Part shown: in pieces, positions 1 through 34,249 of the stretch | Layout of the letters: the number at the start of each line of letters is the position of its first letter | Position numbering within the stretch: the first letter of the stretch is position 1 | Virus record (IMG/VR): IMGVR_UViG_3300012954_000004 | Coordinates: 1-34,249 of that record | From: a virus | DNA: 34,249 bases | Reading direction: 5' to 3' (one strand) | Translations under genes and position numbers: made by a program | The notes under the pieces: generated by a model | Told to the model about the DNA's origin: nothing | Databases searched by the model: none | What the model saw: only the letters and a program-made list of their open reading frames with translations

Positions 1-84
1 GAAGCTATGTTTTTGTCAATAAGTCAAAAAGCAGTAGCAGGTACTACTGGAGATTTAATTGCTATCACTATTGAAGCAGATTAA
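1..84 (+). CDS. Partial CDS: duplicated last 27 codons of the major tail (tube) protein gene 33167..34210
   Basis: Same frame and residues (EAMFLSISQKAVAGTTGDLIAITIEAD-stop, TAA 82-84) as 34127..34210. It exists only because of the terminal duplication. Confidence 0.85.
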   Translation, partial: EAMFLSISQKAVAGTTGDLIAITIEAD

Positions 85-123
85 ACAAATAAAGGATAAA
101 CAATGTCTAAAAAAATAACACTC
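1..123. repeat. Terminal direct repeat, copy 1 (identical to 34127..34249). Marks circular closure or terminal redundancy of the phage genome.
   Basis: Read directly: gaagctatgtttttgtcaat...aaaaaataacactc occurs base-for-base at both ends. Gene order runs seamlessly through the junction (end of tail tube gene, then start of chaperone gene). Confidence 0.95.
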
Positions 124-366
124 AAGAGTGGTGTAAAAGCTACGCTTGTAGAAATGTCTGTAGACGACTTTGATAAATGTATGGATTCTGTACAGTTTGA
201 AGAAGTAGACGGACAATCAGTAATTAAAAATCAATTTGCATTAAGTACGCTATGGATTAGAAACGGAGTAAAAGGTGCAGATGATAAGTTTATTAAATCT
301 TTGTCAATTAACGACAGAGTAGAATTACAACTAGCTATTCAGGAATATAATAGCTTGGGGGAATAG
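103..366 (+). CDS. Tail assembly chaperone (gpG-like)
   Basis: 87-aa ORF with an AAGGA SD upstream. It lies between the tail tube gene and the tape measure gene and ends in a G5 run just before its TAG. Assignment is positional. Confidence 0.6.
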   Translation: MSKKITLKSGVKATLVEMSVDDFDKCMDSVQFEEVDGQSVIKNQFALSTLWIRNGVKGADDKFIKSLSINDRVELQLAIQEYNSLGE

Positions 367-806
367 AATCCCTCTCACTTGAGTTAAATATATTGATAGA
401 TGATTGGTGTGAGGGTTGCAAATATTCTACCTTTCCATATAAAGCTAAGTTACCTCTTAAAAAGAATAACAGCATTCACACCTTTACATCTATGGACGAT
501 GTTTGGTATGTCATAGGATTGTTAAAACAAGAATTAAAAGAGCATAACGAAATATCAGAAAGAAAGTTCGAATTACATCAAACCATTAAGTCGCATTTAC
601 CATTTTTTGCTTGTCCTAATCATTTTATAAGCAAAGAATATCAACGAGATATACAACGATACACTTATTGTAAAAAGATGAAAGTACCTCCTTATGAAGG
701 ATCATACGGAAATCAACCAAAAAAGTGGATTGATAAGTGCAATGTTATAGAAAAAATGTTAAATTATATTCAATCAGAGCAATATAATAAAAAGAAAAAT
801 GGCTAA
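354..806 (+). CDS. -1 frame extension of the tail assembly chaperone (gpT-like part of a G-T fusion). The ORF track shows it as 393..806.
   Basis: The frame -1 relative to 103..366 is open from 354 (after TAG 351-353). The track start at 393 is TTG with no SD, and there is no SD-preceded in-frame ATG. Its end overlaps the tape measure ATG by 8 nt. This is the classic G/GT layout. Confidence 0.5.
   Translation, partial: LGGIESLSLELNILIDDWCEGCKYSTFPYKAKLPLKKNNSIHTFTSMDDVWYVIGLLKQELKEHNEISERKFELHQTIKSHLPFFACPNHFISKEYQRDIQRYTYCKKMKVPPYEGSYGNQPKKWIDKCNVIEKMLNYIQSEQYNKKKNG
357..363 (+). promoter_or_regulatory. Candidate -1 ribosomal slippery run GGGGGAA at the end of the chaperone ORF
   Basis: Zero-frame codons are TTG GGG GAA TAG. 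A P-site Gly tRNA can re-pair GGG(358-360) to GGG(357-359). The -1 frame is open only from 354, so the overlap window is 13 nt and contains this run. Confidence 0.4.
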
Positions 807-3060
807 AAATTACGAAATACAATTAAAATTTACTACTGGTGGATCAGCTCAGGCATTACTCCAAAAGCTAGATGACTTAGCACAAGCACAACAAAAATTA
901 GCAAGAGTACAAAGAACATTAAACACACAAAGCAAAGCTGCTCACAAAACACACATTCAGCTTATACAATCTCAAGAAAAACATAGACTTTCTGTTGTAA
1001 AAGCACAAAAAGCTATAGGTAAATTAAGTCTACAAAAACAGAAACTCCGTATGGAGAATAAGGCGTTAGCTGAAAGATTAAAAAGAAGTTCAGCAGCAAC
1101 AAAAAGATTTAGAATTGAAACTGCTGGATTGCAAAGAACAGTTGGTGCAATTAGAAACCAAATACTCTTATTTACATTTGCATTCGGTGGAATTATAGCA
1201 GGATTCAGAAATGCTATTCAAACATCTATGCAGTTTGAAGCAGTTAAAGTAAGACTTAATTCTATGTTTGGCTCTGTAGAAAGAGGAACAAAAGCATTTA
1301 ACACATTTAATAAGGTAGCAGCAACCACTCCATTTACATTAAGTGATGTTGTAGAGGCAGGAGCTGCATTAAAAGCATTTGGTACAAACGCAGAAGAAAT
1401 GATTAAACCTACTGCTGACTTAGCAGCGTTTATGGGCGTAAGTGCAACAGAGGCAGCACAAGCACTTGGTAGAGCATTTGCAGGTGGTGCAGGTGCAGCT
1501 GACATTCTTAGAGAAAGAGGTATTTTACAATTAATTCGTGACTTTAAAGGAATAGATGACTTATCCAAAGTTAGCTTGCCAGATTTTAGAAAAGCATTAG
1601 AAGAAACATTGCTTGATCCAGCAGCAGGTATTGCAGGTGCTACAGACAGACTTGCAAAAACAATGACTGGACTGGTTTCTAATATGTCAGACGCATTTAC
1701 AAGAATGAGTGCTGCTCTTGGAGATTTGATAAATATGCGAGGAGTTGTAAGCACTTTAACAAACGCATTCTCTGGATTAGCTAAAATGTTTCAAGAGATG
1801 GGAGAAACAACATTAGAAACTTCTATTCGAGAGCTTGGGGAGTTGGGAGATGCTGCTGTAGAACTAAGACTTGAAATGTTAAGAATGAGAATGCAGTCAA
1901 TAGAGCTTGACGCTATTGAAAAAAAGACAACATTGGATAGTAATAAGATTAGAGAAGCAATAATTGCAAGTGATTCTATTAGATTAGATATGACTAAAGA
2001 TTTAGCAAAACTTCAATTAGATATTTTGAAAAATCACGGAGGAGAAGAAAAGATTTTAAAAAGAATTGAAGCTATAAATGGAAGTCTTTCTATTGGATCG
2101 CAAAAACGAAGTGATTTGGCAACAAAAAAACTTCAAGATGAAAAAGATGAGTTAGAATCTTTACTAACTAATGTAAGAATTTTAGGCAAGATAATATCTG
2201 ACGAAAAATTAAGAAAAGCTGCATTGGAAGAAAATTTGAATTTAGCAACATTGTATGAACAAATTCAAAGGCAAATACTTGGTTTGTCGTCTGCTATTAC
2301 AAAAGAAGCAGAAAAATTAGCAGAAGCATTAAAATTATCTGACGAGGACGCTAAAACATTATTAGAAGGAGAAAAACTACGATTAGAAACGAGAGAACAG
2401 CTATTTAATAATCACTTCAATAAAGTGTTAGGTATTGCACAAAAAAGCATAGATCAACAAAAACAAGCAGAGCTTTCTGCATTGAGAGATACTGACAAGT
2501 TTAGAAGAGCAAGTGCAGAAGAACGACAAGATATGGAAAAAGATGCTCTTAAGAATTTACAAAGTCAGCAAAATACAATCTTTAAAATCAATCAAGCTAA
2601 TGAAATAGTTAAAGTAATCTTAAGTTCTATGGCTACTGCAAGTAAACTAAAAGATATGGCTGATGAATTGAAGGGTGTAGCTACAGCAGCTTTTGCAGTT
2701 GGTAATAAAGTTGGAGGTACGAGAGCAGCAGCAGGAGCAGCAGCATTGAGAGTTCAGCGTGGACTAGTTATTGCATCTGGTGCAGCACAAGCAGGATTAT
2801 TAGCAGGACAACAACCTCCACAATTTGCTCGTGGTGGCTCTTTTATAACAGATGGACAGCAAACTATCACAGTAGGAGATAACGCTGGTGGTAGAGAACG
2901 AGTAGATATTACACCATTGTCTACTCCAGACTTTGGAGATGCTAGTGGTGGTAGTTCTATTAATGTGAATATAATGGGTAATGTAATTGGCACACAAGAA
3001 TTTGTCAGAGATAATTTACTTCCTGAAATAGAAAATACTATTAAAAGAAATCTAGCATAA
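799..3060 (+). CDS. Tail tape measure protein
   Basis: 753 aa, the longest helical/coiled-coil ORF, directly after the chaperone pair. It has Ala/Gln/Lys/Glu-rich heptad-like stretches, Gly/Ala-rich hydrophobic segments and a C-terminal GGRERVDITPL-type region. Confidence 0.9.
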   Translation: MAKNYEIQLKFTTGGSAQALLQKLDDLAQAQQKLARVQRTLNTQSKAAHKTHIQLIQSQEKHRLSVVKAQKAIGKLSLQKQKLRMENKALAERLKRSSAATKRFRIETAGLQRTVGAIRNQILLFTFAFGGIIAGFRNAIQTSMQFEAVKVRLNSMFGSVERGTKAFNTFNKVAATTPFTLSDVVEAGAALKAFGTNAEEMIKPTADLAAFMGVSATEAAQALGRAFAGGAGAADILRERGILQLIRDFKGIDDLSKVSLPDFRKALEETLLDPAAGIAGATDRLAKTMTGLVSNMSDAFTRMSAALGDLINMRGVVSTLTNAFSGLAKMFQEMGETTLETSIRELGELGDAAVELRLEMLRMRMQSIELDAIEKKTTLDSNKIREAIIASDSIRLDMTKDLAKLQLDILKNHGGEEKILKRIEAINGSLSIGSQKRSDLATKKLQDEKDELESLLTNVRILGKIISDEKLRKAALEENLNLATLYEQIQRQILGLSSAITKEAEKLAEALKLSDEDAKTLLEGEKLRLETREQLFNNHFNKVLGIAQKSIDQQKQAELSALRDTDKFRRASAEERQDMEKDALKNLQSQQNTIFKINQANEIVKVILSSMATASKLKDMADELKGVATAAFAVGNKVGGTRAAAGAAALRVQRGLVIASGAAQAGLLAGQQPPQFARGGSFITDGQQTITVGDNAGGRERVDITPLSTPDFGDASGGSSINVNIMGNVIGTQEFVRDNLLPEIENTIKRNLA

Positions 3061-5336
3061 TGGCTTTATCTGGAAATACTAATTATAATAATGTTCTGAA
3101 TAGTTTTTCTACAACTACTGGACTTACAGAAGAGTATTTGTTTGAATTTAGAAATCAAAATTATCCCAATCCAAACGATCCACAACCTGCAGACACTTCT
3201 AATTTTATTATAAGACTAGCTACGGCTGACATACCACACGGTAGTATTAGCGATATGAAATATCACGGATTTATTACCAATATTCCTTCAATTAGAGAGT
3301 CAATAGATTTAGAAAAATCAACAGCGTCTGTTAGCAATGTTACTATAAGCTGTGCAAATGGAACATTATCAAATCACAGCAAAACCTTAGCAGAAGAAAT
3401 ATACTCTAGCTCTGGTAGTAGAAATTATATAAATCATCAAGTAATTATATATTCAAGAATAAATACAAAGACTAATCAGATTTTTAATGGCAGATTGAAA
3501 GAAGTTAAACTAAAAAATTCTGACACCGTTGATTTGGTTATAGCAGTTCAAGATCCGATTGAAAACATTTCTATTCCAGAGTATCAATCTAAATCAGGTA
3601 ATTATTACCCTATATTGTACGGAGAGGCGACTCCAGAAACATCAACAGTTAATGTGCCTGATTTTGTAACAGATGCTCGAGTATTTCCAGTACAAGTAGA
3701 CACTTTAAATAACGATGTATTTAATTGTTTATTTCATCAAGCAGAAACAAGCGATGCTAGATTGCATTTTCCTATAAGGGATACATTTAATTCTACTGGA
3801 TACCCTATGTTTGTTCCTCTGGACGATGTTTCTAGCAATTCAACCTACGATGACTACGAAGGTGCAACAAACGATACAGATAGAAATGTGATGAGAACTG
3901 ATTTAGATTTAGAAAGAAGTTATAAGATTCGTCCACAAACAGTTTCTAATCCTGGAAATGTGGCAGGTAGTGGCAATGGAACTGGATTGACAATAACAAA
4001 TGTTGGTAATGCTTATGATTCAGCAGGCACTTTTACAAATGCAACATTCACATTTCAATCTGATGCAAGTGAAAGTCTAAATGCTAATTACTTTATTACA
4101 GACTTACCAAAAGAAGTACACGAAATAACAGAGCTGAAATTTAGCTTTACTCATCAAGTAAGTGCATTTCAAGAAAGAGACGGCGATTTAGCTATCACTA
4201 TAAGAGTTCTTCCTTACTGGAATGAGGTAAGCAGCTCAGAACAAGTGCAATATACTAATGTTCAAGCAAACACTACGACAGAATTTAACTTATTAAGCAC
4301 AAGCTTATTTCCCTCTAGCTTGAAAACAATGCCTGACCAAATACAAGTATTCATTAGTTTTAGTAATAATCCATTAGATCCAGGTGGTGGTACAGCAGAT
4401 GATTTTAATACTGCTACCTTGTTAATGAAAGATATGTTTTTAGAGGTTACTGCAAAAATAACACAGCCATCTGCTTCAGACGCAACTGCAGAAAAGTTGT
4501 CAAAAAATAGTGCAGTAACTAGCGTTAAAGAATTATATACTGGTGCAGATGGGTTTGACAAATCTTTTTCATCAGGAACTGTATCATTAATTCACGATAT
4601 GCACAGAGATTTGCTATATAGATTTGCAGGGGTTACTGACACTCCAGACGGATATAGTGATTTAAATTCTGCAAGAGCAAATTGGTTTTGTTATTATTAT
4701 ACAAGCAAACAAGAAGAGTTGAAAAAATTGTTAGAAAAATGTCAAGAAGAAGGTGGTTTTATTTTTAGATTTCGCCCTTCAAACGCTACGCCACAATATA
4801 TACATATACCAAACACTCCTAATGTAGTACACACAATAGGAAAAAATGATATTACTGATTTAAATATATCTTTGACTCCTTTTGAATCTTTAGTAACAAA
4901 AAGAATTGTAAAGTTTGACACTAATCCAATTACAGATAAACCTATTCAAGAAATAACTTGTACAGACACAACCAACAATCCTAGATCGACATACAATATT
5001 AGCAGCAAAGAAAATATTAAAACTCACGAGCTGAAAATATTAAGAAACAAAGCAGGAGATTCTAATATGGGTGGAAATAAAAATAATGGTTTTGCCAATT
5101 ATTATAATGCAATAGAAGGAAACCCTAAATTAATTATAGACACCGAGATTATAAATCCTGGAAGTAGTGGTGGAAGTTCATATTTTTATTTAATGGAAGT
5201 TGGAGATATATGTGCATTTGATCATACTGATATGATTGTAGAGCCATTTGGACAATCCTTCAATGGAAAGAAGTTTATATTGACTTCATTGACTAGAAAG
5301 CCAGGAAGTTTAAAAGTATCTTTGAGAGAAATATAA
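3060..5336 (+). CDS. Tail tip / distal tail-hub protein (large, function by position)
   Basis: 758 aa. Its ATG overlaps the TMP stop (TAATG). Composition is Ser/Thr/Asn-rich. It sits in the slot after the tape measure where Dit/Tal or gpJ-like proteins are encoded. I can name no motif with certainty. Confidence 0.5.
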   Translation: MALSGNTNYNNVLNSFSTTTGLTEEYLFEFRNQNYPNPNDPQPADTSNFIIRLATADIPHGSISDMKYHGFITNIPSIRESIDLEKSTASVSNVTISCANGTLSNHSKTLAEEIYSSSGSRNYINHQVIIYSRINTKTNQIFNGRLKEVKLKNSDTVDLVIAVQDPIENISIPEYQSKSGNYYPILYGEATPETSTVNVPDFVTDARVFPVQVDTLNNDVFNCLFHQAETSDARLHFPIRDTFNSTGYPMFVPLDDVSSNSTYDDYEGATNDTDRNVMRTDLDLERSYKIRPQTVSNPGNVAGSGNGTGLTITNVGNAYDSAGTFTNATFTFQSDASESLNANYFITDLPKEVHEITELKFSFTHQVSAFQERDGDLAITIRVLPYWNEVSSSEQVQYTNVQANTTTEFNLLSTSLFPSSLKTMPDQIQVFISFSNNPLDPGGGTADDFNTATLLMKDMFLEVTAKITQPSASDATAEKLSKNSAVTSVKELYTGADGFDKSFSSGTVSLIHDMHRDLLYRFAGVTDTPDGYSDLNSARANWFCYYYTSKQEELKKLLEKCQEEGGFIFRFRPSNATPQYIHIPNTPNVVHTIGKNDITDLNISLTPFESLVTKRIVKFDTNPITDKPIQEITCTDTTNNPRSTYNISSKENIKTHELKILRNKAGDSNMGGNKNNGFANYYNAIEGNPKLIIDTEIINPGSSGGSSYFYLMEVGDICAFDHTDMIVEPFGQSFNGKKFILTSLTRKPGSLKVSLREI

Positions 5337-5354
5337 AAAGGATTAAATTTTATT

Positions 5355-5753
5355 ATGCCAATATCATCAGTAAAATTCGGAGAAGATACAAATGGAACTA
5401 ATACTGGGAATTATACACCTAGTCAAAATCCTAATATTGGAACAGAGGTTTCCAAAAAATATGATGGTATTGTAGTAAAAAAATCCGTAGGTGGAGAAAC
5501 TTACACTTTTGCTAATCACGAATCATCAAGAAGGCAAAGAAGATTGATCTACGAAAATATAAGCGAAGCAAATAAAAACTTGTTGGTTGCTTTGTTTGAT
5601 TTTGCTAAAGGACAAAAGAACTCTTTTCACTATACAGAAACTGGAAATTTTTCAGATAGCTTTGAAGTTCGCTTTGTAAATAACAAATTACCAGTTACGG
5701 AAACAGCTTATAATGTGTATCGTGTTGAAATCAACATTGAAGAGCAATTATAA
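5355..5753 (+). CDS. Small tail-tip associated protein (hypothetical)
   Basis: 132 aa, the last gene of the rightward block, with AAGGA upstream. The structural call is positional only. Confidence 0.35.
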   Translation: MPISSVKFGEDTNGTNTGNYTPSQNPNIGTEVSKKYDGIVVKKSVGGETYTFANHESSRRQRRLIYENISEANKNLLVALFDFAKGQKNSFHYTETGNFSDSFEVRFVNNKLPVTETAYNVYRVEINIEEQL

Positions 5754-5857
5754 GAAATTTTTCTTCTTAAAACACCCCTACAAAGCCATAAAAACACTCT
5801 TAATAGCATATCATAAGCGAGATAGAACAAAGTGGTATGAACACCTAAAATAATGCG

Positions 5858-6358
5858 TTATTTGTTAATTTCGCTTCTTAAGTCTGAAAATGTGCCTGGA
5901 TCAACACCCCAACCTACTATCATACTAGGAAATGGTGCAGAATTAGGTAATTTGCCTTCATTGTTATAAAAAGTTACTCTTCCTTTTATAAAAATTATTT
6001 CAGCAGATTTATAGATATAGTTATGAAACCATTTTGTATCCGTTCTAGCAGGTAGTAAAGCTACCGTGACATTGCCTTCTTCAAAATATTGATCGTAAGC
6101 TCGTTTGATAAATTTTTCCATACCTCTACTGTATGGTGGATTCATATAATTAATACAATACCATTCGTTTGTTAAGCAGCTAAATTCTTTTGTAAAATAA
6201 TTATCGCAAAGAGCATTATCGTCATCGGCACAAACATCGCACTCAAAATCAAAATAAGAGTTTATTGTTTCGTATAATTCGTACGGAGTGTGCCAGTCAT
6301 CTTTTTCAGATCTAAAAGCGACATCTTGGTAAAACCTACCTTCTGCTTTTTTCGTCAT
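5858..6358 (-). CDS. DNA N6-adenine methyltransferase, phage Dam family
   Basis: DDWHTPYELYE (W.TP motif), FDFECDVCA, catalytic NPPY in YMNPPYSRG, LLPARTDTKWFH, GRVTF, and PFPSMIVGW at the C-terminus. GGAGG SD lies 8 nt upstream. Confidence 0.9.
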   Translation of the reverse strand: MTKKAEGRFYQDVAFRSEKDDWHTPYELYETINSYFDFECDVCADDDNALCDNYFTKEFSCLTNEWYCINYMNPPYSRGMEKFIKRAYDQYFEEGNVTVALLPARTDTKWFHNYIYKSAEIIFIKGRVTFYNNEGKLPNSAPFPSMIVGWGVDPGTFSDLRSEINK

Positions 6359-6497
6359 CTTTATCCTCCAATTTACGCAATATAAGATTTTCTCTTATCT
6401 TATTATTTTTTCTTGCTCTTTCCATTATGTTATTATTCTCTTCCCTTAAAGTTAATAATAATTCTTTATATTTTTTTTCTATTTTTTTGTCTATCAT
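6336..6497 (-). CDS. Possible 53-aa charged coiled-coil protein (not in ORF track)
   Basis: Hand translation gives MIDKKIEKKYKELLLTLREENNNIMERARKNNKIRENLILRKLEDKDDEKSRR-stop. It overlaps the methyltransferase start by 23 nt and has no clear SD. Confidence 0.25.
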   Translation of the reverse strand: MIDKKIEKKYKELLLTLREENNNIMERARKNNKIRENLILRKLEDKDDEKSRR

Positions 6498-6606
6498 AAT
6501 TTAATGGGGTAGCCGTAGCCAACCAGGTATTTGCACAAACTTTATTAACAAGAGAGTAAGCTCCTATATTTTATTGTTTATATGTATACCAAACTACCCC
6601 AATTAG

Positions 6607-6816
6607 TTAAAATGGTAATTCTTCGTCTTTTGATTTAGGAATAGAAAAAGCTAACCCAAAATATTTTTTACCAGTTTTACTTTCGTTAATCCAAGCAGAC
6701 ACATTATAAACTGTTCCGTTTACATTTGCTTGTCCAGTATAGTCTGGGTGTGTATCTTTTTCTTTCTTTTCGTTTGTAAATATTGATCCTTTATTTTCTT
6801 TGTGTTCGTAAGCCAT
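6607..6816 (-). CDS. Mini ssDNA-binding-like protein with SSB-type acidic C-terminal tip
   Basis: 69 aa from ATG 6816 (GGAG sits 9 nt upstream; the track start at 6831 is TTG). Sequence is MAYEHKENKGSIFTNEKKEKDTHPDYTGQANVNGTVYNVSAWINESKTGKKYFGLAFSIPKSKDEELPF. The terminal DEELPF resembles the bacterial SSB tip DDDIPF. The PDYxG...G..Y..SAW....G..Y..L pattern resembles DUF736-type small beta proteins (from memory). Confidence 0.45.
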   Translation of the reverse strand: MAYEHKENKGSIFTNEKKEKDTHPDYTGQANVNGTVYNVSAWINESKTGKKYFGLAFSIPKSKDEELPF

Positions 6817-7109
6817 TATTTTAATCTCCAAGTGTATGTTTTTCTTCCTGCTGATCCTAATACCTTTTTATCTGTTTTTACAAGTCTGTCACTATTTGTT
6901 AAATCAGTAATTGCTCTGCGTATAGATGTTAATGGTGTTTGTTCATTAATCGATTCATTGTCAATTAAAAAAGCCCACACCTCATTTGCAGACAGATTTT
7001 CATTAGGATAAGTCTGAAAAACTGCTAATGTTAATTGCTCCTGATTGTTTGCTTGTTTCAAGTTTGTTCTAAGCAAACTTCCATTGTAGTTTGTTGTATT
7101 GTAGTACAT
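6816..7109 (-). CDS. Winged-helix DNA-binding protein (MarR-like wing)
   Basis: Start moved to ATG 7109, which is preceded by AAGGAAGGA (the track start 7190 has no SD). Motifs: LSANEVWAFL...TPLTSIRRAITDLTNSDRLVKTDKKVLGSAGRKTYTWRL. Its stop overlaps the next ATG (TAATG). Confidence 0.55.
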   Translation of the reverse strand: MYYNTTNYNGSLLRTNLKQANNQEQLTLAVFQTYPNENLSANEVWAFLIDNESINEQTPLTSIRRAITDLTNSDRLVKTDKKVLGSAGRKTYTWRLK

Positions 7110-7195
7110 ATTTCCTTCCTTGTTTTTATATTTAAGACAAAGCGATACTACTGCGTTATAAACGCATTGATGTAATTTTGCTATAATCATACTAT

Positions 7196-7396
7196 TTAAT
7201 CGTCACAATTTTCGCAATGTTTCCAAGTTGGATTAAGTCCAACATATTCTTGTTCCGTCACTTGTTTGGGATTGTCCATTGCTTTTTTTATGTCAAAAGC
7301 AACTTCTTTAATTGCAGGTGGCAATCTTTTAACCCAATGACTTTTAAAGATATACTTCAAGACTTGTGTTTCCTCTGGATTTAATTTCAACATCAT
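7196..7396 (-). CDS. Hypothetical protein (66 aa)
   Basis: ATGA overlap with the upstream gene. The C-terminal HCENC motif may bind metal. Confidence 0.5.
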   Translation of the reverse strand: MMLKLNPEETQVLKYIFKSHWVKRLPPAIKEVAFDIKKAMDNPKQVTEQEYVGLNPTWKHCENCDD

Positions 7397-8625
7397 ATCG
7401 TTACCTCAAATATGGTTTTCTTTGGTTTTAGTTTATTGGAGGATTTAGCGTTATAACTTTCCAAATCGCTATCAATGTCGTAACACTCCTCTCCAACATA
7501 TTGTAAATCTATCTTCATAGCGTCTATATTTTTATCTTCGTGAAAAATATAAATATTCTGACTTGCCCTTCCTGATAGATTTAATCCTTTTTCGCTATAT
7601 TCATTAGCTCCAACTAATGAGCTGCTTCTACTTGCAATATCTCCTACTCTTGCAGAGTGTATGTGTCCTGATATAATATAATCAATTTGCACACCTCTAC
7701 CTGCGTATCTACCTTTTATTTGATTTACGCTTTTTTCGTATTGCGTAGTAAAACTACCGTTTCCGTGTAATAATAATAAATTCTGTCCTGCGACATTAAC
7801 TACTACTTCCGTAGGATCATCAACAACAAACTGCACATCTGTTGTTTTAAAGTAATGTCTTAGTATTTCAAAGATAACAAAGTCGTAATTGTCTGACGCC
7901 ATAAAGTCTGACCAACCCCAATCTTGTTTTAATCTACTTTCGTTTCCAGTTACACAAGCAACTGATACAGAATAATCTTGTCCGACATCAAATATAATTT
8001 GCTGTAATAAATCTACTGCTAAAAATACTGCTTTGGATCTATTCGTAGACATATTGAGCATTTCGTCTAATCTTCTGTCAGAGTTAATTAAATCTCCAGT
8101 AATCGCTATTAATACATTATCTATATCATATACTTTAAATATTTCTTTTGCTCTGCTCACATAATGTTTTAAGCGTCTACTAGCAACTTTGAAATCATAA
8201 TTGTTATGAGGTAGGGAAACAAGTTCGTTAAAATGTGTATCAGATATTTGCAGCACTCCAACACTTTTACCCTGCTTAACCTTTTTAAATTTAAATTCTG
8301 AAAAATTTTTATGTTGAAGTAATGCTTGAATATCAAATAATAGATTATGTACTGCGTTTTCATATCTTGCATATTCTCTAAATGATTTTCTTTCTATTCG
8401 ATTTACATCTTGGGCAGATTGTTTTTGTTTGGCAAGTTTTAAATTCTCTCTAACTAGCTCTATGTCATTTCTAATTGGATTTACGGTTTTACACTTACAG
8501 TCATTACAGAAATATTTTTGCTTTAAAGATCCGTCAGCATTTTTCTGACTACCTTTTTTAATCATATCCTTGCTACCACAATTAGGGCAAGATATAAAGT
8601 ATAATCCGTCCTCTGTAAGTTTCAT
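7393..8625 (-). CDS. Zinc-ribbon fused calcineurin-like metallophosphoesterase (SbcD/Mre11-like or phosphodiesterase)
   Basis: N-terminal CPNCGS...18...CNDCKC zinc ribbon. Then five phosphoesterase motifs in order: ISDTHFN, ITGDLINSD, TGNES, LLLHGNG, SGHIHS. Confidence 0.75.
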   Translation of the reverse strand: MKLTEDGLYFISCPNCGSKDMIKKGSQKNADGSLKQKYFCNDCKCKTVNPIRNDIELVRENLKLAKQKQSAQDVNRIERKSFREYARYENAVHNLLFDIQALLQHKNFSEFKFKKVKQGKSVGVLQISDTHFNELVSLPHNNYDFKVASRRLKHYVSRAKEIFKVYDIDNVLIAITGDLINSDRRLDEMLNMSTNRSKAVFLAVDLLQQIIFDVGQDYSVSVACVTGNESRLKQDWGWSDFMASDNYDFVIFEILRHYFKTTDVQFVVDDPTEVVVNVAGQNLLLLHGNGSFTTQYEKSVNQIKGRYAGRGVQIDYIISGHIHSARVGDIASRSSSLVGANEYSEKGLNLSGRASQNIYIFHEDKNIDAMKIDLQYVGEECYDIDSDLESYNAKSSNKLKPKKTIFEVTI

Positions 8626-8981
8626 TTTGTCAATCTCTTAAATCCATTGCTATTGTTAATCAAATCTAATAAATCCTCAAATTCAAAGCAAACCATTACT
8701 TTTGAATGGTTTTTTGAGAAAACTAACAACGGTTTTAAATCATCTGAATTTTGACAAGCTTGATCATAACACTTCCAAACATTCATTCGTTCAACTTTTT
8801 TACACTCTACTGCATAAGGAAAAGTATCTCTACCTGCTTTGGATAATATAATATCCATACCACTTTCTCCCATTACTGCTGTCTTTATGTCGTGTTCATT
8901 GATCCCTAATTTATCCATAATCATTTCTCTTACTTTATTCTGAAAATTTCTTCCTTTCGCTTTTGCACTACTTGGTTTCAT
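8622..8981 (-). CDS. PD-(D/E)xK nuclease, Holliday-junction resolvase-like (Hjc-like)
   Basis: 119 aa. It has an N-terminal KAKGRNFQNKV helix as in Hjc-type resolvases, then GESGMDIIL ... AVECKK (a D...ExK core). ATGA overlap with the downstream gene. Confidence 0.6.
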   Translation of the reverse strand: MKPSSAKAKGRNFQNKVREMIMDKLGINEHDIKTAVMGESGMDIILSKAGRDTFPYAVECKKVERMNVWKCYDQACQNSDDLKPLLVFSKNHSKVMVCFEFEDLLDLINNSNGFKRLTK

Positions 8982-9141
8982 TTATAAACTCTCCTTTTAC
9001 TATATCATCAATTATAAAGCCGATAGTCTGATTGCTTTCATATTTTTTAAAGTTTATCTTTTTTATTTTTTCTACTACTCTATTCCATTTAGTTGTATTT
9101 CTATGCAACTCTTGTTGAGTTTTTAATAATAGTGTCATCAT
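8968..9141 (-). CDS. Hypothetical 57-aa protein (not in ORF track)
   Basis: Hand translation gives MMTLLLKTQQELHRNTTKWNRVVEKIKKINFKKYESNQTIGFIIDDIVKGEFINETK-stop. ATGA coupling to the upstream sORF. It fills an otherwise empty gap. Confidence 0.4.
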   Translation of the reverse strand: MMTLLLKTQQELHRNTTKWNRVVEKIKKINFKKYESNQTIGFIIDDIVKGEFINETK

Positions 9142-9311
9142 TTGCATTCCTTTCTTGGTTGTAAATATTTGTCTAAATAATCATTTGATTTTACTTCTCC
9201 AACTACTTCGTTGGCTTTTTCAAACTCATCTTTTTTTTCATAAGTTCCATTGATATAGTCGTGAACAAAATCTAAAAGTATTGCCACTTTTTCTCTATCT
9301 GTTAATATCAT
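9138..9311 (-). CDS. Hypothetical 57-aa acidic protein (not in ORF track)
   Basis: Hand translation gives MILTDREKVAILLDFVHDYINGTYEKKDEFEKANEVVGEVKSNDYLDKYLQPRKECK-stop. ATGA overlap with the stop of 9308..10045. Confidence 0.45.
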   Translation of the reverse strand: MILTDREKVAILLDFVHDYINGTYEKKDEFEKANEVVGEVKSNDYLDKYLQPRKECK

Positions 9312-10045
9312 TTATATTCCTTCCTAGGTTGTATTTGTTGGTCGCAACACGAAACATATAAATCCCTATATTCCGAAGTTGTCTTTTGTTTTTTGCATTT
9401 ACCACATTGATAAACATAAATCGGCTCATCGTCTGCAACTGGTAATACTACCTCATCTGTCCATCGTTCTTGATTTAGATAGGTTTCAGGATTAGGTATA
9501 TATTGTTGATTTTGCCATTGATCCGATTTTTTTTGCAATTCTATATTCTTAATAATTAAATCAATAGGATAATTATTTGCTTCAAACTTATCTTGTACTT
9601 TTTTCTTACCAACCTTTTTAGGATAATGCTTCCAAAATAAATGAAAGTCTTTATTTTCTTTATTCTTACTTTCTTTCTTTCTTATAATATGGTTGCTAGT
9701 TGGTTGATAGTTGGTTGATTTCTTATCATTGTATAGTTGGTATCCGACAATAATAAGGTGGGTTACTAGTTGGTTAGATTTTACTTCAATCATATTTGTT
9801 TTTTCAAGTTTTTTTAAAAAAGTTCTAAGCTGCTGCCTGGACATATTATTACGATTTGCAAAATTTTTTTGTGAAAAAACTATTTCCCCTCTATTAACTT
9901 TAATAATTTGATTATTGATCAACATTGATGAGGACTTTATACTAGCCCTCATCAACATATCTATCCAACATTTCAAGTATAACGAATTGTTCCAAATCCA
10001 GTTGTCTTGGATCTTGCGATAAAGTTTTATAAAACTATTATCCAT
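9308..10045 (-). CDS. Replication initiation / replisome-organizer-like winged-helix protein with C-terminal Cys4 ribbon
   Basis: N-terminus FIKLYRKIQDNWIW...CWIDMLMRA...VNRGEIVFSQKNFANRNNMSRQQLRTFLKKLEKTNMI matches the pattern of phage DnaD/replisome-organizer N-domains. The C-terminus has CGKC...13...CC. Confidence 0.55.
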   Translation of the reverse strand: MDNSFIKLYRKIQDNWIWNNSLYLKCWIDMLMRASIKSSSMLINNQIIKVNRGEIVFSQKNFANRNNMSRQQLRTFLKKLEKTNMIEVKSNQLVTHLIIVGYQLYNDKKSTNYQPTSNHIIRKKESKNKENKDFHLFWKHYPKKVGKKKVQDKFEANNYPIDLIIKNIELQKKSDQWQNQQYIPNPETYLNQERWTDEVVLPVADDEPIYVYQCGKCKKQKTTSEYRDLYVSCCDQQIQPRKEYK

Positions 10046-10112
10046 TAAACAAAATCGTTATAAGTAATGAAAATATGAATATAAATCCGATTAAGGTAAA
10101 ACCATCAATCAT
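10038..10112 (-). CDS. 24-aa single-TM micropeptide (not in ORF track)
   Basis: MIDGFTLIGFIFIFSLLITILFNG-stop. GGAGG lies 4 nt upstream of its ATG. ATGA overlap with the upstream stop, and its TAA overlaps the next gene start by 8 nt. Confidence 0.4.
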   Translation of the reverse strand: MIDGFTLIGFIFIFSLLITILFNG

Positions 10113-10666
10113 ACTACCTCCATTGCTTTTTTAAGACTTTGTAGAGCTTTATCATAAACATCTACATTACCTCTAATACCATTAGCATTAGCAGTAAGCC
10201 ATTGTCTTGCTTGTTTATCTAATACACCTTTTGAAAGTGCCTCTTTTTCCAATCTATTAAAATATTCTATTTGTTTAACAGTTGGAGCTTTTCTTTGAAA
10301 GTCATCAGCTTCAATTTCAGTATGGAATAAATTTCCTCCATATAAGCCAAGCAGCTTAAGAGTTGCTCTTGCTTTACCTCTTTTTTCTGCCATAGCCCAG
10401 AAATATTGATTTTTGCAATTGACATCATTTGCCTCTCCAAAAGTTTCTTCTTCGGCGTAACCGACTTCGTCACTCTCAACCCAAGCTTTGACTTTAATTG
10501 CTACTCCCATTCCTTCTCTATGTTCAAGATTATCAGACATTTCAAATTTTACACCTTCAGCGTCTATAATCTTAACCACACCATCAAAAGATATAATTTT
10601 CTTTCCACGAAGAGTCCAAAAATCATTCTCTTCTAAATTATATTTTTTAATTAGATCCTCACTCAT
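10109..10666 (-). CDS. Candidate single-strand annealing protein (Rad52/Sak-like), otherwise hypothetical
   Basis: Start set to ATG 10666 (GGGAGG SD; ATGA overlap with the HTH gene). The segment FWAMAEKRGKARATLKLLGLYGG resembles the A.KRA...LG.G.LY helix of Rad52-type annealases. It sits in the recombination module. This is weak, pattern-only evidence. Confidence 0.3.
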   Translation of the reverse strand: MSEDLIKKYNLEENDFWTLRGKKIISFDGVVKIIDAEGVKFEMSDNLEHREGMGVAIKVKAWVESDEVGYAEEETFGEANDVNCKNQYFWAMAEKRGKARATLKLLGLYGGNLFHTEIEADDFQRKAPTVKQIEYFNRLEKEALSKGVLDKQARQWLTANANGIRGNVDVYDKALQSLKKAMEVV

Positions 10667-10866
10667 ACTTCCTCCCATAGTTGTTCAAAGCTCGTTCCAG
10701 TCACATAGCAAATTGCTAATTTTGACTGCATAGGAACTTTATTTTGTTTTTTCCATTGACTTATAGTCACTCTATTTATCTCTAGTCGCCTAGCTAACCA
10801 AGACTGTGTTCTTTCATTAGTGCGTAGCCAAGCGTCTAAAAGATAAAATATGTTATCATTGTTCAT
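10663..10866 (-). CDS. Cro/YdaS-like helix-turn-helix DNA-binding protein
   Basis: ERTQSWLARRLEINRVTISQWKKQNKVP is a classic HTH followed by a Q.W...vP motif. The track start 10893 is GTG; ATG 10866 is preferred but uncertain. Confidence 0.65.
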   Translation of the reverse strand: MNNDNIFYLLDAWLRTNERTQSWLARRLEINRVTISQWKKQNKVPMQSKLAICYVTGTSFEQLWEEV

Positions 10867-11251
10867 ATTTTTTCCAATTTTCCTTCCACCCACTATCTAT
10901 AGCAGCAGATATTAGTTGTTCTTTTGTTAAATGACTCGCAGACATATAATCGTAAAAAGTCAAATCTCCACTATCAATTTGTTTACCATTTGAGTCTATA
11001 GCTTGTCTATCTATATATTGTATTTCAGCTACCTTATTGATCCTCAAATACAGAATCATTGAATTAATTTGTTTATCTGTATATTCTTTCATTAGTCCTC
11101 CTTTAATTTTTCTTGGCATAATTTTAGTGTGTACGAAACAAAGTAAATACCAAAGATTACTATCTGCCAATAACCTTATTTCATCTTTGGATATTTTACC
11201 TTTAAAATATTGAAAAACTTGTTTGATTGATTTATCTGTATACTCTTTCAT
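10856..11251 (-). CDS. Hypothetical protein made of two in-frame paralogous units (internal SD+ATG at 11092)
   Basis: MKEYTDKSIKQV... (aa 1) and MKEYTDKQINSM... (aa 54). AAAGGAGG lies 4 nt before the second ATG. A 21-nt DNA repeat covers both starts (one mismatch). Confidence 0.55.
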   Translation of the reverse strand: MKEYTDKSIKQVFQYFKGKISKDEIRLLADSNLWYLLCFVHTKIMPRKIKGGLMKEYTDKQINSMILYLRINKVAEIQYIDRQAIDSNGKQIDSGDLTFYDYMSASHLTKEQLISAAIDSGWKENWKKYEQ

Positions 11252-11361
11252 TTATTTTCCTTTAATTGCTTAATTATGTCTTTCAATTCATCAATCTCAT
11301 CTCTTCCAAGTCTATCACTCCAGGAAAGCATATCTTCCAATCTTTTTATTATTTCTTTCAT
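11248..11361 (-). CDS. Hypothetical 37-aa helical protein (not in ORF track)
   Basis: MKEIIKRLEDMLSWSDRLGRDEIDELKDIIKQLKENK-stop. Its ATG directly follows the upstream TAA, and there is an ATGA overlap with the downstream gene. Confidence 0.4.
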   Translation of the reverse strand: MKEIIKRLEDMLSWSDRLGRDEIDELKDIIKQLKENK

Positions 11362-11574
11362 TTAATACTCGTCATATTCGAAGTCGCAATGATCTTTACA
11401 TCTAGCACATAAGCCATAATGCTCTCCGTTCTGTTTATGTATATTTCCTATACCACTTGCTCCACAACAAGTAGATAGTAATTCTTTATCATCGTCTTGT
11501 TCTTGCTGCTGATCTATTAAGTTATCAATATTATACTCAATCCAATCTTTTCCACTTTGTATTTCTTCATTCAT
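11362..11574 (-). CDS. Small Cys-rich (putative zinc-binding) acidic protein
   Basis: 70 aa; TCCGASG...GLCARCKDHCDF gives five Cys plus His in the C-terminal half. Confidence 0.5.
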   Translation of the reverse strand: MNEEIQSGKDWIEYNIDNLIDQQQEQDDDKELLSTCCGASGIGNIHKQNGEHYGLCARCKDHCDFEYDEY

Positions 11575-11932
11575 TTTCTACCTCATCATAATATTCATCT
11601 TCAAGTTTTTGTTTTAATTTTTCATCAAGTCTATCTTCACTTGCTTGTGCTTTTTTACCCCAATGTCCATTACTTTCGTCAATAGAAATAACTAATTGTC
11701 CATTATCAATCCACATCTCCCAAGTATAAAATACTTCTTGAGCATTACCTCCACAAACAACTCTTTGTATCTTGATAGGTTTGTCAGTATCTACTATTTG
11801 ATCCTGGCACTTCTTTTCAATATCTTGCAATGTTATATGACTAGTACCTCTTTCTAAATAATACTCGCCACTTTGCTTTAGTTCATTAATTTTATTATCA
11901 ACCCACTTTTTCATTTTTTTATCTTCTTCCAT
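11567..11932 (-). CDS. Hypothetical protein (121 aa from ATG 11932)
   Basis: The track start 11959 is TTG. ATG 11932 overlaps the upstream stop (TAATG) and has AAGGGA upstream. Confidence 0.5.
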   Translation of the reverse strand: MEEDKKMKKWVDNKINELKQSGEYYLERGTSHITLQDIEKKCQDQIVDTDKPIKIQRVVCGGNAQEVFYTWEMWIDNGQLVISIDESNGHWGKKAQASEDRLDEKLKQKLEDEYYDEVENE

Positions 11933-12096
11933 TATTTTCCCTTTTTCAATTTTACGCAAAGACTATCTAACGATTTTAATTTGTCATTAAACTCATCAAT
12001 CATAGTATCCATTTCTAAAATATAAAATCCGTCCTTTACATTATAATAAATAGGTACTTCTAAATTATAAGGTATTCCATTTTTATCTTTTTTCAT
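11932..12096 (-). CDS. Hypothetical protein (54 aa from ATG 12096)
   Basis: AACAAGGAGAACAA precedes ATG 12096. The upstream ATG 12129 lacks an SD and would overlap the previous gene. Confidence 0.45.
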   Translation of the reverse strand: MKKDKNGIPYNLEVPIYYNVKDGFYILEMDTMIDEFNDKLKSLDSLCVKLKKGK

Positions 12097-12112
12097 TTGT
12101 TCTCCTTGTTTG

Positions 12113-12352
12113 TTAAAAAATATGGACATAGCTATAATGTGATTTAACTGATAGGATATATAATGAGATATAAGATATAGCTATGCCCAATAAATAATAA
12201 ATTGTTTTGTTTTTGTTCATTCCTTGTATGACAATATAAATATAAATATACAAATGTGTAAAGAAAATAATACAATTTAGTAAAAATATTTTTTCTTTAT
12301 GAATATTAAATATTCGTTTGTAAGTTGAGATCCTTTCTATATGTTCATTCAT
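12113..12352 (-). CDS. Small two-TM membrane protein (hypothetical)
   Basis: Hydrophobic stretches FLLNCIIFFTHLYIYIYIVI and IYYLLGIAISYISLYILSV. AAGG lies 4 nt upstream of the ATG. First gene after the GC-rich hairpin. Confidence 0.4.
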   Translation of the reverse strand: MNEHIERISTYKRIFNIHKEKIFLLNCIIFFTHLYIYIYIVIQGMNKNKTIYYLLGIAISYISLYILSVKSHYSYVHIF

Positions 12353-12372
12353 ATAACCTTGTTTGTTAGCGA

Positions 12373-12408
12373 GAAGGGGGAGTTTTTTGCTCCCCCTTTC
12401 GTTTTTTA
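12373..12408 (+). terminator. GC-rich hairpin with T-tract (intrinsic-terminator shape in + orientation, inside a minus-strand operon)
   Basis: Stem 12374-12382 aagggggag pairs with 12390-12398 ctccccctt. The loop is ttttttg, followed by tcgttttttatt. On the minus-strand RNA the same stem has an A-tract before it and no U-tract after it. Confidence 0.5.
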
Positions 12409-12603
12409 TTTGCTATTAAAGTAATTAACAATACTAGCTTTGTTGTTGTGCTGCAATTCCAATTCATCGAAGTTGCGAATTATAAAGATGGTTTCATCTT
12501 TTGTCAAATTTGCGTCCTCTCTAAATCTAGGATCAAACACATTATAAGTTCCTTTATCTCTAGAATTAAGAAATCTAAAGAACTTCTCTTTACTTACACT
12601 CAT
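12406..12603 (-). CDS. Hypothetical protein (65 aa)
   Basis: ATGA overlap with the upstream gene; ends just before the hairpin. Confidence 0.5.
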   Translation of the reverse strand: MSVSKEKFFRFLNSRDKGTYNVFDPRFREDANLTKDETIFIIRNFDELELQHNNKASIVNYFNSK

Positions 12604-12860
12604 AGCTGCTCCCTTATTTGTTTTTTTGGCTCTACAATATGATAATATCCATCTTCATTTATTCCTGAAGTTAAATATACACCTATTGTCTGATTATTAG
12701 AATAAAACGCCTTACTGCAAATTTCTTTTTCAGTAGTCGCCCAACCTAAATTTGTTATTTCAAGTCCTTGATCCAAAGACTCTTCTATATGTCTATCTAC
12801 TAAGTTTTCAAAATTTTGATTTAATTTGAAATCAGATAGTATATGTTTTTCTTTACTCAT
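12600..12860 (-). CDS. Hypothetical protein (86 aa from ATG 12860)
   Basis: The track start 12866 is TTG. ATG 12860 has AGGA 7 nt upstream. Confidence 0.5.
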   Translation of the reverse strand: MSKEKHILSDFKLNQNFENLVDRHIEESLDQGLEITNLGWATTEKEICSKAFYSNNQTIGVYLTSGINEDGYYHIVEPKKQIREQL

Positions 12861-13119
12861 CTTCAATCCTGGTTAAATGATTTTCGTCAATGTGCTTAAA
12901 TGGTTTCCAAGTATCTTTGGACTTCCTAAGTATTAAATTAAATTCTACATCTCCGAATAATACAAAAGCAACATCTCCAACCCAACTTGGACAATCAGAA
13001 ATATAATTTCTAACTACTGCAATTCTATCAGAATCTATATAAGCTTCATCTTCGTTAGTGTCAAAATATTTATAAATTGCTTCTCTTATTCCTTTAATCT
13101 CTTTTTTATTTGGTTTCAT
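12853..13119 (-). CDS. Hypothetical protein (88 aa)
   Basis: AAGGAAGGA SD upstream; 14-nt overlap with the upstream gene. Confidence 0.5.
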   Translation of the reverse strand: MKPNKKEIKGIREAIYKYFDTNEDEAYIDSDRIAVVRNYISDCPSWVGDVAFVLFGDVEFNLILRKSKDTWKPFKHIDENHLTRIEDE

Positions 13120-13291
13120 TTATTCCTTCCTTGTTATGTTGTTTTAATAACGCCTTCCATATATAATTAACTTTCGCCCTTTCTTTATTATTAGTGAAAA
13201 AGTTAAAAAAAGCTATATGAAATAAATCCTCTTGCTCAATATAATATTCATAATCTGCATAAATATTATTACTTCTTTTTTTATATTTCAT
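13106..13291 (-). CDS. Hypothetical protein (61 aa)
   Basis: Its start region lies in copy 1 of the 29-bp repeat (GAGG SD, 7-nt spacer, ATG). Confidence 0.45.
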   Translation of the reverse strand: MKYKKRSNNIYADYEYYIEQEDLFHIAFFNFFTNNKERAKVNYIWKALLKQHNKEGINETK

Positions 13292-13315
13292 TGTTTAACC
13301 TCGTTTATTATTAAT
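13287..13315. repeat. 29-bp perfect direct repeat, copy 1 (start-associated sequence)
   Basis: ttcattgtttaacctcgtttattattaat is identical to 13602-13630. On the minus strand it reads ATTAATAATAAACGAGGTTAAACAATGAA. Confidence 0.9.
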
Positions 13316-13606
13316 CATCGTTTCGAAATTTTCAGTTAAAAGCGTATAAGTATAATCTTTTTCATTGTAATAAAAAGAATTTACTTTAATACCTAAATCT
13401 AGCAAAAATTTAAAAGCTTGATTTCTAATACATCCAATCTCATAATTATAAGATTGCACTACTCGTTTTTTATTTCTTAAATCATTAATTACAACCCTAG
13501 TACCTTTATAATTAGTAGCAGGTAATACTTTTATATTAAATGCTCTTAAATGATTTAATTTATACTCTTTCGGATCGTTTCCTATTCTAATATTATACTC
13601 GTTCAT
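13295..13606 (-). CDS. Hypothetical protein (103 aa), possibly PVL-ORF50-like family
   Basis: The NIKVLPATNYKGTRVVIND...SYNY pattern recalls, from memory, the VLPATNtKGsR motif of the PVL ORF-50-like phage family. Its start lies in repeat copy 2, and its last codons (INNKRG-stop) lie in repeat copy 1. Confidence 0.45.
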   Translation of the reverse strand: MNEYNIRIGNDPKEYKLNHLRAFNIKVLPATNYKGTRVVINDLRNKKRVVQSYNYEIGCIRNQAFKFLLDLGIKVNSFYYNEKDYTYTLLTENFETMINNKRG

Positions 13607-13630
13607 TGTTTAACCTCGTTTATTATTAAT
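13602..13630. repeat. 29-bp perfect direct repeat, copy 2
   Basis: Identical to 13287-13315, offset 315 bp. Confidence 0.9.
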
Positions 13631-13755
13631 AAAAATTTTTTCTTTAAAAATATTATAAGCTGCTTTATAAAAAAATAAAAATACCCTCCAATAAATAATA
13701 TTAGAGAAGGATCAACTACTTTAAAAATTTTAGAACTAAGAATATATTTTATCAT
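13603..13755 (-). CDS. Possible 50-aa membrane micro-protein (not in ORF track)
   Basis: MIKYILSSKIFKVVDPSLILFIGGYFYFFIKQLIIFLKKKFLLIINEVKQ-stop. ATGA overlap with the next gene; weak SD. Confidence 0.25.
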   Translation of the reverse strand: MIKYILSSKIFKVVDPSLILFIGGYFYFFIKQLIIFLKKKFLLIINEVKQ

Positions 13756-13847
13756 TGTCTTTTTTTTGCTTTGTTTAATCTAGCTCTTGAATTGCTTTTT
13801 TTAGTTGCTCCCAAAAGAACAATATAAAAAGCGTATAAGCTATAATT

Positions 13848-14087
13848 TCAACTAACATTTTTTTTAATCTCCGTATTATGTTGAATGTTTAAGGGGTTTT
13901 TACTTACAAAAAAGCTTGTAAAAAATCCCTCTTCTCCCTCTTCCGTAACTACTTTACTTTTTATGGTTGCTTCACTTACAAAAACGCAAAATTCTTTTAA
14001 AGCGTGTTGCGTTGTTTTCATTTTGATTAGATGTTCAGAGCTTAATATTCTTATATCATCTATTTTTCTCATTTCTTTTATACTCAT
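13848..14087 (-). CDS. Hypothetical protein (79 aa)
   Basis: AAGGAAG SD upstream; second gene of the leftward operon. Confidence 0.5.
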   Translation of the reverse strand: MSIKEMRKIDDIRILSSEHLIKMKTTQHALKEFCVFVSEATIKSKVVTEEGEEGFFTSFFVSKNPLNIQHNTEIKKNVS

Positions 14088-14107
14088 TTTCTTACTTCCT
14101 TATGTTG

Positions 14108-15112
14108 TTAGTGTATCGGCGTTACTATGGTAACATTTTTAAATTTACTCATACCGCAAGCGTGACCTTGATTTGTACAAGTTTGACAAATTCCCCCACA
14201 AATAAAAGTCTTTTGAAAACCTAAACTCTTGGCTTTTTGTCTTAGTTCTTTTTTATCTTCTTTGGTTAAATCCGTAGGCTTTACTTTTTTATCCATCGGC
14301 AACCCTATAAAATCCCCCCTTACAAAGTCATATTGAGATAAAACTTTTTTAAGGGGTTTATATATTGGGTGTACTCCAGAGCTAAGATTTAGCAGAAAGT
14401 TTTTAGGAATATTTACTGCTCCGTACTCATCAATAAAATTTTTGAAGAGATGTAAGCTCTTGCTATAAGCGTAAGCTCTAAGAGTTGGGAACTTATTTAA
14501 GATGTCAAACCAAGACAACATTTTATCTAAGCTTTGAAAATCTCCATCATTATATAGACGAAAATCTACTACTTGATCCTTATCTTCTCTTTTGTATATC
14601 TTCCTTCCTAAGTTCCATCTTAAAGAATCTTCTATAATTTCGAAAGCGTGGTTTTCTAATATGGTATTGGCAACCCATCGAGCCACAACATTGGGATTTC
14701 TTAAACTCTTAAACGAGTAGCAAAAACTTAAGCAGCTTCCTGCTCCTCCACAATTAACTTTTGGCATAGTTGAATAGTTTAAGAATTTTAGTTTTGCGTT
14801 ACCATCTGAAAAAATTGATATGTTGTTTATTTTACCTTTACCATCAAAAAGCTTATAAAGTTCTTCTTTAGGATTTGAAGAGTTTGCAGCTTTTAAAATT
14901 GGTAAAAGTTTATCTTGGTATATGTTTTGAGGGCTACCTAGATATTTCTTTTTTTTGTCAGGGTTTTTATTCCCTTTAAATTGGCTCATTGCGTTATGGT
15001 CAAACGGATTATTTACAAGCCAATTATTTATTATTTGAATTGAAGAGTTATAATCTTTAGCAACAGTAAGAGCTGCAAATTTTAAAACATCTTCTCTTTT
15101 TGTTAAGTTCAT
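14108..15112 (-). CDS. GP88-like Cys-cluster protein (function unknown), first gene of the leftward early operon
   Basis: NCGGAGSCLSFCYSF (C-x5-C-x3-C followed by Y), FRLYNDGDF, RAYAYSKS, and C-terminal CGGICQTCTNQGHAC. These agree with my memory of the phage GP88 family. ATG 15112 follows AACAAGGAATTACAAATA; the alternative ATG is 15139. Confidence 0.5.
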   Translation of the reverse strand: MNLTKREDVLKFAALTVAKDYNSSIQIINNWLVNNPFDHNAMSQFKGNKNPDKKKKYLGSPQNIYQDKLLPILKAANSSNPKEELYKLFDGKGKINNISIFSDGNAKLKFLNYSTMPKVNCGGAGSCLSFCYSFKSLRNPNVVARWVANTILENHAFEIIEDSLRWNLGRKIYKREDKDQVVDFRLYNDGDFQSLDKMLSWFDILNKFPTLRAYAYSKSLHLFKNFIDEYGAVNIPKNFLLNLSSGVHPIYKPLKKVLSQYDFVRGDFIGLPMDKKVKPTDLTKEDKKELRQKAKSLGFQKTFICGGICQTCTNQGHACGMSKFKNVTIVTPIH

Positions 15113-15139
15113 TATTTGTAATTCCTTGTTTATTCTCAT

Positions 15140-15544
15140 TACATTCGAATTTAAGCATAAATCTTTTATGGGTGTTAGCTTTTTTTACATTTTATGTAAT
15201 ATTTTTTTAAGGGGTATTATAGTATTAGCAACTAGCAACACCACGCCCCAATTTTTAAAACGACGAAGCAAAGCAGATTTTTTCTAGGGGGGTAGGGGCG
15301 TACTCGCTTATAATATGGAAGTCTATGAGTGATCCTTGCGAAAATGCGATTAACGACTAGCGTATAAATAGTAATAATTTAATACTAGTATATTAAGAAT
15401 CAAGAAAATAAAAAATTCCCGTAAACGACTAATAATACTAGAGTTGCAGAGATATTGCTGCACTAATTTTTTTGTGGTTTTTCACTAGATCACAAATCCT
15501 AAATTTTCGTGGTTTTTTATTGCATTTTACCAGTAAATTGTCCT
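15140..15544. promoter_or_regulatory. Main divergent control region between the leftward early and rightward operons (promoters/operators/possible origin)
   Basis: Longest non-coding stretch in the genome. It contains tandem TAGCAAC x2 (15226-15239), AACGAC x3, ACTAG x5, the GC-rich inverted repeat acgcccc/ggggcgt (15243-15249 / 15295-15301), TATAAT on + at 15309-15314, TATAAT on - at 15216-15221, and GTGGTTTTT x2 (15474, 15509). Confidence 0.6.
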
Positions 15545-15748
15545 ATGCCAAGATATGATTACAGATGTTTAGAGTGCGATAAAGTATTCGAAGTAGAGCA
15601 AAAAATGACTGAGGACGCATTAGAATTGTGTTTATGTGAAGATGAGAAGTTCCTCGTAAAGAGGATACCTCAAGTACCTAAATTGGTCATTAATGCTCCA
15701 GCATCTATGTCAGATAGCAAATTACGCAAAGAATTAGACATCGATTAG
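15545..15748 (+). CDS. FmdB-family zinc-ribbon protein
   Basis: MPRYDYRCLECDKVFEV is the signature N-terminus (P.Y.Y.C..C...FE), followed by a second Cys pair, CLC. Start moved from the GTG at 15509 to ATG 15545. Confidence 0.6.
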   Translation: MPRYDYRCLECDKVFEVEQKMTEDALELCLCEDEKFLVKRIPQVPKLVINAPASMSDSKLRKELDID

Positions 15749-15749
15749 C

Positions 15750-15902
15750 GTGTTTGACTACTGTTCTTTGATCGACAAGAAATGCTCGTTTGCTGCGAAG
15801 GAAAAGAGTATAACTTATTGTGGGTTACATACTGGATTAAAGATACAAAACAGAATTGAATACATTAAATCGTGTCCGAAAAATAAAATTAAAAGGAGAT
15901 AG
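15750..15902 (+). CDS. Possible 50-aa four-Cys protein with GTG start
   Basis: VFDYCSLIDKKCSFAAKEKSITYCGLHTGLKIQNRIEYIKSCPKNKIKRR-stop. The frame is open only from 15738, there is no ATG and no clear SD. Confidence 0.2.
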   Translation: MFDYCSLIDKKCSFAAKEKSITYCGLHTGLKIQNRIEYIKSCPKNKIKRR

Positions 15903-15904
15903 TT

Positions 15905-15970
15905 ATGCCGTATCATACTGGAAAGAAAAAAAATAAAAAGAAAAAGATGAAGAAAGGCAAGAAGAAGTAA
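15905..15970 (+). CDS. 21-aa poly-lysine micropeptide
   Basis: MPYHTGKKKNKKKKMKKGKKK-stop (12 Lys of 21). AAAAGGAG SD lies 6 nt upstream. Its TAA overlaps the next ATG. Confidence 0.4.
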   Translation: MPYHTGKKKNKKKKMKKGKKK

Positions 15971-16149
15971 TGGCTAAAAATTTAAAAGGTGTTAGTCTAA
16001 AAGGATTAAACAAAACACAGAAAAGACAGATGAGCAGACATAAAATTCATCACACCAAAGCACATTTACGATCTATGGCAGCAGCAATGAGAAAAGGTAA
16101 AACCTTTAAACAAGCACATACTGCAGCAATGCGTAAGGTTGGAAAATGA
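15970..16149 (+). CDS. 59-aa basic His/Lys/Arg-rich protein
   Basis: MAKNLKGVSLKGLNKTQKRQMSRHKIHHTKAHLRSMAAAMRKGKTFKQAHTAAMRKVGK-stop. One codon below the track cutoff. TAATG and ATGA coupling on both sides. Confidence 0.55.
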   Translation: MAKNLKGVSLKGLNKTQKRQMSRHKIHHTKAHLRSMAAAMRKGKTFKQAHTAAMRKVGK

Positions 16150-16274
16150 ATGTTACCGTATCATCAGCAAGAAACTTTATACCTAAGCGTCTTTATGGAA
16201 TGAAAAAGAAATCAGTAAAACAAAAATTGAAAGGCAATCCATTCAAGAGAAAATTTAAATACCTAAAGGGGTAA
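16146..16274 (+). CDS. 42-aa basic protein
   Basis: MNVTVSSARNFIPKRLYGMKKKSVKQKLKGNPFKRKFKYLKG-stop. ATGA overlap with the upstream gene. Confidence 0.45.
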   Translation: MNVTVSSARNFIPKRLYGMKKKSVKQKLKGNPFKRKFKYLKG

Positions 16275-16277
16275 ATT

Positions 16278-16493
16278 ATGTGGGAATTATTCAAAGACAA
16301 AAACGAATACAATGAAAAAAATATTATTGGCTTTTTATCCTTTGCGTTGATGTGTGTATTTGGCATCGTTGATTTAGTGATGGGTATAATTGGAATTGAG
16401 CTTTTAGTAAACGACTACATTTATAATTCATTTGTTTGGGTTACACTTGGCTCATTTGGAATTGCAGGAGCAGAAAAAGTTTACAAGAAATGA
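16278..16493 (+). CDS. Small two-TM membrane protein
   Basis: IIGFLSFALMCVFGIVDLVMGIIGI and FVWVTLGSFGIAG are hydrophobic spans. AAGGGG SD upstream. Confidence 0.55.
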   Translation: MWELFKDKNEYNEKNIIGFLSFALMCVFGIVDLVMGIIGIELLVNDYIYNSFVWVTLGSFGIAGAEKVYKK

Positions 16494-16633
16494 GAAAATC
16501 ATTATTTCAAGATCGCACTAGAAAATCGAACGGTGCAAAAAAAACTCGACAAGGTATGAGCCACAACACCAAGTTTGGAAATAAGCAATCTAAAAAACAC
16601 TATAAGAAGAAATATAGAGGACAAGGCAAATGA
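16490..16633 (+). CDS. 47-aa hyper-basic protein
   Basis: MRKSLFQDRTRKSNGAKKTRQGMSHNTKFGNKQSKKHYKKKYRGQGK-stop. ATGA overlaps at both ends. The track version starts at 16436, inside the previous gene. Confidence 0.5.
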   Translation: MRKSLFQDRTRKSNGAKKTRQGMSHNTKFGNKQSKKHYKKKYRGQGK

Positions 16634-17298
16634 GCAATCTTGAGCTAAAGAAAGCCAATCAAATGGCTGCTATTGATTTATTGATCCACAATCCAGAATT
16701 GTCTAAAAAAGAATTAGCAGAACATTTAAAGCTGGGAGAATCTACAATACATAACTGGTTTGCAGATGATAGATTTATTGATTTATACTATAAAAAATAT
16801 ATGGTTTCTTTCAACTCTAAGCTCCCAATGGTATTAGATAGTATGATAAGAGAGGCAGTTGAAGGTAATGTCCAGGCAGGGCGTCTAGTATTAGAACATT
16901 CAGGGAAACTTGTGAAAAACATTAATGTAACCGTAGATAGCCCATTCGAAAAGTTTTTGAAAGCAGAGCAGATAGACGCAGAAGATATTATAGACGCTGA
17001 AAGCGAAGAGATTAAAGAAAAGATAGAAACTCTTCCAGAAAGAAATAAGATAAATGACAAACCATTAAAGCGTAAGATAAGTGAAAGAAAAGCTATAGAA
17101 AGAATTAAAAAAGGCAAAAAGCCGTCGCAAAAAAAACTTAGAGAGGATAGAGCTAGTAGATATGCTTTATTGCAACGAGCTAAAAAGGTTGGATTAAAAC
17201 CATTGCCTTCTCGCCGTCCTACCAATAGTGAAAGAAGAAAGTGGTTAAAAAAATTAGAAGAATTAGAATCTAAGCAACGCCAAAATCTTCAGGCATAA
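16630..17298 (+). CDS. HTH protein, candidate small terminase subunit
   Basis: N-terminal HTH (LSKKELAEHLKLGESTIHNWF), a central helical region (MIREAVEGNVQAGRLVLEHSGK) and a Lys/Arg-rich tail. No other TerS candidate is present. It is not adjacent in orientation to terL. Confidence 0.4.
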   Translation: MSNLELKKANQMAAIDLLIHNPELSKKELAEHLKLGESTIHNWFADDRFIDLYYKKYMVSFNSKLPMVLDSMIREAVEGNVQAGRLVLEHSGKLVKNINVTVDSPFEKFLKAEQIDAEDIIDAESEEIKEKIETLPERNKINDKPLKRKISERKAIERIKKGKKPSQKKLREDRASRYALLQRAKKVGLKPLPSRRPTNSERRKWLKKLEELESKQRQNLQA

Positions 17299-17488
17299 TA
17301 TCATACTTTTCACATAGTTCTGACATTTCCATTGATATATAAGATATGTCGCTTTTGTCTATTTCTTTTGTTGATGTTTTATTTGGTGCTATTTTCATAC
17401 ATAAAAACCCTAGTAGTTCGTTATTAGCTTCAGATATTTCTCTAAGCTCTAAAACCATTAAATATAATTTCTGTATTAGATCTTTCAT
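17270..17488 (-). CDS. Hypothetical protein (72 aa), last gene of the inverted packaging module
   Basis: TAATG overlap with the upstream gene. Its 3' end overlaps the convergent TerS-like gene by 29 nt. Confidence 0.45.
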   Translation of the reverse strand: MKDLIQKLYLMVLELREISEANNELLGFLCMKIAPNKTSTKEIDKSDISYISMEMSELCEKYDIMPEDFGVA

Positions 17489-18036
17489 TATTTAAGTTTA
17501 CGCATACTTGTAGAAAGATTCCTTATAAATTCTTCAAAAAACTCATCTACTTCTTTATCAATGTGCTTTTCCATCTTCTCAAATGCTTCTTCATCAGATG
17601 TGAAAAAGAATTTTCTTTGTGGTATAGTAGAAAAATCTCCTCTATATCCCTTATATACAGACTTACCTCTTACCACTCCTGATACATTATCTTCTAAATG
17701 TTTTTCATACCTACCTAAAGGCGTTCCTACAACAGACTCTAAAAGCTGCTGACTTGTATGCGAATCAATACTTCTTTTCAATCTTCCAGTATCTGTCATA
17801 ATTTGATTTGATTTAATTTTATTTTGATTAAACTTATGCTTCATATTTAAATATCCAGAGGTTGATGGTGCAAATTTTTTACCATCTATATCTTTTTGCA
17901 ATTTAAATGTTTTCTTTACTTTGGCTTTTGCTGATTTTGCTAAATTGTCTAAGCTTTTAGCTAGGTTTGTTTTAAAAGCAGCTCCAGTAACTTTATGAAA
18001 GTTAAAATTAATCAGCGTTTCTATTTTCAGCTTCAT
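17488..18036 (-). CDS. Virion morphogenesis protein, Mu gpG-like
   Basis: DIDGKKFAPSTSGYLNMKHK, IMTDTGRLKRSI, VVGTPLGRYEKH and IPQRKFFFTSDEE parallel the Mu G family blocks (dG.pWaPLs..t...K / L..sG.L..Si / vGtn..Ya / iPaRpFlg). GGAG SD upstream. Confidence 0.55.
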   Translation of the reverse strand: MKLKIETLINFNFHKVTGAAFKTNLAKSLDNLAKSAKAKVKKTFKLQKDIDGKKFAPSTSGYLNMKHKFNQNKIKSNQIMTDTGRLKRSIDSHTSQQLLESVVGTPLGRYEKHLEDNVSGVVRGKSVYKGYRGDFSTIPQRKFFFTSDEEAFEKMEKHIDKEVDEFFEEFIRNLSTSMRKLK

Positions 18037-19342
18037 CGACTATCTCCAATTCATTTTTAGATTTATTAGCTTCTATGATTTGTTCTGCGTCAGCAATACT
18101 TAAATCTTTGTTTTCATCTGCTAATAATTGTGCTTGAGTAGTTAAGTTATGTTTTAATTTATATTCGTTCAACATAATCTTATCTTGAGTAGTCATTGGA
18201 TATTCGACTTCAGAGAAGTCTACTTTAAATTGAGAAACTTCTGGTAATCCCAAATTATTGGTTTGAGATAAAGCATATTCTACTTTATAAAAATCTTTTT
18301 CGTATTGACGATATAGTTCTTTGTCATCAATAAAATCTTCGTGGCGTTCCAAGTCTTTAATCATTAGAGAAATACCACTTGGTACTTCTCCACCTGATTG
18401 TGCGAAAGTAACAAATAAGTGATTATTCAACGCTACTAATTCTATTTGCCATTTAATATTTTCAATAACATCTCTTACATTTCCTTCTGGAGATACAATA
18501 TTATAATTACTTCCCTCTGGTAAAGTTAAAATTTCGTCTGATCCTGCTCTTACATTTGCGTTATCAGAAATTAATCCAGTAACTACTGGTTGCCCAAACA
18601 TTTGGAATCTCAAACCTAATTGCATCTCAGTCATAGTAATATTGATATGTTCATTTGCAGATACTAAATCAGAAGCACCTTCAACAAAGAAAGAATCTAA
18701 TTGTTCTTCTCTGTGTGTAAATACAAAAGGCAAAATACCTAAATTGTGCTGTACTTCTTCTAAAATATTGCCATTTTCATCAAATTTGATATGAGTGTCT
18801 TTATCCCAATAAGCATACATCAATTCATCAGTATCTGATAAATCTGCGTGTCCGTGCATCATAGGATATACAATAGATTCTGGCTTGTATGGATTATCTC
18901 CAAAATACGGCTCAAAATAATAAATAGGACGATATTCAAATCTTTGTTCTTCTTCATCATACATTACATAAGTTGCACAAGTACCAAGCAAGCGAGTCAT
19001 TCTTTCCATTTGCTTCATACGAGCATTCTTTACTGATGACAGCTCTAAATACTTTTCATTTACATTTCTCTTTGCCCCAATCGTGTAAATTTTTGACATA
19101 CGATTTACGAATTTTTTCACGATGTTGGTATTGTAGTGAGGAATTTCTTGGAATGCGTCAGATTTGAAATAATCTTCAATGTATTGATCGGTTAATGAGC
19201 CAGAATAATAATCTAAAAACTTTCTTACTTCTGCTCTACGAGCTTTTGCTTGTTCTTCTTTAAAATGTGTTAATGAATCTTGTATAATTTCTCTAGCTGT
19301 TAAAACCATTAAAGTATTCCTTTTATCGTGATATTCTTCCAA
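18008..19342 (-). CDS. Portal protein
   Basis: 444 aa, immediately downstream of terL with a 20-nt overlap. It has an N-terminal FLDYYSG motif and an acidic C-terminal tail. Assignment rests on size and position. Confidence 0.7.
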   Translation of the reverse strand: MEEYHDKRNTLMVLTAREIIQDSLTHFKEEQAKARRAEVRKFLDYYSGSLTDQYIEDYFKSDAFQEIPHYNTNIVKKFVNRMSKIYTIGAKRNVNEKYLELSSVKNARMKQMERMTRLLGTCATYVMYDEEEQRFEYRPIYYFEPYFGDNPYKPESIVYPMMHGHADLSDTDELMYAYWDKDTHIKFDENGNILEEVQHNLGILPFVFTHREEQLDSFFVEGASDLVSANEHINITMTEMQLGLRFQMFGQPVVTGLISDNANVRAGSDEILTLPEGSNYNIVSPEGNVRDVIENIKWQIELVALNNHLFVTFAQSGGEVPSGISLMIKDLERHEDFIDDKELYRQYEKDFYKVEYALSQTNNLGLPEVSQFKVDFSEVEYPMTTQDKIMLNEYKLKHNLTTQAQLLADENKDLSIADAEQIIEANKSKNELEIVDEAENRNAD

Positions 19343-20654
19343 TGAAATTACTTCTAATTGGGAATCTATTCAATATAAAATATCTAAAAGCATCGCAACC
19401 GTGTTCATAATATCCGTCCTTGATAGGATTATTAGAAATTGATTTGCCTTCCACGGCTTCTGGAAATCTATATCCTTCGAAATCCTCTGCAATACCTACG
19501 CACTTTTTATCTACTTTTATCCTTCTTAAACCATCTGCATTTTCAAAAAATCCACGACAATAACTTACACCAGATTGTATGTCGCGAGATAGTCTATCCA
19601 TTCTGTACTCCACATAAATTCCGTGCTTACGCAAAATATGTATATCTCCCATTCCAGATTGTCCTTGTACAAAACTACCTGCAGGATCGCCGTAATAGGT
19701 AATAACTGGATAGTTTTTCTTTTTTATCATTTCTGCTAATTTGTCGGTTGATATGTTTCTTTCGTGAATTATCTCATCAATAATATTAATGTGCCAATTA
19801 CCGTCTTGCTGAAATGTTTGAAACCATAGAACAGATGGCATTCTAAATCCAAAGTCCATAGAACAATATGTAGGAAGGTTTTCTTGATAAGGCACAACGC
19901 CCATATCTTTTTCTCTATCAAATGGATATACTCTTCCTTCCATTGAGGTAAACTTTGCAGCAAACTCTTGGTCGAATAATTCTTTGGACATATTTCTTTT
20001 TCTTTCTTGAATGAAAGAATCTTTTTTTCCTTCTGGAAACGCATATTGATTTTCCCAACTAGGAGATTGATGCGAATACCATTGAGGATCAGTTTGACCT
20101 AATAAAAACAAATCATATATCCAATTAAATCCTTCTGGGGTAGTAATAAAAATAGCTTTACCTTTTCTATCTACAAGCGTAGGAGATAAATACATATCCC
20201 ATATCCTTCTTGGCATTTTTGCTGCCTCGTCTATAATTAACAAATCTACACCTTCTCCGACCAAAGAGTCTGGATTCTCGCAAGACATTCCCTCCACAGT
20301 AGTTCCCCATTTGAATTTTATATACTGTTCTTTTTCTGATGCTCTGTCAATATCGCTTGCTTTACCTGCAACCATATCTTTCCAGATTTCTCTAAACATT
20401 AATCGTGATTTTTTATACGATAATCCTACTAGCCATATTTTTTTATTAGGTTGTGCTGCGTAAAATTCAGCTTCTCGAAATGCTGCAGTAGTTTTACCAT
20501 ATCTTCTACCACAGATATTTACAAAATAAGATGCGTCAGGTTTATCAGGAAAATGTAATTTTCTTTGCCCTTCGTGTGGTTGATATTCCATATAATCAAA
20601 CCATTTTTGCTTGAAATCAAACTCTTTTATTTTCTTCGACATTCTAATTGTCAT
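19323..20654 (-). CDS. terL: Terminase large subunit
   Basis: Walker A-like CGRRYGKTT, Walker B LLIIDEAA, coupling motif ITTPEG, and C-terminal nuclease-type acidic blocks (MDFGF, GDPAG, GCDAFRY). Confidence 0.9.
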   Translation of the reverse strand: MTIRMSKKIKEFDFKQKWFDYMEYQPHEGQRKLHFPDKPDASYFVNICGRRYGKTTAAFREAEFYAAQPNKKIWLVGLSYKKSRLMFREIWKDMVAGKASDIDRASEKEQYIKFKWGTTVEGMSCENPDSLVGEGVDLLIIDEAAKMPRRIWDMYLSPTLVDRKGKAIFITTPEGFNWIYDLFLLGQTDPQWYSHQSPSWENQYAFPEGKKDSFIQERKRNMSKELFDQEFAAKFTSMEGRVYPFDREKDMGVVPYQENLPTYCSMDFGFRMPSVLWFQTFQQDGNWHINIIDEIIHERNISTDKLAEMIKKKNYPVITYYGDPAGSFVQGQSGMGDIHILRKHGIYVEYRMDRLSRDIQSGVSYCRGFFENADGLRRIKVDKKCVGIAEDFEGYRFPEAVEGKSISNNPIKDGYYEHGCDAFRYFILNRFPIRSNFIGRISR

Positions 20655-20662
20655 TAATTTAA

Positions 20663-20692
20663 TTCATAATTAACTTAATACCATAATATAAT
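20663..20692 (+). promoter_or_regulatory. Candidate sigma70-type late promoter for scaffold/capsid genes in the 55-bp divergent gap
   Basis: TTCATA (20663-20668), an 18-nt spacer, then TATAAT (20687-20692). The SD AAGGAG begins about 7 nt downstream, so the leader would be very short. Confidence 0.3.
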
Positions 20693-20709
20693 CCACTTAA
20701 GGAGTAAAA

Positions 20710-21261
20710 ATGTCTGAAGAAACACAGAATACAGCTGTAGAGGAAGCTGTAAAAGATCCTCAAGTCAGTCAAGACGAAAAAAAGACAGAACAAGCTGTTC
20801 CTTATTATCGTTTTCAGGAGCTAGTTAAAGAACGAAATGACTTAAAAAGCAAAGTAGATCAAATAGCAACTGCACAGGAAGAACAGCGTAAAAAGACTTT
20901 AGAAGAGCAAGGAGAATACAAAGCTCTCTTAGTTGAAGAACAAAATAAGAATAAAGATTTACAATCTAAATTTAACGAGATTAATGAATCTTTTTCCAAT
21001 TATGTGAATCAAGAAAGAGATTCTCTTCTAAATAAAATTCCTGAAACGAAAAGAGAAAAATTTAAGAAGGTAGATGATTTATCTCTTTTGCGTGACATAG
21101 CATCAGAATTTGATTCAAAGTCTGGTGTTAATGTAGGACAAGTTGAAAATCAAGTGTCTGTTAGTAAGTTTAAAGGAAATCCTTTTAACGAATTAACTGA
21201 TCAAAAAAGTCGTAGAGGAACGCATAAAGACTTGATAAGTCATTACCTTAAAAAAAAATAA
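20710..21261 (+). CDS. Scaffolding protein
   Basis: 183 aa, acidic, Glu/Lys/Gln-rich coiled coil, directly upstream of the capsid gene. AAGGAG SD upstream. Confidence 0.65.
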   Translation: MSEETQNTAVEEAVKDPQVSQDEKKTEQAVPYYRFQELVKERNDLKSKVDQIATAQEEQRKKTLEEQGEYKALLVEEQNKNKDLQSKFNEINESFSNYVNQERDSLLNKIPETKREKFKKVDDLSLLRDIASEFDSKSGVNVGQVENQVSVSKFKGNPFNELTDQKSRRGTHKDLISHYLKKK

Positions 21262-21285
21262 TCATTTTTAAGGAGAGTAAATAAA

Positions 21286-22158
21286 ATGGCTAATGTAACA
21301 AAAACAACAGCTGCTAATTTTATACCAGAGATGTGGAGAGATGCTATTCTTGATTATGCTGAAAGAAAATTTCAGTTAAGAAATCAAGTATCAGACTTTT
21401 CATCTATGTTATCAAGTGGTGGCGACATTCTTAACATTCCAAAAGTTAAGGAAGAAACAGCAGCAGAAAAACAAGCTGGACAAAGTAATCCAGTAGCATA
21501 TTCTGCACAAACTGACGGAGTAGTTCAGTTAAATGTAGATCAGCACTTCTACGAAGCTAAGAGAATCGAGGACATCGTAAGAGTTCAAGAATCTGCCGAT
21601 TTATTCAATGCTTACGCACAATCAATGGGTTATGCTTTAGCAAAGAAAGTAGAAAGCTATATTGCTGGTGTAATCAAAGGAGCTTCTGCTAATAATGTAG
21701 GACTAGGTACAGACGACACAATGACGACTGCCCTATTCAGAGATGGTTTAGAAAAACTTCTAGACGGTGGACACGATTACGCAGACGGATCTTTCTATAT
21801 GTATGCTTCCCCTAAGTCATATATGTCTATGCTTAGTTTAGGAGAGTTTACTGAAGCTCAAAAAAGAGGAGATGAACAAAATCCTTTAGCTACTGGTAGA
21901 ATTATTTCTGCTTATGGCTTACCTCTGTATGCAAGTACAGACTGGAGTGAGGGTGGTACTTCAACTACACAAACTGCATCTATCTTTAGTAGAGATTCAG
22001 TTTACTTTGCACAACAAATTGCACCAAGAGTTCAAAGTGCTTATGACATTGATCACTTGGCTACATCTGTTGTAGCTGATGTATTATTTGGAGCTGTGTT
22101 AGCACAAGCTGCAGGTAACGCAGATGCTGGAATTGTTAATTTCGTAAATGTAGACTAA
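21286..22158 (+). CDS. Major capsid protein
   Basis: 290 aa after the scaffold gene, with an AAGGAGAG SD and a stable stem-loop downstream. Its N-terminus MANVTKTTAANFIPEMW is typical of phage major capsid proteins. No protease gene is nearby. Confidence 0.75.
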   Translation: MANVTKTTAANFIPEMWRDAILDYAERKFQLRNQVSDFSSMLSSGGDILNIPKVKEETAAEKQAGQSNPVAYSAQTDGVVQLNVDQHFYEAKRIEDIVRVQESADLFNAYAQSMGYALAKKVESYIAGVIKGASANNVGLGTDDTMTTALFRDGLEKLLDGGHDYADGSFYMYASPKSYMSMLSLGEFTEAQKRGDEQNPLATGRIISAYGLPLYASTDWSEGGTSTTQTASIFSRDSVYFAQQIAPRVQSAYDIDHLATSVVADVLFGAVLAQAAGNADAGIVNFVNVD

Positions 22159-22167
22159 TAGTTTATT

Positions 22168-22189
22168 GGGGAGTTGAAATACACTCCCC
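22168..22189 (+). other. Stem-loop just after the capsid gene (transcript-stabilising or attenuating hairpin; no U-tract)
   Basis: ggggagt (22168-22174) pairs with actcccc (22183-22189) around an 8-nt loop. It is followed by taaactaaaagg. Confidence 0.5.
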
Positions 22190-22213
22190 TAAACTAAAAG
22201 GAGATAGATTAAT

Positions 22214-22453
22214 ATGGCTAATTTTACATCAACTCATACTGGAGCAGCAGTAGACGCATCTGTAACTAAAGTAGATTCAAGTGGAGTCACACAAGCAGAC
22301 TTAACAAAATTAAATAATGTTACGGCTACTGCTTCTGAGTTAAATCAATTAGACGACAAAACAGTCGGTGGTACAAACAATGACGATATAGTCGATGTTG
22401 CATCATCGCAGAGTTTAAATAATAAGACACTTGAGGGTGGAACTTATACATAA
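22214..22453 (+). CDS. Small fibre-module protein (head or tail fibre accessory)
   Basis: 79 aa. TATASELNQLD and SSQSLNNKTLEGGTY repeat motifs found in the large fibre (ATKAELNFVDG; GSQTLTNKTLASPTF). Confidence 0.5.
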   Translation: MANFTSTHTGAAVDASVTKVDSSGVTQADLTKLNNVTATASELNQLDDKTVGGTNNDDIVDVASSQSLNNKTLEGGTYT

Positions 22454-22469
22454 TTTTTAGGAGAATAAT

Positions 22470-23261
22470 ATGGCTAATACAGTCCAAATTAAAAGACATA
22501 GTAGTAATACTAACACAACACCACCAGGTAGTTTAGCTAGTGGAGAGTTAGCATTAAATCAGGCAGATAAAAAATTATATGTTGGTAGACATAACAATAG
22601 CAGTGTAGAAGTATTTCACTTACCTACATTGCAAGATCTTACCTACGGTAACGGATTAAGTGGTACAGTATCTTCAGGTACTGACGACAATTCTGTATCA
22701 TTAGCTTTAGATGTAACTGATTCTAATGTGTTTGCTACAACTAGTGCAAAAGGATTAGCTTCTTTTTCAAGCGACAACTTTGCAGTAAATAGTGGAGTAG
22801 TAACTATCAAAACTGGTGGTGTAGTAAATGCAGAGATTGCAGATAACGCAATCAATGGTGCTAAAATTGCAGATGACGCAGTTGATAGTGAACACTTTGC
22901 TGCTGGTAGTATTGATGAAGAACACATTGCAAACGATGCAGTAACTGCTGCTAAAATTGTAGACGGAATTGCTTTAGCAGGTAATTGTAGCACAACTGGT
23001 AACTTTACCGTTGGTGGAAACTTAGTAGTTCAAGGAGATACTACTACTTTAAACACAGCTACATTAACAGTTGAAGATAAAGAAGTTATTATTGCAAGTG
23101 GTGCAACATCATCAGCTGAAGCAGACGGTGCAGGTATTAAAGTAGCAGGAGCAAATGCTTCTATTCTTTACGATGATACTGGTACTCAATGGGAATTTAA
23201 TAAACCTATTGAAGCACAGCAGGGATTCGCAAATACCACTTTTGACGGTGGAACTTACTAA
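22470..23261 (+). CDS. Fibre protein with Mtd/hyaluronidase-type N-terminal domain
   Basis: N-terminus MANTVQIKRHSS...GSLASGELALNQADKKLYVG. It has periodic IADNAINGAKIADDAVDSEHFAAGSIDEEHIANDAVTAAKIVDG repeats and ends FDGGTY. Confidence 0.65.
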   Translation: MANTVQIKRHSSNTNTTPPGSLASGELALNQADKKLYVGRHNNSSVEVFHLPTLQDLTYGNGLSGTVSSGTDDNSVSLALDVTDSNVFATTSAKGLASFSSDNFAVNSGVVTIKTGGVVNAEIADNAINGAKIADDAVDSEHFAAGSIDEEHIANDAVTAAKIVDGIALAGNCSTTGNFTVGGNLVVQGDTTTLNTATLTVEDKEVIIASGATSSAEADGAGIKVAGANASILYDDTGTQWEFNKPIEAQQGFANTTFDGGTY

Positions 23262-23275
23262 GTTAGGAGCAGCTA

Positions 23276-26200
23276 ATGTCAAATACTATTAAGATTAAGA
23301 GAGGTACTAACCTCTCTAATGCAGGTACACCTGCAGCAGGAGAACTAATATATAAAAGCGACACAAACCAACTATTTGTTGGCGACGGAGAAACTGCAGC
23401 TACTGGATTAAATGCAATAGGTGGTAGTGGAGCAACTGGAGATATTGAGGGTGTAACTGCTGGTACTGGTTTATCTGGTGGTGGTACATCTGGAACAGTA
23501 ACTTTAAATATAGATTCAACAGTAGCTACACTTACTGGCTCACAAACACTTACTAACAAAACTTTAGCAAGTCCTACTTTTACTGGAGATGTAACATTTA
23601 ACGATGCTTCAACTCCACAATTAAACATAACAGATACTACAAATACTGTTAGTTTAAGACTTGCTGCAAGTGATACTTTAGGTACTGTTGGAACAACAAC
23701 AGATCATAATCTTAATATTGTTAGAAATAATGTTGGTAAAATTACATTTTATGATGCTTATACAATGCACAATAACGGTGGCAATGATTTAGATTTTAGA
23801 GCAAAAGATAGCAATGGCAATGTAGTATTTCAAGTAGATGCTGGAACATCAAAAACAATAATAACAACATTACAATCAGAAACTATTGATGTTGCTGGAG
23901 ATTTGACTCTTGATGCAGACGGAGCTGATGTAATTTTAAAAGACGGTGGTACAGAATACGGTAGATTAACACAACTATTAGGTGGACTTACTTTAAAATC
24001 TGGATCATCAGCAGCAAACGCTGTAATATTCTCAACAGACGGAGATGCTATATTTGCAGAAGATGTATCTATCTCTGCTGGTAAAACTTTTACATTTGAC
24101 GGTGTTGGACTAACAGCAGTTCAAACAGCAAGTGAATCTTTTGCAGATAACAATACTTCTTTAATGACTTCTGCAGCGATCAATGACAGAATAGAAAGTT
24201 TTGGTTATATAACTTCAGATACAAATACAGTAACTACTAATATAGCTGGTACTGGTATTGATGTAAGTTCTGGAACTGGTAATTCTACTATTAGTGTAGA
24301 TGTATCAGATTTTATGACTAATGGTAGCAATAATAGAATACTTACTGCTACTGGTACAGATGCTATGAACGCAGAATCTAATCTTACTTTTAATGGTAGC
24401 TTATTAACTAATACTGGAGATATTAGAATCCTTACTGGTAGTTTAGGTGTAAATACAAATGCAAATAGTGCAAATGGTAGAATAGCAGCAACATCACACA
24501 TTGAAGCTGGTGTAGGTAGTGGAGCTATTGGATTAACTATTAATGACGGATACGGAAATTCAAATCTTACTTTTAATCATACTGGAGGAGTACCAGAGCA
24601 AAATGGACAATCTGCAAGAATAGAAGTAAATACTGATGCTACATCTTCTGAGGGATTGATGTCATTTGAAACTTCTGCTTCTGATGTAACTGCTGGATCT
24701 GCTCAAGGTCTATCAAGTTCTATGAATCTTGCTCACAGCTATATGGAAATTCCTTATGTACTAAGACATATGGGAGATACAGATACCTATCTTCAATTTG
24801 ATAATAATAGATTAAGACTGTATGCTGGTGGTACTTTAGTTATTGACTCTAATAATACCTATTTAACTTCATCTGGTATATTAGATCAAGATGATATGTC
24901 ATCAAATAGTGCAACTGCCGTAGCATCACAACAAAGTATTAAAGCGTATGTAGACGCAGAAGTAGCTGGTATTGTAAATTCAGCTCCAGCAGCTTTGAAT
25001 ACATTAGACGAATTAGCAGCAGCTTTAGGAGATGACGCTAACTTCGCAACAACAACATCTACTTCATTAGGGAATAGATTAAGAGTAGATACAGCTTCAC
25101 AAGGATTAACTGGCACACAACAAGCCAATGCGATCACTAACTTAGGTATTACTGCAACCAAAGCAGAATTAAACTTCGTAGACGGAGTAACATCTGCTAT
25201 ACAAACACAATTAAATGCAAAGCTATCTACATCTGGAACAGCAGCAAATTCTACTTTATTAAATAATTTAGGAGCTGGTAGTTTTTTAAGAAGTGATACT
25301 GGAGATACTGCTGCTGGTAATATTAGTTTTACTGGTAAATTACTGGGGAATCAAGGTACAACAGCTATACTTAATGGAGCAACGGTTACAAATGTAAATA
25401 CTGGATTTACCAATGATATATCAACTGGTAAAAATTCTGGATTACAACCATTTAGATATAGCAACAATTCTTCAAATACTCCATTAGGTGGTGGTGGCTC
25501 AATGGCTAACAACGCTAATTGGGGATTGAGTTTATACTCACACGGAACTGGTGGTAGTGGTAACTACGGATTACAGATGTCTGGTGGAGATAATGACAAT
25601 CAATTATTTTTTATAAGAAGAGTAACTAATGGTAGTTTTGGTAGTTGGTTTGAGATGTGGCATAGTGGTAATGACGGAGCTAATAGTGGGTTAGATGCAG
25701 ATTTATTAGACGGAAATCACGCATCTGCATTTCTAACTTCTGTTCCTAATCATAGTGGTAATTTAATCACTAGTGGTACAGTAGCAGCAGCAAGAATTGC
25801 TAATTTAGCAGCAACTAAGATTACTTCTGGTACTTTAAATAACGCAAGACTTGATACAAATATGCAATTAACTGGTGCAGCTCCAAGATATAGATTGCAA
25901 GAGTCTGGTGTAACAAATACTCCTAATTGGTGGATGATTGCAGACGGTGGTAATTATAGTATTAGATTAAACAATACTGGAACTTATCCATTACAAATTT
26001 CAACCAATTCAAGTAATAATGCAGTTGAAACTATTACTCTTGGATACAATACTAATGTAAGTGGTAATATAGCAGTAACTGGAACAGTAGACGGTAGAGA
26101 TGTTGCTTCTGACGGAAGTAAATTAGACGGAATAGAAAGTGGAGCTACTGCAGACCAAACAGCAGCACAAATACTAACTGCTATTAAAACAGTAGACGGT

Positions 26201-27475
26201 GGTGGAAGTGGTTTAGACGCTGACACATTAGACGGACTTCAGCTAAACTCTTCTACAAGAAATAATCAAGCAAATACTGTTGTAAGAACTCAATCTAATG
26301 GATATGCTTTATTTGGTTGGATAAATACTACTTCTGGGAATACTACAAACGCATCTACTGATTATTATGTAAACACCAATGACGGATATATAAGAAAGAA
26401 AACTTTAGCAAATGTAAGAACTGAAATTATGGGAGTTAGTTCTGGATCTTCATTTATAAGAAGCGATGCTAATGACACAGCAACAGGAACTATAGATTTT
26501 ACTGGCAGAGTTAATATAGGAAACTCTTTAACACGCCCAGATGCTTTAGATAGTGATGCAGATGCACACGCAAGAATTGGTGGTTCAGATGTTTACCTAT
26601 ATGTAGCTTCATTAAATTCTACTGGTGGTTATAAAGTTGCATTACAATCTGCAAGAGGTTCTGACTTTGCTGCTTTTGGTTTAAATTTACAACCACACGG
26701 TGGAACTTTAGAAAGAGCAGGAAATACTATTTGGGACGCAGGTAATGACGGAAGTGGTAGTGGATTAGATGCTGATAAACTTGACGGAGTTCAAGGTAGT
26801 TCATTTCTAAGAAGTGATGCCACAGATACTGCAAGTGGAGCAATAACTTTTACAGCAAGAACTACCTTTGATGATAGTGGAGCTGACGGTGTTTTATTCA
26901 AAGCATCAGATAATGCTAATAATTCTTCCAGAGCATTTTTTGACGGAACTTCTACTTCTTGTATATTCCAAGAGGGTAATGATTTAAGTTTTAGAATTAA
27001 TGCAACTACTGGTAGTAGTAGTGGAACTGAGCGTATGTATATTAGAGAAGCTGGTATGGCATTAAGTAATTCTTCCTTAGGCGTTAATGCTTCTATTAAT
27101 GGTACAAATGGTATGATACACGCAAGTAACGATATTGTTGCATTTGCATCAGATAAAAGATTAAAAGAAAATATACGCCCTATAGAAAATGCTTTAGACA
27201 AAGTAAGTAAGTTGTCTGGATTTGTTTATAACTGGAACGAACTTGCTAACGAAAAAGCAGAGTACGATATGGATAAAGACTATGTTGGTGTATATGCACA
27301 AGATGTAGAAGAAGTACAACCAGAAGCAGTTGATTTAGCTCCATTTGATAATGACGGAGAAGATAACTCAATATCTGGAGAAAACTATTTAACAGTACAA
27401 TATGAGAAGTTAGTACCATTACTAATTGAATCTATTAAAGAATTAAAAGAAGAAATAGAAGAGTTAAAAAAATGA
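23276..27475 (+). CDS. Large tail fibre (1399 aa) with C-terminal S74 intramolecular-chaperone autoprocessing domain
   Basis: N-terminus MSNTIKIKRGT...AAGELIYKSDTNQLFVGDG. Three GSGLDAD.LDG and three SF(L/I)RSD..DTA.G.I.FTG modules. The C-terminus ASDKRLKENI...VYNWN...GVYAQDVEEV.PEAV...LTVQYEKLVPLLIESIKELKEEIEELKK is the endosialidase-chaperone (peptidase S74) pattern, with the cleavage Ser codon at 27149. Confidence 0.85.
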   Translation: MSNTIKIKRGTNLSNAGTPAAGELIYKSDTNQLFVGDGETAATGLNAIGGSGATGDIEGVTAGTGLSGGGTSGTVTLNIDSTVATLTGSQTLTNKTLASPTFTGDVTFNDASTPQLNITDTTNTVSLRLAASDTLGTVGTTTDHNLNIVRNNVGKITFYDAYTMHNNGGNDLDFRAKDSNGNVVFQVDAGTSKTIITTLQSETIDVAGDLTLDADGADVILKDGGTEYGRLTQLLGGLTLKSGSSAANAVIFSTDGDAIFAEDVSISAGKTFTFDGVGLTAVQTASESFADNNTSLMTSAAINDRIESFGYITSDTNTVTTNIAGTGIDVSSGTGNSTISVDVSDFMTNGSNNRILTATGTDAMNAESNLTFNGSLLTNTGDIRILTGSLGVNTNANSANGRIAATSHIEAGVGSGAIGLTINDGYGNSNLTFNHTGGVPEQNGQSARIEVNTDATSSEGLMSFETSASDVTAGSAQGLSSSMNLAHSYMEIPYVLRHMGDTDTYLQFDNNRLRLYAGGTLVIDSNNTYLTSSGILDQDDMSSNSATAVASQQSIKAYVDAEVAGIVNSAPAALNTLDELAAALGDDANFATTTSTSLGNRLRVDTASQGLTGTQQANAITNLGITATKAELNFVDGVTSAIQTQLNAKLSTSGTAANSTLLNNLGAGSFLRSDTGDTAAGNISFTGKLLGNQGTTAILNGATVTNVNTGFTNDISTGKNSGLQPFRYSNNSSNTPLGGGGSMANNANWGLSLYSHGTGGSGNYGLQMSGGDNDNQLFFIRRVTNGSFGSWFEMWHSGNDGANSGLDADLLDGNHASAFLTSVPNHSGNLITSGTVAAARIANLAATKITSGTLNNARLDTNMQLTGAAPRYRLQESGVTNTPNWWMIADGGNYSIRLNNTGTYPLQISTNSSNNAVETITLGYNTNVSGNIAVTGTVDGRDVASDGSKLDGIESGATADQTAAQILTAIKTVDGGGSGLDADTLDGLQLNSSTRNNQANTVVRTQSNGYALFGWINTTSGNTTNASTDYYVNTNDGYIRKKTLANVRTEIMGVSSGSSFIRSDANDTATGTIDFTGRVNIGNSLTRPDALDSDADAHARIGGSDVYLYVASLNSTGGYKVALQSARGSDFAAFGLNLQPHGGTLERAGNTIWDAGNDGSGSGLDADKLDGVQGSSFLRSDATDTASGAITFTARTTFDDSGADGVLFKASDNANNSSRAFFDGTSTSCIFQEGNDLSFRINATTGSSSGTERMYIREAGMALSNSSLGVNASINGTNGMIHASNDIVAFASDKRLKENIRPIENALDKVSKLSGFVYNWNELANEKAEYDMDKDYVGVYAQDVEEVQPEAVDLAPFDNDGEDNSISGENYLTVQYEKLVPLLIESIKELKEEIEELKK

Positions 27476-27518
27476 TAGCTTATGTTATGAGATTAATAAA
27501 TACCATTAGAGGAAAGAA

Positions 27519-28640
27519 ATGACTTTACAAGCATCTGGAGAAATAAAGTTTAGTGAGATAAATACTGAGTTTGGTAGAACTTCTACTACTGCTAATACTT
27601 CATTAGAAGATTTATCTGACGGAACTGTTGCAACTATCAATACTGTAAATGATAGTGCAGATCGTCCAGACGGCTCTGCTCCACACGCTATAAGCGAGTT
27701 CTATAGTTATGACCACGATGCAGCAGCAGCTAATGCTTCTTTTGGTACTTGGAGTGATACAACAATCAGATTTATTGGATTAAGTCCAGGCGACAATATT
27801 GCTAATCACGCAGTTACTACCAACTCAATGACTGATGCAAGTGGCACTATGAGTGTTACAAACAGCGTAACATCTGGAACAGCTAAAGGTAGTGTTAGAG
27901 TTGCCTTAGGAGAAGATAGCGACCCTGGTACAAATAGTAGTAATACTGTATTTGATAGTAAAATGAAAACACTTAATGGCGAGTATGTGTTCAATAGTAT
28001 TACTTTTACAGGAAGCTGTGTTGCTAATGCAAGATTTTGTTTTTTACCACACTCAGCAGTTACTGAAAGTGTTATGAGAGATATAACATTTACAAACAAT
28101 AACACTTCTAATACTACAATGACTTTACAGACAAGTGTTACAAGTTTTGGTGGATTTTGTGTACACGAAGCAGTACCAGTAAATTGTATTGATTACTATA
28201 AACATATTAGCGAACTAGAAGTTGGCGATATGATTATGTCTTATAATTTTGAAACAAATTCTGTTGAAGAAGTAGAAATACTAAAAATAGAAAAACCGAT
28301 GCACAGCGACTTAGTGGTTTATAGGTTTGAAGATATGGAAGATATACAATATACACACGGAAATACATCTACTATAAATAGAGGATTATCAATTACCAAA
28401 GATCACCCTATATACAAAGAGGACGGAACTATGGTATGTTTAGATCCTGAAAAAGCAAAAGAATTATATGGATTAGACGCAGAAGAAATACAAAAAGGAG
28501 ATAGAATTAGATTTATGGATTCTATTAAAGTAATAGATAAATACTTATTAAGTCCTGACGAAACAGAAACTTATACTATTCTGACAAAGAATAATAACTT
28601 TTTTGCAGGTGGAGTATTAGTACACTCGGAGATTTCATAA
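27519..28640 (+). CDS. Fibre-like virion protein with C-terminal Hint (Hedgehog/intein-type) domain
   Basis: The N-terminus SGEIKFSEINTEFGR...HAISEFYSYD is a common fibre-protein opening. Residues 214-370 show CVHEAVPV, ELEVGDMIMSY, SITKDHPIY and FFAGGVLVHS, then EIS-stop. Confidence 0.65.
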   Translation: MTLQASGEIKFSEINTEFGRTSTTANTSLEDLSDGTVATINTVNDSADRPDGSAPHAISEFYSYDHDAAAANASFGTWSDTTIRFIGLSPGDNIANHAVTTNSMTDASGTMSVTNSVTSGTAKGSVRVALGEDSDPGTNSSNTVFDSKMKTLNGEYVFNSITFTGSCVANARFCFLPHSAVTESVMRDITFTNNNTSNTTMTLQTSVTSFGGFCVHEAVPVNCIDYYKHISELEVGDMIMSYNFETNSVEEVEILKIEKPMHSDLVVYRFEDMEDIQYTHGNTSTINRGLSITKDHPIYKEDGTMVCLDPEKAKELYGLDAEEIQKGDRIRFMDSIKVIDKYLLSPDETETYTILTKNNNFFAGGVLVHSEIS

Positions 28641-28912
28641 TGGCTATTACATACAGAGGCATAAGATTTTCAGGTTACAATAAACCTAAGAGAACACCTA
28701 AACACCCTAAGAAGTCACACGCTGTATTAGCGAAATCAGGTGGTAAGATTAGACTGATTAGGTTTGGACAACAAGGAGTACGAGGAGCAGGAAAGAATCC
28801 TAGAACTGCTGCACAAAGAGCTAGGAGAAGATCGTTTAAAGCTAGACACAGAAAAAATATCGCCAGAGGTAAGATGAGTGCTGCTTACTGGGCGAACAAA
28901 GTAAAATGGTAA
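28640..28912 (+). CDS. 90-aa strongly basic conserved-looking protein (no Asp/Glu)
   Basis: GYNKPKRTPKHPKKSHAV...IRFGQQG...RRRSFKARHRKNI...SAAYWANKVKW. By hand count, 27 of 90 residues are K/R and none are acidic. TAATG overlap with the upstream gene. Confidence 0.6.
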   Translation: MAITYRGIRFSGYNKPKRTPKHPKKSHAVLAKSGGKIRLIRFGQQGVRGAGKNPRTAAQRARRRSFKARHRKNIARGKMSAAYWANKVKW

Positions 28913-28922
28913 AGGATTAAAA

Positions 28923-29219
28923 ATGGAAGTCAACAAAAATACAAAATTTACACTAAGTATAGAAACTGCTGTTAGTATTGGTGTTACAATATTTATGGTG
29001 GTTGGATTATGGTTTAATCTACAAGCTGATATACAAGAAGCTAAAGAGCTTCCTGAGCCACCAGTTAGTAGAACAGAATATGATTTAAAAGATCAGATGA
29101 TTCGTAATAGTATTATGAATACAGAAGATAAAGTTGAAAAACTTGAAGAGAAAGTAGATGACATTAAAGAAGATACACGCAGTATTAATGACACTCTGCT
29201 AAAAATGAATAATAATTAA
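28923..29219 (+). CDS. N-terminal-TM, coiled-coil membrane protein (possible i-spanin-like or holin-associated)
   Basis: TM span SIGVTIFMVVGLWFNL followed by an acidic coiled coil (KVEKLEEKVDDIKEDTRSIND). AAAGGA SD upstream. Confidence 0.45.
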   Translation: MEVNKNTKFTLSIETAVSIGVTIFMVVGLWFNLQADIQEAKELPEPPVSRTEYDLKDQMIRNSIMNTEDKVEKLEEKVDDIKEDTRSINDTLLKMNNN

Positions 29220-29233
29220 TATGAGGTACAAAG

Positions 29234-29620
29234 ATGAATTATTACTATGGTATGGTATGGTTGCTTGGATTATTGTTATGGCAATCGCCCTTACACTCGC
29301 AGTCCGTTAGATTAGACAGCTTTCAAGATGTACAGTTGTTAAATGTGCAGAATTGTTCAGTTGTGCAAGTAAACGCAAGTTGGAATCATCAAAACAGAGT
29401 TAAGATTGAGAAACTAGCAAATATATGTTATGTAGCAGAAATAGACATAGAAGATAAAGTTATTGGTGCTACAATAGCTAAAGAGTGGAACATAACAATA
29501 GTTCCTACCATCATTGTTTTAGAGAAAGGTAAAGAGGTAAAAAGATTTGTTCCTGGTATTAGTATGAGGTTTGACGAAAATACTATTATCAATGATGTAA
29601 GAAAAGAGGTAAGAGAGTGA
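29234..29620 (+). CDS. Secreted thioredoxin-fold protein lacking the CxxC active site
   Basis: Signal-like N-terminus MVWLLGLLLWQSPLHSQS. VVQVNASWNHQN aligns to the F.A.WCGPC block, with Cys replaced by Asn/Gln. IVPTIIVLEKGKEVKRFVPG matches the cis-Pro/beta-strand block of thioredoxins. Confidence 0.6.
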   Translation: MNYYYGMVWLLGLLLWQSPLHSQSVRLDSFQDVQLLNVQNCSVVQVNASWNHQNRVKIEKLANICYVAEIDIEDKVIGATIAKEWNITIVPTIIVLEKGKEVKRFVPGISMRFDENTIINDVRKEVRE

Positions 29621-29799
29621 AGAAGAAAAGAAAATCGAGAGTCAATCAAGCAGGAAACTACACCAAACCTGGATTAAGAAAAAGAATATTCCAGCGTATT
29701 TTACGAGGTAACAAAGGTGGCAATCCTGGACAATGGAGTGCTAGAAAAGCACAGATGTTAGCACTCGCCTACAAAAGAGCAGGTGGTGGTTATAGATAA
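29617..29799 (+). CDS. 60-aa basic protein (GTG start), first half of a split conserved module
   Basis: GTGA start/stop overlap with the upstream gene, and AGAGG upstream. Motif YTKPGLRKRI...GNKGGNPGQWSARKAQMLALAYKRAGGGY. Confidence 0.5.
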   Translation: MKKKRKSRVNQAGNYTKPGLRKRIFQRILRGNKGGNPGQWSARKAQMLALAYKRAGGGYR

Positions 29800-30038
29800 T
29801 GGCTCTCAAGAAATCACAGAAAAGTCTACGCAGGTGGACAAAACAAAAATGGCGTACCAAATCTGGTAAGCCGTCGTCTAAAACTGGAGAACGATATTTA
29901 CCAGAACGATTGTTAAAATCAATGACTTCTTCAGAGTACGCATACGAAACTCGTAAGAAAAGAAAAGCAAAGAAGGCAGGAAAGCAACGAGCCAAGTATT
30001 CCAAAAAAACAAGAAAAAAGATGCGTAGATATTCATAA
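29799..30038 (+). CDS. 79-aa basic protein, second half of the split module
   Basis: TAATG overlap with the upstream gene. Motif SLRRWTKQKWRTKSGKPSSKTGERYLPE, then a KKRKAKKAGKQRAKYSKKTRKKMRR tail. Confidence 0.5.
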   Translation: MALKKSQKSLRRWTKQKWRTKSGKPSSKTGERYLPERLLKSMTSSEYAYETRKKRKAKKAGKQRAKYSKKTRKKMRRYS

Positions 30039-30079
30039 TTTATTATATTCTTAGAAATATAAATAAAGTAAGGAATACT

Positions 30080-30262
30080 ATGAAACTAGAAGAACAACAA
30101 TCCAAACTAAAAGAATTGGTAGATCAATTCAATCAATCCAATGAGCAAATTCAAATGCTACAAGCAAATAACGCAGAATTGCGTATGCAAATAGCTAAAC
30201 AACAAGGAGTTATAGAAGCACTACAATCTTTAGATAAAGGCAAAAAAAATGCCAAAACTTAA
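30080..30262 (+). CDS. Small coiled-coil protein (60 aa)
   Basis: AAGGAA SD upstream, heptad-rich QQSKLKELVDQFNQSNEQIQMLQANNAELRMQIAKQQ. It overlaps the holin start by 14 nt. Confidence 0.5.
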   Translation: MKLEEQQSKLKELVDQFNQSNEQIQMLQANNAELRMQIAKQQGVIEALQSLDKGKKNAKT

Positions 30263-30620
30263 TGTAGTAGCAGGAATAATTGATAAAGTAGTAGATAAAA
30301 TCGATGACTTTACTCTGGATAAAACAGAAAAAGCAGAACTTATACAAGACATCAACAAAGCTCAAATTGAAGTTAATAAAGTTGAAGCCAATAGCAATAG
30401 TTTGTTTGTTGCAGGTTGGCGTCCTTTTGTTGGTTGGACTTGTGGAGTAGCATTATGTTATCACTTCGTACTACAACCGTTCTTACTTTTTCTTGTATAT
30501 TCATTTGGCTATCAAGTGGATTTACCAGTATTCGATATGAGTACATTGACAACAATACTTCTCGGACTCTTAGGTTTGGGGGGAATGCGTTCATTCGAGA
30601 AAGTAAAGAAATCAGCGTAA
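30249..30620 (+). CDS. Holin, three-TM GTA-type holin family
   Basis: An N-terminal amphipathic region is followed by LFVAGWRPFVGWTCGVALCYHFVLQPFLLF (the WRP..GW motif of the 3-TM holin family) and two more hydrophobic spans. It is directly upstream of the endolysin, with a TAATG overlap. Confidence 0.65.
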   Translation: MPKLNVVAGIIDKVVDKIDDFTLDKTEKAELIQDINKAQIEVNKVEANSNSLFVAGWRPFVGWTCGVALCYHFVLQPFLLFLVYSFGYQVDLPVFDMSTLTTILLGLLGLGGMRSFEKVKKSA

Positions 30621-31093
30621 TGGAATTTGATGATATTATAGAAAAAGTGTTACAACACGAAGGAGGATATGTCAATGACAAAGACGATCTTGGTGGAGAA
30701 ACTAACTATGGTATCACAAAACGCTTTTATCCACACTTAGATATTAAAAATCTCACAAGAGAACAAGCAAAAGAAATATACTACAAAGACTATTGGATTC
30801 CTTCCAAAGCGTCTAAACTTCCTACAGACTTAAGATACGCTTACTTTGATTGTGTAGTTAATACTGGACAATATCGTGCAGTAAAGATATTGCAACAAGC
30901 GTGTAATAATAAAAATACATTTGAAATAAAAGAGGACGGCAAGATTGGTGCTGCAACAATATCTGCTTGTAAAAAATTAGAGGCAGATAGATTTATTTCA
31001 TATAGAATTTTATTCTATTCTTTGCTAATTTCAGATAACCCTACGCAAGAAAAATTTTGGTATGGTTGGTATAAAAGAGCCAAAGGAGAATAA
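30620..31093 (+). CDS. Endolysin, glycoside hydrolase family 108 N-domain plus PG_binding_3-type C-domain
   Basis: VLQHEGGYVNDKDDLGGETNYGITKRFYP is the GH108 signature including the catalytic Glu. EDGKIGAATISAC is the peptidoglycan-binding repeat. Start set to ATG 30620, overlapping the holin stop. Confidence 0.85.
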   Translation: MEFDDIIEKVLQHEGGYVNDKDDLGGETNYGITKRFYPHLDIKNLTREQAKEIYYKDYWIPSKASKLPTDLRYAYFDCVVNTGQYRAVKILQQACNNKNTFEIKEDGKIGAATISACKKLEADRFISYRILFYSLLISDNPTQEKFWYGWYKRAKGE

Positions 31094-32074
31094 ATGCCTA
31101 CATATATTACATCGAGAGATTTAAAAGATGCTTTTCCTAATTTAGATGAATTTGATACAAAAAAACCTATATACAGCTGGGTTGTAGATTCAGGAACTAG
31201 GTATGTATCACACGATTCTGGATTAGTAACTGTATTGTTTGTAGACGGAAAAGATTTAGGTGCTGCACAATCTTCTTTATCTGATGTGAATGCAAACGAT
31301 GAATGGTTTTATGATAGTGCAACAGATGCAGTATATTATTACAACTCTAGCAGTAATCCTGATGACTTACTAATGGAAGCTGGAGAAGATTTTGCAACTT
31401 TAAAAACTAGAGTTATGAAAGACGCAAGTGATTATGTTGATTCTAAACTAGATTCTAACTTACCTAGAGAGCAGTTTTTATTAAAAGACGGAACATACGA
31501 CTATCTTATTAGAAGATTAACTTCGCTTATAGCAGCATTCTTTCTAGTAAAAGGAAAAGATCCAACAAGTGAAATAGCAGAAGCGTTGTTTGAAGAAGCA
31601 ACTATGCACATTGAAGATTTAAATGCAGGAAGAGCAAAACTTAGTTATATGAATACTGGAGATGCTTCTAAAGGAATTGTGAGAAAAATATCTGTTTCTG
31701 GAAGTCTTAATATTGTTGATACTAGAGGAAATTACTTTGGTAGCTACGACAGACTAAAAGTTCTTGTAACAACTGGTGGTGCAATGGGTACTGCTAAATA
31801 TTCTGTTTTCGCTAAAAATACAGATGGACTAAAAAACGATTTAGTTTTACAAGATGAAATTATAAATGGCGATTATCAAGAATTAGCAGGTGGTTTACAA
31901 GTAAGGTTTCAAGGATCAAGTGATTCCTCTACTGCAACACAGAATGATGAGTGGGAAGTAGAAGTTACTGGTATATACGAAGAAGTAGAAAACGCCTCTA
32001 TGCGTTCAGTCAAAATGACTCGTAAAGATTTTAAGCAATTCTATCGAGGTAAGAATGGCTCTCGTATCTACTAA
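31094..32074 (+). CDS. Head-tail connector/adaptor-like protein (Mu gp36/DUF1320-like core with insertions)
   Basis: MPTYITSRDLKDAFPNL at the N-terminus, and VMKDASDYVDSKLDSNLPRE...LIRRLTSLIAAFFLV, resemble the adaptor-family pattern (yat..Dl ... dAs..id.yL..ry.lPl ... iA.y.L). It has a large C-terminal extension and is the first gene after the lysis cassette. Confidence 0.35.
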   Translation: MPTYITSRDLKDAFPNLDEFDTKKPIYSWVVDSGTRYVSHDSGLVTVLFVDGKDLGAAQSSLSDVNANDEWFYDSATDAVYYYNSSSNPDDLLMEAGEDFATLKTRVMKDASDYVDSKLDSNLPREQFLLKDGTYDYLIRRLTSLIAAFFLVKGKDPTSEIAEALFEEATMHIEDLNAGRAKLSYMNTGDASKGIVRKISVSGSLNIVDTRGNYFGSYDRLKVLVTTGGAMGTAKYSVFAKNTDGLKNDLVLQDEIINGDYQELAGGLQVRFQGSSDSSTATQNDEWEVEVTGIYEEVENASMRSVKMTRKDFKQFYRGKNGSRIY

Positions 32075-32474
32075 TGCTTGGAAATCAGATATAGAAGAGT
32101 CTATCCAAAATGCTTTAAGAAGTGAATTTAAATCATCTCTTCCAATATTTCGTTCAAGAAATTTTAATCACAGAGGAAATCAGTTTGCTATAATTCAAGG
32201 AGATAACTCTACTCCGAACAACACAATGTTTACAAAACTATCAAGCACATACAATTTAAATGTTAATTTTTATATGATAGACAAAAAGAGAAACGATAAT
32301 ACTATAAAAAAGTTTTTTAAAATAGTTTCCAGATTAGAAGAAACATTGTATTCTTTAATGGAAATAAATCCCACATTTAAGATAGAAGTAAATTCCATAG
32401 ACTATCAAGATGATAATGATTTCAATGGTTACAGAAAAGCAGATTTTAAACTTTCGGTAAGGAGTGTAAGATAA
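32055..32474 (+). CDS. Neck / tail-completion protein, paralog A
   Basis: GAGG SD upstream. The N-terminus IQNALRSEFKSSLPIF parallels LRDKLRTEFKGALPIY in the next gene. Assignment is positional. Confidence 0.4.
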   Translation: MALVSTNAWKSDIEESIQNALRSEFKSSLPIFRSRNFNHRGNQFAIIQGDNSTPNNTMFTKLSSTYNLNVNFYMIDKKRNDNTIKKFFKIVSRLEETLYSLMEINPTFKIEVNSIDYQDDNDFNGYRKADFKLSVRSVR

Positions 32475-32983
32475 TGCCTGTATCATCAAATAATATTACC
32501 TATGATAAAATTATGACTCCATTAAGAGATAAACTACGAACAGAATTTAAAGGTGCATTACCAATTTATTTTGATACAAAACATCAAGATATTGGAACGA
32601 AGTCATTGCGTATATATCCTACATCTCAAGAATTACAAGAAAAACGAACAAATACATATATGAATCTATACAATATAGAAATGGATTATGTAATCAATAC
32701 TAAACTAGATAATGAAAAAGCACTAAATGTTATGTACAAAGATATAAGTAGAATAGAAACAGTTTTATTTAACAATTCTAATGGTGGAAACATACCATAT
32801 TTCTATGCTGCTATGCCCACTATAGAACACAATATTGATACAGGAATACAAGATTCTTATGTTTCAAGAATTTCAGTTCCAGTTCTATATGAAGAGGTAC
32901 ACGACAAGTTTGTGAGATTTGTTACCTCGAATGATAAATTCTTTGTACTTTCAGATGGATCTTTTTATATTGTAAGGAGTTAA
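32474..32983 (+). CDS. Neck / tail-completion protein, paralog B
   Basis: AAGGAG SD upstream and a TAATG overlap. It shares N-terminal and YNL/YNIE...Y.I(D/N) blocks with 32055..32474. Confidence 0.4.
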   Translation: MPVSSNNITYDKIMTPLRDKLRTEFKGALPIYFDTKHQDIGTKSLRIYPTSQELQEKRTNTYMNLYNIEMDYVINTKLDNEKALNVMYKDISRIETVLFNNSNGGNIPYFYAAMPTIEHNIDTGIQDSYVSRISVPVLYEEVHDKFVRFVTSNDKFFVLSDGSFYIVRS

Positions 32984-32985
32984 TT

Positions 32986-33165
32986 ATGGCTAAAAAATAT
33001 AAACTAAAAGACAAACTTATGCCTAGCAAACCTAGTTACTTAAAGCTAGATTATTCTGACTGGGTACAAATAAATGGTGGGAAATCTGTAGAATTAGAAA
33101 ATGTGCCAGAATTAGCAAAAGATTATTTAGAAGAAGTAAAATCAAAAGTTAAAGAGGTAAAATAA
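32986..33165 (+). CDS. Hypothetical 59-aa protein (not in ORF track)
   Basis: MAKKYKLKDKLMPSKPSYLKLDYSDWVQINGGKSVELENVPELAKDYLEEVKSKVKEVK-stop. AAGGAG SD lies 6 nt upstream. It exactly fills the gap before the tail tube gene. Confidence 0.5.
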   Translation: MAKKYKLKDKLMPSKPSYLKLDYSDWVQINGGKSVELENVPELAKDYLEEVKSKVKEVK

Positions 33166-33166
33166 A

Positions 33167-34210
33167 ATGGCAAATTTAAGTACAGCTTATTCTCCAAAAG
33201 AATTTGAGTTAGCTATTGCTCACGAAGGAGTAGTAGGAACAGCACAAGCTGGTGGATCTAACGACACAAATTATAAATTAATTAACATTGATTCAATCGA
33301 GATGCCTTCATTGAATCCACAACAAGTTTTAGATGTAAGACACGGAGCAGGTAGAACATTAAAAACAGTAGATATGTTTTTAAATAATAACCTAACCGTA
33401 AAAGAAATTAGTTTTTCAGGAATCGCAGATTCTACTATTTTACCTATGTTAGTTCAAAACATTACACAAGACGCAAGTGGTGCTTCTTCTATACCTGCAT
33501 CTTACAATCCTTCAGAATTAAAAAAAGGAGATACTTCATCAACGGCTAATATTGCAACTTTTAGTGTTTTACTTCGTTCTCCAGAAGCTAATAATTCTAT
33601 GTTGTTTAAAGGGTGTGTATTGACATCTTTGACATTAAACGGAGATATTAGTGAAGAGTCAGGAAGAATTAAAATGTCAGGAACTTTTAAAACTGGTATG
33701 AAGCCAATTTTTAGTAGCAACTTAAATCCAACTGCAAGAACTCACTTTAACTTAAATTACTTTACAACAGATTACGCAGATGACGCTTCTACTACAGATG
33801 CAGATATTGTAATTGCTGGTGTAACTTCCCCTATTCTTAAATCATTTAGCTGTACCATTGAAAACGATGTTCAGTTTATGGGTTTTGATCAGGACGGAGA
33901 TCATCAAATTATTGCAAGAGCATTACCTGAAGCATCAGTTACATTTGAATCAGTTGTAAAATACGATGCAGACACAGACGGTTTAGTTGCATCTTTTGAA
34001 CAGCAATCTACTGGAACTCTTGCAAACTCACTAACTGCAAAAACTAGTGCAAGTGGAGATGTTCCTAGAAATATAGATTTTTCAATACCAAAAGCAATTT
34101 TAACAGATGTATCTTTTTCTGAAGAAGAAGCTATGTTTTTGTCAATAAGTCAAAAAGCAGTAGCAGGTACTACTGGAGATTTAATTGCTATCACTATTGA
34201 AGCAGATTAA
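33167..34210 (+). CDS. Major tail (tube) protein
   Basis: 347 aa, immediately upstream (through the circular junction) of the chaperone pair and tape measure. AGAGG SD upstream. Composition is beta-rich. Assignment is positional. Confidence 0.6.
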   Translation: MANLSTAYSPKEFELAIAHEGVVGTAQAGGSNDTNYKLINIDSIEMPSLNPQQVLDVRHGAGRTLKTVDMFLNNNLTVKEISFSGIADSTILPMLVQNITQDASGASSIPASYNPSELKKGDTSSTANIATFSVLLRSPEANNSMLFKGCVLTSLTLNGDISEESGRIKMSGTFKTGMKPIFSSNLNPTARTHFNLNYFTTDYADDASTTDADIVIAGVTSPILKSFSCTIENDVQFMGFDQDGDHQIIARALPEASVTFESVVKYDADTDGLVASFEQQSTGTLANSLTAKTSASGDVPRNIDFSIPKAILTDVSFSEEEAMFLSISQKAVAGTTGDLIAITIEAD

Positions 34211-34249
34211 ACAAATAAAGGATAAACAATGTCTAAAAAAATAACACTC
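34127..34249. repeat. Terminal direct repeat, copy 2 (identical to 1..123)
   Basis: Exact 123-nt match to the window start. Confidence 0.95.
34229..34249 (+). CDS. Partial CDS: duplicated first 7 codons of the tail assembly chaperone gene (same as 103..123)
   Basis: ATGTCTAAAAAAATAACACTC encodes MSKKITL, identical to 103-123. Confidence 0.85.

Follow-up and report, generated by a model that had tools for sequence, protein, structure and literature searches.

Hedgehog is esterified to cholesterol, and the BIL2 domain of Tetrahymena BUBL conjugates a ubiquitin-like domain to lysines. Peptidase S74, a C-terminal module of phage fibre-type proteins that removes itself after its job is done, acts in a trimer. 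Among Hint (Hedgehog/intein) domains, those of the bacterial intein-like (BIL) and Hog types in which the splicing set is incomplete carry out cleavage without splicing (PMC7664689, PMC7765530). A-type BILs have a highly conserved C-terminal His-Asn, and B-type BILs, as described by Amitai et al. (2003) and summarised in the same account, have all of the intein N-terminal motifs, no intein-type C-terminal motif and sequence motifs of their own (PMC7765530). Pretoxin HINT domains have been proposed to act by autoproteolysis (PMC3417536). In full-text literature searches, phage Hint domains were mentioned as inteins in terminases, and no account turned up of a phage fibre-type protein that ends in a Hint.

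We analysed a 34,249-nucleotide stretch of marine-phage DNA (the window; positions 1 to 34,249 of IMG/VR record IMGVR_UViG_3300012954_000004) in which one plus-strand gene in the open reading frame list (27519–28640, TAA stop included) encodes a precursor of 373 amino acids with a computed mass of 40.8 kDa. The gene is preceded by its own ribosome-binding site (GAGGA, GAGGAAAGAAATG), and 381 homologs of the precursor are about 354–386 amino acids in length. The precursor comprises an N-terminal anchor, a beta-sandwich, a glycine-rich linker and a terminal, Asn-less Hint domain (residues 214–370; 28158–28628, plus strand), and the translation of 28158–28628 corresponds exactly to residues 214–370 (CVHEAV...GGVLVHS). 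Only three residues, EIS (residues 371–373; 28629–28637, plus strand), separate the Hint from the TAA stop, leaving no C-extein. A first-pass annotation, made from the sequence alone, had proposed a Hint domain with exactly these limits and with this short tail, and its motifs lie where it had put them (GGFCVHEAVPV at residues 211–221, ISELEVGDMIMSY at 230–242, SITKDHPIY at 291–299 and FFAGGVLVHS at 361–370).

A profile built from 27 homologs, compared with 177,635 PDB sequences, matched the NrdJ-1 intein (E = 6e-7) and the BUBL BIL2 domain of Tetrahymena (E = 5e-5). In this alignment, which covers blocks B, F and G, Ser370 falls where inteins have their terminal Asn. Block B (T-K-D-H, residues 293–296, including the conserved Asp295; 28395–28406, plus strand) pairs with TPDH in NrdJ-1, and blocks F and G (residues 351–370, TYTILTKNNNFFAGGVLVHS; 28569–28628, plus strand) align without gaps to TYDIQTSTHNFFANDILVHA of NrdJ-1, in a chain carrying the N-to-A mutation. 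An AlphaFold model has a pLDDT of 80–94 across residues 70–373. Foldseek matched it to BIL2 (6y75/6tmm), gp41-1, the Clostridium thermocellum BIL (2lwy) and DnaB inteins, with E values of 4e-10 to 1e-5, a probability of 1.00 and target-normalised TM scores of 0.73–0.84 (0.80–0.84 to BIL2 and BIL); RecA inteins also matched, with the same probability and TM range. The closest solved structure is BUBL BIL2 (E = 4e-10, TM 0.83). Both searches, which the first-pass annotation had itself suggested as a check, agree with its assignment, and profile and predicted model together confirm that residues 214–370 have the fold of the Hint superfamily, with the blocks collinear.

As a single sequence, the 373-amino-acid protein matched no Hint family in Pfam, PHROGs or NCBIfam. 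The curated intein models TIGR01445 and TIGR01443, together with Pfam, did not score on the window protein, in which PF07591 (PT-HINT) had no Pfam match at E ≤ 1. PT-HINT, which matches 6 of the 27 homologs (best, 7e-6), is the sole curated Hint model that scores members of the family. A sub-threshold match to the AXH domain in the single-sequence scans was treated as a cross-match because AXH overlays Hint domains elsewhere, including canonical tandem Hints. The standard libraries miss this Hint, and the first-pass reading had therefore seen something that lies beyond them. With the Hint alone as the query, a word-indexed search returned mostly fragments; the Hint family profile reached 2,573 representatives (E ≤ 0.001), and 47 of the 146 listed, newly fetched representatives carry one Hint only, at the terminus and lacking HN.

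The residues expected for chemistry at the N-terminal end of the domain are conserved. Cys214 (28158–28160, plus strand), the block A nucleophile and residue 1 of the Hint, is invariant in alignment A1 and is a cysteine in 181 of 183 terminal-type Hint domains, a set that includes 56 distant representatives. Across the same domains, T293 and D295 are each kept in 181 and H296 in all 183, in line with the earlier proposal that Cys214 is the nucleophile and T293-x-x-H296 is block B. In close relatives, dN/dS is 0.08–0.17 for the Hint versus 0.15–0.57 for the sandwich, a sign of strong purifying selection on the Hint; the mean identity of the Hint, 54%, is above that of the preceding domain.

The C-terminal end is different. 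His369 occupies the position of the penultimate His and Ser370 that of the terminal Asn, and the +1 residue after the Hint is a glutamate; H369, S370 and E371 are all invariant in A1. The wider subgroup has either H or D at 369 and, in 166 of 183, S at 370; a large sister subgroup that ends in ..LVDSVI has Val in place of E371. Tails after the Hint are 0–25 amino acids long in all terminal-type relatives, whereas HN is kept at the end of the related tandem-array Hints. With Ser at the position of the terminal Asn and no extein behind it, neither C-terminal cleavage nor splicing can occur. A classical class 1 splicing intein (with terminal Asn, rarely Gln or Asp, a Cys, Ser or Thr as +1 nucleophile and a C-extein) was rejected on all three of these features, as the first-pass annotation had concluded from the His-Ser pair and the missing C-extein. 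The invariant Ser370-Glu371 pair could reflect more specific chemistry, beyond a simple loss of function.

This domain shares something with each of the described systems and departs from each. Class 1 mini-inteins (NrdJ-1, gp41-1 and DnaB, from phages and marine metagenomes) are its best sequence matches, with blocks A, B, F and G collinear, but this domain does not interrupt a conserved host protein. With BILs, including BUBL BIL2, it shares the Hint fold, the N-terminal Cys and the block B TxxH, and also an occurrence in variable, non-housekeeping proteins, away from conserved enzyme sites. Unlike BILs, which are internal, it sits at the extreme C terminus with nothing downstream to release; it occurs in phage fibre-associated proteins, and it ends in H-S-E (D-S in relatives), whereas an A-type BIL ends in H-N. 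It resembles B-type BILs, compared here by their description only, in the absence of a His-Asn end, but, at odds with that description, it retains an intein-like block G (NFFAGGVLVH).

Hedgehog Hog is a C-terminal Hint that, as proposed for this domain, uses the N-to-S acyl shift alone to free an N-terminal functional domain; both have a Gly-rich junction and a Cys nucleophile. Hog has a sterol- or adduct-recognition region after the Hint; here three residues follow, and it is therefore not evident how a second substrate would be recruited. We accordingly reject membership of the Hog-type sterol-transfer group, for which the recognition region behind the Hint is missing. Its sequence and structure resemble those of inteins and BILs more than those of Hog, and its setting is viral and prokaryotic. 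A pretoxin HINT precedes and releases a C-terminal toxin, whereas the part released here would be N-terminal; with no domain downstream of the Hint and no PF07591 match, the pretoxin module was also rejected.

Many homologs do not carry the Hint. Eighteen complete representatives of about 185–216 amino acids align end to end with residues 1–213 and stop inside the Gly-rich linker that precedes Cys214 (..TSGGGR, ..FGGLAP and ..GGGGGGFP). In the window protein this linker is TSFGGF (residues 208–213; 28140–28157, plus strand), with Phe213 as the –1 residue; its assignment is supported by the junctions in the Hint-less and S74-bearing homologs. In four loci (L005, L006, L007 and L012), we verified that Hint-less homologs end at a genuine stop and that the genes behind them are unrelated, and P0147 (L006) occupies the same syntenic slot, between an S74 fibre and a holin. 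The Hint is not encoded as a separate reading frame beside the Hint-less homologs: in L006 and L007 the downstream frames are unrelated and are not matched by the Hint HMM. Hint-less N-domains nest among Hint-bearing ones (52–60% versus 47–55% identity), a pattern implying that the Hint has been gained or lost repeatedly.

In three further members of the anchor family (P0269, P0171 and P0194), Peptidase_S74 replaces the Hint after the Gly linker (26.4 bits against a cutoff of 22 in P0269), at a junction equivalent to the linker end (GGGFGVP|SDRRLK). S74 is thus found on the same kind of protein, in the same position, and also on the neighbouring fibre, but it has an unrelated fold and a Ser-Lys dyad (SD.R.K) where this domain has the Hint fold and a Cys thioester. 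Together these patterns suggest that the Hint is a removable module, dispensable or swapped for S74 among homologs.

We propose that the Hint is probably an N-cleavage-only autoprocessing module that frees an adhesin-like protein of 22.4 kDa. The gene product would be the precursor of a small, fibre-associated protein, and the Hint would act solely in cis and solely at its own N terminus. Cys214, assisted by Thr293, His296 and probably Asp295, would attack the Phe213–Cys214 peptide bond (an N-to-S acyl shift), and water or a small thiol would then resolve the thioester that results. The products would be a mature protein of 213 amino acids (22.4 kDa) ending in ...SFGGF-COOH and an 18.4-kDa Hint by-product. 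The Hint would thus be a C-terminal pro-domain, present during folding or assembly and then discarded, in the functional place that S74 has on the neighbouring fibre and on some homologs of this protein, and the mature protein would be found on the virion with the fibre. The first-pass annotation had held that only N-terminal thioester or cleavage chemistry was left to this domain, and the Hint-less orthologs, the S74 swaps and purifying selection strengthen that view. Hydrolysis is the predicted outcome rather than transfer, and simple release is favoured because Hint-less orthologs exist. In many inteins the thioester hydrolyses only slowly when unassisted, and a further nucleophile or catalyst may be needed for this step. 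Many orthologs have no Hint at all, an observation that speaks against the Hint being a mere disposable pro-domain.

The N-terminal 213 residues, which form a widespread module, comprise two parts. The anchor (residues 1–66; 27519–27716, plus strand) has the consensus M.L..SG.I....I..E.G...SL..LSDGT.ATINT.N...RPDG.APH...EFY.Y.H and a mean pairwise identity of 77%, versus 39% for the next domain. M1, G7, E17, L29, N41, P50, P55, H56, E60 and Y64 are invariant, Hint-less homologs included. The same anchor, which has low pLDDT in both models, also heads proteins with lectin (Laminin_G_3) or fn3 middle domains; it is presumably a docking segment. Residues 67–207 (27717–28139, plus strand) form a hypervariable all-beta sandwich with a pLDDT of 80–90, presumably a binding module. 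Foldseek searches with the N-domain alone returned only generic Ig/PapD-like sandwiches (pilins, adhesins and glycosidase accessory domains) at TM ≤ 0.41, which point to no particular function. Serine, threonine and asparagine make up 39% of residues 67–213, as expected from the Ser/Thr/Asn-rich fibre or receptor-binding module of the first-pass annotation; rather than a fibre shaft, however, the N-terminal part is the 66-residue anchor plus a generic Ig/PapD-like sandwich.

The upstream partner gene (23276–27475, plus strand) encodes a tail fibre of 1,399 amino acids that matches Mtd_N (1e-7) and, at its C terminus, Peptidase_S74 (E = 8e-17) in Pfam, as well as PHROG tail-fibre families. The S74 catalytic motif SDKRLK is present at residues 1292–1297 (27149–27166), which bears out the earlier claim that an S74-matured fibre lies immediately upstream. 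The adhesin-like gene is directly downstream of an S74 tail fibre in all fetched loci with readable upstream sequence, with the single exception of L013, one Flavobacterium genome match. Across loci the fibre stop and the start of the adhesin-like gene often overlap, and one locus (L005) contains two separate pairs of fibre and N-domain genes. Gene order, together with the modularity and domain types of the family, leads us to infer that the N-domain is a virion or receptor-binding protein. Searches with tblastn of 50,697 phage records, using the whole protein, the N-domain or a Hint-less homolog, gave nothing usable; the sole match was a marine single-cell viral contig (E = 9e-3). Terminase and capsid have just 22–31% identity to those of cultured phages, which leaves no annotated relative or virion proteome to draw on.

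The same gene order is also compatible with the N-domain being a tail-fibre assembly factor (Tfa/gp38-like) rather than a virion adhesin, with the Hint regulating or removing it and the Hint chemistry unchanged. Such a factor would sit immediately 3' of the fibre gene, as this gene does, and known fibre assembly proteins have a conserved N-part and a variable C-part, the layout seen here. However, the partner fibres already own an intramolecular chaperone in S74, and the Laminin_G_3 or fn3 middle domains of the family, some members of which have their own S74, are typical of fibres and spikes, not of chaperones. We consider this role unlikely, while giving it some credence.

A different objection to the autoprocessing that we favour is that the Hint never cleaves, and is retained as a structural, oligomerisation or binding domain in a functional 373-amino-acid form. 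The conservation of the Hint (54% identity, dN/dS of about 0.1) is equally expected of a retained functional domain, and relatives have either H or D at the penultimate His position. Yet the best-conserved positions are the N-cleavage residues, Cys1 and T-x-D-H (99–100%), which a purely structural role would not demand. Hint-less orthologs end precisely at the scissile junction, and the slot otherwise holds a module known to remove itself. A non-cleaving Hint is thus quite improbable.

Given cleavage, the Phe213 thioester might be captured by a specific nucleophile, leaving the adhesin covalently attached to a Lys or an N-terminal Ser or Cys of the fibre or another virion protein, or to a lipid or glycan. 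The nearest structure, BUBL BIL2, needs no ATP to form an isopeptide bond (PMC8616854). At the active-site end, H369-S370-E371 does not vary within A1, which mere decay of a C-terminal motif does not explain, and the one-to-one pairing with an S74 fibre, seen twice in L005, offers an obvious candidate acceptor. Against transfer, E371 is Val in the sister subgroup ending in ..LVDSVI, the Hint is followed by only those three residues rather than by an adduct-recognition region such as the sterol-recognition region of Hedgehog, and the alternative module in the same slot, S74, just cleaves. Moreover, Hint-less orthologs share the slot and end at the same junction, and covalent attachment is therefore not essential to the role of the family. 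We regard capture of this kind as very unlikely. In its most specific form, the Hint would be a one-shot, ATP-independent ligase that welds the receptor-binding tip to the fibre, the virion or a host-surface molecule, with Ser370-Glu371 positioning the acceptor, as a viral counterpart of Hedgehog cholesteroylation or of BUBL/BIL2 isopeptide conjugation, a proposal that we find highly doubtful. We know of no precedent for covalent, intein-driven virion assembly, and transfer, if true, would be unprecedented chemistry.

That the domain is a functionless remnant of a degenerate intein or selfish element has next to no chance of being right: the intein-like blocks A, B, F and G with a lost terminal Asn and the lower GC content of the Hint region (0.30 versus 0.37 in the N-part) would fit, but a Hint dN/dS of 0.08–0.17, catalytic residues kept over 183 diverse domains, the lack of a homing endonuclease or of an extein downstream and the breadth of the profile family (2,573 representatives at E ≤ 0.001, with a single terminal Hint in 47 of the 146 listed, newly fetched) mean that selection and conservation data effectively refute it.

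The autoprocessing reading points to a previously undescribed phage route for maturing host-binding proteins. If the Hint is cleaved, two unrelated maturation solutions, the Ser-Lys chaperone S74 and a Cys-thioester Hint, are swapped within one family, and viral Hint biology extends past the selfish inteins of replication and packaging genes. The analysis also defines a large unannotated Hint group, the terminal type of which is missed by curated models, and a widespread partner protein of fibres that is headed by a conserved anchor; both modules would improve the annotation of receptor binding in marine viromes. A Hint with N-cleavage or thioester chemistry and a tail of 0–3 residues is a possible self-cleaving tag or tool for expressed protein ligation.

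The stop of the 373-amino-acid gene overlaps the start of a downstream open reading frame of 90 amino acids (TAATG). We considered this frame as an extein reached by read-through or coupling and rejected it: the corresponding gaps are 55–115 nucleotides in relatives (L002 and L004), and splicing is in any case precluded by Ser370.

The translation of window positions 28158-28628 agrees exactly with the first-pass annotation, which assigned them to residues 214-370 of the 373-aa product of an open reading frame at 27519-28640 (+), preceded by a GAGGA ribosome-binding site. All four motifs are in place, GGF-C214-VHEAVPV, ISELEVGDMIMSY (230-242), SITKDHPIY (291-299) and FFAGGVLVHS (361-370), and after the last of these only Glu-Ile-Ser remains before the stop codon. 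Scans with this single sequence gave a sub-threshold AXH match only (Pfam) and nothing for the Hint domain (PHROGs and NCBIfam), and phmmer against the PDB returned intein-like chains at E values of about 0.2-1 only. The protein has 381 homologues, which are metagenomic without exception. Used as a profile against the PDB, an alignment of 27 homologues (40-90% identity) matched the NrdJ-1 intein (E = 6e-7), the bacterial intein-like (BIL) domain BIL2 of Tetrahymena BUBL (E = 5e-5) and the Aes123 PolB1 intein (E = 1e-3), with blocks B, F and G collinear with those of inteins and Ser370 at the position of their terminal Asn. Six of the 27 homologues match Pfam PT-HINT (best, 7e-6). An AlphaFold model from this alignment has high confidence throughout residues 70-373, and Foldseek aligned its last ~160 residues with BIL2 (6y75/6tmm; E = 4e-10, TM 0.80-0.84), the C. 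thermocellum BIL 2lwy (TM 0.82), the NpuDnaB intein (TM 0.82) and the gp41-1 intein (TM 0.81); a search of viral models matched many Hint-containing proteins of uncultured Caudovirales. Tests for the fold, the block A Cys and the block B TxxH were all positive, which places the domain in the Hint superfamily, as proposed. The Pfam AXH model (ataxin-1/HBP1, PF08517) matches the Hint domain in 8 of the 27 homologues, from sub-threshold to moderately (best, 5.5e-8), as well as canonical tandem Hints (locus L011), and appears to cross-match Hint-fold sequences.

Invariant residues in the 27-sequence alignment include C214, T293, D295, H296, P297, T351-Y352-T353, N358, N360, F361, H369, S370 and E371. 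Using an HMM of the Hint part, we aligned all terminal-type domains collected, that is, single C-terminal Hints without His-Asn (n = 183, including 56 distant representatives of 50%-identity clusters). His296 is kept in every one, and Cys214, Thr293 and Asp295 in 181 each; inteins, BILs and Hedgehog autoprocessing (Hog) domains use these residues for the N-to-S acyl shift (PMC7664689, PMC7765530). Position 369 is His or Asp by turns, position 370 is Ser in 166 of the 183, and 0-25 residues follow the Hint. The lack of an Asn, a +1 nucleophile and a C-extein rules out splicing and Asn-driven C-terminal cleavage, which would leave N-terminal cleavage or thioester chemistry as the only option. 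The earlier prediction of such N-terminal-only chemistry is consistent with both the conserved residues across the 183 domains and the missing C-terminal set.

The region preceding the Hint also exists on its own. An exhaustive HMMER search with the 27-sequence profile yielded 2,573 representatives at E ≤ 1e-3, and 46 among those listed have the N-terminal anchor (M.[LV].[SA]SG.I...I..E...SL..LSDGT..TINT.N...RPDG.APH...EFY.Y.H) without any Hint. Eighteen Hint-less proteins are complete (about 185-216 aa); they align with residues 1-213 over their full length and terminate within the Gly-rich linker in front of Cys214 (...TSGGGR, ...SGGGGGGR, ...FGGLAP, ...GGGGGGFP). Their stops are genuine at the four loci checked (L005, L006, L007 and L012), and no separately encoded Hint was found near these copies. 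For example, a Hint-less orthologue (P0147, 49% identical) occupies the same slot between fibre and holin in L006, and another (P0173) comes after a Peptidase_S74 (S74) chaperone C terminus in L007. L005 has a Hint-bearing copy after its first fibre and a Hint-less copy after its second. In these two pairs (L005 16564-19553), the S74 fibre ahead of the Hint-bearing partner has 1413 aa and that ahead of the Hint-less one 797 aa, which suggests that every fibre is paired with its own partner protein. The chromosome of Flavobacterium sp. LPB0248 (L012 2522-6579) carries a 192-aa Hint-less copy behind a 1159-aa S74 fibre, and in F. sharifuzzamanii an anchor plus fn3-like protein (L013 6001-6711) lies among small fibre-like ORFs. 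Both loci may be prophages or phage-derived elements, and they hint at Bacteroidota as hosts of this phage group. We found no member of the Hint-protein family in cultured phages.

In three further anchor-family proteins (P0269, P0171 and P0194), an S74 domain occupies the Hint slot. All three keep the S-D-x-R-x-K motif, and P0269, in which the junction reads GGGFGVP|SDRRLKTNI, scores 26.4 bits (Pfam cutoff, 22). Thus, members of the family differ in what comes after the same Gly-rich linker: no module at all, a Hint, or the fibre chaperone classically known to remove itself. Some N-domains without a Hint resemble Hint-bearing ones (P0150, 60%; P0151, 59%; P0163, 52%) more closely than one another (47-55%), which implies that gain or loss of the module has happened more than once. 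Unrelated N-terminal parts can precede a terminal-type Hint as well, as in P0144 (765 aa), P0165 (fn3) and P0169 (MAM); the genes for P0144 and P0169 again directly follow S74 fibres.

The middle of the 373-aa protein is an Ig/PapD-like beta-sandwich that weakly resembles pilins, adhesins and glycosidase accessory domains (TM ≤ 0.41). Other anchors are joined to a ConA-like lectin (Laminin_G_3; P0250 and P0221) or to fn3 repeats (P0216, P0255 and P0280). The N-terminal part, previously described as fibre-like, is better read as a small modular protein, putatively for binding, with a docking segment; the description holds in part, as the region consists of an anchor and a beta-sandwich and is not a fibre shaft. 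A role in the virion is suggested by synteny and domain types. In 13 of the 15 loci inspected (L001-L010 and L012-L016), and likewise in the window, an S74-ended fibre precedes the gene, immediately or with one 77-112-aa ORF between, often with stop/start overlap. The exceptions are L013, with small fibre-like ORFs and no S74 fibre upstream, and L015, in which the upstream gene is cut and without annotation. Small ORFs and then a GTA_holin_3TM holin lie downstream where the locus sequence reaches that far. The first-pass observation that neighbouring genes carry two different, predicted self-cleaving modules is therefore correct and general.

From the catalytic residues, which are present and conserved, we infer the steps that follow. 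The 373-aa precursor would fold, and Cys214, helped by Thr293, His296 and probably Asp295, would attack the Phe213 carbonyl; water or a small thiol would then resolve the thioester, giving a 22,376-Da N-domain and an 18,406-Da Hint (computed masses). The Hint may be a disposable C-terminal pro-domain that acts much as S74 does, although the two are unrelated. The chief rival is that a specific acceptor captures the thioester, resulting in covalent attachment. BIL2, the nearest solved structure, captures its thioester on lysines (PMC8616854), and attachment could account for the otherwise unexplained invariant Ser370-Glu371; however, the adduct-recognition region is absent, and Hint-less orthologues and S74 replacement indicate that the family role can do without covalent attachment. 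A decaying remnant is contradicted by selection and identity: Nei-Gojobori dN/dS among the window gene and three close relatives (coding DNA of L014-L016) is 0.08-0.17 for the Hint in all six pairs and 0.15-0.57 for the beta-sandwich, and mean pairwise identity in the 27-sequence alignment is 77% (residues 1-66), 39% (67-207) and 54% (Hint).

Among known families, a classical intein is ruled out by the lack of an Asn and an extein, a Hog domain by the lack of a recognition region, an A-type BIL by the lack of His-Asn, and a pretoxin HINT because no domain lies downstream and the score of the window protein falls below threshold. The domain may resemble B-type BILs, which lack the C-terminal motif: the missing His-Asn fits, but block G is otherwise intein-like. 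Full-text literature searches turned up no phage fibre-type protein described as having a C-terminal Hint, and the phage Hints mentioned there were inteins in terminases; UniProt automatically labels some uncultured-phage proteins 'Hint domain containing'. Distant relatives (P0146, P0149, P0160, P0174, P0187, P0200, P0235 and P0240; L011 5335-9192) carry 2-7 tandem canonical Hints, each ending in His-Asn and 1-4 residues apart (...LVHNK(GG)CF.AGT...), with no cargo between. Such proteins, recognized by NCBIfam intein models, make up 43 of 146 newly fetched representatives, one of them 4119 aa long. On a 33-kb contig, the gene for P0149 has that of a 1309-aa Laminin_G_3 protein ahead of it and glycosyltransferases behind it.

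Positions 1-123 and 34127-34249 form an exact direct repeat of 123 nt, which shows that the window is a complete phage genome (34,126 bp), either assembled as a circle or ending in direct terminal repeats; contigs of close relatives are 34,161-34,348 bp. The genome (~33% G+C) has divergent early and late modules and encodes a terminase (19323-20654, -), the major capsid protein (21286-22158), the 1399-aa tail fibre (23276-27475), a holin (30249-30620) and an endolysin (about 30629-31093). The stretch between the Hint gene and this lysis cassette contains three small ORFs, all extremely basic and rich in Lys/Arg: 90 aa (28640-28912), 60 aa (29617-29799) and 79 aa (29799-30038). The 90-aa ORF matches phrog_7595 (5.5e-37) and has a weak match to part of the minor head protein/DNA pilot family phrog_220; in L014-L016, too, the Hint gene is followed by a 90-aa ORF with this stop/start overlap. 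A 128-aa protein (29234-29620) starts with a hydrophobic signal-like segment and weakly matches the thioredoxin fold (Pfam E = 0.009), with no CxxC motif visible in its sequence. Two large adjoining ORFs (799-5336) open the late region. The first (753 aa) has weak tape-measure-like matches (phrog_973, 1.9e-15) and the second (758 aa) has no match at all; if the particle is podovirus-like, their products may be ejection proteins or other internal components of the virion.
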